This document shows positions 1 to 64,000 of a DNA stretch of 64,000 nucleotides, piece after piece. Under the pieces are notes generated by a model. That model saw only the letters and a list, made by a program, of their open reading frames with translations, was not told where the DNA came from and made no database searches. Origin of the DNA: a virus (taxonomy: Duplodnaviria; Caudoviricetes); IMG/VR virus record IMGVR_UViG_3300032893_000041, positions 241-64,240 of that record. One strand, given 5' to 3'. The first letter of the stretch is position 1; each line of letters opens with the position of its first letter. The translations under genes were made by a program, and so were the position numbers.

Positions 1-1473
1 CGATCAATCGTCGTGCCAAACACAGTTCAGCAATATTGGGTCGACAACTCGACCACGGGCGCTTTTACGGTAGACGTAAAGACGGCGGCTCAAGTTACGC
101 CGGTTGCGATAACGCAAGGCCAACGAGCTATCATGTACTGCGACGGAACTAATGTTCTTGATGCCGATACGCAGGGTATTGCGACGCCAGTGGCCATCGC
201 GCAAGGCGGCACGGGTGCTACGACGGCACCTAATGCTCGCACTAATTTAGGCTCAACAGCGGTAGGTGACGCGCTATTTATTGCGGCTAGCGCAGCGGCG
301 GCACGTACGGCTCTCGGGTCCGGTGCCGTGGGCGACGCGGTCTTTACGGCTGGTACTTTCGCGGCGGCCGGCGCTGCCATGAACGCGGCCATACTCAATC
401 AAGCTAACAGTTTTTCCGTCAGTGGACAGACCATTTCAACCCTTGGGACTTCGTTTCTATTATCCCTCGGTAGTAGCGATGCTGGGTCGGGCGAGGCGGT
501 GGCCGCGCAATTTGCGCGCTCCAGCGGCAGCCCTGCCGACAACGATTTGTTGATGTCTCTGAGGTGGATGGGTCTTTCCAACGGACCGGTGCAGCGCGAG
601 TTTGCCGGCATGGTAGCTAAGGCCGTGCACGTTGCAAACACGGCAGAAGACGGTGAAATGCGGCACCGCACCATAGTGGCCGGCGCCGTGGCCGACCGCA
701 TGGTATTGGGCAAGGGCCTTCGCATTCAAGGCGCAGCCGGCGCCGATCCTACTGGTGGCGATACTGGAATCGGTTCAATCAATGCGGCTGGGTTGTATTA
801 TGTCAACGGCAACCCACTAGCGCTATCTGACATCATTACTACCGGCACCACGGCAGCGCCGGGTCTGTCTGATCACGGAAAACTATACGCGCCAACCGGT
901 GCCGGCTTTACGTTGACGTTGCCGCAGATTTCGACCGTTTTTCAAGGCTACAAGGTTGGCATTCATAATTATTGCGCCTCCGGCACTTGCATAGCCAATC
1001 GGTCATCGACTGACACGATTATAAGTCAGGGTACTGGTGGTCTCACCAGCCTTACCTTGCCGACGGTATCTGACCTAGTATGGTTCAAGGCCGACGTTGC
1101 CAATTCGCGCTGGCTGGTCGAAGGAGAGCGCAGTTTCGAATCCACGGCGGTGGCTCTTACTACCGGCGCTACCAACACTCAAGCACACAGCCTTGGAGTA
1201 CGGCCCAATTACGTGCAATTGTTCGCTCGTTGCGTCACGGCTGATAGTAACTACGCAGTGGGCGACGAGATACCGATGCCGGGCCAGTGCTACGCCGGGA
1301 GCAATGCCATTCAGAAGGCGTGCGATGCCAATGCAACCAACGTCTACATCATCCAAGGAACCGGCGGTGATGCTGCTAACTTCCGTCTTCTAGATCGTAC
1401 CTCGCCGGCCGCGCAGATATTGACCACGACGGCCAGTTGGAATCTCGTTGTACGCGCTCGCGTGGTGAATTAA
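1..1473 (+). CDS. Tail fibre/tail protein, C-terminal part (5' truncated; probably continues the ORF starting at 63259)
   Basis: Frame open from base 1 (RSIVVPNTVQQYWVDN...); contains the fibre-typical motif VAIAQGGTGATTAPNARTNLG; Ala/Gly/Thr-rich. Confidence 0.75.
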   Translation, partial: RSIVVPNTVQQYWVDNSTTGAFTVDVKTAAQVTPVAITQGQRAIMYCDGTNVLDADTQGIATPVAIAQGGTGATTAPNARTNLGSTAVGDALFIAASAAAARTALGSGAVGDAVFTAGTFAAAGAAMNAAILNQANSFSVSGQTISTLGTSFLLSLGSSDAGSGEAVAAQFARSSGSPADNDLLMSLRWMGLSNGPVQREFAGMVAKAVHVANTAEDGEMRHRTIVAGAVADRMVLGKGLRIQGAAGADPTGGDTGIGSINAAGLYYVNGNPLALSDIITTGTTAAPGLSDHGKLYAPTGAGFTLTLPQISTVFQGYKVGIHNYCASGTCIANRSSTDTIISQGTGGLTSLTLPTVSDLVWFKADVANSRWLVEGERSFESTAVALTTGATNTQAHSLGVRPNYVQLFARCVTADSNYAVGDEIPMPGQCYAGSNAIQKACDANATNVYIIQGTGGDAANFRLLDRTSPAAQILTTTASWNLVVRARVVN

Positions 1474-3032
1474 TGCCTGAGTGGACGCCAGTACCCATTC
1501 TTTTTAAGGCTGGTATAAAGCGAGACGGTACCCAGTTTGAAGGTAATTATTGCGTGGATGGTAAATGGTGCCGGTTCCTTCGCAATGGTTTGCCGGCAAA
1601 AATAAACGGATACCGCAGGCTCTCTTCATCGCTGCAAGGCCCGCCGCGCGAACTACATAACTTTAATAAAACTGGATATACATACGCGCACAACGGACAC
1701 CAGGGCGGCATCGAGCGCGTGTTACTGGACTCGATGGGTAACGTCGCCTCCATCGTGGATCGGACGCCGGCAGGATTTACCGTCGATGTTAATAATGACT
1801 GGCAGATAGAGGAGTTATTTGACGCTACCGGTTCCAAGACGAGCATCATTGCGCATGCAGCGCCGAATCTCGTCAATATTGATAACGCGACGGCCTTTCC
1901 TTACTACGTTGGTGATATCGACGGCGTCGCGGCGCTTACCGTGGTTGCGGCAACCGATTGCTCGGGCGGCGTCTGCACGTTGCACCCGTACGTAGTACGC
2001 TATTCGTCGGACGGCTTCATCGGGTGGTCGGTTCCGAATAAACCGGCCGATATCGTCGGCGCCGGGTCGGGTAATGCGCGCGTCACGGGGCAGAAGATCA
2101 TCAAGGGCCTTCCGTTGCGCGGAGGAAGTCAAGCTCCGGCTGGTATTTTCTGGTCCATTGACGCCATCATCCGCTGCTACTTCGTCGGGACGACCGCTGG
2201 TACGTTTGCATTCGATGAGATCACTAATCAGGCGTCCATTCTTTCGGCCAACTCGGTAATCGAGTACGACGGCATTTATTACTGGATTGGTGTCGATCGG
2301 TTCATGATGTACAACGGCGTCATTCAAGAAGTGCCCAACTTTTTGAATTTGGATTTCTTCTTTGATAACTTGAACTACGGATATCGCGGCAAGGTCTACG
2401 CGTTCAAAGTGACGCGGCGCGGCGAAATCTGGTTCTGCGCTCCGTTGTTCGGTGCTACTGAACCTAACTGGGCCGTGATTTACAACGTGCGCTTGTCGCA
2501 GGCCCTCGGCTATCCAGTGTGGTACGATACGCCGCTTCCAGACAGCGGGCGCGGCGCGGCGGCTTATGCGACCGTTCTACAATCACCGCTGATGACCGGC
2601 GTGGACGTGGCGTCCGGAACCTATTCGCTATGGCAGCACGAATACGGCGTGGACAGGGTTGACGGGGCTAACGCCTATGCGGTAGAATCTTACTTTGAGA
2701 CGGCGGACATGATGTACGCCACCATGCAGGCGGCCCCGGAACTGGCTAATAAGGCAATGCACTGCGAATTTATCGAACCGGATTTTGTGCAGATCGGCGA
2801 TATGACGGTCCAAGTAAGCGGTCGCGTCAATGCTCGGTCGCCACAGGTATATAGCAACCCAGTATCGTTCCCGGCATCGGCGGCTGGTGATTCTTTTAAG
2901 GAACTCGTGCCGATGAGAGAAGAACGTCGGCAGATGCGATTTAAGTTTAGTAGCAATGTTGCCGGCGGCTATTATCAGATGGGGCAAGCGTTAGCACATA
3001 TAGGCCCGGCCGAAGGAAGGATTCGGTCATGA
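1473..3032 (+). CDS. Tail tubular/nozzle-like structural protein
   Basis: ~520 aa beta-rich protein; ATG overlaps the upstream TAA; lies between fibre and internal proteins as in podoviruses. Confidence 0.55.
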   Translation: MPEWTPVPILFKAGIKRDGTQFEGNYCVDGKWCRFLRNGLPAKINGYRRLSSSLQGPPRELHNFNKTGYTYAHNGHQGGIERVLLDSMGNVASIVDRTPAGFTVDVNNDWQIEELFDATGSKTSIIAHAAPNLVNIDNATAFPYYVGDIDGVAALTVVAATDCSGGVCTLHPYVVRYSSDGFIGWSVPNKPADIVGAGSGNARVTGQKIIKGLPLRGGSQAPAGIFWSIDAIIRCYFVGTTAGTFAFDEITNQASILSANSVIEYDGIYYWIGVDRFMMYNGVIQEVPNFLNLDFFFDNLNYGYRGKVYAFKVTRRGEIWFCAPLFGATEPNWAVIYNVRLSQALGYPVWYDTPLPDSGRGAAAYATVLQSPLMTGVDVASGTYSLWQHEYGVDRVDGANAYAVESYFETADMMYATMQAAPELANKAMHCEFIEPDFVQIGDMTVQVSGRVNARSPQVYSNPVSFPASAAGDSFKELVPMREERRQMRFKFSSNVAGGYYQMGQALAHIGPAEGRIRS

Positions 3033-3259
3033 GCGTGGCAGTAGTTCCGAATCCAATAGGTCTTACGTTCAATCGATGGTCGGCGGAACTGTGCCATCAG
3101 GACGTAACGGTACCGTTGCCATTTTCGGAGGATCGCTGGCGAGATTGGGGAGCGCAGTTTTTGCTAGTTTCCGGGGCGGACCCGGCATTACCAAGTCCGT
3201 ATTCATTTAAAAAATGGCAGGACTGGGCTAGAGAGTTAAAGAAAAGCTTAAACGCATGA
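3029..3259 (+). CDS. Small Trp-rich hypothetical virion-region protein
   Basis: 76 aa; ATGA overlap with the upstream gene; W-x-D-W repeats. Confidence 0.6.
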   Translation: MSVAVVPNPIGLTFNRWSAELCHQDVTVPLPFSEDRWRDWGAQFLLVSGADPALPSPYSFKKWQDWARELKKSLNA

Positions 3260-3265
3260 GAGGGA

Positions 3266-4213
3266 TTGATGGTTAACCATCTGACTACGCAATTTCGGCG
3301 CGGCGGCCTCAAGGTGGCGGCTAATGCCGTGCGGAGCGCAGGGCGGTTCGGAGACAGGCACTTGGTGCACGTCAACGATCGAGAGCTGCGCCAGATGACG
3401 GACGCTTGGGGCGCCCCTACCGTCAATCCCGATACCGGTCAACCGGAGTTCTTTGACTTCGGTGGCCTTTTGGGCGACATCGTAGGCGGCATTGGGGACG
3501 TTGTGAATGCGGTCGGGCCTATCGCCGGCCCGATCATGAGTCTGTTTACCGGGGCGCCCGCCGCGCCCGGAACCGGTCAGCAAACTACCTATACGCCACC
3601 TATCGGTCAGGGTGGTCCGCATCTCACTACCATTGCCGCTCCGAGTTCATCGTCATCGCCGCTGTCTGGCCTAGCCAGCGTGCTAGGTGGATTCTTCAAC
3701 CCGAAAAAGAACCCGGTCGGCATGGGAGCGCTCGTTTCGCTCATTGATGCGCTTTACCCACCAAAGACACCATCCGTGGCCCAGCAATTTGCTACAGTGC
3801 AGAACGCGGCAACGAAAGGTGTTCCTGGATGGAATACGCCGCTGCCGACCGCGACCTATAACAACCCGCAAGTCATGCCGACGGGTGATCTCACTCGTTA
3901 TGGGGAGACGGGCGGGCAGGACTTCTATCCCGGCACGGACATGCCGGTCATTCAGAAGGCTCGAGGAGGCATGGGTCGCTTTCTAAACGGACCGGACGGC
4001 GGTCAAGAGGACACAGTGCCGGCCAATCTTTCGGACGGTGAATACGTCATGGACGCCACCACCGTATCCGACCTCGGAGACGGCAATCCCGCTGCCGGGG
4101 CTAAGAAGCTGGATCAGATGCGCGACCGCATCGCCCGCCATAAGGGCCGCCGGAAGCGCGTTCCTAACAAGTCTCATGCGAACGCGCTGGCATACCTTCC
4201 GGGAGCTAAATAA
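3266..4213 (+). CDS. Putative internal virion protein with two GG-preceded small domains
   Basis: FRRGG...GDRHLVHVNDRE...NPDTGQPEFF and KARGG...EDTVPANLSDGEYV motifs; GAGGG RBS. Confidence 0.6.
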   Translation: MMVNHLTTQFRRGGLKVAANAVRSAGRFGDRHLVHVNDRELRQMTDAWGAPTVNPDTGQPEFFDFGGLLGDIVGGIGDVVNAVGPIAGPIMSLFTGAPAAPGTGQQTTYTPPIGQGGPHLTTIAAPSSSSSPLSGLASVLGGFFNPKKNPVGMGALVSLIDALYPPKTPSVAQQFATVQNAATKGVPGWNTPLPTATYNNPQVMPTGDLTRYGETGGQDFYPGTDMPVIQKARGGMGRFLNGPDGGQEDTVPANLSDGEYVMDATTVSDLGDGNPAAGAKKLDQMRDRIARHKGRRKRVPNKSHANALAYLPGAK

Positions 4214-5353
4214 ATGAGCATCGGATCATTTCTCTTCGAGGGTACGACGCCACCGCCTAAGACGACGGCGAGCAGCACGTCCACTCAATACCCGCAATGG
4301 TACACCGACTATCAGAAGGGGTTGTTGGCTAAGGCGGATGTTCTCGGAGCGCAGCCGGCACCCGTCTACGGTGGGCAGCGCGTCGCCGCCTTGCAGCCGC
4401 AACAGCAGCAAGCTTTCAACTTGGCGAGTTCTAGTGTCGGTAAGTACCAGCCGCTGTTGAATGAGGCGCAGGCCGGTTACGAGTCGGCCAGCAATCCGAA
4501 TCTTAATTCGGATGTGTTTAACTCATATAAGTCTCCGTATATCAACGATGTGGTAAATCAAATTGCGACGCTGGGTAACCGAAACCTGATGGAGAACGTG
4601 CTGCCCAACGTATCCGACCAGTTCATCAGGTCTGGCCAGTTCGGCTCGTCACCGCAAGGAGAATTTACGGCTCGAGCCATCCGGGACAGCGATGCTAACG
4701 TCCTCAATGCGCAGACGCAAGCGTTGCAGGCGGCCGAAGAAGCCGCGATGTCTAACTACCAGACCGCCATGGGCCGCCAGATGACCGGCGCCAGCAACCT
4801 TGCTGGCCTCGCCGATACCAGTCAGGGCATTGGCCTCAAGGATATCGGAACCCTAGAGGCTGCTGGTTCGGAACAGCAACAGCAACAGCAGAAGAATCTC
4901 GATACCGCATACTCCGATTGGCAAGAGCAGACGGCCTATCCTCGCAATACGGTGGACTGGATCAGTCAAGTTCTCAACGCGCAGACCCCTTCGGCCGTCA
5001 CGTCGAACGTGTCCACGCAGCCAGCGGGATACGTCAATCCGTCGCCGTTGCAGAGCTTCCTTGGCACCACGGCGGCCTTCTCGGGCCTCAAGAAGGGCGG
5101 CCTCGCCAAGTGTAAGGGCGGTCGCATGAAGTATGACATGGGCGGCCCCGTATACCCACGTGCCCTCCGCGTGGCACCGCCGCCGGTCCCAATGACGGAT
5201 GACTCGCGCTATGGATGGATTCGCAATCGATCAGTACAACCAATGGTGAGTCCGCCATCTCCGACAGGTGCCGATCCGCGCTACGGATGGATTCGCCGTC
5301 CATCAATTATGCCGAATGCCAGGAAGGGCGGCCTCGCCCTCTGTGGAGCATAG
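4214..5353 (+). CDS. Putative DNA ejection/pilot internal virion protein
   Basis: Gln/Ala/Ser-rich helical protein (YKSPYINDVV, GQFGSS); C-terminal cluster of GG motifs. Confidence 0.6.
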   Translation: MSIGSFLFEGTTPPPKTTASSTSTQYPQWYTDYQKGLLAKADVLGAQPAPVYGGQRVAALQPQQQQAFNLASSSVGKYQPLLNEAQAGYESASNPNLNSDVFNSYKSPYINDVVNQIATLGNRNLMENVLPNVSDQFIRSGQFGSSPQGEFTARAIRDSDANVLNAQTQALQAAEEAAMSNYQTAMGRQMTGASNLAGLADTSQGIGLKDIGTLEAAGSEQQQQQQKNLDTAYSDWQEQTAYPRNTVDWISQVLNAQTPSAVTSNVSTQPAGYVNPSPLQSFLGTTAAFSGLKKGGLAKCKGGRMKYDMGGPVYPRALRVAPPPVPMTDDSRYGWIRNRSVQPMVSPPSPTGADPRYGWIRRPSIMPNARKGGLALCGA

Positions 5354-5356
5354 CCG

Positions 5357-7039
5357 ATGGGCGCCTTGCAGATTATGACCGATCCGCCGCAGGATGATGT
5401 TGATCCGCAGGACGCGGCCGAGAATGCCTTGGTCGGAGGCGCGGAAGGTTACGGTGATCCGGCCACGGGCTATGGCCTCGACATCAACGATCCGTCAGCG
5501 TGGATACCGGACACGTCGTCCGCTCAATCTGCCTTGGCCAAAATGCGTTCGCTGTCCGAGTCTTATCTCGGCGGCGAAGACATGGGGCAGGCATTCGACG
5601 AGATAAAGCAAAGCAAGTTGAACGCCTTGCGCGCGGCCCGCGCCGCGTATCAGCCGCCGGTTGATCGCTCAAACCTCGCCCGGCTGGCGCTTGGCGCGGC
5701 CATGATGCAACCGACGATATCCGGGCATCTAAGCGAAGGCATCAGCAACGGGATACAGGCGATGTTGCCGTGGTTGGCGGCGCAGCGCAACACGGAAGAT
5801 TACAACCGGCAGGGTCTGGCGGGAATAAGCGCTCAGGAGGCAGAGCTTCCGGGCGATATTCTGTCGTCTCGCCTCACGACCGGCACCGATCTCTTGACCA
5901 AGGCACAAGAACTTGAATTCAAGATTCGCGACCTGCAACAGCGCGGTCTATGGCAGCAGATGAGCGCGGCGGCGCGGCTCAAAGCCGCCAACATCATGGC
6001 GCAGGCTAGGCGCGATACCGCGAACATTAATCAGCAAGGTAGCAACGAGCGGCGCATGCAGGGTCTCGTTCAGCAGGCGCAGACGCTCGCCAAGCAAGAC
6101 GCGCAAAACCTCATTGCCATGCATTACAACCTGCCCGCCGATCAATACGACAAGTGGGTGGACGACCGGACCGCCCATATCATGCAAAGCTGGGGATACA
6201 AGCCGGAAGACTATCAGGGTGTGTTCAACGTCGGGCAGCAACCGAACCCGGCGGAGGCTGAACTACAAAACGAACTTAGCCAGGAAGCCGTGCAGCGCGA
6301 CCCTGGCGGGGCTATTCCCCCTTCGGCCGCCGCGCCGGGCGCGTCTGGTCCGCACCCCGGTGACTTCCATGTTCCGACAGGCTCGACTGCCACGCCCCCG
6401 GCGGTTAAGCCTCAGACGGCGGCAGCTCCTCCTCAACCGGCTGCCGCCGTCGCCACCCCGGACGCTACCATAGCGGCGGCTGAGAACGCAACCGGGTCCG
6501 GCAATGATTGGAGCAGAGCTGCCGCTCAGTTAACGCCGCAGGAGCAGAAGGACGTTGATACGGCGGACGAGAATACTAACACTCTGATGATGGCTGAGAA
6601 GGGCCTCAATGACGCGTTGGCGCTGAACGACAAGGCATGGGGTGGGGCGCTGGCGGGTGCGCATGCATGGGTGCAGCGCAATCTGCGCGGCGTCGTGCCG
6701 GGTTATCACATGTCCGATGAGGCCGTCAACACGACCAATTTTCAGAACATCATCGACCAGCAAGTATTGCAGAACCTAAAGGCGTCGTTTGGCAGCACCG
6801 GCATCACGGAAGGCGAGCGCGCTTTCTTACGGACCGTGCAAGGGTCGGTCAATTTGTCGCCGGAGGAGCGGAGGCCGATTCTGGAACGCGGCAAACTGTT
6901 CATTGCTAAGCGGCGTCAATACAACGAGTGGAAGTCGAAGGCTATCCGCGACGGCAACTACCGCAATCAGTCGTACGCGGAATATCTGAAATCGATCAAC
7001 GACCCGATGTACGAGCAGATAGTGGGGAAGACGCCATGA
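5357..7039 (+). CDS. Putative internal virion/ejection protein
   Basis: 560 aa Ala/Gln-rich with Pro/Ala linker; C-terminal FGSTGITEGERAFL-type domain; starts MGAL. Confidence 0.6.
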   Translation: MGALQIMTDPPQDDVDPQDAAENALVGGAEGYGDPATGYGLDINDPSAWIPDTSSAQSALAKMRSLSESYLGGEDMGQAFDEIKQSKLNALRAARAAYQPPVDRSNLARLALGAAMMQPTISGHLSEGISNGIQAMLPWLAAQRNTEDYNRQGLAGISAQEAELPGDILSSRLTTGTDLLTKAQELEFKIRDLQQRGLWQQMSAAARLKAANIMAQARRDTANINQQGSNERRMQGLVQQAQTLAKQDAQNLIAMHYNLPADQYDKWVDDRTAHIMQSWGYKPEDYQGVFNVGQQPNPAEAELQNELSQEAVQRDPGGAIPPSAAAPGASGPHPGDFHVPTGSTATPPAVKPQTAAAPPQPAAAVATPDATIAAAENATGSGNDWSRAAAQLTPQEQKDVDTADENTNTLMMAEKGLNDALALNDKAWGGALAGAHAWVQRNLRGVVPGYHMSDEAVNTTNFQNIIDQQVLQNLKASFGSTGITEGERAFLRTVQGSVNLSPEERRPILERGKLFIAKRRQYNEWKSKAIRDGNYRNQSYAEYLKSINDPMYEQIVGKTP

Positions 7040-7099
7040 ACGTATCGAACTTTTCGACGGCGGTTAACGACCCCATATTTCTAGTGAAGGAGAGGTCCC

Positions 7100-7189
7100 A
7101 TGTGGGTCCTATGGTTGATACTTGGTGTGGTGGTCTTAAGGATCGCCATGTGGCAACTCGGAGTGTGGTTCGTCCAGCGCTTCCGGTAG
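7100..7189 (+). CDS. 29-aa hydrophobic membrane peptide (not in ORF track)
   Basis: AAGGAGAGG RBS then MWVLWLILGVVVLRIAMWQLGVWFVQRFR*. Confidence 0.5.
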   Translation: MWVLWLILGVVVLRIAMWQLGVWFVQRFR

Positions 7190-7199
7190 GAGGCGCCTG

Positions 7200-8843
7200 A
7201 TGGGTGCCCTCGCGGACCTCGCGTTGACCGCCTTAAAGCGGGCGGCAGCGGGATCAGCCACGGGCGCCGGGATGGCCGCCATTACGTCGGGCGGCGATCC
7301 TTCGGCCATCGGGACGGGCGCTATCGGTGGCGGGATTGCCGGCGGGGCGACCACGGGCCTCGGGCTGACGGGCGGCGCTCTGGCCAAGATGGCAGGCACC
7401 ATGCGCGACCCGGCCAACCGGGCGCGGGCCATGCTTTTGAAGCGGATGGAGATGGACAGCCTGTCTCCGTACGAGCTGGGCATGCGGGCCAATCAGGGAC
7501 GACCCGGCGTGACGCCGTTGTTCACCCACGGCAAGCGCAACCTCTTGACGCTGACGGAGATGGGCTATCAGCAACCGGGTCCGGGTCGCAACGTCGTCGA
7601 CGACTATTACAAGCAATTCTTTCAGAACCAGGGCAACCGCGTTCAAAACGCCGTCAACTTCCATCTAGGCGCTGATCCGCGTGCCACGCAGACAGTAAAG
7701 GCATTGCAGACGTTGAAGCAGGCCGCCGCCGACCCGCTGTATAAGGAAGCGTACGCGAACCTTCCGGACTTCCACGATGAGGAGATGGACGACATCTTGG
7801 CACGGGCGGAGAAGCTGGGTGCCTTCGGCAAGATGCAAACGATACAGACGGCGGACAAGAGCGTGCCGCAGGACCTACCACGGTCCGTCGAGTTGGAAGA
7901 CGGAACGAAGGTCTACCGTATGGGGACGCAGCACGCAGACCTCGTGAAGCGCGGCCTGGACTCGATCATCAACGACCATACCGACGACATGACTGGGCGC
8001 ATGGACGACGTTGGCCGCGCCGTAACCGGCCTCAAGAAGCGTTTCCTCGACCGCATGGACGAACTGAACCCGGCATACGCGAAGGCGCGCAAGGCATGGA
8101 GCGATCCGACTACGTCGCAGAATGCCGTTAACATGGGCGTCAAGTTCCTCAGCACGCCGGTCGATCAGATGGACCACTGGGTCGAGAAGTTCGACCACCT
8201 GTCGGACGGCGATCAAGACTTCTTTCGCACGGGCGTGGCCACTGGCATCCGCAACCGCATGCTGTCCGGCACGGAAGGTCAGGATGTGGTGAAGAAGTTC
8301 TTCACCAACAAGGCGTCGCGCGAGAAGTTGCGGGCCATCTTCCCCGATCAAGCGTCCTTCGACGCGTTCGCCCGGAGCATGGACGAGGAACTGCGCATCG
8401 CCGGAAGCAAGAACGTCGTAACCGGCAATTCCCGCACGGCGGGCCGTCAGATCGAGCAGAGCCAGCTCGAGCCGCAGGACCTGGACCTGTTTGGCGACAT
8501 CATGCATCTGGCTCGCGGCAACCCGATTCCGCTGGTCGGCAGCGTGTGGCGCCGCTTGCAGGCCAGGGGCATCGGTCCGGAGACGAGCCACGAGCTGCTA
8601 AAGATGCTGTACGAGAGCGACCCCGGCAAGATCAAGGCACTGGCATCTACATTGCGGGGCCTGCAACGGAAGACGCGCGCCATCCAGACCGGAAAGGGCG
8701 CGGTCGGAACCGGGGTAGCCGGCGGGGCGGGCGCCCTGGCCGGCGTCGATATTGGGCAGGACTTCACGGGTGGGCCGGGTGATGATAGTACGGTGTCACG
8801 CGACGATCCGGTCGACATCGACTCCATTCCTGGTGTACAGTAG
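7200..8843 (+). CDS. Putative internal virion/ejection protein
   Basis: 547 aa; Gly/Ala-rich ends; GNSRTAGR motif typical of phage DNA-transfer proteins; starts MGAL. Confidence 0.6.
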   Translation: MGALADLALTALKRAAAGSATGAGMAAITSGGDPSAIGTGAIGGGIAGGATTGLGLTGGALAKMAGTMRDPANRARAMLLKRMEMDSLSPYELGMRANQGRPGVTPLFTHGKRNLLTLTEMGYQQPGPGRNVVDDYYKQFFQNQGNRVQNAVNFHLGADPRATQTVKALQTLKQAAADPLYKEAYANLPDFHDEEMDDILARAEKLGAFGKMQTIQTADKSVPQDLPRSVELEDGTKVYRMGTQHADLVKRGLDSIINDHTDDMTGRMDDVGRAVTGLKKRFLDRMDELNPAYAKARKAWSDPTTSQNAVNMGVKFLSTPVDQMDHWVEKFDHLSDGDQDFFRTGVATGIRNRMLSGTEGQDVVKKFFTNKASREKLRAIFPDQASFDAFARSMDEELRIAGSKNVVTGNSRTAGRQIEQSQLEPQDLDLFGDIMHLARGNPIPLVGSVWRRLQARGIGPETSHELLKMLYESDPGKIKALASTLRGLQRKTRAIQTGKGAVGTGVAGGAGALAGVDIGQDFTGGPGDDSTVSRDDPVDIDSIPGVQ

Positions 8844-8847
8844 CATC

Positions 8848-9216
8848 ATGGGCGCCATATCCAAGATCATTCAAGAATTGAGGGCCGCCGCTCAGTTCGG
8901 TGACCATGAGATGCGGCAGACGGCCTGGGAGAAGCTGTTGGATGAGCATGCGGTCCAACCGGGTCATATTCGTCCCATTAGTGCTGGAGACCTGGGAGCC
9001 GATCCGTCCTTGCAACACGACTTGGACCGCTACGTCAATCATTTCAACATCTATCACGACCCCAATGCTGAAAAGTACCTGACCGGGGGTGACTGGCGCG
9101 ACACCCACGAGGACGACGCCTGGGAGCACCTAGAAAATATGGAGCAGGACATCCTGGACCAGATAGCCCCAGTGGACGAGAGAGCCGGGGCCATCGCTAA
9201 ATTAAGAGCGCAGTAA
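8848..9216 (+). CDS. Small putative cargo protein (starts MGAISKII)
   Basis: ATG 4 nt after the upstream stop; TAATG coupling to the next gene. Confidence 0.55.
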   Translation: MGAISKIIQELRAAAQFGDHEMRQTAWEKLLDEHAVQPGHIRPISAGDLGADPSLQHDLDRYVNHFNIYHDPNAEKYLTGGDWRDTHEDDAWEHLENMEQDILDQIAPVDERAGAIAKLRAQ

Positions 9217-12200
9217 TGGGTATCAAGGACTTTCTCTTCTCGGTCGCGGAGGAACTGGCGAAGTCGGCCAAGCAGCCAATGCCGCTCAAGGATTGGCAGG
9301 CTTATCTTCGGCCGGGGCGGGTCCTCACCCGGGGTGGCATCCAGTTCCCGCTGCGCAAGGACGAGGTCCAGCACGGGGCGCTAGGGAAGCTGGGTCCGCA
9401 GATGGGGTCGGCCGATGTACTGTCGCCGGACGAAATGGGAACCCTCCTCCACAACGTGCGGAAGTACTCGACCGACATGCCGGAGTTCCAGACCCATCAG
9501 GCCGGGACCACGTCGCGCGGCATGGCATATAATGACCGTATGCACTACAAGGACCAGTACCAATTGCCCGGCCCGAAGCTGGGGCAGTCGGAGGAGCTGA
9601 CGACGTTGCCGAGTTCAGATTTCGTCGCCTCCACCGCGCACTTCGGCGGCAAGCCGGGCCTGCTGTCGTGGTCGCGCACGACGCGGCGGCCGGTGATAAG
9701 TCCCGAGAATGACGTGGTAAACCCAGGCGACGGGGGCGAGACCGCCCAGCACATCGAGGAAATCCAGTCGGACTGGCACCAGCGGGGGCGGGACGAAGGA
9801 TACGCATTGGGGCCGGATGCTGCAGAAGAATATGATCGACTGAGAAATAAACTTAATACTAGCATGAACAGCAATCCCATATATACAGCTTACACGAAGA
9901 CGACGAGATGGGGCGATAAGTCATTTGACTGGTGGATCGATCACGACGGGTCGGGTTTTTCAATTTTAGATAACCCGAAACGTTTTGGTATGACGCCGGA
10001 AGATGTAAGAGACTATACTAGAATGAAGAAATTATATTGGGGCTTGAGGGGCAATAAACCTCCTCCCGCTCCCTACAAGGACACCTACGCCGAGTTGGAA
10101 CTCAAGAAGAACATCGCCAAGGCGATCGACCAGGGCGACTCTTACGTCACCTGGACAACCGGCGACCAGCAGGCGGACCGTTGGGGACAGGCGCTGCGCA
10201 ACACGGTCGACGAATTGCATTGGAAAAAGACGCCGGACGGCAAGTATACGATCATCCCCATGAAAGGCGGCAACGAACTCGGAGCGGACGGGCGCTTCGA
10301 GAACCTGTCGCCGGCCGACCTCGGGGACACCGTCGGCCGCGACATCGCAAAGCGGATAGTGGAGGGGGAGGGGCGCCACCAGCCGCTCAGTGACCAGGAG
10401 AAGGCCCGCCTGGATCAGTATATTCAGGACCGGGATGAAGCTGTCAATCGGTCATCTGAAATTTCGAACCAGATCAGTGATCTGAATCAGGAAAACCGCC
10501 AATTATACGAAACTGAAACAGACGGCGGACGGCAGCGAGTCGATAATCTTACTCGCATGGCGGCCCTGGCGCGAGAGCGTGACCGGCATCAGCACTTGAT
10601 ACGAGAGACTTCTCATAATTGGGACTACAACGATCTGGCCCGCCGTTATGCAGCATTTAACACCATGGGGCCGGACGCAGGCGTCATCACCAGCGACAAC
10701 CTCACCATTGGCGGCCGGGGGATGCGGAAGTTCTATGACCGCGACGTGCCGGCCGCCGCCAAGAAACTGGCCGATCAGTACGGCGGCGAGGTCACCAAGA
10801 TAAAGATACCGGGAGAGAGCGCCGGGTCCGATATTCCACCAAATGTTCATGCCCCCATGGTCACGTTGTTGGCGGAAGGACACCCCAACAGCGGATCTTT
10901 AGATGAAGACGATGTGCACGACAATATTCATCAGATTCTAACATCTGTTGCCGGGGGCGAAGACGAGGGAGCGCCACAATACATAGATGACGCCGCTTAT
11001 CGGGTCATCAAGGCCATCAACGAGCCGCATAGCAACCCCGACATCGAAGATTATGATAATTGGTATTCAGCCCTGAACGGTCTAAAAGGGGCCTTGCAGG
11101 AACATTATCGAATGCAGGCCAAGCCGCAGGAGGTCCACGCGCTGCGCCTAACGCCCAAGATGGTGGAGAACGTGAAGAAGATCGGCCTGCCGCTTTTTAG
11201 TGCTGGCACCGCCGCCGCCATGGGCCTGCCGAAGGACTATTCGCCTGATGGGTCGCCCGCGCAAGGGTTCGCGGAAGGTGGTCTGGTGAAGGGACTATTT
11301 AAAGCAGCTCTCAGACACATAGATACCGGAGAAATTTACACGGGTGCTAATCATTTAGACGCTCTTGCCGATTATGTAAGTAAGAACCACCCGAATTTGT
11401 TAAATGCGTCTGACGCTAGAAACTTAAGCATGGACCTTCCTACCAGCAAGGATGATTTTTTGAATTCCATACTACCTAAGTTGGAAGACGGATTTGTAAA
11501 CAGTAACGGCGATTTTGTAACGCGCCATCAAGCCTTATCCGACATTCGTAATTCACAGCCTATGAACGTGGTGGATGAAGAACTCGGCCTTCATTCTTCG
11601 GATTTAGACAACGAAGGCACTTCAATATATGATCCCCATGTCTTACCTCCTGACATTGAGGGATACATTAAGGAAATATCGCAATTACGTCCGGGAGTAA
11701 CCGACGACGGCAAGTCCGCCCTTGATTATTACTTAGATCACGTACGGCATTACGTGACAAACGTGTATAACGGCGATAAGAAAAAAGTGCGTAACGCAAT
11801 AAATACGCTGACGGAGGCGTGGAATGATCCTCATGCTACAAATGAGCCGTACGGCAATTGGTTAAACGCGAATCAGAAGTTTAGTAATTCCTTGACGGCG
11901 CGCACGCCCTCATCGAATACGAAGTTTGCTTCCGGTGGTCTAATCTCGCGGCCTCAGCCGAAGAAGCCACTGCCGGACACGGAACTGGATGCGCTTACCG
12001 CCAATGCGCAAGACCCGTTTTGGTGGGTGCAGGGTTACCGGGCGCCGGTCGATCCCAACGTATTCTCCTACTGGGAAGACCCGCCGCGCGGCGATACCGC
12101 CGCCGACCCTATATCCGGGACGATCAATGATGTCGGCTCTGCGCTAAATGCGTTCATCGGGTCCGGGATGCAGGACCTTACCCCAGAGTCCGGACCGTTG

Positions 12201-13202
12201 GACATTGCCGCCGCCCTAGGCAATGACCTCGCCACGGTAATGACCGGCGGCGGCAAGCTATCTGAGGCCGTAGCCAAGCCAGCTTTGGAATTGCTTTCCA
12301 AGGTTTCACCGGCATTCAAGCGCATGTCACCACTGGCGATGCTCGGTATCCATTCGAAGGCCAACCAACCAGCCGAACCCGAATCTAACCCTATCTCGGA
12401 TGAACTATGGGACCTACAAGCGGCTAAGAACGCGTATTACGACCCGTATGCGCCGCGCGGATGGAACGTTCCAGAACAGCCGGGTTTGGACATACCGGGC
12501 ATGGCCAGGGGTGGGTCCATCTTCGACCGGCTGTCCGGGCCGCATCGGGCGATGCATGAGGCGCTCTACCGGCTGCCGGGTATCGACGACCTCCCGGAGA
12601 CGCCGCTGCCGGCTGCGTCCGGGGCCACGGGAGTGGCCTCTGGCACCTGGACCCCCACCACTATAGCCGCGACCCAGCCGACGCTTCTCCAGAGCGCTCC
12701 CGTGGGCCAGGACGGGGTGTCTCTGACCGACATCCTCGGGTCGCCGCCGGTCCTGCGCCCAGGCCATCTTCCGGTACCCCCACACCCCGATATAAGTATG
12801 GAGAACGACATGAGAACGTGGAAGACTACCGCCCCACCCGCCATCGAGCCGCTGATTCAGGCCGCCGCGACCCAGCATGGCGTGCCGCTGGCGGGCCTGC
12901 GGGCGCTGCTCGAGCAAGAGAGCGCTTTCGACCCCCACGCGGTGTCGCCGGTCGGCGCCAGGGGGATAGCGCAATTCATGCCGGCCACGGCCAGGGACTT
13001 CGGCATCGACCCCTTCAATCCGACGCAGGCCATTCCGGCCGCCGCCAAGTACCTGCGGGCGCTCTACGACAAGTTCGGGTCATGGGACAAGGCCCTGGCC
13101 GCCTACAACTGGGGCCAGGGAAACGTCGCCCGTCACGGCATCAACGCCTTGCCCAAGGAGACGGCCGATTACGTCGCCAATCTCGGCCCGCAGTTTAGCT
13201 AG
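9216..13202 (+). CDS. Large multi-module (polyvalent-type) internal virion protein with C-terminal lytic transglycosylase (SLT) domain
   Basis: SLT motifs QESAFDPHAVSPVGARGIAQFMPATA and ALAAYNWGQGNV; EEIQSDWHQ motif; internal FAEGG/FASGG/MARGG junctions. Confidence 0.8.
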   Translation: MGIKDFLFSVAEELAKSAKQPMPLKDWQAYLRPGRVLTRGGIQFPLRKDEVQHGALGKLGPQMGSADVLSPDEMGTLLHNVRKYSTDMPEFQTHQAGTTSRGMAYNDRMHYKDQYQLPGPKLGQSEELTTLPSSDFVASTAHFGGKPGLLSWSRTTRRPVISPENDVVNPGDGGETAQHIEEIQSDWHQRGRDEGYALGPDAAEEYDRLRNKLNTSMNSNPIYTAYTKTTRWGDKSFDWWIDHDGSGFSILDNPKRFGMTPEDVRDYTRMKKLYWGLRGNKPPPAPYKDTYAELELKKNIAKAIDQGDSYVTWTTGDQQADRWGQALRNTVDELHWKKTPDGKYTIIPMKGGNELGADGRFENLSPADLGDTVGRDIAKRIVEGEGRHQPLSDQEKARLDQYIQDRDEAVNRSSEISNQISDLNQENRQLYETETDGGRQRVDNLTRMAALARERDRHQHLIRETSHNWDYNDLARRYAAFNTMGPDAGVITSDNLTIGGRGMRKFYDRDVPAAAKKLADQYGGEVTKIKIPGESAGSDIPPNVHAPMVTLLAEGHPNSGSLDEDDVHDNIHQILTSVAGGEDEGAPQYIDDAAYRVIKAINEPHSNPDIEDYDNWYSALNGLKGALQEHYRMQAKPQEVHALRLTPKMVENVKKIGLPLFSAGTAAAMGLPKDYSPDGSPAQGFAEGGLVKGLFKAALRHIDTGEIYTGANHLDALADYVSKNHPNLLNASDARNLSMDLPTSKDDFLNSILPKLEDGFVNSNGDFVTRHQALSDIRNSQPMNVVDEELGLHSSDLDNEGTSIYDPHVLPPDIEGYIKEISQLRPGVTDDGKSALDYYLDHVRHYVTNVYNGDKKKVRNAINTLTEAWNDPHATNEPYGNWLNANQKFSNSLTARTPSSNTKFASGGLISRPQPKKPLPDTELDALTANAQDPFWWVQGYRAPVDPNVFSYWEDPPRGDTAADPISGTINDVGSALNAFIGSGMQDLTPESGPLDIAAALGNDLATVMTGGGKLSEAVAKPALELLSKVSPAFKRMSPLAMLGIHSKANQPAEPESNPISDELWDLQAAKNAYYDPYAPRGWNVPEQPGLDIPGMARGGSIFDRLSGPHRAMHEALYRLPGIDDLPETPLPAASGATGVASGTWTPTTIAATQPTLLQSAPVGQDGVSLTDILGSPPVLRPGHLPVPPHPDISMENDMRTWKTTAPPAIEPLIQAAATQHGVPLAGLRALLEQESAFDPHAVSPVGARGIAQFMPATARDFGIDPFNPTQAIPAAAKYLRALYDKFGSWDKALAAYNWGQGNVARHGINALPKETADYVANLGPQFS

Positions 13203-13452
13203 TTGTCTCTTCGGCCGGTGGTGAATATTCCGTCAGAACGCCGCCCTTGACGATGTATAGTGGCTTTTGCTTGTTCGCCACTTTCTGCGCGTCGATCTTG
13301 CCACGGTTGTAAGCAGAGACCTCCACTTCGTTTAGCGCGATGTTGATGTTCTGGACGAAGTTGGCCTGCTGCACGACCAGGATGGATTGATCGCCGCCCC
13401 TCTTCATCCACTCGTCATGGGCCTTGTAGATTTCCTTAATCTTTGGATGCAT
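13195..13452 (-). CDS. Hypothetical protein
   Basis: 85 aa; last gene of the minus-strand arm, converging on the late arm. Confidence 0.5.
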   Translation of the reverse strand: MHPKIKEIYKAHDEWMKRGGDQSILVVQQANFVQNINIALNEVEVSAYNRGKIDAQKVANKQKPLYIVKGGVLTEYSPPAEETTS

Positions 13453-13633
13453 TTTCCACTCCGAACTGAACGTAAAGGACCAGCGACATGGGGAAGAACA
13501 ATACGACAGGTTCCCCAGGTGACGCCGCCAGATACACGCCTTGTGGCGTTATTTGGGCATCATACCCGTCGTAGGAATTAGACGCCTTTGGTCGTCCAAT
13601 GACGAGGTCCCGACTAATTATTACGCGGTCCAT
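13436..13633 (-). CDS. Hypothetical protein
   Basis: 65 aa; coupled to the DHH gene (TGATG). Confidence 0.45.
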   Translation of the reverse strand: MDRVIISRDLVIGRPKASNSYDGYDAQITPQGVYLAASPGEPVVLFFPMSLVLYVQFGVENASKD

Positions 13634-14475
13634 CAGAGCAGCCCCAGCTCTGCCAGTTTGTTGAATGGGACCTCGAACCCGGCGGCGTTCTTGTGTCCGC
13701 CGCCGCCGTAGCGGAAGGCAATGACCGACACGTCCTCACCGTCCGGACGCGACCGAAGGGAGAAGACGCGGCCGGACGGTGTGTCCCAGTAGCAGGCAGC
13801 GAACGGGTGATCTTTTGCCATCATGTGGCCGGCATCGGAGGTCATGGTGTAAGGCAGGCTGGCTACCGGGACCTCGATGCCGCCGATGGTCATGAAGCGC
13901 TTGCAGACCTTTACCAGTTCCCGAACGTCCTTGTCGTGCTTCTTCATGATCGCGGCGCCCTCGTTGCGCCAGTCGGCCAGGAAGACCTCGTCCTTCGACC
14001 GGCGAACGAAATCGGTCCAGGTTTCAAGATCATATTCTTCTGCGAACAGCCGCGCCGTGATTTCACGCGTCCCGTCGTACTCGAACTTCCAGAGGTCGCG
14101 GTCCTCGACGATGTCGATGAGCGGCGGGCGCGGCATGCTGGGATTATAGAAATCCCAAGCGAGGCCGGCGCCAGACCGCAACATATCGAATGCGATGTTC
14201 AGATTATCGGACCCCTTGATGTTGGCGAGGTCCGCGATGGCGGACTTGTGGTGGTCGATAATGAGGACGCTGGACGCCTTGCGCGCCATCTCTTCCACGA
14301 CCTCCCGCTTGTAGGAGAAGTCCACCATGATGACTTCCCGGTCGGTCACGTCCGGTGGTTCCTTCTGGTAGATGCCGGGGTAGAGTTCGACCTCTCCCTT
14401 GTACGCGTTCCAGACGACCCAGGCGGCGGTAAAGCCGTCCTGGCAGTTGGCGTGGTAGATGCAGAGCGGCTTCAT
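13633..14475 (-). CDS. DHH/DHHA1-family phosphoesterase
   Basis: YHANCQDG, VDFSY, IDHHKS, EDRDLW and GGGGHKNAAGF motifs; GGAGG RBS. Confidence 0.9.
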   Translation of the reverse strand: MKPLCIYHANCQDGFTAAWVVWNAYKGEVELYPGIYQKEPPDVTDREVIMVDFSYKREVVEEMARKASSVLIIDHHKSAIADLANIKGSDNLNIAFDMLRSGAGLAWDFYNPSMPRPPLIDIVEDRDLWKFEYDGTREITARLFAEEYDLETWTDFVRRSKDEVFLADWRNEGAAIMKKHDKDVRELVKVCKRFMTIGGIEVPVASLPYTMTSDAGHMMAKDHPFAACYWDTPSGRVFSLRSRPDGEDVSVIAFRYGGGGHKNAAGFEVPFNKLAELGLL

Positions 14476-14559
14476 GTTACCTCCAAAAGGCTGCGAATAG
14501 GAAGATCACCGTCCCGATCAGGACGACCACGAACACTATAACTTCGGCCGGTGTCAGTC

Positions 14560-15045
14560 TCATATTTCGCCCATCATCACGATGCAGTAGTGATTCTTTA
14601 ACTCTGCCCACCGATCCTGCAAGAATGGACGGCTCTCGTTGAGCCACTCGCCCTCGGGCGTGATGACGCAGTCGGGCAGCGTGGTCATGTACATGGGGTC
14701 GTTGAAGATGTCCTTCAACCGGAAGAGGTCATCCCAGCCGGCCAGCGGCTTGGCGCCGAAGGTATGTTGCAGGTACTCAGCCCATTTCTGCGACGGGCGG
14801 AGGTTCAACCACTTGGCATCCGGGTTGCGGCGCGTCATCGCCTTCCCCTCGCCGTTGCAGAAGCGACAGTTGACGAGGCCGATGCGACCGTCGCCGCCGC
14901 AGACGCCACACTTGATTTCGTACGGCGTAACCTCCCGGTTCATGTCAAACTTCCGGCCGGCATCGAGGAACCGCTGGCGCAGTTCCTCTCTAGAAATGCC
15001 GTTGTGCGGAAGGGATGGCACGATCAGGACTGAAAATTCCTTCAT
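14560..15045 (-). CDS. Hypothetical protein with DnaJ-type zinc-finger repeats
   Basis: CGVCGGDG and CRFCNGEG (CxxCxGxG twice); AGGAG RBS before ATG at 15045. Confidence 0.6.
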   Translation of the reverse strand: MKEFSVLIVPSLPHNGISREELRQRFLDAGRKFDMNREVTPYEIKCGVCGGDGRIGLVNCRFCNGEGKAMTRRNPDAKWLNLRPSQKWAEYLQHTFGAKPLAGWDDLFRLKDIFNDPMYMTTLPDCVITPEGEWLNESRPFLQDRWAELKNHYCIVMMGEI

Positions 15046-15050
15046 TTCTC

Positions 15051-16583
15051 CTACTCCAGGAAGATGAGTTCGTTGCGGGCGCGGGTAATGGTCACATAAA
15101 GCAGGTTCTGCTCTTGCTCCTGCTGCCATTCTTGCCGCGCCCACTTCGACGGCATCAGGGAAGGCTCGAGGACGTAAACCCGGTCGAACTCGAGGCCCTT
15201 CGACTTGTGCGCCGTCATCAACAGCACCATGCGCGCGTCGGCGTCGTCAGTAAACATCGCGTCGAGCCGGTCCTTGAGCGCCTGCACTGTCTGCTCTTCC
15301 TCATTCAAGTGCCCGATCACGGCCTGGATGGCGGCAACCTTGTCGAAGACGCCTTCGGCCTTCTGTTCCTGACCCTTGGCGATGAACTTGGCGCTTTCGC
15401 GCTGCGCCCACGCTTCCAGCTTCGTCTCCAGCGCCAGCAGGTCCTTCGCCCGCATCTTCTCGATCAGCTTGATCAAGCCGCTTCCGATTTCTCGGCCGAG
15501 AACCTTGCAGCCGACGCCCTGGCCGATAAGGTCATATGCCTTGGAGATGAGCGGCGCGGTGTTGCGGCAGATAATCGCCTCGCCGGCCGAAAAGACTGGG
15601 ACCTCGATAGTCGGCTGGCGTGTATTCTCGTCAATGCCACGCTCCAACGAACGCACTACGCCTTCCGGTGCCGTCTCCGCCGCCTCGATGTAAGGGACGA
15701 TGCTCTGCGCCTTGGTAACGACGTTCTTGGCGCAGCGATATGAAATGGTGAGGGGTAGCTCGACGCAGGAAAATGCCTGCTTGATGTTGTCCATCGCCGA
15801 TGCGTCGGCGCCACGGAACCCGTAGATGGCTTGCCGTCGGTCGCCGACCGCGACCAGCCGTCCGGTCGTCGGCTTGAGCATCCGGCGCAGCATGGCGAGC
15901 TGCACGCCGTTGGTGTCCTGCGCCTCGTCCACGAACACCCAGTCGTGCTGGAAGAACTTGGCATTACGGAGGAGCGGCATGTAGAGCATGTCGTCGAAGT
16001 CGATCAGCGACGGGCCGCCCTCGCGGGCATCGGCCGTGCGGATCGAATGCGCCAGAAGCTTCCGGGCGATGGCAATGCCATCCGCCTCGACGGCGTCGGT
16101 GCTGTCCAGCGACACATCGTAATGGTCGATCAGGTGCGCCCATACGTCTGGGCTGTCCGGTGCCAGGAACCCCATGCCGATCTGACGGGCCAGCGATACC
16201 AGCTTACAGGCAAAGGACGAGTAATTGCGAACGTCATCGTCGCCGAAGTGCGCCTGCATGAGGTCGCGCAGCTTGTCCTTATTGACGTTTACGTTCTTCC
16301 GCTTGACAAAGTTCCAGGCGCTCATGCCGACCGAATGGAAGGTCTGCGCGCGGACGGAAGCCGGAACGCGGGTTTTGAGTTCATCCGCGATGCGCTTGTT
16401 GAAGGCCAGGAAGGAGGTCACGGCGCCCGGCGGTAGGAGTTCGAGCGCCCGGACGATGGTCGTGGTCTTGCCAGCGCCTGCCACGGCGGTTACCAGGGCG
16501 GACCCCCGGCCGGTGGAGACGAAGTCGAACACTGCCTGCTGGTAGGGCGACGGGACGAAAGGCTTCTCGTTCGGGAGGTTCAA
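15051..16583 (-). CDS. UvrD/Rep-like superfamily 1 helicase
   Basis: AVAGAGKTT, VDEAQD, VGDRRQAIYGFRGAD, TAHKSKGLEFD, YVTITRAR. Confidence 0.93.
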   Translation of the reverse strand: MNLPNEKPFVPSPYQQAVFDFVSTGRGSALVTAVAGAGKTTTIVRALELLPPGAVTSFLAFNKRIADELKTRVPASVRAQTFHSVGMSAWNFVKRKNVNVNKDKLRDLMQAHFGDDDVRNYSSFACKLVSLARQIGMGFLAPDSPDVWAHLIDHYDVSLDSTDAVEADGIAIARKLLAHSIRTADAREGGPSLIDFDDMLYMPLLRNAKFFQHDWVFVDEAQDTNGVQLAMLRRMLKPTTGRLVAVGDRRQAIYGFRGADASAMDNIKQAFSCVELPLTISYRCAKNVVTKAQSIVPYIEAAETAPEGVVRSLERGIDENTRQPTIEVPVFSAGEAIICRNTAPLISKAYDLIGQGVGCKVLGREIGSGLIKLIEKMRAKDLLALETKLEAWAQRESAKFIAKGQEQKAEGVFDKVAAIQAVIGHLNEEEQTVQALKDRLDAMFTDDADARMVLLMTAHKSKGLEFDRVYVLEPSLMPSKWARQEWQQEQEQNLLYVTITRARNELIFLE

Positions 16584-16615
16584 GGTCTGGCTCCTATAAG
16601 GGTGTCGGTCCCTTA

Positions 16616-16644
16616 AAAATAGTGTGCCTGAGGCCCTCTGTCAA
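16616..16644 (-). promoter_or_regulatory. Sigma70-like promoter for the UvrD-like gene
   Basis: Minus strand TTGACA-17 nt-TATTTT upstream of a TATAGGAG leader. Confidence 0.55.
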
Positions 16645-16913
16645 GATATCTTCTTTCCGTAGGCTACGTCTTCCAGTATTCGCATGGGGGGAGGCTCCTT
16701 ACCACAGCCACGGCAAAGCATGGGGGTAGTTCGACAGCATGGTAAGGCGTCGCCGCCGGTACAGGCGCATTCTACCAGGGATACCACTCTGACTGGCGAT
16801 GGTGAACGCCACGGCATCCACTGCTTTAATCCTTCCTCCGTCCAACAGAAAACGACTTTCCCGGACCCGTAGCACACGCAATCAGTCGTCGGAGTCATCT
16901 CCGAAGTGGTCAT
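16641..16913 (-). CDS. Cys-rich hypothetical protein
   Basis: 90 aa with several CxxC/CxC pairs. Confidence 0.35.
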   Translation of the reverse strand: MTTSEMTPTTDCVCYGSGKVVFCWTEEGLKQWMPWRSPSPVRVVSLVECACTGGDALPCCRTTPMLCRGCGKEPPPMRILEDVAYGKKIS

Positions 16914-16980
16914 AAGGATGCTCTGCGTAGTACGTCGCCCACAAAAGCGCCGCCAACAAGCCGATGATGAGCCGCAGCAT

Positions 16981-18396
16981 TCATTTGTTCCTCAGTTCCG
17001 TTATAAGGTCCAGCTTCTTTTGCAGCGCGTACGCGGTCTTCCTCTCGACCGAAGAGGCGACGATGTCGATATAGGTAACGCAATCGGCGTCCTGGCCGTG
17101 CCGGTGATTGCGGTCTTCGGATTGCAAGCGGTTGCCTAGCGAGAAGCCGTTCTCAAAGAAGACCGTGGTCGAACAACGGTCGCGACCCTGGCCGCCTAAC
17201 AACGTGTGGCCCATGCCGCCGACGGAGTCTTGAGCGATCATGACGCGGCGTTCAGTCTGCTGGTTGAAGCGATTCTTTTCGTCCTCAAGCGTCGCTTGGT
17301 CTAATCCTCCGCGCATGACGCTGGGGTGGAAGTCTCCAAGGACCTCCTTTAAAATATCGACGGCCTGACGGTGCCGGCAGAATACAAGCATCTTACCGCC
17401 GCATTCTTCCATCACGGCGCGGACTTCTAGTGCCTTCGGGTTGCGCTTCGGCTCGACGAGGTCGTGCGTTCGGCCTTCCTCATCGATGATGAAGCCGGAA
17501 CTGATCTGCTGCAACTTTTCGAGCTGCGTGATGACCATCGGCGCCGTGACCGCCTCGTCGCCCAGCATGACCATCAAGTCTTCCTGCATTTCCTTGTACA
17601 GGGCCGCCTGCTTCTTCTCCATCTTGACTTCGCGCGGCGGCGGGAACACCTTGGGCGGGAGGTCGGTCCATTCGGACTTGGTGGCCGAAAAGGAGCAGGA
17701 CTCGAGCAGTTGTTGCAACTCCGCCTTATTCTCTTGCCGCAGGCCGATTACTTGCTTGCCCAGGTACCCGCCCATCACGGCGTAGCGGTTGCGAAACTGA
17801 TAAGGATTGCCCAGCGGCTGCCGGATGAAGCGAAGCTGCGACCACCAGTCCATGACGTTGTTTACCATCGGCGTTCCGGACAGTGCGCGGGTCGTGTGCG
17901 CGAACGGTGCCAGCGATATCATCTTCTTGGTGGTGGACGCCTGGAAGTTTTTGATGCGGGAGGTTTCGTCGGCCACGAGCATGAAGCGCCCGTCCCATGT
18001 CTTAGCAAAGTCGCGCACCCAGTCGCCGCCGGAATAAAGCAGCGCCTCGTAATTCATAATGTAGATGCGCGGCATGTCGCGTATCTTGCCGGGCGGCGGC
18101 CACGCCTCGGGCCACACCCACAGATCGACGTTTTGCACGCCCCACGCCTCGACTTCCGTGGCCCAGTTCCACTTGAGCGAGTTCGGGCAGATGACCAGCA
18201 GGTGTTGCACCGCGTCCTGGCGAACCAGCTCCACGTATTCGTTAAGCGCCACCGCCGTCTTGCCCGTTCCCATGTCCATCCAATATCCGAATCCTTTATG
18301 TCCGAATGATCTCTTTAATGCCTCCACTTGAACTGCATAAGGTTTTCCGCGCAAGTGCCACATAACGCCGGTACCGTTCTTTCCAATGCTTTCCAC
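16981..18396 (-). CDS. SNF2-like superfamily 2 helicase (alternative start 18363)
   Basis: MDMGTGKT, VADETSRIKN, LSGTP, QSEDRNHRHGQ. Confidence 0.9.
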   Translation of the reverse strand: MESIGKNGTGVMWHLRGKPYAVQVEALKRSFGHKGFGYWMDMGTGKTAVALNEYVELVRQDAVQHLLVICPNSLKWNWATEVEAWGVQNVDLWVWPEAWPPPGKIRDMPRIYIMNYEALLYSGGDWVRDFAKTWDGRFMLVADETSRIKNFQASTTKKMISLAPFAHTTRALSGTPMVNNVMDWWSQLRFIRQPLGNPYQFRNRYAVMGGYLGKQVIGLRQENKAELQQLLESCSFSATKSEWTDLPPKVFPPPREVKMEKKQAALYKEMQEDLMVMLGDEAVTAPMVITQLEKLQQISSGFIIDEEGRTHDLVEPKRNPKALEVRAVMEECGGKMLVFCRHRQAVDILKEVLGDFHPSVMRGGLDQATLEDEKNRFNQQTERRVMIAQDSVGGMGHTLLGGQGRDRCSTTVFFENGFSLGNRLQSEDRNHRHGQDADCVTYIDIVASSVERKTAYALQKKLDLITELRNK

Positions 18397-18724
18397 CGTT
18401 AAGTTCTCCCTTGGCGAAGGATTTTATCATGTTGCAGTTAGCGCACAACAACTGGTATTCTTTTTGCCGTGGCAGCCGTCTTAATTTTGCGTATATGCGC
18501 CCGCCTGTTTCCTTACGTTCTTTTTCTCCTCCCCCGTTAACATGGTCTATGCACAGTGCGCGTGCGTCTGTAAACCCGCAATGACGACATTTGCCGCCGT
18601 ACTTTTCAAATACTTCTAATTTAACGCGAAGTCGCCACTCGGCATCTTTCTCCCGGCCTCTATTTTTACGGTACGTCTTCATATACGCCCGCTGTTGTTC
18701 AAGAGTACCATGGTAGGGCATCAT
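18296..18724 (-). CDS. HNH-type (zinc-binding) endonuclease 1
   Basis: CRHC...LCIDHVNGGG...YQLLCANCN; AT-richer than flanks; overlaps the helicase 5' end. Confidence 0.8.
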   Translation of the reverse strand: MMPYHGTLEQQRAYMKTYRKNRGREKDAEWRLRVKLEVFEKYGGKCRHCGFTDARALCIDHVNGGGEKERKETGGRIYAKLRRLPRQKEYQLLCANCNMIKSFAKGELNGGKHWKERYRRYVALARKTLCSSSGGIKEIIRT

Positions 18725-19104
18725 TCGCTTGCCTTCAATCTTTTCCAAACAATCATGGCGAAGTTGGCTACGTCGGCGCATTCCTCCATGGCTTCTTCCG
18801 GCGTCTGATATTGGACCGCCACGGCCAGCTCCTCAACCTCGATGCGCAGCAATTGCAACAGGGCCGGAATGGGAAGCTTCGGCTTGATCAGCTTGTCCTT
18901 ATTGGCAACAAGCTTTGCTTCCATGGCGTCTAGGAAGGTGTTAAGTTCGGGTCGGCGAGATAGGCCACCGAGTTCCCGCGCGTTGCGTATCTCGCCTTTG
19001 AATGCGCCAGGAGGAGCGGGATTTGGACAGTTCACTCGACCGCAATAATATTGCATATCGTCTCCACACTGAAAACACCCCCGGTCGTGACTCATTTTGC
19101 CCAC
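18721..19104 (-). CDS. MazG-like all-alpha NTP pyrophosphohydrolase (MazZ/DUF550-like)
   Basis: EVEE...EECADVANF (ExxE...ExxD) motif; directly downstream of the purZ-like gene. Confidence 0.7.
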   Translation of the reverse strand: MGKMSHDRGCFQCGDDMQYYCGRVNCPNPAPPGAFKGEIRNARELGGLSRRPELNTFLDAMEAKLVANKDKLIKPKLPIPALLQLLRIEVEELAVAVQYQTPEEAMEECADVANFAMIVWKRLKASE

Positions 19105-20216
19105 TCCGGTACGGCGCGGTTGGCGAAATAGCGGATGACTGTGTCTTCGTCCTCCGTCACGTCCTCCTGGTGCGGGCCGAACGAATAGACGTGCTGGCAG
19201 TGCCGGCCTAGGACTTCCTTTTCTATGTTCTCCATCTGGGCCAACCGGTGCCAGAACTCGTTTGGTCCGCGAAGGTAGTCGACGAAGGTCAACGCTACGA
19301 TGTCTGGTCGGTTGAGCGATAACGCGGCGGCGTACTGATCATTGGACCACGTGGCTATACGCCGGATGCGCTTTGAAACGGTGGTGCGCTCGGGTTCGAT
19401 GCCGGGAAAGGCATCTTCCCATCGAAGTTCCTGGCTATCCGGATAGAAAGGACCAGAGTCCCCGATCTGCTCTCCCATTTCATTGAACGAGTGCCCGACG
19501 CGAATGGGAAAGGTACGGACGACCATGGCCACGTTACCGAGAAAGGAGGGGTGTATTCCGGCATCGTTGAAGCCAGAACCGACCCAACAGTCGCGAGAAG
19601 TCGTGTACGGGTAGATATGACCATGGATCAACCCCAGTCCGGTTCCCTGTGGAATTTCGACGGTAACGGCAGCGCGATTTTCAAGATATTCGTTTAGATT
19701 GAGGTCATCGATGTAGGGCGCAATCTTTGGCTCGCCAGCAGCGACGCGCGCCCGGCGCAGCACCTTGCCGGCCAATGTCTGGCCGACGCCCTTTTGGATG
19801 GCGCCATACTTGATGCCGGGCGACTGCTCGATGTCCTTCGCTGCCGCCTTGGCTTCCTCGGTGATGATCGAGGCGCGCGGATGGATGACGAGGCGTTGTA
19901 TGATGCCGCCGTGCGTTCTTTCGCATTCAGCAATCTCTCGCTTTAACGTGGCCACGTCGATGATGGACCCGCCGTTGATGTACACCTTGGACTCACGGCG
20001 GATGACGCCCACGGTCGGCAGATGGTAACAGATGAACTTGGTGCCGTTCTTGTACTGGGTCGTGTGACCCGCCTGCGCCCCGGCGTTCGTTGTGGCGATA
20101 TCGACGCCCTCGGAGCAGGCGTTATGCGCCAGCCACGCCGCAATCTGCCCCTTGCCTTCGGACCCAAATTGTCCACCGACCAGGACCGCCGCACTGCCTT
20201 TTTCTGCCCACTTCAT
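19092..20216 (-). CDS. purZ: PurZ/PurZ0-like adenylosuccinate synthetase paralogue (2-aminoadenine pathway)
   Basis: PurA-fold motifs with Ser replacing the catalytic Asp (GGQFGSEGKG vs GDEGKG); AGHT, YPYTTSRD, RTFPIRVG, ERTTVSKRIRR, LTFVDY. Confidence 0.85.
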   Translation of the reverse strand: MKWAEKGSAAVLVGGQFGSEGKGQIAAWLAHNACSEGVDIATTNAGAQAGHTTQYKNGTKFICYHLPTVGVIRRESKVYINGGSIIDVATLKREIAECERTHGGIIQRLVIHPRASIITEEAKAAAKDIEQSPGIKYGAIQKGVGQTLAGKVLRRARVAAGEPKIAPYIDDLNLNEYLENRAAVTVEIPQGTGLGLIHGHIYPYTTSRDCWVGSGFNDAGIHPSFLGNVAMVVRTFPIRVGHSFNEMGEQIGDSGPFYPDSQELRWEDAFPGIEPERTTVSKRIRRIATWSNDQYAAALSLNRPDIVALTFVDYLRGPNEFWHRLAQMENIEKEVLGRHCQHVYSFGPHQEDVTEDEDTVIRYFANRAVPEWAK

Positions 20217-20638
20217 GTTCGCACTGTGATCCTTTTCAAGATGTCGTTGATGGGGAAAGTACCGCCGCGTGGACGGTTAAACCACGGTTGATATTCGCAT
20301 TCGATAATGCCCGTATTATAGCCCGTGCCAGCCAAGACAGACAAGTGCGCCGGATGAGCGATGTCCGGCACTTTCGTGAACAGCAGCCATCCGGCGGATT
20401 GTCCTGCGTCATGGAAGCGCTTTATCGTCTCGATTTGCAGTGCCGACAGATTCAATGGTAGCTGGTTCGTCTTTCGCCACTTTTCGTATTTACATTCGAT
20501 GAAGACGCCATGCCAGCCGGGCATCTTGACGAACAGATCGAGGAAGCCGGCCTGAAAGCGGGACCGCGTCTTGAGCGCCAGCCCACCCGCCGCGCGCACA
20601 TCCTTGCAGAAGTGGTCCTCGGCCAGATGCTCGTTCAT
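20213..20638 (-). CDS. PD-(D/E)XK / VRR-NUC-like nuclease (resolvase-like)
   Basis: E...GFLDL...FIECK...LSALQ pattern. Confidence 0.7.
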   Translation of the reverse strand: MNEHLAEDHFCKDVRAAGGLALKTRSRFQAGFLDLFVKMPGWHGVFIECKYEKWRKTNQLPLNLSALQIETIKRFHDAGQSAGWLLFTKVPDIAHPAHLSVLAGTGYNTGIIECEYQPWFNRPRGGTFPINDILKRITVRT

Positions 20639-22548
20639 ACCTTCATCTCCTCCTGCATCTCGCCGTAAGTCGCCACGGCCCAGTTGCGGCCTTCCTTGGC
20701 GTCCACATGCAACGGGATGTCGATCTTTATGACGGCGGTCGGCGAGTCTTTATCCACGTCCGTCATGATGCGCAGTGCTTCCCGATATTGCCACTCATAA
20801 ACCGGCATAAACTGATAAGCGAGGTCATCGTGGATCGAGTTGAGAAGGTTGGTATCGTCGCCTTCGGACTCAAAGAACTCGTCTATCTCGCACATCTTTA
20901 ATTTGATGATGTCGGCATTGCCGCACTGTAGCAGCCGATTTAATGCCTTGTATTCCTCGCCCATCTCCTTTAGCCGCGCCCGTCGGCCGAGAAGGGAGAT
21001 CACGTAGCCGCGCGACCGCATGCGGGCACCGGATTCTTTTTGTATGCGTTTGATTTCGGGCATCGAGTTGTGGTAGTCGTTGATGATGGCATACGGGTCC
21101 ACGTCCGTCGCTCCCGCCGCGCGCAGCATGGCGGCAATCTTTCCGACGCCCGCTCCGGTTAGGATGGCCTGATTGATGACCTTGCCGTACTGGCGCCACG
21201 GTTCCTCTTTCGTGCCGAAGACGGACATCGACACGGCAGAGTGCGCATCGATATGCGGCACGGCCCGGTATCCGTCCATCAGCACCTTGACGCGCCCGTA
21301 ATAGGCGAGCAGAACCGGTTCAATCTGACTGTAATCGGCGGAGGCGAACACTTTTCCTTCGTCCGGGATGAAGATCGAGCGCAGCAGTTTGCCCAGCTCC
21401 TTGTTGCGCTTATGAAACTGTTGCAAGTTTGGCTCGTTGCTAGACAGGCGGCCGGTAATGACGCCGAACTCATCATTGCGAAGCTGATTGTAATTAGTGT
21501 GAACGCGACCCTTCCAGATATGCCGTTCCTTGAGCGGGATCAGAAATGAGTCTTTTAAATGCTCATATTTGCGCGCTGCGAGGATAGAGCGGCCGAGAGG
21601 ATTAGTTTGTAGCCACGCCTCGGTGAAGGAAATCTTACCGCCCGGCGTCCGTGCGAAATCCTTGTCTTGCATTCCCAGCGCCCGGAATGCGGGTTCCAAC
21701 TGCGTCGGCGCCTTGGGATTGGTCAGGGTCGGCGGCAGGATTTCCTTGGCACGCTTCAACTTGCCATCTACAATATCGATCACTTCATCGAGCCGACCCT
21801 CATCGAGCCGCATGCCGCGATGTTCCATACGGAAAAGAACGCGCGTCAACCGGCGTTCGACCTCCCATACTTGAACCATCTGCTGCGCCTCAATGTCCAG
21901 GCGCTGGCGGTCCTTCAATCGCCACGTGGCGCTCCCGTCACCCGTGGCGTAATCGACGCCTATCGCATCATCGCCGGCAAGGCGCCAGAAGTTGCCCATC
22001 GTTTCCTTGGCGACCGGTTGGCCGCCAAACTTTCCCGCCAGATGTTTGTATAGCGGGCCGCCCTTCTTGCCCTCGATGTTGAAATATTCGCAGCAGGCGT
22101 CGAGAGTAAACTGCTTCATAAACTCGTTGATCATGGCCTGCGTGACCATGGTGTCTTCGGTCAAACCAGTAATTAAAACTTTAGACACGGGGTTAGCCGC
22201 AAAGTGTAAATCAAATTTCTCGTTATGACCTATCCAACGCAACTCGCGACGAGCCAGCGCTATCTTGGCTAACGCTTTTTCAAATGGGTGTTGTTTGTCT
22301 TTCGATCCGTAATGCTCCGTCGTTGGTGCTTTCCAATCCAGAAGGTTCTTCCCGCCGCCGTGGCGAACTGGAATGTAATAGGTGTCGGAAGGATTGGCTG
22401 AAAACGTAAAAACCCAACCGCATACAAAATTCCTGCGCCAGTCCAACCCGCTGGTTTCAACATCCAATACCACTTCATGGGTGGTGGAATCCGCAATACG
22501 GCGTAGAACTATTTCGGCTTGTTGATCAATTTTCAATCTTTCCTCCAT
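20635..22548 (-). CDS. polA: Family A DNA polymerase with 3'-5' exonuclease, no 5'-3' exonuclease (candidate DpoZ-type)
   Basis: Exo DVETSG, HNEKFD, YATGD; TGRLSSNEPNLQQ; motif A DYSQIE; motif C IHDD; divergent motif B. Confidence 0.92.
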   Translation of the reverse strand: MEERLKIDQQAEIVLRRIADSTTHEVVLDVETSGLDWRRNFVCGWVFTFSANPSDTYYIPVRHGGGKNLLDWKAPTTEHYGSKDKQHPFEKALAKIALARRELRWIGHNEKFDLHFAANPVSKVLITGLTEDTMVTQAMINEFMKQFTLDACCEYFNIEGKKGGPLYKHLAGKFGGQPVAKETMGNFWRLAGDDAIGVDYATGDGSATWRLKDRQRLDIEAQQMVQVWEVERRLTRVLFRMEHRGMRLDEGRLDEVIDIVDGKLKRAKEILPPTLTNPKAPTQLEPAFRALGMQDKDFARTPGGKISFTEAWLQTNPLGRSILAARKYEHLKDSFLIPLKERHIWKGRVHTNYNQLRNDEFGVITGRLSSNEPNLQQFHKRNKELGKLLRSIFIPDEGKVFASADYSQIEPVLLAYYGRVKVLMDGYRAVPHIDAHSAVSMSVFGTKEEPWRQYGKVINQAILTGAGVGKIAAMLRAAGATDVDPYAIINDYHNSMPEIKRIQKESGARMRSRGYVISLLGRRARLKEMGEEYKALNRLLQCGNADIIKLKMCEIDEFFESEGDDTNLLNSIHDDLAYQFMPVYEWQYREALRIMTDVDKDSPTAVIKIDIPLHVDAKEGRNWAVATYGEMQEEMKV

Positions 22549-22859
22549 CCACGCGCAAACTCTTTGTTTTCCCTGGCTTTAATTATATTACAATTAGCAC
22601 AAAGCAATTGATAATCTTTGGACCGTGGTAATTTAGACAAACGAACGATAGTTGAAAACACACCAACGCGGCGGTTGGTTCCGGTTTTCTTTTTATGACC
22701 GTCCCCGTTAACGTGATCGATGCACAACACGCGCGAGTCACTAATTTTGCACCGTTTACATTTTCCACCGTATTTTTGTAATACGATATTACGTAAACGA
22801 TCATAATACGCTCTATACATCGCACGAGTTTTTACAGGGTCGCGTATGCGTTTAGCCAT
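22533..22859 (-). CDS. HNH-type endonuclease 2 (paralogue of endonuclease 1)
   Basis: CKRC...LCIDHVNGDG...YQLLCANCN; AT-rich; overlaps the polymerase start. Confidence 0.8.
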   Translation of the reverse strand: MAKRIRDPVKTRAMYRAYYDRLRNIVLQKYGGKCKRCKISDSRVLCIDHVNGDGHKKKTGTNRRVGVFSTIVRLSKLPRSKDYQLLCANCNIIKARENKEFARGWRKD

Positions 22860-23130
22860 GGCTCGTACTCCGCGACCACATATAAAGGACATAGTCATAT
22901 TGCCAGTCGTTCGATTGCTCGAGCCTTTCCAGCAGGTGCTTGGCCAGGATGGGTGGCATCTCCATCAATTCCAAATCGGTGATGTAATCGAGGTCGTCCA
23001 AACATGCGCTTAGCCAGCGGTTATTACGCCGGATGCGAAAGTAGGCGCGGCCCTCGTACAAAGTCAGCCGCGCCTTGTCGCAACCGTTGTTTGGGTTATG
23101 GCTGGCGCAGGAAGTGGCGTCCTTATTCAT
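22852..23130 (-). CDS. Hypothetical protein
   Basis: 92 aa, overlaps both neighbours. Confidence 0.45.
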   Translation of the reverse strand: MNKDATSCASHNPNNGCDKARLTLYEGRAYFRIRRNNRWLSACLDDLDYITDLELMEMPPILAKHLLERLEQSNDWQYDYVLYMWSRSTSHG

Positions 23131-23348
23131 TCACAACCCGCCTTCGCGTTGAGCCGGGCGCGGATACCGCGTAGCCAGTCCCACTGGGCCGGCGACAGGG
23201 CGATGGCCTGTCCATATTTTTCGAAGCGCTCCCGCTGGTCCGCGATGAAGGATTGTTCCCTTGGTGACGACCGGATTTCGTCACCGAAGTCGCGATGCAA
23301 CTCGAAGAACTCTTCGAGGAACCGGTGTTCGTCGTCGGTGACGGTCAT
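23127..23348 (-). CDS. Hypothetical protein
   Basis: 73 aa; EQSFI...LSPAQWDWL small helical motif. Confidence 0.55.
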   Translation of the reverse strand: MTVTDDEHRFLEEFFELHRDFGDEIRSSPREQSFIADQRERFEKYGQAIALSPAQWDWLRGIRARLNAKAGCE

Positions 23349-23355
23349 TTAGGGT

Positions 23356-23655
23356 TCATCCTTGTGGCTTGTCGATAAACTGTTGGACGAAGGTCGGATG
23401 CAGCATTCCCATCGAGCGTAATAAGTGAATGAGTCCAACCATCCGTCCGTCCGACAACTTGAGCGCATTTTGACCGACGAACGATACGTCAGTCATATTG
23501 TAATGCTTCTGGCCGTCCCACACGATAGTACAGTTCCGGAACATCACCAGTCGAAAATCCTTGCCGCCGATGTCCACCGTCTCGCCGTCGAATATCTTAC
23601 CGGAAATGAACTCGGCGTCCGGCACGGGCGATATCGGCGCTACGTTGTCTTCCAT
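23356..23655 (-). CDS. Hypothetical protein
   Basis: 99 aa; GGAGG RBS. Confidence 0.55.
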   Translation of the reverse strand: MEDNVAPISPVPDAEFISGKIFDGETVDIGGKDFRLVMFRNCTIVWDGQKHYNMTDVSFVGQNALKLSDGRMVGLIHLLRSMGMLHPTFVQQFIDKPQG

Positions 23656-23719
23656 AAGACCTCCCTGGAAAAAAAGACCAGCGGACGGTGAGTGGGACCC
23701 TTCATCCGCCGGCCCCTCG

Positions 23720-23749
23720 AAGGCCGTTCGGAGGCGCTCGGACGGCCTT
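23720..23749. terminator. Stem-loop downstream of the SSB-like gene
   Basis: AAGGCCGTTCG-8 nt-CGGACGGCCTT inverted repeat. Confidence 0.45.
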
Positions 23750-23766
23750 TGATATTGAAGCTACCG

Positions 23767-24663
23767 TCAGTACTTCGGGCGGTCGGCGGGCGCTCCCGTG
23801 GTCCCTTCCGCGCCAGAAACGTCGGCCGCTGCGTTCTCCAGGTCCTCGTCCCTGATCTTTGGAGCGTCCTTGAGGAACTTCTCGTAGAACTCCCGGTAGA
23901 GCGCGGCCTCGTCGGCGTCCTCCACGAACCCGTTGGCGACGTAGCGGACGTTAAAGAACGGTCCGGACGGCCCCTGGTCCTCGATGGATTGCAGCTTGAA
24001 GCGCTGACCCCAGGCGGCCACGCGGCTCATCTTGAGTTTGCCCAGCACGGCCTTCGCGGCCTTGATCTGAGAGCGCTGATTGGTGACGATGGACGGCGAC
24101 AGATGCGGGAAATCCGTCAACATGCAGCACATGTTGTACATGCGCGTGCCGGCCGGCTGTGACTGCGGGTCGTCTGGGTCGGACGTGCCGAATTCGAGCA
24201 GGCGCGACTCAACGACGTTGGACTTAGTCGCCCACTTCACGGTCTTCTTGTTCTTCAACTGAACATCGAAGACGGCATTAGACGGCTGCCACTTGACGAG
24301 ATCATCGGTCCGGGCCAGGATGCCGCCGCCGCTCTCGCGCGGGCGCCACAGCATGGCGCGGATGTCCGAGTAGACGATCACGAGGTCGATCTCAGGTCCG
24401 AGAATCTCCTCCGTGATCGTGTGGAAGAAGTCACCAGGCTTGAGGCCGTCGATGGCGTTGAGTTCCTCGGAGATGGCCTGAGCTAGCTTGATCAGGGGGA
24501 GGGCTACGTCCGACCCCCTGATGCTTTCGGTTCCCTGGCCGCCGGTTCCCCGCAAATGCTCCGGGATGACGGCGAGGTCGCCGCCCTGCCCGGTGCGGGT
24601 TACTGCGGTGGACGGCTTCTTGGGTTCGGGTCTGGATGGTGCGCGTGCGGCGGGTTTCGCCAT
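23767..24663 (-). CDS. Putative ssDNA-binding/replication protein
   Basis: 298 aa in the replication block; LPLIKLAQ...PGDFF pattern; acidic tail ending in an aromatic residue. Confidence 0.55.
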   Translation of the reverse strand: MAKPAARAPSRPEPKKPSTAVTRTGQGGDLAVIPEHLRGTGGQGTESIRGSDVALPLIKLAQAISEELNAIDGLKPGDFFHTITEEILGPEIDLVIVYSDIRAMLWRPRESGGGILARTDDLVKWQPSNAVFDVQLKNKKTVKWATKSNVVESRLLEFGTSDPDDPQSQPAGTRMYNMCCMLTDFPHLSPSIVTNQRSQIKAAKAVLGKLKMSRVAAWGQRFKLQSIEDQGPSGPFFNVRYVANGFVEDADEAALYREFYEKFLKDAPKIRDEDLENAAADVSGAEGTTGAPADRPKY

Positions 24664-24729
24664 GGTGGTCTTTCTCCTATAATGAGTGTAGCAGGACGGT
24701 CAGGTTACTATGGGCGACCCGGTGCCGTC

Positions 24730-24920
24730 CAGTCCGGATCGTGAAGTCTCATCCGTGTAGGGGAAACGTCTTGACCTCTCTAAATCCGCATGTTTCGCAA
24801 TAGCGCTCCTGAACGGTAACACGGTCTTCCCTGTCCTGAATAGTGTGGACGCGCGATACCGTCTTCGATTCCCACTTGGACCATCGATGACCCCAAAAAC
24901 ACGTCCACCATCGTATCATC
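24730..24920 (-). CDS. Small Cys/His-motif hypothetical protein
   Basis: MIRWWTCFWGHRW...RYCETCG; boundaries approximate and the stop codon was not resolved. Confidence 0.35.
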
Positions 24921-25446
24921 ATTTCACCTTCGTGACGGAGGTCGTCTTCATGATCGCCGACTTGAAGAGGTCGGGGTCGAGTTCCTTTCCCTCTTCGGCC
25001 ATCGCCTTGGCGGCGCTCGCCAGCGTGCCGGCGTTCACCGTCTCGATGATCAGTTCGGACAGGCCGTTGTCGCGCAGCCATTGCTTGGCCTTGTCCTTGT
25101 CTTCTCCGACCGATACTCGCAGGAGTTCGGATACTGTCACCCGGAACTTGGCACCGTCTTCGCCGATGGTGACGGTGGACACCTTGTTATCTTCGAAGAG
25201 TTGCGGGATGATCTCGCCTTTTAGGCGGCCGAGAAGAGTTTGGGCGCCGTCCATCGAGTTCTGGAAGCTGTCGAGCGCGTCGCGCAGGCCGATATAGAAG
25301 GCGGCCACGGCGGCGGGTTCCTTTTTCAATTTATCGAAGGCGCGCATCGTTGCCGTTGAGAACTTCAACGCGTCGGCGGCGAGGAGAACCGAAGGCTTTG
25401 GCTTCTTCGGCGTGGCCTTCTTCTTGGCGACCTTAGCTGTGGTCAT
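24919..25446 (-). CDS. Conserved phage replication-region protein
   Basis: Lys-rich N-terminus; QWLRDNG...IIETVNAGTL motif; adjacent to the SSB-like gene. Confidence 0.6.
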   Translation of the reverse strand: MTTAKVAKKKATPKKPKPSVLLAADALKFSTATMRAFDKLKKEPAAVAAFYIGLRDALDSFQNSMDGAQTLLGRLKGEIIPQLFEDNKVSTVTIGEDGAKFRVTVSELLRVSVGEDKDKAKQWLRDNGLSELIIETVNAGTLASAAKAMAEEGKELDPDLFKSAIMKTTSVTKVK

Positions 25447-25618
25447 GTTCGTCCACCTTGGCGTCGCCTTGCACCTTGTCGACAGCCGTGGACAGTTCAT
25501 CCAGGGTATCTGCGTCGATGGCGTCGAATAGGTCGTTGATTTGTGATTTGGTCAAGATGACCGTTTGCTGGATATCGTCATTCTCGACGACGCCGATGGT
25601 TATGTAGAACTTCGTCAT
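25433..25618 (-). CDS. Small acidic hypothetical protein
   Basis: TATAGGAG leader before ATG. Confidence 0.55.
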   Translation of the reverse strand: MTKFYITIGVVENDDIQQTVILTKSQINDLFDAIDADTLDELSTAVDKVQGDAKVDEHDHS

Positions 25619-25629
25619 GGCTCTTGCTC

Positions 25630-25962
25630 CTATATGAGTTGAATGGTTGCGGGGTAGTAAGCCTGTTCCTTGCCGTCGTACTTCAATGCTACCACGCGGT
25701 GGTAGCCTAGTCTACCTAGCATCATGAAGCAAACGGCAACGCCCAGCATGTCGCCGACGATGGCGACATAGTCGATGTCCGGCCGGTACTCATAGCGTAG
25801 GAAGATGTTGCGGGCGCGCTCCGCCATGAAGCGCATGCGTTCATCGACTTCGTCGGGATAAGTAGAGCGCGTGAAAATCGTGATGCGCTTGCCGAACTCG
25901 TCCAGCTTATCGAGGTTGAAGCGCTCCTCGTCCTGGGTTACGAACACTCGCGGTCTGGTCAA
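25630..25962 (-). CDS. Hypothetical alpha/beta protein (TTG start)
   Basis: TATAGGAG leader places the start at 25962; VFVTQ...DYVAIVGD...LKYD. Confidence 0.6.
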   Translation of the reverse strand: MTRPRVFVTQDEERFNLDKLDEFGKRITIFTRSTYPDEVDERMRFMAERARNIFLRYEYRPDIDYVAIVGDMLGVAVCFMMLGRLGYHRVVALKYDGKEQAYYPATIQLI

Positions 25963-26073
25963 ATCGGTCGTACTCCTATATAAAATCGCGGCGGGGGACA
26001 TTGGCCGATCCAACGAAATCGGAGGCTCCCCCGCCGCTGAATCGCCGCGACCGTTGGTGCCGGGTGATTGTTA

Positions 26074-26259
26074 TTAAAACAGGTCGATGAGCAAGTCGAT
26101 CGGTCCGCGCGAACACGAGCCGTCCGGTCGTCCGTCATACTTGCCGTCGAAGGCGTTTTTGCAGATCGACTTGTAGATGCCGCCCTGCACGAAGCTGTTG
26201 CCGTCCTTAGCCGCACAGGCGCTCAGCGCCAGGGCGACTATGACCAGTGCCTTTTTCAT
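26074..26259 (-). CDS. Small lipoprotein
   Basis: MKKALVIVALALSA-C lipobox; two further Cys. Confidence 0.65.
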   Translation of the reverse strand: MKKALVIVALALSACAAKDGNSFVQGGIYKSICKNAFDGKYDGRPDGSCSRGPIDLLIDLF

Positions 26260-26299
26260 GTCAGTATCTTCTCTCACAAAGGAAGTCGATGGCGCCCCC

Positions 26300-26656
26300 T
26301 TACAGGGACGCCACCTTCTTGCCGTTCACGTCGATGGACTTGCCGTTACGGACGACGCCGCGCAGCGCGTTGCCGGCGGCCATGCGGCGCAGGCCCTCGT
26401 TGAGCTTCGACCAGCTATCCTTGATCTCGACGCCGTTGGCTTTGGCCACCTTGATGACCTCGTCGGCCGACAGACCTCGCAGGGCCGCCGATACGCGGTC
26501 GCCGTTGTCGATGACCTTCTTCTTCTTACCGTCGGCATCCTTGATCTCGGTCGCCTCATACTTGTACTTGCTGCGGTCGATCACGTCGCCGGCAGCATCA
26601 GCCTTCGCGGCCTTAGGCGCTGCCTTCTTGGCGGCCTTCTTTGCACTCTTTGCCAT
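26300..26656 (-). CDS. Lys/Ala-rich protein with NxGxxRMxxxNxLR domain (paralogue A)
   Basis: Histone-like KKAAKKAAPK N-terminus plus shared C-terminal domain. Confidence 0.7.
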   Translation of the reverse strand: MAKSAKKAAKKAAPKAAKADAAGDVIDRSKYKYEATEIKDADGKKKKVIDNGDRVSAALRGLSADEVIKVAKANGVEIKDSWSKLNEGLRRMAAGNALRGVVRNGKSIDVNGKKVASL

Positions 26657-26737
26657 GGGGTTCCTCTCTTTGTCTAAGCGTTTCTGCGGCAAGTAACAAA
26701 CCATAACCGGCCTTATACTGTCAACCGGGTTGGTTCA

Positions 26738-27349
26738 TCAGCGGTCGGCGTCCGCGTATGCTTCGACCGTCTGGTTGTACCAGTATCGGACCTCTGTAGT
26801 CACTTGCCGCTGGGTATTGTACAGCGGCCCGTCGTTGTGAATTTCGATCCAGTTCATTCCCCAGCGCTTCGGATCGAGCCGCTTGCGGCTGTCCCACTTC
26901 TCCTGTTCCTTGGGTCCCCGGTGCAGCAGGACGAGCAGCATATGGAACTTGTGACCCACCGCTTCCACGACCGAGTCAACTTCTTCATCGAAGCCGGCGT
27001 CCGGGACGACGACCGACCGCTTTAACGTGGCGTACTGGTCGAGATCGTGTGCCATCATGTGTCCAAACACTCGCCTTCCCATGCGCGGCTTGGCCCAGCC
27101 TTCCGAGATGCCAATCATGAGATCGCGGACCTCGGCGTAATGGAGCGCCGGATGCGATTTTCCCTTATGATTCTCCACGATATCGTCGATGGTGGAGCGC
27201 GGCAGATTGAAGAAGCCGGCCAGGGCGCGACGGATTGGTTCAGCGAATCGGTGCTTTACGTATCCGTCGGCCACCAGAACGTTCGCCACGGCGGTATCCT
27301 TGCCGGCGCGCGGTGGGGCATTGACGAAGACTAGGGCGGGCTTCTGCAT
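26738..27349 (-). CDS. Deoxynucleoside monophosphate kinase
   Basis: P-loop-like NAPPRAGKDT, FAEPIR, VRDLMIGISE, VVPDAGFDEE, IHND. Confidence 0.8.
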   Translation of the reverse strand: MQKPALVFVNAPPRAGKDTAVANVLVADGYVKHRFAEPIRRALAGFFNLPRSTIDDIVENHKGKSHPALHYAEVRDLMIGISEGWAKPRMGRRVFGHMMAHDLDQYATLKRSVVVPDAGFDEEVDSVVEAVGHKFHMLLVLLHRGPKEQEKWDSRKRLDPKRWGMNWIEIHNDGPLYNTQRQVTTEVRYWYNQTVEAYADADR

Positions 27350-27456
27350 TGTAATATTTCCTCTCCTGGTTCAAACTGTTCGCATTTACACGATCTACAC
27401 GAAATGGAACCAAATAATACGTCTTCATGGTCCTCCGCCGGATGACCACACACGCA

Positions 27457-27487
27457 AAACAGACCCCGCCCATCTTGGGCGGAGTCC
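27457..27487 (-). terminator. Intrinsic terminator
   Basis: Minus strand GACTCCGCCC-AAGAT-GGGCGGGGTC followed by TGTTTT. Confidence 0.55.
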
Positions 27488-27540
27488 AGTTTCAGTCGGT
27501 TGTGATGTAACTTGTCGCCCAACGGGCATCACCCCCTTTC

Positions 27541-28149
27541 TTATTCCTCCGTGATCGGCGGGATGGTCTTGCCTCGGATGACGACCTTCTCACCGTGGCG
27601 CAGCATCGCGCGCAGCCGGTTCGAAACGTTCATCCGCGCCATGCCGGGGTTGAGGTCCTTATACGACGGGTTCCACACGTCGTGGCGGTCGGCGATGTCC
27701 TCCAGAGCGTTCCAGTCGAGCGCGAACTTATTTTTCGCGTCCTTGACCGGCTTCAACACGGCCTCGCGCAGCGCCACGTCGAGGTCGTCGCCGGAACCGC
27801 CGCCCTTGTTCATGTACTCGGTGTGGTACTTGAGGACCATCACGCCCGACCGGCCGGTCTTGAGCGTCTTCTTGGTCGCCTCGGGGTCGCCGTTCACGGT
27901 CGCGGCCTTGCGCGCCTTCTTGGACTTCGCCTTCGGGGCGGCCTTCTTGGCCTTCGGCGCCGTGGCCGGCGTCGAGACCTGCGACTTGATGTGGTTCTGG
28001 ATTTGCGCCATCAGCGCCTTGCCGTCCGTGCCGGAAACGGAAAAGCCGGAGAAGTCGTGGGTGAAGGTCATCGTGTCGTCATTGTTCAGGGCGATGCTGA
28101 CGCCCAGCTTGCGAGCCTGCTTGGTGATCATGTGATGAAGCTTGGCCAT
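27541..28149 (-). CDS. Lys/Ala-rich protein with NxGxxRMxxxNxLR domain (paralogue B)
   Basis: APKAKKAAPKAKSKKARK linker; LNPGMARMNVSNRLR. Confidence 0.75.
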   Translation of the reverse strand: MAKLHHMITKQARKLGVSIALNNDDTMTFTHDFSGFSVSGTDGKALMAQIQNHIKSQVSTPATAPKAKKAAPKAKSKKARKAATVNGDPEATKKTLKTGRSGVMVLKYHTEYMNKGGGSGDDLDVALREAVLKPVKDAKNKFALDWNALEDIADRHDVWNPSYKDLNPGMARMNVSNRLRAMLRHGEKVVIRGKTIPPITEE

Positions 28150-28202
28150 TTGGGTTCGTTCTCCTATAGGGTTTCGAGGTAGGGCGGATTGCCCGTCCCC
28201 TA

Positions 28203-28231
28203 AATATAAGCATTTAGAGGCCCCGCGTCAA
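28203..28231 (-). promoter_or_regulatory. Sigma70-like early promoter
   Basis: Minus strand TTGACG-17 nt-TATATT. Confidence 0.65.
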
Positions 28232-28251
28232 GTATTTACATGAATGAGAGT

Positions 28252-28506
28252 TCATGGACATACCGTCAAGCGACGGTAGTCCTTCCAGGGGGCCTCTCGC
28301 CGCAAAAGTTCTCGAAATGCACCCATTTCGGGCGGCGCCACGTAATAAGAACCATCCGGCAGCCGCCGCGCCCGGCTGGCGCACCACGCCGATATGACCA
28401 CGTCCTTTTCGAATTCCTTGGCGCGGGCCTCATATTCTCGCACGCCCTCCATCGGGTCGCGTGGAAAGTTATCGTATCCCCGCACTAACGTGGCAGCATG
28501 CTTCAT
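28252..28506 (-). CDS. Hypothetical protein
   Basis: 84 aa; ATGA overlap with the upstream gene. Confidence 0.45.
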   Translation of the reverse strand: MKHAATLVRGYDNFPRDPMEGVREYEARAKEFEKDVVISAWCASRARRLPDGSYYVAPPEMGAFRELLRREAPWKDYRRLTVCP

Positions 28507-28877
28507 TTCGTCAGTACCTTGCCGGCCTTGAGCGCCGCGCGGATGGCATTCATGGCACGCATCTTGGCCACGCCGCCGTTTGGCGCCCCGTCGAGGACGA
28601 CCGAGAGGTTGTTGGTGGCGCAGAACGCCTTGATCTCGGGGATGGTCAGGCCCTTGGCATATGCGATGATGTCGTCGCCGGCCTCGAGCGGGTCTTTTGG
28701 TATGTTTTGTACATCGGCCGGACCGCTGGTAGCAGTTGCCGTCACGGTATTTTCTTTGGCCTTCTTCGCGGAAGACGCGCCGCGCCGCTCTCTGTCCTGT
28801 CCCATCTTGTCGTTCTCCGTGTATTCGGTTATGAGTTTCGGTGGATCGAAGTTCAGATCGACGATCAGTCGTGGCAC
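28503..28877 (-). CDS. Protein with NxGxxKMxxxNxIR domain (paralogue C; GTG start)
   Basis: TATAGGAG leader before GTG at 28877; PNGGVAKMRAMNAIR. Confidence 0.65.
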   Translation of the reverse strand: MPRLIVDLNFDPPKLITEYTENDKMGQDRERRGASSAKKAKENTVTATATSGPADVQNIPKDPLEAGDDIIAYAKGLTIPEIKAFCATNNLSVVLDGAPNGGVAKMRAMNAIRAALKAGKVLTK

Positions 28878-29907
28878 GGGTCTTTCTCCTATATGGTTCA
28901 CTGTCCCGGGTCGATGTCCCCCAGCCCGGTCGTGGGTATGTACTTCCTTTCGTCCACGTTGCCCAGAACGTAGTTGGTGCTCTCCAGGTAGGCGACCTGG
29001 ACCCACTCGCAGTGCATGGTGCGCAAGTTCTGAACGCGGACAGCCAAATCAGGAGTCATTTGATCACGGTATAGGCGTCGCATCTCCGGCCCGGCCACGA
29101 CCTCCCATTGGGGCGGCGGCAACGAGCGGCGCCTGCCCCTGGGATTGTAGTAGCGGACGCCCTTCTGGAACACGGTCACTGGTAGTGGCCCGGCAAGTAA
29201 TCTTCCATGTCGAGCATCTCCATCAGGGCTTCCGCGTTGCTCCTGTACCGTGGGTACTTGGCGCGGTGAGCCTCGAGGTCTTTCGCGACGAGCGCCCATT
29301 CATCCTCATCCATGTCCGGCAGTTCGTACGCCACGAGCGTGGCGGGGTCGTCGGTGCCGGCGGCCTGCGGCTTGCGCCCGCTGGCCTGGAAAAACGTCGG
29401 TCCCTTCGCCATGTCAGACCACTGCCGATAGGACGCGGGCATGGTTGCGAAGCGTGCGCGCCTCGCGTTCAATCTTCTCGGCCCGGTCCAGCATGACTTG
29501 CCGGAAGCAAGGCGGTGCGTCAGCGGACAGCACCCGGCTGGCGAGCGCGGTTGCCTTCATGTGCCACAGCAGGCACTTGACGGCAACGGGGTCTCGGAGG
29601 ACTGCCTTTCTTACCTTCATCGATCGTCCCTTCTCACATGTGAAAAAAGTGCAAGGAAAGCAAACCGCACCCGGAGAGGGAAGCGGCTAGCGTGAATATC
29701 AACACCCATTTCATGAATTCCAATGCTCCATCATGGCGTGGATTTCATCGGCGCGATAGTTGACGATGGCGCCGTGCAGTTTCCGGTGTGCCGCCATCAA
29801 CATAGCGTAGATGACGGCGTCCGGCGGGCTTGCGTGGCCCAGCGTCTCCGCCGCCTTGCGGGCGGCGGAGACTGCATTCAGTTCGTTTTCGCTGATGGCT
29901 GGATTGG

Positions 29908-30897
29908 TCATGCGATCCTCGCTTGGGTTGACTTGTGGACCTGAGGGTCGAGGCCGATGGAGGCGCCGTCCGTATAGCCGGCGCAGTATCCGGAATGATC
30001 GCGGTTGTCTTTCCGGGTGCGGCCCGACGATCGGCCGGCATGCCGGCGCAGCCATTCCTGCCATTCCTTCTCGGCCTTCGCCTTCTGCGCGGCGGCTTCC
30101 TCCGGGTGCGCCAGTTCCCAGGCGGCCCGCTCCTCGCGGGCCTTCTTCGCTGCCTGTTCGGCCTGATAGCGGTCTGCTGCCCAGCGGGCTGACGTGCCTT
30201 CGCCATAAAGATGGTCGATGTTGGCGTCATGTTCCGATTGGGTGTAAGTCGCCAGATCGACGCCCGATGACTGCGGCGCGGCGCCCGGATGCTTCGAGCG
30301 GGCGGCTGCTTCGCGCGCCTTCGCCTCTTCCGCCATTTTCATTTCATAGCGGCGCTGACGCAACTTCTCACCCAGGCGCTCGGCGACGCCTTCGCGATAG
30401 GACGCGGCCCAGCGGGTGAAGAACTGGGTATGGTCCTGATTCAGCCGGTCGCGTACCAGTCGCTCGATGGCCTGCTCCAGGTATTCGGCCATGATCTGCG
30501 TGGACACGACGTTGACCTTGCGCCCCAGCACCTTGTGCTTGAACGTCTTGCGTCCCATCCGGCGTTCACCATTAACGTCCTTGTAGACGGCTTGCTTAGT
30601 GTAGTCCATCTCGGTGGTTGCCCAGTACATGCAGAAGTTGAGTTCAGCAACCGACTGCCACAGCGAGCGCTGCCACTTATACAGACCGCCCTTGAGTCGT
30701 ACGTCACCGCGCGACTTGTCGGCCGGCGCGTCGCCGACGCTCGCCATGTCGAGATTATACTGGGCCAGGAGTTCCTGGACCTTGGCCATGGCGGCGGCAG
30801 CCTCGGCTTCGTTCGGGTTGTTGCCGGCCAGGGCCAGCAGCTTCTCGATCTTGCGAATGGCGGCTTGGGCTTCCGGGGTGAGTTCCTGATTTGTCAT
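29908..30897 (-). CDS. DUF2786-like N-terminal domain protein
   Basis: IRKIEKLLALA...NEAEAAAAMAKVQELLAQYNL; C-terminal GYxAG. Confidence 0.75.
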   Translation of the reverse strand: MTNQELTPEAQAAIRKIEKLLALAGNNPNEAEAAAAMAKVQELLAQYNLDMASVGDAPADKSRGDVRLKGGLYKWQRSLWQSVAELNFCMYWATTEMDYTKQAVYKDVNGERRMGRKTFKHKVLGRKVNVVSTQIMAEYLEQAIERLVRDRLNQDHTQFFTRWAASYREGVAERLGEKLRQRRYEMKMAEEAKAREAAARSKHPGAAPQSSGVDLATYTQSEHDANIDHLYGEGTSARWAADRYQAEQAAKKAREERAAWELAHPEEAAAQKAKAEKEWQEWLRRHAGRSSGRTRKDNRDHSGYCAGYTDGASIGLDPQVHKSTQARIA

Positions 30898-30900
30898 GGT

Positions 30901-31116
30901 TCAAGTCCTCAACACGTAGTATTTGGCCTCGGCCAGCCCCCGGATGATGCCAGGGTTAGCCTCGATCTGCGCGGCCGAAGGAAGGACGACCGGGACGTAG
31001 CGACCCTGGCCGTTGACGGCGACCAGGGATACCAGTTCCTCGGGCAGGGCACTCAACTTCCGTAGAGCGCCGTCGATGGTGATGTAGGAATGGGCTTCGT
31101 TAAGGTTGATCTCCAA
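30901..31116 (-). CDS. Hypothetical early protein
   Basis: TATAGGAG leader, TTG start. Confidence 0.55.
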   Translation of the reverse strand: MEINLNEAHSYITIDGALRKLSALPEELVSLVAVNGQGRYVPVVLPSAAQIEANPGIIRGLAEAKYYVLRT

Positions 31117-31148
31117 GGTCTTGCTCCTATATGAAGTTATCGGTCTCG

Positions 31149-31179
31149 TTTATATGGGTATTCAAAGGTCCCATGTCAA
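31149..31179 (-). promoter_or_regulatory. Sigma70-like early promoter
   Basis: Minus strand TTGACA-17 nt-CATATA(AA). Confidence 0.55.
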
Positions 31180-31268
31180 GTATAGGGGTGGCGCGTCACG
31201 TTACCCAAGGTCGAATCCACGGTGCGTGGGCTTGCGAACGGCCAAGCCATTGGACCCTGCCCTATTCA

Positions 31269-31532
31269 TCATTCACGCGGCGCGTCCTTCATGACGACGA
31301 TGGTCTGGCGCCGGTCCTCCGCCTCTTGCAACAGACGCTTCTTGTAGGACTCGGTTGCCCCGAACGTGTTGGACAGCGGACCGCCGACGCGCAGAGCGCC
31401 CTGGCTGCCGACATATAGGAAGCCGCGCCCGCCCTTGTTCTTAAACACGACATACTTGCGGGTCTTCTGGTCCGGAGCACGCTCGTAACCCAGCGTCTCT
31501 AACGCCGCGATCAGTTCTGATTGCTTCGTCAT
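31269..31532 (-). CDS. Hypothetical protein
   Basis: 87 aa coupled ORF. Confidence 0.5.
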   Translation of the reverse strand: MTKQSELIAALETLGYERAPDQKTRKYVVFKNKGGRGFLYVGSQGALRVGGPLSNTFGATESYKKRLLQEAEDRRQTIVVMKDAPRE

Positions 31533-31829
31533 GCATCACCCGTCTTATTATTTATTTCGGCCACGATCTTCACCCAGCGATTGAGAGATTGACGCGATGA
31601 CGCGCGTTGAGCCGGCGTCAACATTGGACTTTGCAGTTTTTTAGTCAGGCGGCTGATCCGCTTCCTAGCGTACTCGCGGCGGGCGCGCATCTGCTCCACA
31701 TATTCCTTAGCATGCGCTTCCGTCTCGAATTCTTCGACGTGGCCGTCATCGAATTCCAGGAACCACGGCCCGCCAAGGCCCAGCTCCTTAATTTCGGCAG
31801 CGCTAAGGTCGGTGCGATGGATTTGCATG

Positions 31830-32078
31830 TCACCCCTCGCAACCGCAGGAGGGGCAAACCGGCGACACGGAATCCAGCGGCTCTTCGAAGCCGCACTGGA
31901 TGCAGACGGACAGACCTTTCGACTTATCGAGGCCGCGAGGGAAGACAGACGGAAATGCCCGCCGCACCCACGTCTGACAACGCAAAGCGAAGAACGGCGA
32001 GAACGGCCAGCGGGGCGCGAGGCCCACGGAGGCCGAACAGAAGAAATCCTCGAGACGGACGACGAGAGAACGCAACAT
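31830..32078 (-). CDS. Hypothetical protein with C-terminal zinc ribbon
   Basis: CIQC...CPSC; TATAGGAG leader. Confidence 0.45.
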   Translation of the reverse strand: MLRSLVVRLEDFFCSASVGLAPRWPFSPFFALRCQTWVRRAFPSVFPRGLDKSKGLSVCIQCGFEEPLDSVSPVCPSCGCEG

Positions 32079-32109
32079 GAGGTCATGCTCCTATAAAAGT
32101 TGAAGTAGG

Positions 32110-32138
32110 ATTAAAGCACACCCCGCCTCCGCCGTCAA
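32110..32138 (-). promoter_or_regulatory. Sigma70-like early promoter
   Basis: Minus strand TTGACG-17 nt-TTTAAT. Confidence 0.55.
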
Positions 32139-32153
32139 GATATTACAGGGGTC

Positions 32154-33875
32154 CTAGTCGCAGGAGCGCGTTCCGTCCGCCGCGATCTTGCAGGCCGCGC
32201 CTTCAACGGGAAGGTTGGAGCGCACGTCGCGCACCACGGCGCCGCGCTTTCCGGTCGGGTTGTACGTGGTCAGACCCTTAGCCCCGCCTTCCCAGGCCGC
32301 CATGTAGATGCCCTTGAACGCGTCCCAGTTGCATCGATCATCGATGTTACACGTCTTGGCGACGGCGGAGTCCACGTGGCGCTGAGCCGTAAACAGCACG
32401 TTTAAGTGGTCCTCAGTACTGCATTCGACGGAGGTCTTGCCCGTCGTACCGAACACTCGCAGACCGTAGTCCTGCAAGGTCACTTCTCGTTCGCCGTCTG
32501 GCATGCGCGACACGCGCTTCTGTTCCAAGAAGATGACCGGCTCGATGCCGCCGGACACGTTGTCGGCCGAAAGAGAAATAGTGCCGGTGGGGGCGATGGA
32601 GGTCAGGTGAGAGTTGCGGATGCCGTGGCTTTCGATTCCGTCCTGGATAGCCTTGGGCAACGTCTGGATGAAGCCGCCGGACAGATAGTCGTCCCGCTTG
32701 AGCGCGGGGAAGCTGCCCTTCTCCTTGGCCAGCTCGATGGAGGCCGCATAGGTCTTGATCTTGAGCGTGCCGAGTACGCGGTTGGCCTCCATCAGGAAGC
32801 CGGGCGACCCGTACGGATGGCCCAGCGCCTCGATGGCGTTGGCCAGTCCGGTGACGCCGATGCCCATGCGCCGCTTTGACTTGGCGGATTCCTCCTGCTC
32901 CTTCATCGGGTAGACGGCACGATCCACGACGTTGTCCATCGCGCGCACGATGTGATAGAGGTCGTCCTCCATGGAGTTGAGGTCCAGGTATAATTCCTTG
33001 TCGTAGGCGGTCTTGCGCACGTACTTGACGAGGTTGACGCTGCCCAGCAGGCAGGCGGCGTGCGCCGGCAACGGCTGCTCGCCGCATGGGTTGGTGGCCT
33101 CGATGCGCTCGCAATACCATAGATTGTTCATGCGATTGATCGTGTCGAGGAAGATTACGCCGGGTTCAGCCCAGTCCCAGGTCGAGCGCATGATCATGTC
33201 CCACAGCGCGGTGGCCTTGATGGTGCGTATGCGCCGGCCGGCGAAGCGGAGGTCGAAATTGGCATCGGCCTGCACGGCGGACATAAACTCGTCGGTCACG
33301 CCGACGGAGATGTTAAAATTTCGAAAGCGATGCTCGTTCTGCTTACACTGCACGAACTCTTCGATGTCCGGGTGATCGACGCGCAGCACGGCCATCTGCG
33401 CGCCCTTTCTTTCCCCCACCGATCGCAGTACGCCGCCCATGGCGTTGAATAGTTCCATCCATTCGACCGGCCCGGTGGCTTGACTGCCCAGCGTCGATAT
33501 CGCAGCGCCCCGGTAGCGGATGCGGGAAAAGTCGTAGCCGACGCCGCCGCCCAATCGCATGGTGTCGCCGGCCTGCCCCAGCACCTTCATGATCGAGGTC
33601 ATCGAGTCGCGGATGATACCAGAAACGAAACAGTTGTATGGAGTGACGATGCGCGGGCTGCCCATGGCGTTCTGCACGCGTCCGCCCGGTAAAAATCGTT
33701 GATCGAGTAGGATGTCGCGGTAGGCCCGGAAGTGGTCTTCGCCGTCCTTGAGAGCGTCGGCCTGCCTAGTGGCGCACTGCTCGAAAGACTCGTTGATGGC
33801 TCGATATTTAGCAGCGTGTAATTCCTGTGAGAAGGGAAGCGTCGGCCCGTATGTCATCTTTTTATTCCCCGTCAT
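32154..33875 (-). CDS. nrdJ: Ribonucleotide reductase, probably class II (B12-dependent)
   Basis: YNCFV, GGGVGYDFS, ATNPCGEQ, IAPTGTIS, C-terminal Cys pair; no beta-subunit gene seen. Confidence 0.88.
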   Translation of the reverse strand: MTGNKKMTYGPTLPFSQELHAAKYRAINESFEQCATRQADALKDGEDHFRAYRDILLDQRFLPGGRVQNAMGSPRIVTPYNCFVSGIIRDSMTSIMKVLGQAGDTMRLGGGVGYDFSRIRYRGAAISTLGSQATGPVEWMELFNAMGGVLRSVGERKGAQMAVLRVDHPDIEEFVQCKQNEHRFRNFNISVGVTDEFMSAVQADANFDLRFAGRRIRTIKATALWDMIMRSTWDWAEPGVIFLDTINRMNNLWYCERIEATNPCGEQPLPAHAACLLGSVNLVKYVRKTAYDKELYLDLNSMEDDLYHIVRAMDNVVDRAVYPMKEQEESAKSKRRMGIGVTGLANAIEALGHPYGSPGFLMEANRVLGTLKIKTYAASIELAKEKGSFPALKRDDYLSGGFIQTLPKAIQDGIESHGIRNSHLTSIAPTGTISLSADNVSGGIEPVIFLEQKRVSRMPDGEREVTLQDYGLRVFGTTGKTSVECSTEDHLNVLFTAQRHVDSAVAKTCNIDDRCNWDAFKGIYMAAWEGGAKGLTTYNPTGKRGAVVRDVRSNLPVEGAACKIAADGTRSCD

Positions 33876-33879
33876 GATC

Positions 33880-34047
33880 AGCCCCACTTGAGAACGAGGC
33901 GGGCGCGCACCCCTCGAAGAATGCGCGCCCGCTGGCAATTTCCATTATCTGCGATGTGCGTGTGACCCAGCTAGACCATGGTCCTCTCCTCTGTCAGTTG
34001 GCCGCGACAAGGCACTCACCCTCAGGCCGTGTGTACCCGGTATGGTA
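33880..34047 (-). ncRNA. Candidate structured leader RNA upstream of nrdJ
   Basis: ~170 nt intergenic; perfect GCGGGCGCGCA/TGCGCGCCCGC stem plus smaller hairpins. Confidence 0.35.
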
Positions 34048-34223
34048 CTACCGGCGGCGGGTGGTGTCTAGTGGCTTTAGTGAAGAGGAGTTCACGGTCG
34101 CCTCTCGAATCAGGCCGCGCCGGGCGACTTCGCGCCACAGCTCGCCTGAAATCTTGAGCGCGGCGTCGAGCGCCTCCAGGACGGTGGTATCATCGAGGTC
34201 CTTGATTTCGACGCCGCGCCACT

Positions 34224-34832
34224 TCATCCGGTCTGACCGGGATCGAAAGGTTCGGACTCGCAAATGCCCGAATGTTCTTGCGGCGGGTCCAACTTATCAA
34301 GTTCGGCGGCGATGACCGGCGGCGTATGAGCGCCGTCGATGTCGCGCGTGTCTACTGGGCCGCTTCCCATCTTGGAAAACACGGCCGGCGACGCGCCCTT
34401 GGACGCAAACTGATAGCGCCCGGCGTAGGGCTGCACGGTAGGTTCGTCCAGGATGTGGAAGACCACCTGGGCAATGGGCGCTCCAGCCGGGATAAAGACG
34501 CGGCGCGACGAGTGGTTGGAAATCTCGAGCGTCAGCGCCTTGCCGACCCAGCCGGGTTCAATGACGGTGTTTTGCACGCAGATGCCCATGCGCGCCCAGG
34601 TGGACTTATCGTGGACGACGCCTAGCAAATCCCACGGCATGTTGAAGCTTTCAATCGTCGAGGCCAGCTTAAAGTGCCCCGGCGACATCTCCAGTTCCTC
34701 GGCGACACGCACGTCGTAACCGGCCGGTGAAAGACCAAAAGTCAAGCCATGGGCATGGGTCCGTTCATGGAACGGCTCGATCATGTAGTTGTTGGCGCAG
34801 TATCGGCGAATTGTTTGCGCGGATGCGATCAT
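34224..34832 (-). CDS. dcd: dCTP deaminase (dUTPase-like fold)
   Basis: GLSPAGYDVR, DKSTWARMG, VIEPGW, LTLEISN, IAQVVF, YAGRYQ. Confidence 0.85.
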   Translation of the reverse strand: MIASAQTIRRYCANNYMIEPFHERTHAHGLTFGLSPAGYDVRVAEELEMSPGHFKLASTIESFNMPWDLLGVVHDKSTWARMGICVQNTVIEPGWVGKALTLEISNHSSRRVFIPAGAPIAQVVFHILDEPTVQPYAGRYQFASKGASPAVFSKMGSGPVDTRDIDGAHTPPVIAAELDKLDPPQEHSGICESEPFDPGQTG

Positions 34833-35079
34833 GATACCACGGTCTCCCTTGAACGATTGATTCGCCCGGTCCCTTGCGGTTCCATGGCAACAAAAACATC
34901 TGGCCGTCCGAGTACGCCACCATGCCGTCGAAGTTGCGGGTGGTGCGATGTTCGAAGGAGTCCAGCGGCACGGCCACGAACCCGCCGTCCGCCGCATCGT
35001 TGCCGTGCAACATGCAAGCTCGATGGCGGTACTCGATGACCCAGTTGTTGAGGATGCGAAGCCGCACGATGGAACCTAT

Positions 35080-35111
35080 AAAAAGAACCCGCCGCAAAGA
35101 GCGGCGGGTCT
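35080..35111 (-). terminator. Intrinsic terminator
   Basis: Minus strand ACCCGCCGC-TCTTT-GCGGCGGGT followed by TCTTTTT. Confidence 0.7.
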
Positions 35112-35407
35112 AGTTTGCGTGTGGGGGAGGCTGAACCGCATCTCTGCGGTCGGCTTCACCGCCGGCCACAGTGGGGTGGCCGGCGAAGAAAGATAAACAT
35201 GGGCGCCCGTCCTTGGTCAAGGCGTCACTATGAATGATCATGATCTTGCCTCCATTACGCATTGCGCCTTGTCGAGTACCGCCCCAGTAAAGACCACGTG
35301 CACGGCATGCCGGTGCAGCATGATTTTGCATTCATCCATCGAATGGAAGCCGGTTACGTGCAGCACGGCGTTCCAATACCCAATATGCCAGAGCAGGACG
35401 AGCGTGA

Positions 35408-35626
35408 TCATTGATTGTCTTTCCAACGATCCCGAATATCGGTGCAATCGGCATAGAACCCACTTCCGGCGCTAATGGCGCCGTATCTGCCTAATTGACC
35501 GATCAGGGCAGCCAATATAGACACGTCTATCGCCAGTTGGCGGACCGCCTGCGGGTCCAAGACCTCCGTTACGTCAAAGATGTGCGGGTTGGAGGTCGGC
35601 TTCTCGATGCGTCGAATTACCTTCAT
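35408..35626 (-). CDS. Hypothetical protein
   Basis: 72 aa in the same orientation as neighbours. Confidence 0.4.
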   Translation of the reverse strand: MKVIRRIEKPTSNPHIFDVTEVLDPQAVRQLAIDVSILAALIGQLGRYGAISAGSGFYADCTDIRDRWKDNQ

Positions 35627-35630
35627 GTAT

Positions 35631-35843
35631 TCACCCCATCTTCGTGTGTTGAAACTGGCCCTTCACGTCGGAGACGAACGCCTTACCGACTGAGGGCGCC
35701 TGCAACAGGCCGAGATAGACGTGTTCCGGCACGTCGTGGTAGACGTACTCGCCGCCGGACTTGAAGTGAACGTGAAGCTGGCTACGGTCCTTATCGTAGC
35801 CGACGCTTCTTATCGTCGACGACTGAACGTGATGCATCTTCAT
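35631..35843 (-). CDS. KTSC domain protein
   Basis: SSTIRSVGYD...LHVHFKSGGEYVYHDVP...APSVGKAF; GGAGG RBS. Confidence 0.88.
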   Translation of the reverse strand: MKMHHVQSSTIRSVGYDKDRSQLHVHFKSGGEYVYHDVPEHVYLGLLQAPSVGKAFVSDVKGQFQHTKMG

Positions 35844-36303
35844 ATCTTTAACTCCTCCAACGATAGCTGGGCTGCCGTAATCGGCGCCAGTCCTTGCCTG
35901 ATGCCCGAAATAAAAAACGCCATCCACTCGGCGTCAAGTCCTTTCGTACGCGCTATCATGAAGGCGCCGCAGACTCCGCGCGTATCTCGCAGTATCTTGG
36001 CCCAGATGATCTCATCGAGGCCGTCCTCCCATGATGGGTGGTTGTGAAGGTCTATGACGGTGCGCGGCATCAGTCCTGCTCCTCGCTGCCGCGCTCGGCT
36101 GGGGGCTCGGGGTCGAGGTGGTTCCATTTGACAGTTCCGTAGGTTCCATCATCCCAGGTGATGAACGCCTCGCCATCAGAGGTGAACTCGTCAGCCCGGC
36201 CGTGACGGCCGTCCAGGCGGTAGACAACGCGATCACCGGCCTTCATTCCGAGAGCACCGTTGCGATGGCCGAGCAACGCTAGTGGGTGTGGCGGAAAGTC
36301 CAT

Positions 36304-36690
36304 CTATTCCCCCTCCTTCGTGCTGGCGGCTTGCCCGGCGTTCTTGACCTGGCCCTCGTAGGCCGCGCACCGCTCGGTCAACTTGGTGATCTGCTCGTCC
36401 TTCGCGTCCAGGGCGTCGGCGGCGGTGCGGATGGTTGCCCGCGCCTTATCCGTCCATGTGAGGTAGTCGGCGTAAGCCATGCCCTCTACTAAGTCCCGCA
36501 TCTCCGCTGTGTCGGCAGACGCGGGGGGCTGCGCGGCGCGGGCTTCACGCAGTGCGCGGGCGACGTTGTTCACCAAGTCAGCAATCGGGCAGTCTTCGTC
36601 ATTCTGCCATGCAGTGACGATAGTGTGGGCGCGGTCAGCGGCCCAGTCCACCACCGTCCCGGCGGCGGGTGCGGGCGTGGGGGTGTTCAT
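36304..36690 (-). CDS. Hypothetical protein
   Basis: 128 aa Ala-rich coiled-coil; coupled to neighbour. Confidence 0.45.
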   Translation of the reverse strand: MNTPTPAPAAGTVVDWAADRAHTIVTAWQNDEDCPIADLVNNVARALREARAAQPPASADTAEMRDLVEGMAYADYLTWTDKARATIRTAADALDAKDEQITKLTERCAAYEGQVKNAGQAASTKEGE

Positions 36691-37109
36691 GGCTTATTTC
36701 TCCCCCACGGTCCCGACTGCGCGTGCGGCTGTAAGCGTGCCACTTCCGCCTCCAGCGCCGCGCAGCGCAGTCTGGCCGCTTGGAGATCGGCGAGCAGTTG
36801 GGGGCCGGCATCTTGCAAATAGCGGCCCATGTTGCCGACCGTCTCGCCTCGTCGCAGCCAAAATGCCAGTTCCTCCCGCCGCCCCATCTCCCCGCCCACG
36901 TCCGCACGCTGCAGGGCTGCGAGGGTGCGGAGGATGGTGGCGACTTGTTCAGCCTCTTCCAAGCTCATGGAAAAATACGAGCCATTAGGAGGATCATGTG
37001 GTGCGAAGGGATCATCCAATTCTGAGCGGAATTTGACCGCCAGCCGTTCGATCTCCTCCGGCGGGGGCAGCGCGGCCAGCGGCTTGGCGGCGTCAACTTT
37101 TGTCATCAA
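36687..37109 (-). CDS. Hypothetical protein
   Basis: 140 aa; overlaps the primase stop; GGAGG RBS. Confidence 0.5.
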   Translation of the reverse strand: MMTKVDAAKPLAALPPPEEIERLAVKFRSELDDPFAPHDPPNGSYFSMSLEEAEQVATILRTLAALQRADVGGEMGRREELAFWLRRGETVGNMGRYLQDAGPQLLADLQAARLRCAALEAEVARLQPHAQSGPWGRNKP

Positions 37110-39280
37110 TAACCTCCGTGTGCGTTGAGAAAGGTGATGGCGCGTACCTTGATCGGCCGTCCGCCGACGCGCTTATTGAAGGATGGAAAGCCCAGCCGGG
37201 TCATTCGCGTACCGAAGGTAACGTTGGACATCGGCTTATGGCCGGACGCCTTGGCCCACTCCATGTAGCGCATGTAGACCGACATCGACTCTTCGGCCGG
37301 CTCGACTCCATTCGGTATCTCGTAGTCCGGGTGCTTCATGGCGAGGCCCTGGTGCGTCTGATCGATCAGGAATTGAAGCGCCTGATTGTTCTCTTCGGTC
37401 AACTGATTGATCTTGATCTTGTGGATGCGAGGTTTCTCAAAGCCGCCGCGCGCTCGAAGTCGCAGGTACCCGGCCGCCATACGGTTGAAGATGCCCGGCA
37501 GCTCGGACTTAAGCTTGTTCGACAGAGAAAGGTCTTGTTCATTTTCTCGTAGCGACTCTCCACAGTGCAGATATAGAAGCCGTCGCTCAATCGCTCCACT
37601 ATCGTCCGAGTATCTAAAGTTCTCGTTGCCGACGATGATGACGCGAGCCGTAATGGTGGCATAAGTCTGTTCCTTGTAAAGTTCGCGGACCGGGACGCGG
37701 TCGCCGCCGGTTATGGCCTTGAACATCCGGTCCGCCATGGCCGACATTCCGGACACTTCCGGCGAGATGTTGACGAGCCGCCCGACCATGGCAGTGCGGG
37801 CGCGCTCCTCATTGAAGGTGTCGATGGTGGAAGCCGACACGGCGTCCGGCGCATGCAGCATATGGATAAGGTTGATGAGCGTGGACTTACCGGTGCGCGT
37901 CTCCCCCACCACGGCCAGCGCCGTCTGGAAGGAGATGTCCGGCACGAGCGTCAGGCCAATAAACTCCTCGAAGTTCTGCACCGACAGTTCCTGGTCTCGT
38001 AATCGCTCCTCGTCCGACCTAGGATCGTCGTCGGAAGCCGGTGCTTGCTTGAAGACGCGTTTAATGAAGCGGTCGTAAGTCGGGCACTTGGCGCCCCGGT
38101 CGAAAGAAAAGGGGAGACGATAGAGGATGTAGTCCTCAGGCGACCCTTGTTCGGTGAAGTCGCCAGACATGAGGTCGAACGTGCCATTTTGAAGGCGCAC
38201 CTTTGGAACGTGAATGTCGGGCCAGACCTCGACCATCGACCGAAAAGTAGACAGGGCCTCCCGCATGTCCTTATATCCTATACGAAACTCGTTGATGAGA
38301 CGCGTCTCCAAAGGCTCGAGCCGCTGGGGTACCCAACATCCGTCGTGATACCTGAGCATGGCTCCCGGCTGCCTTCGTAAAAACGGAAGGCCACCCAACG
38401 CGCCGGCCAGCCACTCGGCCCGCAACAGCGACGCCGGTACCTTCTTGGAAGCCACGTCGGTCTGGAATCCCTTGTTGCGAGCGGACTCGACGAGGTTGAT
38501 GATGCGCTTCTCATAAATGCGGTCGTCCCAGTTGTTGTGGCCATGGACGGCCAGACACTCATCCACCGCGCGGCGGCAGCGGGCAAGAATGAAGTCATCA
38601 GGACAGCCGGCCTCCACCATGGCGGCGGTCGCGCGCATGAGGGAGTCATCGACGGTCCCGCCGCCGCCCGGCCCGTGCCATGACATGTCGTTGATGAGGA
38701 ACCACGGCGAGTCCGGCTTGTTGACGGCGGTCTTAATCTCTGCTACAACCCATTCGTCAATGAGTGGAAGTTGGGTGATTGGCGTGTTCTCGAGCGTGAT
38801 CTCGGAGCGCCACTCGTAGGGGCGCTTGGTGTCTGGGTGAATCGACGGCGGGATGACCGTCTGATTACCGGCGCCCATGAAGTCTATGACCGTGAAGCGC
38901 TTACCGGTGACCGAGTCCTTGCGATGAAACTTGGCGGACTTCATGGAATGGGCGGACCGCACCAGGAAGGTGATACCCTTGCTGCCGAATTTGGCTATCG
39001 GATCGCCGGGGATGGCCGAACGGACGCGCTGAATGAACAGCTCGTCCTTGATGTCGATGTCGATCCCGACCAGGAAGGACTCTTTGTCGACCTCGGTGCC
39101 GAGAAGGACACCCAGGTTCCATTCCCTCCCCTGCGTAAAGTACCGATGAATCTCGTCCGGCTTTATTCTGAACTCTAAGAAGTTGGAGTCATTCGGGTAC
39201 TTGGCCTTGCCAGCGATAGGGATGACGTGGTATCCTAGCGCCGCGATCTTTTTGGCTGATTGAATGACGGAGGACGCCAT
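37106..39280 (-). CDS. Bifunctional primase-polymerase domain fused to D5-like SF3 helicase
   Basis: N-terminal GYHVIPI...NLGVLLG...IDID...QTVIPPSIHPDTKRPYEW; Walker A GETRTGKST; FKAITGGD; AIERR. Confidence 0.88.
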   Translation of the reverse strand: MASSVIQSAKKIAALGYHVIPIAGKAKYPNDSNFLEFRIKPDEIHRYFTQGREWNLGVLLGTEVDKESFLVGIDIDIKDELFIQRVRSAIPGDPIAKFGSKGITFLVRSAHSMKSAKFHRKDSVTGKRFTVIDFMGAGNQTVIPPSIHPDTKRPYEWRSEITLENTPITQLPLIDEWVVAEIKTAVNKPDSPWFLINDMSWHGPGGGGTVDDSLMRATAAMVEAGCPDDFILARCRRAVDECLAVHGHNNWDDRIYEKRIINLVESARNKGFQTDVASKKVPASLLRAEWLAGALGGLPFLRRQPGAMLRYHDGCWVPQRLEPLETRLINEFRIGYKDMREALSTFRSMVEVWPDIHVPKVRLQNGTFDLMSGDFTEQGSPEDYILYRLPFSFDRGAKCPTYDRFIKRVFKQAPASDDDPRSDEERLRDQELSVQNFEEFIGLTLVPDISFQTALAVVGETRTGKSTLINLIHMLHAPDAVSASTIDTFNEERARTAMVGRLVNISPEVSGMSAMADRMFKAITGGDRVPVRELYKEQTYATITARVIIVGNENFRYSDDSGAIERRLLYLHCGESLRENEQDLSLSNKLKSELPGIFNRMAAGYLRLRARGGFEKPRIHKIKINQLTEENNQALQFLIDQTHQGLAMKHPDYEIPNGVEPAEESMSVYMRYMEWAKASGHKPMSNVTFGTRMTRLGFPSFNKRVGGRPIKVRAITFLNAHGGY

Positions 39281-39380
39281 AACCTCTCCCCAATACGGTT
39301 TAACAAAAAGTCAGGATAACATCCCGGAGGGGGAGTGTCCATCACGGACAGTGAAGAGAGGTTCACTAGGGTCTCACATA

Positions 39381-39688
39381 ACCGGTTACATTCGCTACGC
39401 TATATGTAACTGGTCTGAGGAGTCGCTACGTAGCGTATCGGCGGAGGGGCAAGAGGCCCGCGCTCCGGCGCCTGTTACTGATGTTACTGGTTTCAGTACC
39501 CCCACTTTTTATACGAGAAGAGAGGGGAGGGGATTATTTGACAGAAGTAACGGAGAGGTAAAAAAGGGGGCGACCTCCACCGGTAACACCCGCTACGCGG
39601 CCTTCTCGGCCGCTCCTGCGGTCGCTACGGTAGCGGATCGGCCCGCTACAGGCCGTTACTTCGGGTAACTAGTATCGATGAGGTAACT
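39381..39688. repeat. Divergent intergenic region rich in GTAAC/GTTAC and GCTAC/GTAGC repeats (candidate origin or pac region)
   Basis: About 9 GTAAC/GTTAC and 7 GCTAC/GTAGC copies in ~310 bp; inverted repeat ACCGGTTACA...TGTAACTGGT. Confidence 0.55.
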
Positions 39689-39690
39689 AT

Positions 39691-40278
39691 ATGGTCGATA
39701 AATACCCTAACGAGACTCCCCGGATTGACTGGGCCGCCATCGAGGCGGACTATAAGGCCGGCATCCTGAATGATGGAATGATCTGCGCGAAGTGGGGAAT
39801 CTCACTGTCGAATCTTCGCCGAGTGGCGAATAAGCACCAGTGGAAGCGACAGGAGATCGCGCACGTGAATCCACCACCGTTCGGCGGCGGCACTCCGGCC
39901 GGGAACACGCTGTCTGATACCGAAGTCGCTGGAATGCAGGCCCGCCAGTTGATGGCAATCGTTCATGAACATCGGCGCGACATTCAGAAGATTCGGGGTC
40001 TGGCGAGCCTTCTGTTTGAGCGCACGATGCTGATTCTCGACGGTCAGGAAGTCTCTCGTGCGTGCTTTGGCGGCCGAGAATCGCCGGCTGACATGATGAT
40101 GAAATTAGCTAAGACGATGTTTGAGGCGATCAAGATGGAGCGCGAGGTCCTCGGCATGTCGTCCATGACGCAGTTGTCGGACCCGGAGGCAGTGGACGGC
40201 GGCGAGGAGTGGCATCAGGTCGTCAAGAAGTTGGATGAACTCTACAAAGAGAAGGTTGGTAAGTCCCACGATGACTGA
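39691..40278 (+). CDS. terS: Terminase small subunit
   Basis: N-terminal HTH IDWAAIEADYKAG...ICAKWGIS; immediately upstream of terL. Confidence 0.75.
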   Translation: MVDKYPNETPRIDWAAIEADYKAGILNDGMICAKWGISLSNLRRVANKHQWKRQEIAHVNPPPFGGGTPAGNTLSDTEVAGMQARQLMAIVHEHRRDIQKIRGLASLLFERTMLILDGQEVSRACFGGRESPADMMMKLAKTMFEAIKMEREVLGMSSMTQLSDPEAVDGGEEWHQVVKKLDELYKEKVGKSHDD

Positions 40279-41821
40279 TGCTCTCGTTGATCTTCGGCCG
40301 CGACGGATAACGCTCAATCCGCTTGCCGCTATCGCGGATATGCGCATGCTTTGGTTGCACGAGGCGCGGCCAAAGCAACTAGCTCCTCCCGGCGACTGGC
40401 TGACGTGGCTTAACCGTTGCGGTCGCGGCTATGGCAAGACGCGATTGGGCGCGGAAGAGATTTTATGGCGGGCCGGTACTAGGCCTAATACGCGGTGGGC
40501 CGTTCTGGCGCCGACGTACAATGACTGCCGCTTTACTTGCTTTGAGGGCGAGTCCGGCATTCTGGCACGGCTGCCGCCGGTCTGCATCACTAAGAATGGA
40601 TGGAACAAGTCGTACCTCGAGCTTAAGTTGTGGAACGGGTCGGAGATTCGTGGATTCGCGGCCACGGAACCGGGCCGCATTCGAGGTCCGCAGTTTCATG
40701 GCGGCTGGTTCGATGAGCTGGCGGCTGCTGCGCGCGAGTCGTTGGAGGAGGCATGGTCCAACTTGCAATTTGCGTGCCGCTTGCGTTACGAGGACTTCGC
40801 CCCTCAGATCATCATCACGACGACGCCGAAGCCGATTCCGATCATCAAGAAGATTCGACTGGCGCCCGGCACGATCACTACGAGCGGCTCGACCTACGAG
40901 AATAAGGAAAACTTAGCGCCGTCATTCTTCGACCGCATCGTTCAGTATGAAGGCACCCGGATCGGGCGCCAAGAGATTCATGGCGAGGAGATCGACCCGG
41001 AGGAAGCCGGCATCGTCAAGCGGTCATGGTTTAAGCTGTGGCCGATGAAGAACGGCTTACCTCGATTTCAGTTGGTCATCATGTCGCTGGACACGGCGTT
41101 TAAGGAAAAGCAATATGATAAGAACAATGACCCCGATTATTCTGCTTGTACTACTTGGGGCGTGTTTAATATACAGACCGGCGTGGAGAGGTTGCCGGGT
41201 GGCGTTGAGAAGAAGAAATATCGTGCCAACGTTATGCTACTTGATGCTTGGCGTGATCATCTCGGGCTACCTGATCTGGTTGATAAAGTACGCGCTCAAT
41301 CTCGGCTGACGTTCGGCGCCATTGAGACGCCACTAATCAAGAGCGCTCTTTATGGGGTCGTGCCGTCGCGCATCTCGGGCAAGGGGCGCAAGGTCGATCT
41401 GATCGTAATTGAGGACAAGGCTAGCGGCATCAGCCTGATTCAGACGTTGGCCAAGCACAAGGTATTCGTGCACCCTTACAATCCGGACGGCGCGGATAAG
41501 GTGATGCGTCTTCATATCGTGTCGCACATTCCGAATTCGGGCATCGTGTGGATACCGGAGAGCCGCTCGACCATCGACATGGAACCGAGTGATAAGAAGT
41601 TCTCTGCGTGGTCGGATGAGTTCTTGGACGAGGTCTGCACGCAGCCGAACGCCGACTACTGGGATTACACCGATACATTCACGCAGGCGCTACGAGTTCT
41701 CGTTGATAAAGGAATTCTGTCCGTGACCGTGCCGAAAGCGTACGAGAAGGACCCGGACGCATCACCGCCGCCGGGGCGGCGCGGCGGGCGTCGTCGTCGC
41801 CATAATCCGTATGGCAGCTAA
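40271..41821 (+). CDS. terL: Terminase large subunit
   Basis: RPKQ, GRGYGKT, RGPQFHGGWFDE, TTTP; nuclease SLDTA, DYSA, IEDKASG, DYTDT. Confidence 0.95.
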   Translation: MTDALVDLRPRRITLNPLAAIADMRMLWLHEARPKQLAPPGDWLTWLNRCGRGYGKTRLGAEEILWRAGTRPNTRWAVLAPTYNDCRFTCFEGESGILARLPPVCITKNGWNKSYLELKLWNGSEIRGFAATEPGRIRGPQFHGGWFDELAAAARESLEEAWSNLQFACRLRYEDFAPQIIITTTPKPIPIIKKIRLAPGTITTSGSTYENKENLAPSFFDRIVQYEGTRIGRQEIHGEEIDPEEAGIVKRSWFKLWPMKNGLPRFQLVIMSLDTAFKEKQYDKNNDPDYSACTTWGVFNIQTGVERLPGGVEKKKYRANVMLLDAWRDHLGLPDLVDKVRAQSRLTFGAIETPLIKSALYGVVPSRISGKGRKVDLIVIEDKASGISLIQTLAKHKVFVHPYNPDGADKVMRLHIVSHIPNSGIVWIPESRSTIDMEPSDKKFSAWSDEFLDEVCTQPNADYWDYTDTFTQALRVLVDKGILSVTVPKAYEKDPDASPPPGRRGGRRRRHNPYGS

Positions 41822-41827
41822 GCCAAA

Positions 41828-41857
41828 TTGACACGGGAGCGCCGGCTGGCGTAGGAT
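41828..41857 (+). promoter_or_regulatory. Sigma70-like promoter
   Basis: TTGACA-18 nt-TAGGAT. Confidence 0.6.
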
Positions 41858-41863
41858 GGCGGT

Positions 41864-42000
41864 ATGCGGTGGGTAGGCGGTGACTTCCTAGGAGCGCACG
41901 TAGCCCCCATCATCCAGGGCGAGGGTGCCAGTAATGAGTCCAAAGAGCTGTGACACGGCCAGCTACATTATTGGAACAACACCCTCCCCGGATGCTTTTT
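41864..42000 (+). ncRNA. Candidate ~135 nt structured RNA ending in a U-tract
   Basis: Nested pairings CATCC/GGATG, GAGGGTG/CACCCTC, CCAGTAATG/CATTATTGG, AGCTG/CAGCT followed by TTTTT. Confidence 0.55.
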
Positions 42001-42001
42001 A

Positions 42002-42856
42002 ATGGGAGCGCTGTCTCAAATTCTATCAGAGTTGACTAACGTTGCTCGCCAGGGCGTGCGTAATGTTGCCCGCGAGGGTAAGCGCCAGGGTCATGAATGG
42101 GCGACCGCCGGCCCAAACGTCGAGACGAGAGACCCTATCTTGATGTCAATTCCGGAGCGGTTGATGTCTACGTCCGGCGAGCGCAATCGGGTAAACGATA
42201 TCTATAAGTTGCATGAATACTCGCTAGGACCGAACGCCAGCATCGATCCGCATCGGGCGTCGCTGGGCGACCCCTATTTCACGGTGCATAATCACCCGAC
42301 CGGATTTCCGTCGCCTTCGTCGGCAGACCTAAACTTTCATAATTGGATGCCGACGCCGGATAAGCACGAGATGATAGTGGCTGGCGTGCCGCATTGGAGA
42401 GACCCAGTGATGGGTGATTACCAGTGGCGGGGTGAAGACCCGCATTGGATAGGGCTGGGGCCGTTATCCGGCATTTCGCGTTACTCGACGCCGGGCGGCG
42501 TGATCGACCGCGACTCGCAGCGGGATTATGCGTCGAGGGTTTACCAGCACATGGCGCGAGGGTTGACCGACCTCGTAACTAACCCGGACACGACCGTTCG
42601 GTACGTGCCGAAAGGCAGCGGCTCGCTGCATGACGACATCAAGGCCGCCATCGATGCGCCGGACATCGAGCCGTGGGATTCCTATAGACAGTATTTTGGA
42701 AGCTTCCCGTTGCGCAACATGGCCGAGCGCTCGCCTAATGACGTGCGCTACCAATTGCAGATGCATCACCCGCTGGATCAGCACATCTATGATTCGATCT
42801 TCGACGTGATGAAGCGACACGGTGCGCTCGACAAGGCAGAAGGCGGACTGGTCTGA
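42002..42856 (+). CDS. JAB/MPN+ (JAMM, RadC-like) domain protein with C-terminal AEGGLV
   Basis: HNHPTGFPSPSSAD fits HxHx7Sx2D; upstream Glu candidate in GHEWA. Confidence 0.7.
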   Translation: MGALSQILSELTNVARQGVRNVAREGKRQGHEWATAGPNVETRDPILMSIPERLMSTSGERNRVNDIYKLHEYSLGPNASIDPHRASLGDPYFTVHNHPTGFPSPSSADLNFHNWMPTPDKHEMIVAGVPHWRDPVMGDYQWRGEDPHWIGLGPLSGISRYSTPGGVIDRDSQRDYASRVYQHMARGLTDLVTNPDTTVRYVPKGSGSLHDDIKAAIDAPDIEPWDSYRQYFGSFPLRNMAERSPNDVRYQLQMHHPLDQHIYDSIFDVMKRHGALDKAEGGLV

Positions 42857-43947
42857 TGGGAGCGCTCGACAAGATCATCCGCGCAAATCTCGCGCACCTG
42901 GAGGAACTTCTAGGCCATTCGACCGTGCCGGTGGGTCCCGCCGCCCACGAGGAGGCACGACGCGCGGTGTCGATGGGAGTAGCGCCATCATGGGCACAGG
43001 CGCAGGCAAAGGGCCTCCCGCTTGATCCCGTGAGCATTGAGAACCGTGCCAACGCGCTAGGCTTTACCAATCGAGCGTTTCATGGCACGCATCGTTTTCC
43101 GTTCGACGAGATGGATGAAGGTGACCGCCAATTTTCGGAAGACCCAACCGACTATGACTTTCATTCATTGGAGGGCCGCCGGATCGTGCCGGAAGACCCG
43201 GACACGACCGTGTCTCGTTATCTTGGTGCACACATTTCACGCGGTCCGAAGATAGCGCAATACTTTACGGGGTATAAGCGTAGTCCTTATACAGCCGTTC
43301 TAAACCCGATGACCCAAGAATATGAGCCTATAGGTGGAGTTGCTTACCAACATATTGCCATGCCCGGTGGTCGCATCATTCCACTTCGGTTCCGTGGCTC
43401 GCAATATGAGCTGCCGCAGAAGTGGTTGTTTAGTGATTCTGTAAACCGTCGTATGCTACCTGATGAGCGACCTGATTTAAATAAACCGATCTTTGATGAC
43501 CTTGCCGTGGATATCGATGCGGCGACGCACGCACTCCTGGCCGATCCAGAGTTTGCGCGCTCTACGGCGCATGGCGAGGGTACGCCGTCCTTCGACAAAT
43601 TGAGACAACTGAGTGATCGCGGTAATGAATACGACATGCGGCGGTTTGTTCAGGCGCGACACAATGACCTCAATCCGTTGATGATGTCGCCGGGTGAGGA
43701 AGACCCTGATTACCTTGATCCCAATACGCTGCAATCAATCATGGATATTTATCGCGGTAACCTCTTAGGGCGCGGTCATTCCGTGATTCGTTATCACAAC
43801 ACCATGGAAAACGAAACGATGGGTGCTCCATCCGCTGATTCTTACATCGTGTTAGACCCCAGTCGGGTGCGCGGTCCGTCGGCGATCTACGACCCGGACC
43901 TCAGCCACCTAGGCGGGCTGAGTTATTTTGAAGGTGGAGAAGTTTGA
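42856..43947 (+). CDS. Putative ADP-ribosyltransferase (ART-PolyVal-like) with C-terminal FEGGEV
   Basis: AFHGT...LGAHIS..P..AQYF...GGRIIPL...SYIVLDPSRVRGPSAIYDP pattern. Confidence 0.6.
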   Translation: MGALDKIIRANLAHLEELLGHSTVPVGPAAHEEARRAVSMGVAPSWAQAQAKGLPLDPVSIENRANALGFTNRAFHGTHRFPFDEMDEGDRQFSEDPTDYDFHSLEGRRIVPEDPDTTVSRYLGAHISRGPKIAQYFTGYKRSPYTAVLNPMTQEYEPIGGVAYQHIAMPGGRIIPLRFRGSQYELPQKWLFSDSVNRRMLPDERPDLNKPIFDDLAVDIDAATHALLADPEFARSTAHGEGTPSFDKLRQLSDRGNEYDMRRFVQARHNDLNPLMMSPGEEDPDYLDPNTLQSIMDIYRGNLLGRGHSVIRYHNTMENETMGAPSADSYIVLDPSRVRGPSAIYDPDLSHLGGLSYFEGGEV

Positions 43948-46688
43948 TGCCGCCGCTTGATCCAGACGACCAGGACCCCAACATGCCGCAGTCGCCGGAC
44001 GGCGAATATGCCGAGATTCCGGACGATGAAGGTGACCCCGACGTGCAGGAAAATGAGGACGGGTCCGCCATCGTTCAATTGAGCGATAAGACGGAGGTCG
44101 ACGAACACGAGGAGTTCTTTGCCAATCTGGCGGAGAAGCTGCCGCGCCACTATCTGTCGGCGATGGCGACCGAACTGCTCGATCTCATCGAGAAGGACCA
44201 GGAGTCGCGCAAGTCTCGTGACAAGTTATACGCGGAGGGCCTCAAGCGTGCCGGCCTTACCGATGATAAGGGTGAAGACAGCAGCACCGGATTTGAGGGC
44301 GGTAGCACCGTCACGCACCCGGTTATCATCGAGTCGTGCATTGATTTTGCGGCGCGCGTCGTCAAGGAGCTGTTGCCGCCGGAAGGTCCGGTAAAGGACA
44401 AGGTCATCGGTACTGCGACCAACGCGAAGGTGGAGAAGGCCCGTCGCAAGGTCAAGCATATGAACTGGCAGCTAACCCAGCAGATCAAAGAATTCCGCCC
44501 GATGATGGAGCAGGGCTGCACACAGATTCCGCCGGGCGGCGCTTTCTATATGAAGATGTGGTGGAGCAAGACGCTGGGTCGCGTCACTTGCAAGGCGGTC
44601 TATGTCGACGACGTTTACTTGCCTTATTCGGCCTCTTCGTTCGAGACGGCGCTGCGCCGGACGCACGTTATTTACACGACTGACCAGGAGTTCGAGCAGG
44701 ATGTGGAATCCGGCATGTATGCGACGCCGGATTATCTGACGGGCGCGGGACAGGAACCGGAGAAGTCGGAGACCAGCAAGACCAGCGATGAGGTCGAGGG
44801 TAAGGAATCGACCGGCTATAATGAGGACGGGCTGCGCGTGCAATACGAGACGCAGCTTTGGAAGGTGATCGATGGCGACGATTACGCACAGGGAGAGCTT
44901 GCTCCGTACATTGTTACTATCGACCTCGTGTCGCGTTCCATCGTCGGGATTTATCGCAACTGGGACCCCGAAAAGACCGACCTGTTCGAGGAACTCCCGA
45001 TCATGGTCGAGTTTCCTTTCATTCCATGGCGGGGCGCCTTTCCTCTCACCATCTTCCATCTCATCGGTTCCTTGTCCGTTGCGGCAACGGGCGCTCTACG
45101 ATGCCTACTCGATTCCGGATTTGTAAATACGGTTCCGTCGCTGGCCAAGTTGAAAGGCGGGCTGGGCGACGACGGCGGCCAGTCGAAGGACTTCCAGCCG
45201 GGTGAAGTGACGGAGATTAACGGCGGCCTTGCTACCGACGACGTGTCGAAGCAGGCGTTCCAGATGAACTTCAATCCGCCGGCCCCGGTCTTGTTCGAGC
45301 TGCTGGGCTTCCTGGTGGACGCGGCCAAGGGCGTGGTGCAGACGACCTTCGACGAGCTGGCGGATTCGAATGCCAACGTGCCGGTGGGTACGACGCTGGC
45401 CCGCTATGAGCAGGGCACCGTCGTGTTTTCGTCCATCCACGCACGGTTGCACGCGGCCCTGGCGCAAGTGTTCGCCATTTTGCACCGGCTCAACAAGTTC
45501 TACCTCAAGGACAGCGTCACCAAGGACGAGGCCGGCGAAATCCTGGCGTACCGCAGCGATTATGAAGGCCCGGTGGACGTGGTTCCCGTGTCCGATCCGC
45601 GCATCTTCTCCGATACGCAGCGGTTCGTGCAGATTTCGGCGGTGGTGCAGCGCGCGACCAACAATCCGCTGTACAAGCAGCGCGAAGTAGAAAAGCTATG
45701 GCTCAAGCAGACGCACGTTCCGGAGGCAGAAAAGCTTCTGGTGGATGAGCCGACGCCGCGCCGCATGAACGCGGTTAACGAGAACCTCGCCCTATTGATG
45801 AAGCGACCGGTATCGGCCTTCCCCGAGCAGGATCACGAGGCACATCTCAACACACATCTTCCCTTCATGATGTCGCCGGTCATCGGGGCGCTGCCCATCG
45901 TCGTGCCGGCGCTCTATCCGGAGATGTTGCAGCACGTCATCGAACACGTCGGCTTTTGGTACGTCAGTAAATACCACGATGAGATGAGCCGAGCGGCGGG
46001 TGTCGAGATCACGGAGCTGATGGATGAAGACCCGCAGATCATGGCGGAATTTGACCGGTTCGTGGCGAAGGTGACACCGACCATCATGAAGGAGATGGAT
46101 AAGACGTTTGCCAAGTTGCCGCCCATCATAACGCAGGCACTGCAATTGTTGCAAAAGATGTCGCCGCAACAGCCGCAAGACCCGACCGCTCAAGCGCTGG
46201 CGGCGGAAACCGCGCGAAAGGGCCAGAAGGATCAGATGGACGCCAAGGCGGCGGACCAGAAGGTGCAGTTGAGCGCGGCGGAGTTGAAGTTGCAGGCGGC
46301 CAAGCAACAGCAGGACGCCGAACAGGCGGCGGCTGACCGGCAGGCACAGCAACAGAGAGACGCGCAGGCCGCCCAGTTGCAGCAGCAGAAGGACCAGCAA
46401 CAGGCCGACCTGCAAGCACAACAGCAGGCCCAGGCCGCCGCCGATGCCGAGAAGCAACGACAGCTCGATGCGGCCAAGCTGGCGCAGGACGGTGAGAAGC
46501 ACCTGCGCGACGCGGCACAGGCCGCCGCCGACATGCAGGCCGAGAACGACCGCAAGGCCGCCGACTTGCGGGTCAAGACTGACGTGAACACGGCGGATAA
46601 CGAAACGGCCTTAACAATTGCGAAGATGGAGGTAGAGGCCGGCAGGAAGAGCAATATAAAGACTGGAACTGGAATCAACCCGCAATAG
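43947..46688 (+). CDS. Portal protein (P22-like, long Gln/Ala coiled-coil tail)
   Basis: 913 aa downstream of terL; FEGGSTVTHP, PVGTTLA, PVSDP, AFPEQDHEAH. Confidence 0.85.
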   Translation: MPPLDPDDQDPNMPQSPDGEYAEIPDDEGDPDVQENEDGSAIVQLSDKTEVDEHEEFFANLAEKLPRHYLSAMATELLDLIEKDQESRKSRDKLYAEGLKRAGLTDDKGEDSSTGFEGGSTVTHPVIIESCIDFAARVVKELLPPEGPVKDKVIGTATNAKVEKARRKVKHMNWQLTQQIKEFRPMMEQGCTQIPPGGAFYMKMWWSKTLGRVTCKAVYVDDVYLPYSASSFETALRRTHVIYTTDQEFEQDVESGMYATPDYLTGAGQEPEKSETSKTSDEVEGKESTGYNEDGLRVQYETQLWKVIDGDDYAQGELAPYIVTIDLVSRSIVGIYRNWDPEKTDLFEELPIMVEFPFIPWRGAFPLTIFHLIGSLSVAATGALRCLLDSGFVNTVPSLAKLKGGLGDDGGQSKDFQPGEVTEINGGLATDDVSKQAFQMNFNPPAPVLFELLGFLVDAAKGVVQTTFDELADSNANVPVGTTLARYEQGTVVFSSIHARLHAALAQVFAILHRLNKFYLKDSVTKDEAGEILAYRSDYEGPVDVVPVSDPRIFSDTQRFVQISAVVQRATNNPLYKQREVEKLWLKQTHVPEAEKLLVDEPTPRRMNAVNENLALLMKRPVSAFPEQDHEAHLNTHLPFMMSPVIGALPIVVPALYPEMLQHVIEHVGFWYVSKYHDEMSRAAGVEITELMDEDPQIMAEFDRFVAKVTPTIMKEMDKTFAKLPPIITQALQLLQKMSPQQPQDPTAQALAAETARKGQKDQMDAKAADQKVQLSAAELKLQAAKQQQDAEQAAADRQAQQQRDAQAAQLQQQKDQQQADLQAQQQAQAAADAEKQRQLDAAKLAQDGEKHLRDAAQAAADMQAENDRKAADLRVKTDVNTADNETALTIAKMEVEAGRKSNIKTGTGINPQ

Positions 46689-46700
46689 GAGGTTACATTC

Positions 46701-46880
46701 ATGGCGATCGATGTGAAATTCCTGCCGCTCCACAAGGGCATCGCGATGGGGCTGCACCAAGAGACGAAAAATTCGGCGAACGCCGGACCGCGCTCGAACT
46801 ATGCCAAGGGTGGGGCGGTCTCTCGGCCGGGAAAGAAGGCGCCCGCATTCACGAAGAAGCCTTCGAAAGCCAATTGCTAA
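46701..46880 (+). CDS. 59-aa basic protein with YAKGGAV motif (not in ORF track)
   Basis: AGGAGG RBS; MAIDVKF...NYAKGGAVSRPGKK... Confidence 0.6.
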   Translation: MAIDVKFLPLHKGIAMGLHQETKNSANAGPRSNYAKGGAVSRPGKKAPAFTKKPSKANC

Positions 46881-46901
46881 CGGACCGGGAGGCGTGCTAG
46901 C

Positions 46902-47096
46902 GTGATCGAGCGGATAATTCAATTGCTCACCGAAGAGAGGTCACGGTTTTCCGTGGAGATGCTCAGCAAAGGTTTCAACGGCGACTCGTCCTATTTGGCC
47001 GGTAAGGCCGTGGGGCACGTGGCCGGCTTGAGCCGGGCGCTCGACGTGATAGCCCAGTTACTCTCTGCGGAGGAGAAAAGGGAGAAAAAACTCTGA
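46902..47096 (+). CDS. Small head-region protein
   Basis: 64 aa; GGAGG RBS; Y...VG...GL motif; lies between portal and GroES. Confidence 0.6.
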   Translation: MIERIIQLLTEERSRFSVEMLSKGFNGDSSYLAGKAVGHVAGLSRALDVIAQLLSAEEKREKKL

Positions 47097-47542
47097 TGTC
47101 GCAAGTCAGTCATTTGAACGTCTCCATGGGATATGATTCCTTGGAGGAGGCATTCCCGGACGTGGAATGCGGGCACGTCGCCCTAGGTACCACCGTCATC
47201 GTTCAGTTGCGCGTCCCAAAGTCGAAGACCAAGGGCGGCGTGATATTGGCATCGGACACGCGCGATACCGAACAGTGGAACACGCAGGTTGCCAAGGTCG
47301 TCGAGGTCGGGCCGGTTGCGTTTCGCAACCGTCAGACCATGCAGTCGTGGCCGGAGGGTGCGTGGGCGAAGAAGGGCGACTACGTGCGTGTGCCGAAGTA
47401 TGCGGGTGATAAGTGGCAAGTCGAATTCGTTCCGAAGGGGCGCATGCGCACTCAGGACGATGTCGCGATCTTCTGCATCTTTAACGATCTGGAATTAAAG
47501 GCCAAGATTCCGGACCCGTTGACCGTCAAGTCGTTCGTCTAG
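47096..47542 (+). CDS. groES: Co-chaperonin GroES-like protein
   Basis: KTKGGVIL, AKVVEVGP, KKGDYVRVPKYAG, IFND. Confidence 0.85.
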   Translation: MSQVSHLNVSMGYDSLEEAFPDVECGHVALGTTVIVQLRVPKSKTKGGVILASDTRDTEQWNTQVAKVVEVGPVAFRNRQTMQSWPEGAWAKKGDYVRVPKYAGDKWQVEFVPKGRMRTQDDVAIFCIFNDLELKAKIPDPLTVKSFV

Positions 47543-47559
47543 TCTGAAAGGAGACTGAC

Positions 47560-48573
47560 ATGGCACGTGAAGACAACCAGCCGGACGAGATCGAGGAAGA
47601 TGGCGAGTATGTGGACATTCCAGACGAAGAGGAAGCGGGCGCTAGTGCGTCTGCTACGGCTGACGCTGGGCGGGGGACTGCCGCTGCCGACGCTGGTGCG
47701 GCTGATGCGGACCGTACGGCGGTCGAGGAAGGTGACGAGCGTGAAGCGCGGCGCGAGGCCCGACGGCTCGAGCGCAAGCAACGCAAGGAGCGCCAGCGGC
47801 AGGCTCGCGATGCCAACAATACTGAGATACGCCAGCTTAAGGACACCGTAGCGGAACTGCGCGGCCAGATTGACGCCTTGTCGAGGCGGACGCAGGGGCA
47901 TGATGTTCAAACCGTCAAGCAACAAATGGCGATGGCCAAGAATGCCTACGATACCGCTAATCGGCAACTGGCGGCGGCACTCAAGGCGAACAACGGCGAC
48001 ATCGCCATCCAGGCATTGGCCAATCGCGATGCCGCGATTGATCACTACCGGCAACTGGAAGTGATCGACAGGCGCATCGCCGCCGTGCCGGATGCCAAGC
48101 CGGGCGTGCGGGAGAAGCCGCACCCCGACGCAGTCCGTGGGTACAACAGTTTTCGCAGAGATAACCCGTGGTTCGACCCTGAACTTAAGGACGAGGACTC
48201 GCGCATTGCGTTTGCAATCGATGAGGGCCTCGAAGACGAGGGCTTCGACATGCGGACCCAGGAATACTGGGACGAGCTGGAGGACCGCCTGCGGGAGCGG
48301 CTGCCGCATCGCTATGAGGAGGAAGGTTCCAACGGCAAGGCTAATGGTGGGCGCGCGAACGGCCAGGAGCGGCGCCGGGGCGGACCTCCCGTGGCGGGCG
48401 GGTCGCAGACCGGGGGGCAGCGCATGGAGGGGCGCAAGGGCGTCTTCGTGGCGCGGGAGCGCGTCGATGCGCTCAAGGAATTGGGCGTGTGGGATGATCC
48501 CAAGCAACGCGCCCGCTATATCAGGGCGTATCGAGAGTACGACAAGCAACATCAGCGGACTGAAAGGAGCTAG
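47560..48573 (+). CDS. Putative scaffolding protein
   Basis: Acidic N-terminus, coiled coil, NPWF, EYWDELEDRL; upstream of the capsid genes. Confidence 0.65.
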   Translation: MAREDNQPDEIEEDGEYVDIPDEEEAGASASATADAGRGTAAADAGAADADRTAVEEGDEREARREARRLERKQRKERQRQARDANNTEIRQLKDTVAELRGQIDALSRRTQGHDVQTVKQQMAMAKNAYDTANRQLAAALKANNGDIAIQALANRDAAIDHYRQLEVIDRRIAAVPDAKPGVREKPHPDAVRGYNSFRRDNPWFDPELKDEDSRIAFAIDEGLEDEGFDMRTQEYWDELEDRLRERLPHRYEEEGSNGKANGGRANGQERRRGGPPVAGGSQTGGQRMEGRKGVFVARERVDALKELGVWDDPKQRARYIRAYREYDKQHQRTERS

Positions 48574-48578
48574 TTATC

Positions 48579-49256
48579 ATGGGTAGGAAAGATGAAGATC
48601 GCCTTGGTAACGACCCGGACCGTCCGGGCATGGTAGAGCCTCTGGCGCCGTCGCTGGAACAGATGGCCACCATGTCGCCGCGCGCAGCGCGACGCGATAC
48701 CGGGCGCGATCAGACGCGGGAAGCAAACGACCGCGCCCACACCGAAGATCGGGAGGAGGAAGACGACGAACGGCTCGAGATGTTTATCTCAACGTTCCTC
48801 AACAACACTCTTCCGGAAATGCCGGATATTCCCGGCTACCATCTGTGCTGGTTGTCAACGACCAACACGAAAGATACGATTCACATGCGTCTTCGCATCG
48901 GGTATCAGCTTGTGAAGCCTGAGGAGATTAGAGGCTGGGAAACGGTCAAGCTGACGAGCGGCGACTACGCGGGTTACGTCGGGGTCAACGAAATGGTCCT
49001 GGCCAAGCTTCCGAATCGTCTGTATCAACGCTACATGCAGGCAGTCAGTCACGATATGCCGATGGACGAAGCTTCCAAGATGCGGTACAAGGTCGAGAAC
49101 GCCAACGAGAACGCTCGTGCGGTGAAATCGAGCGTCACTGACATTGACGGAAACATCGCTGCCATGGACAGGCATGCGCCGGTCCCGGATTTCAACGATC
49201 CGAACTGGAGACCTCCTGCCTACTACATCGAGCAGATGCTCAGAAAAGGAACGTAA
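48579..49256 (+). CDS. Conserved head-region protein
   Basis: PDIPGYHLCW...GYQLVKPEE...VGVNEMVLAKLP. Confidence 0.6.
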   Translation: MGRKDEDRLGNDPDRPGMVEPLAPSLEQMATMSPRAARRDTGRDQTREANDRAHTEDREEEDDERLEMFISTFLNNTLPEMPDIPGYHLCWLSTTNTKDTIHMRLRIGYQLVKPEEIRGWETVKLTSGDYAGYVGVNEMVLAKLPNRLYQRYMQAVSHDMPMDEASKMRYKVENANENARAVKSSVTDIDGNIAAMDRHAPVPDFNDPNWRPPAYYIEQMLRKGT

Positions 49257-49262
49257 TCCCAA

Positions 49263-49844
49263 ATGCCTTCGGTATCAGGTCCTTACGGGCTTGTCCCGAC
49301 GTATCATCCCGACGGGCTGATGAGGCCGCATCAGATTCGCCTGACTAAGGCGCTTGCTGAGGCGACGCCGACTCTCTATCAGAATCAGCCGGTTGCGATC
49401 GATCCGACGGGCAGGCTCGCCCAGGCGGCCAACGCGGCGGACTGGTGCGGCACCTTCCAGGGTGTCGAATACCAGGACCTCACTGGCCGTCCCGTCGTTC
49501 AACCAGCCTGGATCAACGGACAGCTCGTCCGCGATCTGGGCAACGATTCCGCGCGTTTCACTTTTACGCGCGACCCCTACATCGTTTACAAGATTCAAGG
49601 TTCTGCCGCAATGGCGTTCGACGACCTCGGTGAACAGGCGGCATTCTTGAACATCGCGGCCGGCAACACGACCACGTTGCTTTCTTCGGCCGCGCTCGAC
49701 CAGTCTACCGTTGCTTCCGGTCAGAACATGATGAAGATCGTGAACATCGATCCGAGTCCGTTCAACGACTGGACCGACGCCTTCCCGGACGTGCACGTTC
49801 AAGTCGCACGTCATCAGGAAGTCGCGGCTAAGGCCGGCTTCTAG
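49263..49844 (+). CDS. Putative capsid decoration/minor capsid protein
   Basis: 193 aa immediately upstream of the MCP; PYGL, GTFQGVEY, DPYIVYKIQ. Confidence 0.55.
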   Translation: MPSVSGPYGLVPTYHPDGLMRPHQIRLTKALAEATPTLYQNQPVAIDPTGRLAQAANAADWCGTFQGVEYQDLTGRPVVQPAWINGQLVRDLGNDSARFTFTRDPYIVYKIQGSAAMAFDDLGEQAAFLNIAAGNTTTLLSSAALDQSTVASGQNMMKIVNIDPSPFNDWTDAFPDVHVQVARHQEVAAKAGF

Positions 49845-49858
49845 GAGGGATGTAGACA

Positions 49859-50770
49859 ATGGCAACACCAATGCGGTCTACGGACTTCCGCTCCATCGTT
49901 GAGCCGATTCTCAACGAGGAGTTTGACGGCGTCTACGATCAGCGCGCCGACGAATGGAAGCAGGCTTTCAAGGAAGAGAAGGGGATCGAGCGCAACTACC
50001 ATGAAGAGCCGATGCTTTACGGCTTTGGCGCCGCTCCGGAACTTCCCGACGGCATGCCGGTCAATTATCAGGCCGGCGGCATCATCTTCATCAAGCGGTA
50101 CGTGTATCGCGTCTACGGACTGGCCTTCGCGCTGACGAAGGTCCTCGTGGAAGACGGCGATCATATTCGCATCGGTCAGATTTACAGCCGTCACTTGGCT
50201 CAGTCATTGATCGAGACCAAGGAGACGCTGTGCGCTAACATTCTCAACCGCTCCTTCAATGCGTCCTATCCCGGCGGCGACGGCGTGCCGCTGGTGTCGG
50301 CCTCGCATCCCATCGTCGTGGGCACGTTCTCAAACCTGCTCACGTCGGCGGCCCTGTCGCAGACGAGCGTCGAGCAGGCGCTGGTTGCAATCCGGAACGC
50401 GGTCGATCACAATGGCAAGCGCATCCGCTTGAACCCGTTGAAGATCATCAATGCGCCGGCCAACGTCTTCCAGGCGGAGACTATCTTGAAGTCGGTGCTG
50501 CGCACCGGCACGGCCAACAACGACATCAACCCGATCAAGTCGATGGGGCTGTTGTCGGGTGGGCAGGCGAACCTCGCCCGTCTTACTTCGGCCACCGCGT
50601 GGTGGATCGAGACCGACGCCGACCGGGGCTTGCAGATCAAAAAGCGTCGCGGACTGGAGAAGTCCATGGAGGGCGACTTCGAGACGGACTCGATGCGCTA
50701 CAAGTCGACTGAGCGCTACGACGAGGGTTGGACTGATCCTCGCTGCGTTTGGGGCAACCAGGGCCTCTAG
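49859..50770 (+). CDS. Major capsid protein
   Basis: 303 aa; strong AGGAGG RBS; GGDGVPLVSASHP, EGDFETDSMRYK..ERY..GWTDPR. Confidence 0.85.
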   Translation: MATPMRSTDFRSIVEPILNEEFDGVYDQRADEWKQAFKEEKGIERNYHEEPMLYGFGAAPELPDGMPVNYQAGGIIFIKRYVYRVYGLAFALTKVLVEDGDHIRIGQIYSRHLAQSLIETKETLCANILNRSFNASYPGGDGVPLVSASHPIVVGTFSNLLTSAALSQTSVEQALVAIRNAVDHNGKRIRLNPLKIINAPANVFQAETILKSVLRTGTANNDINPIKSMGLLSGGQANLARLTSATAWWIETDADRGLQIKKRRGLEKSMEGDFETDSMRYKSTERYDEGWTDPRCVWGNQGL

Positions 50771-50842
50771 ACGTGCTTATGGGTTTTGCCGGGGTCCCAA
50801 TAAAACCTCGGCTTCATCTCTAGCCCTTCATGGGGTAAATGG

Positions 50843-51607
50843 ATGACACACGTATCAGACGACATCTACCTTGGTAATGCCAAGCTAACTCCCGCCGATC
50901 CGCTGCCGGCGGCAGGCGCTGCGCCTCCCACGGGCGGCTTTGGCATCGGCCCGATGGGACGCATCTACGTATGGGACACAGTTCCTGTAGCGCTCAACAC
51001 GGCGGCCCTTTCTGCTTTGGCCACGCTGGCGGGCGCCGGCAACCTCGCTCTGCGAGCCGGCGTCGGCGGCGTGACTGCCGTCGTCAATGGACGCGGCGAG
51101 ACGGTTTATCAGTTCGACGTGCCGCGAGCAGTGTCGATCACGGCGGCGGCAGGCGCGACGACGCGCAACTATACTGTCACCGGCTACGACCGTTACGGCC
51201 AGAAGATGTCGGAACTCATTCCGAACGTCGCGGCTTCTTCGACCGTCAATGGTAAGAAGGCGTTCTATCAGGTCCTTTCGGTCGCGGTGGACGGCGCCAC
51301 GACCAATAACGTATCGGCCGGTTCGAGCGACATTCTTGGTTGCCCGATCCGGTTCACCGACTTCGGCTACATTATCCACGTTGGCTGGAACAACACCTTG
51401 GCCGACGCCGCTGGAACTCCGGTCAACGCGGACGCGACCGCACCAGCAACCAACACGGGCGATGTGCGCGGCACCTATACGCCGCCATCGGCGACCGATG
51501 GCGCTAAGCGGCTCGTCATGTCGCTGGCGGTTCCGGCGATTGCCGCCGGGCCGAACGCCAACCGTATCGGTGCCTACGGCCTCGATCAGAACTTGGCTGC
51601 GCAGTAG
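50843..51607 (+). CDS. Structural protein (capsid/head associated)
   Basis: 254 aa Ala/Gly/Thr-rich; DVPRAVSIT, TVTGYDRYGQ, GKKAF, TGDVRGT. Confidence 0.6.
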   Translation: MTHVSDDIYLGNAKLTPADPLPAAGAAPPTGGFGIGPMGRIYVWDTVPVALNTAALSALATLAGAGNLALRAGVGGVTAVVNGRGETVYQFDVPRAVSITAAAGATTRNYTVTGYDRYGQKMSELIPNVAASSTVNGKKAFYQVLSVAVDGATTNNVSAGSSDILGCPIRFTDFGYIIHVGWNNTLADAAGTPVNADATAPATNTGDVRGTYTPPSATDGAKRLVMSLAVPAIAAGPNANRIGAYGLDQNLAAQ

Positions 51608-51816
51608 TTTGATGCTCCCGCTTCAATATGCGACGCTCTACGTGTCGAGCGAGCATCGCGAGCTGATCTTGCGCCGTTATGGCAATATGACGCTTTATAT
51701 TGCCAAGGTGCACGGTCGCGAGTTGAAGCGGGAGACGCGCCTAGTGGACACGTTATGGAAATTGGAGTTGGGGCCTGCAATTCCAATGCTTTCCCAACCG
51801 CAGAGGAGATTAGTAC

Positions 51817-52107
51817 GTGGCTAAGAAGAAGGATACGGACGACGGTTTGTCGCAGACTCAATCCGAAGAGGGACGCGATGAGGCGTCCTTGACGCAACCG
51901 CTTGAAATGCCCGATCCGGCATTAGTTACCATGACCAATGCCGATTACAACCGGCTGTCCGCTGAACACGGCAATGCGCACAACATGTGCGAGGTCGTTC
52001 ACGGCAAGAGCCTATTAAAGGCGATCCAGCGAGACGGGTTCGTGGAGCTGTTCCTCAGCCCTTTACCGAGAACCGACGGTGGGGTAGGGACTCCGGCGGG
52101 GAACTGA
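51817..52107 (+). CDS. Hypothetical protein
   Basis: GAGGAG RBS, GTG start. Confidence 0.5.
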   Translation: MAKKKDTDDGLSQTQSEEGRDEASLTQPLEMPDPALVTMTNADYNRLSAEHGNAHNMCEVVHGKSLLKAIQRDGFVELFLSPLPRTDGGVGTPAGN

Positions 52108-52166
52108 GAGAACTCCTACAATTCTACCGGGACGTACTTGACATCATCGTGAGGAGAGCAAATCAC

Positions 52167-52385
52167 ATGGCGGACGAACTCAAGAATCTCCAGACCAACG
52201 CGGCGGCATTGAAGAGCGGTCTGACCGATCTGTTCTCGCTGGCCGATACGCTCAAGGCAAGACTCGACGCGCTGGGCAGTCAGACTTCCATTAGTCCGGC
52301 GGATGTGCAGGCGGTGGCCGACGACTTGGCGACTGACTTGCAGGCCGTCAAGGACAAGATCGCGGCCGATACGCCGTCGACTTAA
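52167..52385 (+). CDS. Small coiled-coil protein
   Basis: GAGGAG RBS; MADELKNLQ... Confidence 0.55.
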   Translation: MADELKNLQTNAAALKSGLTDLFSLADTLKARLDALGSQTSISPADVQAVADDLATDLQAVKDKIAADTPST

Positions 52386-52400
52386 GGCGATCGATCCAAT

Positions 52401-52429
52401 GGGCGCTTCTAACGGGGGTAGAAGCGCCC
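52401..52429 (+). terminator. Intergenic stem-loop
   Basis: GGGCGCTTCTA-7 nt-TAGAAGCGCCC perfect inverted repeat; no U-tract. Confidence 0.45.
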
Positions 52430-52445
52430 TATCAGGAGTAAATAG

Positions 52446-52757
52446 ATGAGCGCCAATCAGACAAGAACCAGAGGCGTACGCATCGCGGCCACGGGCTTCA
52501 TACATGCCGACGTGGCTAAGCGCCTGTGGGGCTTCTATGTGAACGTCGGGTCTGGACAGCTTACCATCCGGGATGGTGGGGCCGCCGGCAACGTCGTATG
52601 GGATTCCGTGACGGTCCTGAACCAATGGATTGAATTTACGGCGCCCATCGTCGCCACTCACCCTGGTCCGACCGGTGAACCCGGTTCTTCATTGGCTGGC
52701 GGCCTGCACGTCACGCTGGCCGGCGGCCTCGACATAACCTTTCAGGTGGACTACTGA
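52446..52757 (+). CDS. Small beta-rich structural protein
   Basis: AGGAG RBS; LTIRDGGAAG...GLHVTL. Confidence 0.55.
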   Translation: MSANQTRTRGVRIAATGFIHADVAKRLWGFYVNVGSGQLTIRDGGAAGNVVWDSVTVLNQWIEFTAPIVATHPGPTGEPGSSLAGGLHVTLAGGLDITFQVDY

Positions 52758-52759
52758 TC

Positions 52760-53977
52760 ATGGGAAAAACTCTCAAGTATGGAAGTCACGACTTTCCAAC
52801 GTCGTTTGGCTTCACTGGTTCTTCCGGTAGCGGGCCGGTCAAGGTCCGCAGTCACACCCGGACGCGGGCGGCGCCAAAATCCTCCCTGCCGTCGCCCGCG
52901 ACTTCTTCGGAGCGGATTCCTCCGCGCGGGGTGATGAAGAATCCGGCGGTGTTCGATGCCAGACGGTCTACCGGCGAGTCCGTCCTCCCGTCCGGCGTTA
53001 TGCACTCCAGTAAGGCGAAGGCGGCCTTCGGCAACACGCCCAGCGGGGGCGAGAATATTGCGCCCGCCGGCAAGTTGAAGTCGGTAAACAGTCTGGCGCG
53101 CGGCGGCAAGCTAAAGATCAAAGTAAAGAAGGGTGCGCTGCATGAGGAACTCGGCATCGCCAAGGACGCGCCCATCTCATCCAAGCGTTTGTCTGCAGCT
53201 AAGTCCAAGGCCAAACACACCGGGAACAAGAAGCTGTTGAAGCGGGTCGTTTTTGCCGAGAACGCTCGCAAGTGGAATCATGCTGATGGCGGGGCGGTCA
53301 CGCGCCCCGAAGTCAAGAAGATTGCGGACCGAGAGGTCGCCGTCCACAACCGCAACCCCAACGCTCATCCGAATATGGCTGGCGGTGGGCGGGTTCGCAA
53401 GCGCAATTATGACACGGGCGGTGCCGTCCCTTCGGCCGTCCCATTGGTGCACGGGAACAGCGCCTATCAGGGTAGTTCCGTGGACAACATCGACGGTCAG
53501 GCGCAGCAGACGGACCGGGCCGTGGACGTATATGGTCGCGGGTCGGCACCGATGACCAAGGAGGCTATCGCGGCGGCCATTTCCAACGCCATGGGTCTCA
53601 TGGGCGGCCTCGGACCGATTGAGACCGCCATGGCTACGGGATTGGAACGAGCGACGGGTAGCGCTCCGGGATCGCTCGGCGGCATCCAAGACGTGCCGGG
53701 CTACGTAGGCCCTAACCCAGCCGGGCGGACTGCGATAGCATCCGGAAAGGCTCTCTTAGGCTCGCAACAAGCAGCGGACCGGGCTGCCTCCATGGCGGCG
53801 CGGGAAGGCACCAGCTTCGGCGGCGGGACTGGCAACACGTCAGTGGCCGGCGGGCCGTCAGTCGGCGGCCTCGCCATCGGCAACGACGGGCGGGTGGCCG
53901 GCGGCATCAGGCGAGGCGGCGCCATCCGAAAGGTACGCGGCTTCAACGGCAAACCTTTAGTAGGAGTAGGAAGTTGA
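52760..53977 (+). CDS. Basic low-complexity protein with five GG motifs (putative internal head polyprotein)
   Basis: LARGG, HADGG, MAGGG, YDTGG, IRRGG; KKGALHEELGI...KRVVFAENARKW module. Confidence 0.65.
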   Translation: MGKTLKYGSHDFPTSFGFTGSSGSGPVKVRSHTRTRAAPKSSLPSPATSSERIPPRGVMKNPAVFDARRSTGESVLPSGVMHSSKAKAAFGNTPSGGENIAPAGKLKSVNSLARGGKLKIKVKKGALHEELGIAKDAPISSKRLSAAKSKAKHTGNKKLLKRVVFAENARKWNHADGGAVTRPEVKKIADREVAVHNRNPNAHPNMAGGGRVRKRNYDTGGAVPSAVPLVHGNSAYQGSSVDNIDGQAQQTDRAVDVYGRGSAPMTKEAIAAAISNAMGLMGGLGPIETAMATGLERATGSAPGSLGGIQDVPGYVGPNPAGRTAIASGKALLGSQQAADRAASMAAREGTSFGGGTGNTSVAGGPSVGGLAIGNDGRVAGGIRRGGAIRKVRGFNGKPLVGVGS

Positions 53978-54091
53978 CGCAGCGACAGGACGACATTCAG
54001 GCGCTGGGCAAGATCAAACAGCGTTACGATAATGAGGCCGGCGCGATGATCGGTCGCGCCATCCGATACTTGCAACGGTTGGAGGCCGAAG

Positions 54092-54268
54092 ATGCCGCTC
54101 AAGAAAGGCAGCAGCCAAGCGACGATCAGTCACAACATCGAAGAAATGGTGGAAACCGGGCATCCGCAGAACCAAGCGGTAGCGGCGGCGGAGAGGACGG
54201 CACACCCCAACTCCAAGAAGCCGGTTAAGAAGGCCAAGGGTGGTCTGATCAAGATGTCACCCTATTAG
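54092..54268 (+). CDS. 58-aa basic protein [16 protein letters not shown]... ending [12 protein letters not shown] (not in ORF track)
   Basis: GGAGG RBS; G.P..QAVA motif; GG motif near the C-terminus. Confidence 0.6.
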
Positions 54269-54279
54269 GGGGACGATAG

Positions 54280-55365
54280 ATGGCGGCAATCTCCGTCGGA
54301 CAGACGAGCTTCACACTATCGAAGATGCTGGACCACGCGTTCCGGCGCTGCAAGGTGCCGGCGCAGAAAATTACCTCGGAGCTGCAAGCTACGGGCCGCG
54401 AGTGCATGCAGCTCATCCTGATGGACTTGCAGAACCGCAAGAAGCCGATGTGGTGCAAGGAGAAGCTGCTCTTGCCTATTTATCAGGGCGAGGCGGAAGT
54501 AATGTTGCCGGACGGGACGATTGACGTGATCAAAGCGTTTTATCGTACTGTGCCGCGCGTCGGCGACTCCTACAACACGTCGGCGGGCGGCACGGCGTCC
54601 CTGGCGGATGACGGCGATCTTTCCACGAGCTGCACACAGACGGCGCCTAACGGTTACATTTCGGTGCAGTCGTTCTCGCTGACCACCATTAATACGGTCG
54701 GTCTTATGCCGAACGGTGATCAGTTTTACAATCTCGTGTTCGAGGCATCAAACGACGGCGTCACGTGGACGCTGGTGCAGACGATCGATCCGCCGTTCGG
54801 AGAGGTTACGTCTTTCTATCCCGACAAGAAATGGGCGTGGTACGATGTAGTTTCGCCGGCCTCGGCTTTGTTCTTCCGCGTGCGGGAGACCAGCGGCGGA
54901 ACGCTGAACCTTCGAGAGCTGGTCGTGTGTTCGCAGCCGCTCGACACTCTGATGTATCGGATGAACCACGACCAGTATATGTTGCAGCCGAATAAAGTGG
55001 CGCAAGGGCGCCCGCTGCAATATTGGCTGAACCGTCAGATGGACAATCCAGTCATCACCTTGTGGCCACCGCCCAGCTTTGCTGAAATCCTGAATTGTCT
55101 GTATGTGTGGCGGTCGCGTTACATCGCCGACGTGCAGGACGTAAATCAGCCGATTGAGGTACCGCGTCGCTGGTATGAAGGTATGACGTGGAAGCTGGCG
55201 GACTCGATCTACAAAGAGCTGTCGCCTGAGATGACGGACCCCAGTGTGGCACCCGCCATCCTGGAGGGGTTGCAAACGTCATGGTCGCCGATGATGGCGG
55301 AGGAGCGAGACGATAGCCCGATCCAAGTAACATTCAATCTGCGCCGGTATACGAGGGCCAGATAA
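54280..55365 (+). CDS. Head-tail adaptor/tail tubular protein with inserted discoidin-like domain
   Basis: AFRRC N-terminus; PNK..QGRP.QYW...LWP.P; internal ADDGDLST...EASNDGVTWT...FFRVR. Confidence 0.6.
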   Translation: MAAISVGQTSFTLSKMLDHAFRRCKVPAQKITSELQATGRECMQLILMDLQNRKKPMWCKEKLLLPIYQGEAEVMLPDGTIDVIKAFYRTVPRVGDSYNTSAGGTASLADDGDLSTSCTQTAPNGYISVQSFSLTTINTVGLMPNGDQFYNLVFEASNDGVTWTLVQTIDPPFGEVTSFYPDKKWAWYDVVSPASALFFRVRETSGGTLNLRELVVCSQPLDTLMYRMNHDQYMLQPNKVAQGRPLQYWLNRQMDNPVITLWPPPSFAEILNCLYVWRSRYIADVQDVNQPIEVPRRWYEGMTWKLADSIYKELSPEMTDPSVAPAILEGLQTSWSPMMAEERDDSPIQVTFNLRRYTRAR

Positions 55366-55655
55366 TGCCTAAGTGGCTAGATACCACTGGCCGGACAACA
55401 CTAGGCATCGGCATCTGTGACCGCTGCAAGCGAAAGTTTTCGCTAGACGATCTTTATCCGGACCCGAATTCACCGGGATTGCGGGTGTGCGCCAAGGACT
55501 GGGACATCTACGACCCATACCGGCTGCCGCCGCGCGAGACCGAAGACATCACGCTTCCCTTCTACCGCCCGGATGAAGCCTTGATAGTGACAACGACACC
55601 GTCTCCGGTGGCGACCGTCACTGTGATCAACGGGAATTTCTTCTGGAACGTCTGA
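55365..55655 (+). CDS. Small zinc-binding virion-region protein
   Basis: GICDRC...GLRVC...DPY..RPD. Confidence 0.65.
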   Translation: MPKWLDTTGRTTLGIGICDRCKRKFSLDDLYPDPNSPGLRVCAKDWDIYDPYRLPPRETEDITLPFYRPDEALIVTTTPSPVATVTVINGNFFWNV

Positions 55656-55656
55656 A

Positions 55657-58542
55657 ATGACGATCCTCGACACTCCTTCCGCCGCCGCCATAATCAAGGT
55701 AGAGCAGTTTCCAACTGCGGTCCTGCCTAAAGCTACCGTGCCGTTGGCCGGCACGGAGCTGATGGCGATAATTCAGAGTGGCAACGACGTTTATGCTGGC
55801 GTGTCGGACATCACGGCGGCGCAGTCGGTACAGACGCAAAACCTGCACGATCTGATCATTTCAGGTAATACGGCGGGCGTGACGGCCCTGGTGTCGTCCG
55901 GCACGTTGACGCTGGCCGGCGGCAATAACATCACCTTGTCGCAGGCCGGAAACGCGATCACGATATCAGGCGCAGCCGGTGGTGGTGCCAATTTTTCGGC
56001 CGGCGTAAGCAATCTTGGAAACACGCTAGGCAGCACCGGACTTACCGGAACCCAGTTAGTATTGGTCGGCGGCAACAACGTCACTCTGTCGCAGTCTACC
56101 GGACCTAACGGCGGGTCGGTGACCATATCGGCGTTCAATCAGTCGGCACAGACGCAGGATCGTTTCGACCTTACCATTTCCGGCAATACCGCCGGTGCGG
56201 GAGCGCTGGTGTCGTCCGGCACGTTGGCGCTGGCCGGTGGTAACAATATTACCTTGTCGCAGGCCGGCAACGCTGTCACCATCTCAGGAGCGGCGCTTAC
56301 CGCCGGGTCCGACACTATTGGTATGTCGAACCTTGGAAATACTGCCGGTACGTCCGGCGTGGTGTCGGGCGACTCCATCCGGGCGCTCATCGTCGGCGGA
56401 CCGAACGTCACCATTAGTCAATCAGTTGACGCCGGCAACAGATCGGCGACTTTGTCAGTATCGGTGGCGGCACAGACGGCCGAGTCTAATACGTTCGGCA
56501 TGTCTAACCTTGGGAACACTGCCGGTACGTCCGGAGTGATCTCGGGCAATCAGCTTCGCATGCTGGTAGTCGGTGGTCCCAATATTACAGTGTCGCAGTC
56601 CACCAACGCGTCGAGCGCGACGCTGTCCATTTCGGCCGCCGCGCAGACGGTGCAAACGCAGAATCTTTTCGCACTTACCATCTCCAGCAATACGGCGGGC
56701 GCCGGGGCGCTCGTATCGTCCGGCACGTTGACGCTGGCGGCGGGCGCCAATATTACGTTGTCACAAAACGCCGGCAACGCCATCACCATCATAGGCCCTT
56801 CTCCTTCCGGCGGTGCCTTCTCGGCCGGCGTCAGCAATCTCGGCAACACGGCAGGGTCGACCGGCGTATCCGGAACGCAACTGGTGCTGGTCGGAACAAA
56901 CGGTATTTCACTGTCGCAGTCGACTGGCGCGGCGGGCGCAACCGTCAGTATCAACTTTACGCAGTCGGCCGAAAGTAACACGTTTGGCGCCTCAAACCTT
57001 GGTAACACGGTCGGCACGTCCGGCGTAGTGTCCGGCAATCAACTGCGTATGATTGTGGTTGGCGGACCGAACGTCACGATTTCACAATCGATTAACGGCT
57101 CGAGCGTTACCCAATCGATTTCCGTTGCAGCGCAGACGGTTCAAACGCAAAATCTTGTAGACGTTACTGTCGGCGGCGTTAATACAAATGGCGTGCTTGC
57201 CCTCATATCGTCTGGCACTATGACTTTGGCAGCAAGCGGGCCTCTTATAATATCGCAAGCCGGTAATGGTTTAACATTTAGTGCGTCCAATGTTATATTT
57301 CCTAGTGACGTGCTGGGCATGTCAAATCTTGGAAATACGGCTGGTACGACCGGCGGCATTACTGGAACTGGGTACAGCTTTTTCTTGGCCGGCGGTGACA
57401 ATATTACGCTTAGCCAATCGGCCGGTGCGCCATTTAATGCGGCCACTATCAGTATTAGTGCAAACCCGCCGTTCGTGGCGGGCGTCAGCAATTTAGGCAA
57501 CACGGCGGGCGCTACGGGGGCTACCAGCACGCGCCTTGTGCTGGTTGGGTCGAACAACATTACCTTGTCGCAGACTACTGGCGCGGCGGGCGCAACGGTA
57601 AGTATTATAGGCGCGGCCGGCGGAGCGGCAGGAACAAATACTTTTGGTGCCAGCAATCTTGGAAATACCCTAGGTACCAGCGGAGTGATCTCAGGTACCG
57701 GCTTGCAAATGATCATTGTCGGTACCAACAATGTTACAATTAGTCAATCTATAAACGGTTCATCCGCTACACTTTCTGTAGTTGGACCAACTCTATTTTC
57801 GGCTGGCATCAGCAATTTAGGCAACACGGCCGGTACTTCGGGTCTGGCGTCCAATCGCATCGTGCTGGTCGGCACCGATACCATCAAGTTGTCGCAATCG
57901 AGCAGCGGTGACAGCGCAACTATTTCATTTGGCGAAAATGTCACGTTTAGCCAGTACGCGCCGTTCATGCTGTATGCGCCGCAAACAGTAAATGAAAGTA
58001 ATGCCACAGCGCATTTCCATCCATTTAAGGTAGAGCGATATGCTTCGGCGACTCGGGTGGATATTTATCGGTCGTTCTCGCTGGGCAGTACCGGGACGAT
58101 TACGGCTACGCACTCACACGCGGTGGCCATTTATACCAAGAACGCGTCCACCTTGTCGGCGGCCACCATCGGTGGCGCCAGCGTTGGAATTTCATACACG
58201 AGTACACAATCTAATGCTAGTTACAACGGTATGCGGCGACTTTCTATTGGTATGAACGTTAATTTAACGCCGGGTGAGTATTGGTTGGGTGTGTGGTACC
58301 GTAGTAGTGGTGGACAATTGTCAGCATCAGATTTTATAGTTATGATTCCTACGGGCGCAATGGTAGTAAGTGGAGATTTTGGGGCGGCCAGCAATGCTTC
58401 TGCTCAAGTGGTATTAGGTATGGGTGCATTGTCGGCATCGTCTACCACTTTAAATAGTAGTGTTGCATTTTCAGATATTGTATTGTCTAATCAATCAATG
58501 TGGCGAATGATGTACGCAAACATGGTCAATCTAACGGTCTAG
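55657..58542 (+). CDS. Ser/Thr/Gly/Asn-rich repeat fibre-like protein
   Basis: 961 aa; 9 SNLGNT-containing and 4 NTxG..AL(V/I)SSG-containing ~50 aa units. Confidence 0.75.
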   Translation: MTILDTPSAAAIIKVEQFPTAVLPKATVPLAGTELMAIIQSGNDVYAGVSDITAAQSVQTQNLHDLIISGNTAGVTALVSSGTLTLAGGNNITLSQAGNAITISGAAGGGANFSAGVSNLGNTLGSTGLTGTQLVLVGGNNVTLSQSTGPNGGSVTISAFNQSAQTQDRFDLTISGNTAGAGALVSSGTLALAGGNNITLSQAGNAVTISGAALTAGSDTIGMSNLGNTAGTSGVVSGDSIRALIVGGPNVTISQSVDAGNRSATLSVSVAAQTAESNTFGMSNLGNTAGTSGVISGNQLRMLVVGGPNITVSQSTNASSATLSISAAAQTVQTQNLFALTISSNTAGAGALVSSGTLTLAAGANITLSQNAGNAITIIGPSPSGGAFSAGVSNLGNTAGSTGVSGTQLVLVGTNGISLSQSTGAAGATVSINFTQSAESNTFGASNLGNTVGTSGVVSGNQLRMIVVGGPNVTISQSINGSSVTQSISVAAQTVQTQNLVDVTVGGVNTNGVLALISSGTMTLAASGPLIISQAGNGLTFSASNVIFPSDVLGMSNLGNTAGTTGGITGTGYSFFLAGGDNITLSQSAGAPFNAATISISANPPFVAGVSNLGNTAGATGATSTRLVLVGSNNITLSQTTGAAGATVSIIGAAGGAAGTNTFGASNLGNTLGTSGVISGTGLQMIIVGTNNVTISQSINGSSATLSVVGPTLFSAGISNLGNTAGTSGLASNRIVLVGTDTIKLSQSSSGDSATISFGENVTFSQYAPFMLYAPQTVNESNATAHFHPFKVERYASATRVDIYRSFSLGSTGTITATHSHAVAIYTKNASTLSAATIGGASVGISYTSTQSNASYNGMRRLSIGMNVNLTPGEYWLGVWYRSSGGQLSASDFIVMIPTGAMVVSGDFGAASNASAQVVLGMGALSASSTTLNSSVAFSDIVLSNQSMWRMMYANMVNLTV

Positions 58543-58553
58543 CGGGGCAATCA

Positions 58554-59300
58554 ATGGTAGGCAGGCATAACGACAATCTGAAAGAAAGTGTAGAACGGTT
58601 GCATCGGGGCCGCACTTATGAAGACTTGACCACGATCATCGTTGTTCCGACGCGCGGCGAGATACCAGCCAAGGTAGTCGGGTCGTGGATGGGACTTATG
58701 CGCCCGATGAACCAAGTGTGCGCTGGTCCGGACTTTTGGGCGGGATATGAGGTCGGCGACGCGTACAATCGCGCGGTAGAAGCCATCCTTGCCACGAATG
58801 CTAACATTCGAAAACAGCAACCGGCGGGCCGCCCATTCCGATACATGCTGACATTAGAGGATGACAACATTCCGCCTCCAGACGGCATCTTGAAGCTTAT
58901 GGAAAGCATCAAGGACTACGATGCCGTCGGCGGTCTGTACTGGACCAAGGGTGAGGGTGGGCAGCCCATGATCTATGGTAACCCAAATGTGACGCCGCGT
59001 AACTTTGTGCCACAGATGCCGGTGGCAGAAGCCATCCAGAAATGCAACGGTCTCGGCATGGGCTTCACGCTTTTCCGCATCGAGCTGTTGGAAAAGATGG
59101 CGCCGGACATGCCAAAAGGGTCGGACGGCGTGCGCCAGTGGTTCCGCACTGTGCAGGAATGGTCGGCGGAAAAGGGAGGCAAGGCGTTTACTCAGGACTT
59201 GTGGTTCTTCGATCAGGCGGCCAAGTACGGAGCGAGAGTCGCCAGCGACAATCGAGTACACGTGGGGCACTACGACAAGATCAACGATATCGTCTGGTAG
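58554..59300 (+). CDS. GT-A fold (GT2-like) glycosyltransferase
   Basis: IIVVPTR, YNRAV, YMLTLEDD (DxD-like), GMGFTLF, TQDLWF, VGH. Confidence 0.75.
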   Translation: MVGRHNDNLKESVERLHRGRTYEDLTTIIVVPTRGEIPAKVVGSWMGLMRPMNQVCAGPDFWAGYEVGDAYNRAVEAILATNANIRKQQPAGRPFRYMLTLEDDNIPPPDGILKLMESIKDYDAVGGLYWTKGEGGQPMIYGNPNVTPRNFVPQMPVAEAIQKCNGLGMGFTLFRIELLEKMAPDMPKGSDGVRQWFRTVQEWSAEKGGKAFTQDLWFFDQAAKYGARVASDNRVHVGHYDKINDIVW

Positions 59301-59313
59301 AAAGGTTGAGGAA

Positions 59314-60324
59314 ATGAAAGCACTTATCACTGGCGGGGCGGGTTTCATAGGCCACCATGTGGTGGACTATCTGCTCAAGAATACCGGCTGGGAGCTGACG
59401 ATCTTGGATCGGCTCGATGGCAGCGGCAATCAGATGCGATTGATGGAGCTGGATGACTGGTACTATTCTTGGTCCAAAGGAAGAGTAAAATTTTGCTTCC
59501 ATGACCTCCGGGCGCCGTTTTCCGATCAGGTGTCGGCGCAGATTGGAGAACACGAGATCGTGCTGCATCTGGCGGCGGCGACGCACGTTGATCACTCTAT
59601 CCGCGACCCGTTGTCATTCGTGATGGACAACGTCGTATCTACTTGCAACCTACTTGATCACGTGCGCAAGGTCGGATGCGACAAGATGATTTACTTCTCG
59701 ACTGATGAGGTCTTTGGTCCGGCGATATACGGCACGGCGCATGCCGAATGGGATCGCTATCGGTCCGGCAACCCGTATGCCGCCACCAAGGCCGGCGCGG
59801 AAGAGCTGTGCGTCGCCTACCAGAACACTTACCGCGTGCCGGTCATCATCACACACTGTATGAACGTGTTCGGAGAGCGCCAGCACCCGGACAAATTCAT
59901 CCCCGGAACGATAGCTCGAGTGTCGCGCGGTGAGAAGGTCCTCATTCATTCCAATGCTGCGCGGACCAAAGCTGGATCGCGCTTCTATATTCATGCGCAG
60001 TCGGTAGCGGAGGCCCTGTTGTTTCTTCTCGAGCAGGGTTTCGTGCCGGGCGACAAGTACAATATCGTAGGAGAACGCGAAGTCGACAACCTCGAGCTGG
60101 CAACGATGATTGCCAATTACGTCGGCAAAAAACTGATCTACGAGATGGTGGACTTTCATTCTTCTCGGCCGGGCCACGATTTGCGTTACGCGCTCGATGG
60201 TCGAAAGATGGCAGCGATGGGGTGGGGGCCTACGGCGGGGCTAGAGGAGCGTCTACAGTCGGTGGTGACATGGACGCTGAACAATCCGCATTGGCAACTA
60301 GGGTTGAGGAGTGCTGCAGAATGA
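59314..60324 (+). CDS. rmlB: dTDP-glucose 4,6-dehydratase-like NAD-dependent SDR
   Basis: TGGAGFIG, LAAATHVDHSI, STDEVFG, YAATK, QHPDKFIP, RPGHDLRYALD. Confidence 0.88.
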   Translation: MKALITGGAGFIGHHVVDYLLKNTGWELTILDRLDGSGNQMRLMELDDWYYSWSKGRVKFCFHDLRAPFSDQVSAQIGEHEIVLHLAAATHVDHSIRDPLSFVMDNVVSTCNLLDHVRKVGCDKMIYFSTDEVFGPAIYGTAHAEWDRYRSGNPYAATKAGAEELCVAYQNTYRVPVIITHCMNVFGERQHPDKFIPGTIARVSRGEKVLIHSNAARTKAGSRFYIHAQSVAEALLFLLEQGFVPGDKYNIVGEREVDNLELATMIANYVGKKLIYEMVDFHSSRPGHDLRYALDGRKMAAMGWGPTAGLEERLQSVVTWTLNNPHWQLGLRSAAE

Positions 60325-60911
60325 ATGACGGAAATACAGTGCTTGCGCCGTCGCTGGTTCGGATCGATCTCGGGGCGGGGCAGAATAAGAAGGAAGGATT
60401 CACCGGCATGGACCGGTGGGAGGGGTCAAACATCGTCCACGATCTCTTGGACCTTCCGTGGCCATTCGAAGATGGAAGTGTCGACGAGCTGCATTGCAGT
60501 CACGTCATGGAACATTTCGTTGGCGAAGACCAGATGAAGATCATGGATGAGGCATTCCGGGTTCTGAAATTTTCGGAAGCGGATGCGTCGTCAACCATCG
60601 GAACGTTGACCGTCATTGTTCCCAGTTGGAATTCCGTGCGCATGTGGCAGGACCCGACTCATAAGTCGCCGTTTCCAGATGCCAGGGCGCACTACTTCAA
60701 CAAGGAATGGAGGACGCTGAACAAACTTGATCATTATCCGATCAAGAGCGATTTCGACTTCACGGCGTTCTATCAGATGATCGATCCGGGCAATGGCATT
60801 CCGGGCTTTATTACCAGATCGAGAGAAGCCCAGCTCTTCGCCATGCATTACTACAACAACGTGATAGCAGACACGACCATCGTGTTCCGGAAGGCGCGTC
60901 GGAAAGCATAA
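60321..60911 (+). CDS. Class I SAM-dependent methyltransferase
   Basis: IDLGAG, DL..LPWPFEDGSVD, SHVMEH, EAFRVLK, DPTH. Confidence 0.85.
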   Translation: MNDGNTVLAPSLVRIDLGAGQNKKEGFTGMDRWEGSNIVHDLLDLPWPFEDGSVDELHCSHVMEHFVGEDQMKIMDEAFRVLKFSEADASSTIGTLTVIVPSWNSVRMWQDPTHKSPFPDARAHYFNKEWRTLNKLDHYPIKSDFDFTAFYQMIDPGNGIPGFITRSREAQLFAMHYYNNVIADTTIVFRKARRKA

Positions 60912-60925
60912 AGGGCAGTAGGACC

Positions 60926-61342
60926 ATGAGTGTCCAAGAAGCACAAATTCCACCGCATGCGGCAACTCGTCGAGATAACGTCAATCGTTGGGTAGAAGAC
61001 CCTTATTTTAAGCTACTTACGCGCGGCGCTATGCTATTCGTAACGTTGGCGGCGGCACCGGTCATTGGGTGGACGCTAAAGACCCTGATCGATGTGACGA
61101 ACGTCCAGAGCGGTCTGGCCATCGTGCAGTCTCAACAGCAGTCGCAGATATCGGCGATACAAATCGCACAGGCTAAGATTGTCGATGCCAGCGCGGTTGA
61201 AATCCAATCGCGCATTGCCAACGACTCCACGCAGGCAGCAAAGATCGAGTCGCTCAATGATCAGGTGCGCAACAACACTTCTGGCATTGAGAAGCTCTAC
61301 GACAAGATCGAGATGTTGTACAAGGATGGATTGAAACGATGA
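60926..61342 (+). CDS. Membrane protein with coiled coil (holin/lysis-associated candidate)
   Basis: One hydrophobic segment followed by heptad repeats. Confidence 0.45.
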   Translation: MSVQEAQIPPHAATRRDNVNRWVEDPYFKLLTRGAMLFVTLAAAPVIGWTLKTLIDVTNVQSGLAIVQSQQQSQISAIQIAQAKIVDASAVEIQSRIANDSTQAAKIESLNDQVRNNTSGIEKLYDKIEMLYKDGLKR

Positions 61343-61638
61343 GAGAGATCATCATGGGTTCAGCGGGCGGCATTGGCGGGGCCGGCATCAGTAAGTCGGT
61401 GGCTGATTACGTCAACTGGGGATATGAAACGTTTCACGGAACGCCGTTCCCCGACTACATCAGAGAGGACAATGCGACGACAGCACTGTTCCTCATCGGC
61501 CTGTTGGGTTCGTATCTGGCGGTGAAGTTCGTGCCGAAGGACCCGACTAGCGTCGATAGCAAAGTAAACAGCGCATTTGCGGCGGGGGTTGGTAGTGAAA
61601 AGAAGAGGCAGAACGATGAAGACGGCGTTACTGCTTAG
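61339..61638 (+). CDS. Small membrane protein (holin candidate)
   Basis: ALFLIGLLGSYLAV hydrophobic segment; charged C-terminus. Confidence 0.45.
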   Translation: MREIIMGSAGGIGGAGISKSVADYVNWGYETFHGTPFPDYIREDNATTALFLIGLLGSYLAVKFVPKDPTSVDSKVNSAFAAGVGSEKKRQNDEDGVTA

Positions 61639-61725
61639 CATCGGATACTTCGCTGGGTTGTTTACGATTCCAGCGTACTACTACGCACCATATCTGTTGA
61701 GGTTGATACCTCGGAAAGGCTCTAA

Positions 61726-62061
61726 ATGAAAATGGCACTTCGATGCGTGGCCTTCGCGGTTATCATGATCGTCGCGGGCTGTACGCATGACTCGCCGTCG
61801 GCGGGTCTCCTGGCCATCGACCAAGATTTCACCAAGGCTGCCGGTCGCGTGGTGGCCTACGAAGCTCTTCCGCCTTGCTCGGCAACGGTCACTGCTAATT
61901 GCCGTGATCAGGCCGTCGTCGACGCGCTCAAGGCGGACGTGAACGACGGCGATGCGAAGCTGGACGCGGCATGGAAGACGCTGGCGTCGGCGGACATCGC
62001 CACGGCGGGGGCGGCTCGCGATACGCTCAAGGCTGACCTCACCAAGAATCATGTGCAGTAG
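61726..62061 (+). CDS. Lipoprotein (spanin-like candidate)
   Basis: Signal peptide ending IVAG-C; additional Cys pair. Confidence 0.6.
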   Translation: MKMALRCVAFAVIMIVAGCTHDSPSAGLLAIDQDFTKAAGRVVAYEALPPCSATVTANCRDQAVVDALKADVNDGDAKLDAAWKTLASADIATAGAARDTLKADLTKNHVQ

Positions 62062-62070
62062 GAGGAATTC

Positions 62071-62271
62071 ATGGGCATAGGTGCGATCCTGCTACTCATC
62101 AGCAATCTGCTTCCGCAGATCGAGGACGGCGTCGAAGAGGCCGTGCCGCTTCTGCAAAAGCTCAGTGGTCTCGTCGCGAACCTCTTCCACGGCAAGGACC
62201 CGACGCCGGAAGAAATTCAGGCAGTCCAGGCCGCCCGGAAACTGGTCGTCGCCGCCGTTAACCGGGGCTAA
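62071..62271 (+). CDS. Small amphipathic protein
   Basis: AGGAGG RBS; 66 aa. Confidence 0.55.
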   Translation: MGIGAILLLISNLLPQIEDGVEEAVPLLQKLSGLVANLFHGKDPTPEEIQAVQAARKLVVAAVNRG

Positions 62272-62362
62272 GGCATCTAGCGTCCAGGGTCCCGGCATGC
62301 TATTCTATCTTCGGCCGGGACTCTGGAACGAGGGTACCACTGATTCATAAGAGTTCCAGGGA

Positions 62363-63262
62363 ATGGCAACAACCCTAACTTTTGATTCCTTACAGGCGGA
62401 CATGGTAGCGTACTACGAACGTGGTACGCCGATCACGGACCCGACTGTAGTAAACCAGATTCCACGACTCATCAACAACGCCGAGAGGAGAATAGCTAAG
62501 GAACTAAAGGTCCTAGGATTTTTGGTTCCTTCGCTATTCATCATGATACGCGGTCAGGCCGTCTATGACAAACCGGACCGCTGGCGAGAAATAGTCTCGA
62601 TCAATTACGCCTTGCCGACGCTGTATACGACCGCGTCGAGACAGGCGGCGGCCGGCGTGCGCACTCTGGTCTTTCAGAAGCCGCACCCCTTCTCGGTTGG
62701 AAGTTCTATCGTGGTGATAGGCGTCGGCGGGTCCGGCTACAACTCAGTGGTGGCAGGCGTCTCGATATCGACGTATGTCGTCACGGCGACCACGCAGTTG
62801 AGCGTTACTTACTTCAATGGCGCCACGACCGAAGGATTGACGGCGGATACGGGTGGAGTCGTATATTTGCAACCGAACAAGCGGCAGCCATTATTTACGC
62901 GTCCGTACGAGTACATCCGCAATTACTGGCCAGACGACTCAGTCCTCGGGACGCCGGAATTCTACGCTGACTACGATTACGGCCATTGGATAATGGGGCC
63001 GACGCCACAATTTACGGTTCCAGCAGAATTTAACTACTACGAGATGCCGCAATTGCTCGATGCCGGCAACCAGCAGAACTGGGTGACGGAGTACGCTCCG
63101 GAACTGTTGCTGTACGCGTCATTGCTTGAGCTGGCACCATTCTTAAAGAATGATGAGCGCATTCCGACATGGCAGTCGGCTTATGATCGGGCGGCTTCGG
63201 GTCTGTCGCAACAGGACATCGGGCGCATGAAGGATCGGGCGGCGGAAAGGAACACTGAATGA
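62363..63262 (+). CDS. Tail tubular/adaptor-like protein with inserted beta domain
   Basis: INNAERRI, GTPEFYA, GPTP, LLYASL; insertion HPFSVGSSIVVIGVGGSGYN. Confidence 0.6.
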   Translation: MATTLTFDSLQADMVAYYERGTPITDPTVVNQIPRLINNAERRIAKELKVLGFLVPSLFIMIRGQAVYDKPDRWREIVSINYALPTLYTTASRQAAAGVRTLVFQKPHPFSVGSSIVVIGVGGSGYNSVVAGVSISTYVVTATTQLSVTYFNGATTEGLTADTGGVVYLQPNKRQPLFTRPYEYIRNYWPDDSVLGTPEFYADYDYGHWIMGPTPQFTVPAEFNYYEMPQLLDAGNQQNWVTEYAPELLLYASLLELAPFLKNDERIPTWQSAYDRAASGLSQQDIGRMKDRAAERNTE

Positions 63263-64000
63263 CGACCTCCTTCACTAGCCTGTTTGGCGGGACAGTAACC
63301 GCTCCATCACAGGTCAGTTATTCGGCTCTGACGATATCGGCCGACACGGAGCTTCAATGGCCGTTGGAAGCGTCTAGCCCGACCCTACCTGTCGTGGCCG
63401 ATACGATGGACGTTACGGCAACGGTTGGCGGCCTGCATCTGGTGTTACCGGATGCAACGCTGGTAGGACCAGCGTCGGCGATCTTGATTTCGAACGTTGG
63501 CGCCAATGATTTCATTCTGCGAAATAATCTGTCTGTCGATCTTACTTCAATAACAGCAGGACAGACCTTCTTAATTTACCTGACGGGCACGTCGGACGCT
63601 GGTGGTACATGGCGTTTTGTGCAGATAGGAGCGACCACTGCCTCCGCTGTGGCTTCGGCGCTGGCCGGTAACGGCCTTAAGGTTACGGGTTCGCTCCTAG
63701 CGCTGGCCATACCGACGTTCGATAAGAACGTGTCGGGGTATACTATCGGTGAGGCAGACCGGGCGCATCTTTTGCGCTGGACCGGCGGCGTTGGTACTTT
63801 CAACCTTCCAGACCCCACGACGATGGCGAGCGACTTTATTACGCTCTTTCGCAACGATGGGTCTGGCATCTTAACTTTACTGCCGGCGGTAGGGACCATC
63901 AACGGCGCGGCCTCGGTTACGGTTAATCCCGGTGGGTCCGGGTTCATCATTGATAACGGGTCGCTCTATATTACCGTGGGCATCGGTCTTAGCCAGACGG
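63259..64000 (+). CDS. Tail fibre/tail protein, N-terminal part (3' truncated; not in ORF track)
   Basis: ATGA overlap; open frame MTTSFTSLFGG...ITVGIGLSQT to the window end. Confidence 0.75.
   Translation, partial: MTTSFTSLFGGTVTAPSQVSYSALTISADTELQWPLEASSPTLPVVADTMDVTATVGGLHLVLPDATLVGPASAILISNVGANDFILRNNLSVDLTSITAGQTFLIYLTGTSDAGGTWRFVQIGATTASAVASALAGNGLKVTGSLLALAIPTFDKNVSGYTIGEADRAHLLRWTGGVGTFNLPDPTTMASDFITLFRNDGSGILTLLPAVGTINGAASVTVNPGGSGFIIDNGSLYITVGIGLSQT

Follow-up and report, generated by a model that had tools for sequence, protein, structure and literature searches.

Between the large terminase (TerL) and portal genes of a tailed phage lies an open reading frame whose product combines a JAMM-type metal-site motif with a Gly-Gly-containing C-terminus, which raises the question of whether this product is a protease of the phage head that acts on such tails or an enzyme that travels in the virion and is injected with the DNA. 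A preliminary description of the locus had put forward both possibilities. The window analyzed here is a stretch of 64,000 nt from the complete 64.2-kb genome of an uncultivated phage, whose nearest named relatives are the cultivable Caulobacter phages RW and KcrB. The comparisons below, which are drawn from sequence, suggest that the gene at 42002-42856 probably encodes an optional enzyme delivered by injection, as opposed to a head-maturation protease.

Organization of the locus

The basic observations of the preliminary description were confirmed: the HxHx7Sx2D motif, the MGAL start (MGALSQIL) and the AEGGLV end (...HGALDKAEGGLV) are all present in the ORF, and TerL (identified by Pfam) and the portal (identified by PHROG) lie on its two sides. 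The four genes follow one another on the same strand in the order TerL, 42002-42856, ORF363 and portal, which places the JAMM gene inside a block of packaging and virion genes, and TGATG overlaps couple ORF363 both to the JAMM gene upstream and to the portal gene downstream. In the spacer between TerL and the JAMM gene, a promoter-like site was found at less than the frequency expected in shuffles, so it gives no evidence of function. Neither a tRNA nor an Rfam family was found in the window. The coordinates of all features are listed in Table 1.

Table 1. Positions, in the window, of the features considered in the text.
Feature	Positions	Strand	Remarks
gp066-like virion protein; ends AYLPGAK (tail variant), internal GMGAL	3269..4213	+	PHROG tape-measure-like motif
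MGAL-start protein of the ejection-protein module, 560 aa	5357..7039	+	
MGAL-start protein of the ejection-protein module, 547 aa	7200..8843	+	
MGAISKII-start protein, 122 aa	8848..9216	+	
MGIK-start internal virion protein, 1328 aa, with C-terminal SLT domain	9216..13202	+	
Large terminase TerL, upstream flank of the insertion site	40235..41821	+	Pfam Terminase_6N, E 4e-14
Promoter-like site TTGACA-18-TAGGAT in the 180-nt TerL-JAMM spacer	41828..41857	+	1 site vs 1.8 expected in shuffles
JAB/MPN+-motif protein, 284 aa	42002..42856	+	Open ORF; family of 6; sub-threshold JAB/RadC matches
N-terminal helix with MGAL / GAL-x2-L-x2-L motif (aa 1-29)	42002..42088	+	Helix 2-29 in a low-confidence model
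E32, candidate catalytic glutamate	42095..42097	+	Sole invariant Glu before HxH; opens the predicted strand right after the helix
HNHPTGFPSPSSAD, H-x-H-x7-S-x2-D metal-site motif (H96, H98, S106, D109)	42287..42328	+	aa 96-109; exact fit; invariant 6/6
C-terminal tail GALDKAEGGLV	42821..42853	+	Family consensus rGhLdYAEGGxV
ORF363, MGAL start, ...LSYFEGGEV end	42856..43947	+	Possible ART-PolyVal-like enzyme
Portal protein, downstream flank	43947..46688	+	PHROG portal; true start ATG 43947

The metal-site motif is invariant in a family of six divergent proteins

A phmmer search of 1.84 billion representative proteins returned three relatives of the 42002-42856 protein (E 4e-6 to 1.5e-5), and a profile search brought two further ones, giving a family of six members with an overall identity of 26-34%. 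Despite this divergence, E32, T57, S58, Y92, T94, H96, H98, P99, P103, P105, S106, D109 and L110 are invariant in all six proteins, as are G274, L276, A279, G281, G282 and V284 in the C-terminal region. The upstream glutamate that had been anticipated is best placed at E32, and with this residue as the candidate Glu the protein would satisfy the JAMM motif E-x(n)-H-x-H-x7-S-x2-D as defined in PMC5925218. The spacing from E32 to H96 is 64 residues, compared with 50 counted in E. coli YicR. The six frames of the window contain the bare H-x-H-x7-S-x2-D motif once, and 39 of 200 shuffles contain it at least once; it exceeds the chance level because it is conserved across the family, not because the bare motif is rare. 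Searches of viral, metagenome and genome contigs confirmed the locus of none of the five homologues.

Profile and structure comparisons point to a likely JAB fold

The assignment of the protein to the JAB/MPN+ enzymes in the preliminary description held in part: the motif is invariant and the weak matches fall mostly on JAB, RadC and MPN families, but no curated cut-off was reached. Pfam Prok-JAB was matched by all six members at E ≤ 1 (best 7.3e-5), the best member scoring 23.1 bits against a cut-off of 25, and the window protein itself scored 15.9 bits with RadC (cut-off 22.1) and 14.3 bits with Prok-JAB (cut-off 25); the Prok-JAB matches span only about positions 50-103 of the 114-position profile. 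NCBIfam RadC models were matched by four of the six, with a radc score of 16.4 against a cut-off of 133.85, while the NCBIfam Cap3 and desampylase models were each matched by a single, different member (E 0.18 and 0.17, respectively). Five PADLOC JAB models were matched weakly, each by one or two of the six proteins and none by the window protein. In sum for Pfam and NCBIfam, no member of the family reached the curated threshold of a JAB, RadC or Prok-JAB model. In a PDB profile search, 2qlc (RadC) and 1oi0/1r5x (AfJAMM) aligned at the motif. The top match of the PDB profile search, I-MsoI to the C-terminal region, consisted of two stretches of 9.4 bits each and was taken as chance, and so was H-NS, the sole match of a single-sequence PDB search. 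Against E. coli YicR, hhalign aligned 23 motif columns of the family with a probability of 29%, and when the JAB domain of YicR was aligned with MAFFT, the catalytic Glu could not be placed reliably. Across Pfam, NCBIfam, PADLOC, PDB sequences and Foldseek, the weak matches were mostly to JAB families, with a few unrelated rows.

The comparison of an AlphaFold model with JAB subfamilies, proposed in the preliminary description, likewise gave a divided result, in which the domain model recovered the anticipated families but at low confidence and without significance. AlphaFold2 was run on the six-sequence alignment; the full-length model reached a pLDDT of 34.7 and that of aa 26-160 a pLDDT of 38.8, with little of either model above pLDDT 60. 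When the domain model was searched with Foldseek against the PDB, ranks 1-50 were all RadC, JAMM or MPN-containing structures (best E 0.08, TM about 0.3), with 9ild and 8tyx among the matches listed; the full-length model gave a mixed list, and neither model had a PDB match at E ≤ 0.001. Among the structural neighbors of the Atlas model are clusters of Prok-JAB, JAB and RadC, with TM values of 0.31-0.40. In these low-confidence models, the predicted order is a helix, a strand starting from E32, a strand ending in HxH and a helix after S-x-x-D, and this order around the motif would fit the MPN fold. Collectively, a JAB/MPN+ identity of the protein is plausible and consistently indicated, and a JAB fold is only likely, because every curated cut-off was missed and both AlphaFold models (pLDDT 35 and 39) are too poor to use.

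The closest resemblance is to Prok-JAB and RadC-like JAB domains (PF14464 and PF04002; 2qlc, 1oi0/1r5x), with which the protein has in common the H-[NS]-H-P-x-G-x2-P-S-x2-D motif, an upstream invariant Glu and, in the low-confidence models, the predicted order of strands and helices around the motif. It differs from them in aligning over the C-terminal half of the domain only, below every curated cut-off, and in its C-terminal half, about 150 additional, helical residues that include a conserved tail. RadC has an HhH domain, which the 42002-42856 protein lacks. Given these features, it could be argued that the protein is not a working JAB enzyme at all, having another fold or being an inactive MPN-like scaffold with a structural or binding role, in which the motif is a relic or a coincidence. 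The unreached thresholds, the occurrence of the bare motif in shuffles, the non-significant fold matches of low-confidence models and the unusually long E32-H96 spacing would all agree with this; however, five catalytic-type residues and the flanking Pro, Ser and Thr residues have remained invariant in so divergent a family, and the weak matches from five libraries converge mostly on JAB families, so that we consider a non-enzymatic role very unlikely.

The JAMM gene is an accessory insertion at the TerL-portal junction

Of 78 related loci, 64 have TerL next to the portal gene, with a gap of at most 135 nt; the others carry unrelated inserts. In the complete genome of KcrB only a tRNA occupies this site, and the site also takes up methyltransferase-like and other unrelated cargo, which makes the TerL-portal junction an insertion hot spot in this group of phages. 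No relative of the 42002-42856 protein was found at E ≤ 10 in the six-frame translation (14,813 frames) of 165 of the 168 loci analyzed, the 168 totaling 1.15 Mb, nor in relatives G001 to G006, in which a positive control was found at 1.7e-99, nor in 50,697 phage records. In the closest relative, G001, the JAMM gene is absent both at the site and in its 34 kb. The relatives without the JAMM gene share portal, scaffold-like, GroES-like and capsid genes with the window phage. These results demonstrated that 42002-42856 is an accessory gene and not a core gene.

This distribution bears on the idea that the JAMM protein is a core prohead-maturation protease standing in for a missing conventional one. 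As the preliminary description had noted, no prohead protease family was recognized, and scanning the remaining window ORFs with Pfam and PHROG found none; the gene also lies in the head and packaging block. However, it is absent from every relative examined, although these have the head genes in common with the window phage and the positive control worked, and we regard a core maturation role as barely conceivable.

The coupled neighbor ORF363 possibly resembles an ADP-ribosyltransferase

ORF363 has one homologue, P0008 (56% identity). In an Atlas feature search, all three of its best matches were ART-PolyVal clusters (scores 0.87-0.89), and five of the ten Atlas structure rows listed were ART-PolyVal clusters, the two best of these five at TM 0.51 and 0.60. 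No Pfam match to ORF363 was obtained even at E ≤ 10, PF18760 was not found in the genome, and a PDB search gave weak YfiB matches only. A resemblance of ORF363 to the ADP-ribosyltransferases of polyvalent proteins is put forward as possible, on the Atlas matches. Paralogy of ORF363 and the JAMM protein was ruled out, since BLASTP aligned only the first residues (E 0.64).

Both ends of the protein recur on virion-module proteins

Starts of the form MGA[LIM] are found at 5357, 7200, 8848, 42002 and 42856 and in their G001 counterparts. The first of these lie in an ejection module that includes a PHROG 'DNA ejection protein' and the SLT internal virion protein. Within the JAMM family the GAL motif is present in all six members, and in the five homologues it stands at residues 9-11 and not at the N-terminus; the helix that bears it may be no more than alpha-1 of the JAB fold. 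At the other end, the two residues that follow the tail GG are LV, EV, PV, RV or SV, and tails of this kind are also borne by ORF363, its homologue, gp066-like virion proteins and one accessory protein of the relative G005. A tail of the form Y..GG.{1,4}$ was found in 51 of 8611 frames of at least 60 aa, and all but one of the 51 are gp066-like, the ORF363 homologue or the G005 accessory gene beside TerL. The 3269..4213 protein of the window is 46% identical to the C-terminal domain of KcrB gp066, whose end is YMDGGRV. Many gp066-like tails lack the GG (SYLRG, YLKGAK, YLKGVA), which leaves Y-[LM]-x-G rather than Gly-Gly as the conserved core. Tagged genes lie beside TerL or the portal gene in three lineages, the window phage, G001 and G005. 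The occurrence of the same end motifs on ejection-module proteins suggests, at the level of motifs, loading into the virion and injection. The injected counter-defense enzyme that the preliminary description had offered as its second reading would fit these motifs and the ART-PolyVal-resembling neighbor, which lend it indirect support.

The same tail could instead be a substrate of the enzyme. The JAMM protein would then trim the two residues after Gly-Gly, in cis and also in trans on ORF363 or the gp066-like protein, so that a GG end would become available for release, activation or conjugation. In agreement with this, the EGGxV tail and the JAMM domain occur together in all six family members, with G281, G282 and V284 invariant, the translationally coupled ORF363 bears the same tail, and in the family member P0002 the sequence AEGGRV is internal, with about 110 more residues after it, as expected of a cleavage site. 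A precedent is QbsD, a JAMM enzyme said in PMC5925218 to take off the CF that follows the GG of QbsE. However, the tail is ancestral on the gp066-like proteins of relatives without any JAMM gene, namely G002 (100% complete), G005 (95% complete) and KcrB (complete), and the GG is missing from many gp066-like tails. The expectation that relatives with GG tags always encode the JAMM gene failed in G001, which keeps a GG-tailed homologue of ORF363 beside no such gene. Furthermore, Pfam scans of the other window ORFs found no E1, E2, ATP-grasp or Ubl/CD-NTase-type partner family, and the region before the tail is predicted, in a low-confidence model, to be helical and not a beta-grasp. Because the tail is widespread without the gene and TerL directly adjoins the portal gene in most related loci, the proposal of a protease for the GG tags, or of a prohead-protease substitute acting on them, is unsupported; absence from most GG-tagged relatives, which the preliminary description had named as refuting a core-protease role, is what was observed. 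Tail trimming in general appears quite unlikely to us.

Cap3 and BilB-type JAB deconjugases of Ubl and CBASS systems, represented by 9ild and 8tyx in the Foldseek list, have the same superfamily signature as the window protein, but the phage has no E1, E2 or Ubl partner, and the similarity to them is no better than that to RadC. In QbsD/QbsE and CxnF/CxnE (PMC5925218), a JAMM enzyme trims the residues behind the GG of a sulfur-carrier protein, so that a JAMM enzyme is likewise paired with a short extension beyond a GG; here the extension has two residues. In the phage, by contrast, the enzyme itself bears the tail, as do non-Ubl proteins, neither a beta-grasp carrier nor an adenylating enzyme is present, and the tail is widespread without any JAMM gene.

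A putative injected enzyme in a two-gene cassette

We tentatively favor, at slightly less than an even chance for the reading as a whole, a divergent JAB-like zinc hydrolase that forms an accessory cassette with ORF363 and is tagged, loaded into the virion and injected. The 42002-42856 product would be a very divergent, probably active JAB/MPN+-type zinc hydrolase, in which the metal would be coordinated by H96, H98 and D109, with E32 as the general base and S106 in support of catalysis. Together with the translationally coupled ORF363, its gene would constitute a two-gene cassette in the TerL-portal junction. Both cassette proteins carry an N-terminal MGA[LI] helix like that of the ejection and internal-protein module, and a C-terminal Y-x-[DE]-G-G-x-V tail that mimics the conserved C-terminus of the gp066-like core virion protein, and these end motifs would serve as labels for virion incorporation. 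The JAB-like enzyme may then enter the head, leave it together with the DNA and work in the host cell early in infection, where its candidate substrate, of host or phage, would be an (iso)peptide bond, or a nucleic acid or nucleotide as proposed for the RadC clade.

The latter substrates also underlie an alternative explanation, namely a RadC-like JAB enzyme that is expressed late, stays unpackaged in the cytoplasm and acts on nucleic acids, nucleotides or host proteins, with its ends serving folding or oligomerization. The H-N-H-P-x-G-x2-P-S-x2-D motif is of the RadC/Prok-JAB type, JAB domains of the RadC clade have been argued (PMC5512222) to lack the groove for the ubiquitin tail and to process nucleic acids or nucleotides, and the gene lies in a hot spot that also accepts unrelated cargo, methyltransferase-like genes included. 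The recurrence of the end motifs on unrelated ejection-module proteins and on the neighbor, and the tagged genes beside TerL or the portal gene in three lineages, are left unexplained by a cytoplasmic enzyme, which we judge unlikely.

The reading as an injected cassette enzyme has a parallel in polyvalent and MuF-linked effectors. For phage effectors whose genes lie among those for packaging, injection with the DNA has been proposed (Iyer et al. 2017, PMC5512222), and the window phage is similar in having effector-type domains (JAB, and possibly one like ART-PolyVal) among its packaging and portal genes, to which the same logic of packaging and injection may apply. It differs from polyvalent proteins in having two single-domain genes, with one recognizable domain per protein, in place of one multidomain polypeptide, and from MuF-linked effectors in having short common end motifs in place of a MuF or portal fusion. 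In a more specific and somewhat unlikely version, the MGA[LI] helix and the Y-x-[DE]-G-G-x-V tail would be portable virion-loading peptides, and the JAB-like and ART-like proteins would constitute a 'split polyvalent protein' of two injected effectors, each tagged separately. Accessory genes landing beside the terminase and portal genes would have copied the tail from the gp066-like core protein, and the JAB enzyme could strip ubiquitin-like or CBASS-type conjugates of the host, or free the cargo from its docking tail on entry.

JAB domains of phages are already known; the present family has six detectable members, and both of its ends are common to unrelated virion-module proteins. If these ends are loading signals, they would provide a simple two-peptide rule for accessory enzymes that are carried into the cell, could help to package foreign proteins and would show effectors that copy the tail with which a core structural protein docks; a packaged JAB enzyme with an ADP-ribosyltransferase-like protein would, if true, be an addition to the few phage enzymes that enter the cell together with the DNA. 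If they are only folding elements, what is left is an accessory JAB gene that has diverged and lies in an insertion hot spot of a known type.

As portable peptides, the ends would correspond in function to the T4 capsid-targeting sequence or to the cargo-loading peptides of encapsulins. The diverse internal proteins of T4 have only the capsid-targeting sequence in common (PMC3012670). The peptides of the window phage differ from it in showing no sequence similarity, in belonging to another phage type and in the lack of a prohead protease for tag removal. They resemble it in being short N-terminal sequences on unrelated proteins, including non-homologous proteins at one and the same locus: the G001 protein at the 8848 position has only its first 7 residues in common with the 8848..9216 protein of the window.

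A rare JAB-like gene lies between the terminase and portal genes

The virus record is 64,240 bp long with direct terminal repeats, an estimated completeness of 100% and a GC content of 58%, and the window covers nearly the whole of it. Pfam and PHROG scans indicated an overall podophage-like layout, in which the small and large terminase, JAMM, ORF363, portal, GroES-like, scaffold-like and major capsid protein genes follow in this order and the tail genes include an SU10-type adaptor. The JAMM gene lies 180 nt downstream of the large terminase gene, and TGATG overlaps join it to ORF363 (42854-42858) and ORF363 to the portal gene (43945-43949), the second overlap fixing the portal start. Judged from strand, position and this coupling, the cassette of JAMM gene and ORF363 would be switched on late, at the same time as the genes for packaging and head assembly. 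The GroES/Cpn10-like gene has a counterpart at the equivalent position in the related Caulobacter phage KcrB.

Coordinates of the features discussed in the window
Feature	Position	Strand	Remarks
Ejection/internal-protein module	3269-13202		includes an SLT-domain protein of 1328 aa and a PHROG 'DNA ejection protein'
gp066-like protein	3269-4213	+	C-terminus AYLPGAK
Adenylosuccinate-synthetase-family protein	19092-20216	-	replication module; 374 aa; E 6.5e-30
dCTP-deaminase/dUTPase-like protein	34224-34997	-	replication module
Large terminase	40235-41821	+	Terminase_6N, E 4e-14
JAMM gene	42002-42856	+	284 aa; start MGALSQIL, end ...HGALDKAEGGLV
JAMM motif	aa 96-109 of ORF 42002-42856	+	HNHPTGFPSPSSAD
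ORF363	42856-43947	+	between JAMM gene and portal
Portal	start ATG 43947	+	PHROG portal
GroES/Cpn10-like gene	47096-47542	+	portal on one side, scaffold-like genes on the other
GDP-mannose 4,6-dehydratase/epimerase-family gene	59005-60324	+	among tail genes; E 3e-45

The preliminary description had proposed a JAMM protein here, with an H-x-H-x7-S-x2-D motif, an upstream Glu candidate, an MGAL start and a GG-type end, and all of these were recovered, the Glu candidate being best placed at E32, the sole invariant Glu ahead of HxH in six family members. Six-frame translation of the window gives a single occurrence of the motif, and 39 of 200 shuffles contain at least one; by itself it is not beyond chance, and it is meaningful because it is conserved across the family. 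Among 5.8 billion proteins, a word-based search returned only the JAMM protein itself, phmmer against 1.84 billion representatives returned three relatives (E 4.3e-6 to 1.5e-5), and a profile search added two more, giving a family of six whose other members share 26-34% identity with the window protein. Invariant in the family alignment were E32, T57, S58, Y92, T94, H96, H98, P99, P103, P105, S106, D109 and L110, and, in the tail, G274, L276, A279, G281, G282 and V284. One homologue, P0002 (381 aa), carries an internal AEGGRV followed by ~110 residues without a family match, which could reflect a fusion, read-through or a processing site.

The window protein matched the Pfam families RadC and Prok-JAB with E values of 0.013 and 0.038, respectively. 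Prok-JAB was matched by all six members at E <= 1 (best E 7.3e-5, 23.1 bits vs a cut-off of 25), the NCBIfam RadC models by four of the six, and the desampylase and Cap3 models by single members, while five PADLOC JAB models weakly matched one or two members apiece and never the window protein. The family profile found RadC 2qlc (E 0.22) and AfJAMM 1oi0/1r5x (E 0.7-0.8) in the PDB, and hhalign against E. coli YicR gave a 23-column alignment across the motif with a probability of 29%. None of the JAB or RadC matches in the Pfam, NCBIfam, PADLOC, PDB and hhalign searches reached a curated threshold, and the JAB-type matches were confined to the half of the domain that carries HxH...SxxD. The AlphaFold2 models reached a pLDDT of 34.7 (full length) and 38.8 (residues 26-160). 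With the low-confidence domain model, the best 50 Foldseek rows were by title RadC, JAMM enzymes or MPN-subunit complexes (best E 0.08, TM ~0.3), and the low-confidence full-length model gave a mixed list with many MPN entries among the matches. The order of elements predicted by these low-confidence models (helix, strand from E32, strand closing in HxH, helix past S-x-x-D) fits MPN. These weak sequence and model signals point mostly in the JAB direction, and the JAMM protein likely belongs to the JAB superfamily; an inactive or non-JAB protein, suggested by the subthreshold scores and disfavored by the family-wide motif, is quite improbable.

The JAMM gene is accessory and lies at an insertion hot spot

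The portal protein has 266 confirmed IMG/VR relatives, 80 of which were taken, and the junction was scored in 78 fetched loci that contain both TerL and portal. The gap between the TerL and portal matches was <= 135 nt in 64 of these, which therefore leave no room for a gene, and the remaining 14 held 0.3-6.9 kb of unrelated cargo (L003 and L004 being one contig); the junction is thus an insertion hot spot. In KcrB (portal identity 47%) it contains only tRNA-Val. The closest relative, G001 (34.1 kb, 59% complete, portal identity 69-71%), has TerL, a 59-nt gap, an ORF363 homologue and portal in this order, and the JAMM gene is absent from this junction and from the rest of its 34 kb. No family member was found among 50,697 phage records, in IMG/VR by pattern scan, in 14,813 six-frame translated frames from 165 of the 168 related loci (1.15 Mb for all 168), or by profile search in the related genomes G002 (100% complete) and G003-G006; the same profile recovered the window gene at 1.7e-99. 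The JAMM gene is an accessory gene, very rare and of a divergent JAB-like type. Unrelated cargo of 0.9-6.9 kb, with ORFs of 996 and 1832 aa included, was seen at L053, L055, L058, L068, L070, L075, L076, L078, L080 and L081.

In line with the preliminary description, Pfam and PHROG detected no prohead protease family in the genome. This gives no argument for the JAMM gene, because the complete relatives KcrB and G002 have the same head genes and lack it, and a role as prohead protease is hardly credible. Absence from most GG-tagged relatives had been named beforehand as ground for rejecting a core-protease role, and absence is what the relatives examined showed.

Terminal motifs are common to the JAMM protein and unrelated virion-module proteins

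Of greater interest than a protease role are the modular motifs at both termini, which the JAMM protein has in common with unrelated virion-module proteins. ORF363 ends in ...LSYFEGGEV and its sole homologue, P0008 (56% identity), in ...LSYEEGGLV. The KcrB protein gp066 (580 aa; L087 34436-36178, -), of the tail/ejection block, ends in ...IRYMDGGRV and shares, over its C-terminal domain, 46% identity with window positions 3842-4150. Among 80 IMG/VR relatives of this domain, 37 ended in GG-x-[VIL], mostly as ...PEAYLSGGRI/V, and the other 43 in variants such as YLSGGRT/A, SYLRG, YLKGAK and YLKGVA. Given these variants and the AYLPGAK of the window protein, the conserved core is a terminal Tyr-[Leu/Met]-x-Gly, with a second Gly often, not always. 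In its fuller form the family's C-terminus follows Y-[LM]-x-G-G-x-[VI], to which the variant endings are close. The domain of this family (window 3269-4213, KcrB gp066, L089-L167) reads ...ANLSDGEYV..A..V...GDG...AGAKKLD...

Across all fetched loci, 8611 open frames were >= 60 aa long, and 51 of them had a Y..GG.{1,4} ending: 46 gp066-like proteins, two gp066 proteins (KcrB, G002), one ORF363 homologue, one seemingly spurious frame and one protein of the distantly related G005. The latter (398 aa; L172 15445-16641, -), directly upstream of TerL, ends in ...GLLNYKRGGSVP, matched no Pfam family, and is a third accessory family with a GG tail beside packaging genes. The tail is thus not peculiar to the JAMM gene and ORF363. 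It is a specific motif that a core virion protein carries at its C-terminus throughout the lineage, and at least three unrelated accessory families beside packaging genes have gained it as well. The gp066-like homologue of G001 has a different C-terminus, ...PAPGIGSLIRKVS, which may resemble encapsulin cargo-loading peptides.

The tail does not require the JAMM enzyme, because it is present and conserved where the JAMM gene is absent. This counts against the proposed protease for GG tags, and GG-tailed relatives do not always encode the JAMM gene; G001, for example, keeps a GG-tailed ORF363 homologue without it. Tail trimming as in QbsD/QbsE (PMC5925218) would pair a JAMM motif with GG tails, and is improbable given this independence. 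The earlier observation is confirmed and the earlier interpretation holds in part: a JAB-like protein is likely, and a core or GG-tag protease is not supported.

At the N-terminus, MGA[LI] starts five window genes (5357-7039, 7200-8843, 8848-9216, 42002-42856 and 42856-43947) and MGIK a sixth (9216-13202), four of the six lying within the ejection-protein module. The codons at these starts vary from gene to gene, and hence constraint acts at the protein level. The G001 counterparts begin MGAM, MGAI, MGAI and MGAL, and no such common start was found in G002 or G005. The proteins at the 8848 position of the window and G001 have their first seven residues, MGAISKI, in common and otherwise no detectable homology, a pattern that would be expected for a tag on exchangeable cargo. 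As caveats to such a tag, the GAL motif stands at residues 9-11 in the five JAMM homologues, and MGAL is internal in the gp066-like protein. In the JAMM family, moreover, the helix with this motif may also serve as helix one of a JAB fold.

The JAMM protein and ORF363 as candidate packaged effectors

Both proteins carry end motifs common to ejection-module and core virion proteins. In T4, internal proteins that otherwise differ widely have only the capsid-targeting sequence conserved between them (PMC3012670), and by analogy the end motifs would dock both proteins into the assembling particle. After ejection, as in the superfamily, substrate hydrolysis by the JAB domain would use metal on H96, H98 and D109, with E32 as base. 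RadC-clade JAB domains are argued to possibly process nucleic acids or nucleotides instead of Ubl tails (PMC5512222), and the substrate may therefore be of either class. A RadC-like enzyme that is not packaged, which the RadC matches would suit and the virion-type end motifs would not suggest, is unlikely.

ORF363 had no HMM match in the Pfam and PHROG scans. In the ESM Atlas, its three best feature matches were all ART-PolyVal clusters (scores 0.87-0.89), which also made up five of the best 10 structure rows, the top two of these five having TM 0.51 and 0.60. ORF363 may thus be a packaged ADP-ribosyltransferase, as a lead only. PMC5512222 also describes phage 'polyvalent' effectors encoded among packaging genes, with injection alongside the DNA proposed, and ORF363, being encoded among packaging genes, is compatible with that picture.

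The replication module contains both an adenylosuccinate-synthetase-family and a dCTP-deaminase/dUTPase-like protein. The former, a short phage PurA homologue, may resemble PurZ from 2-aminoadenine (Z-base) genomes.
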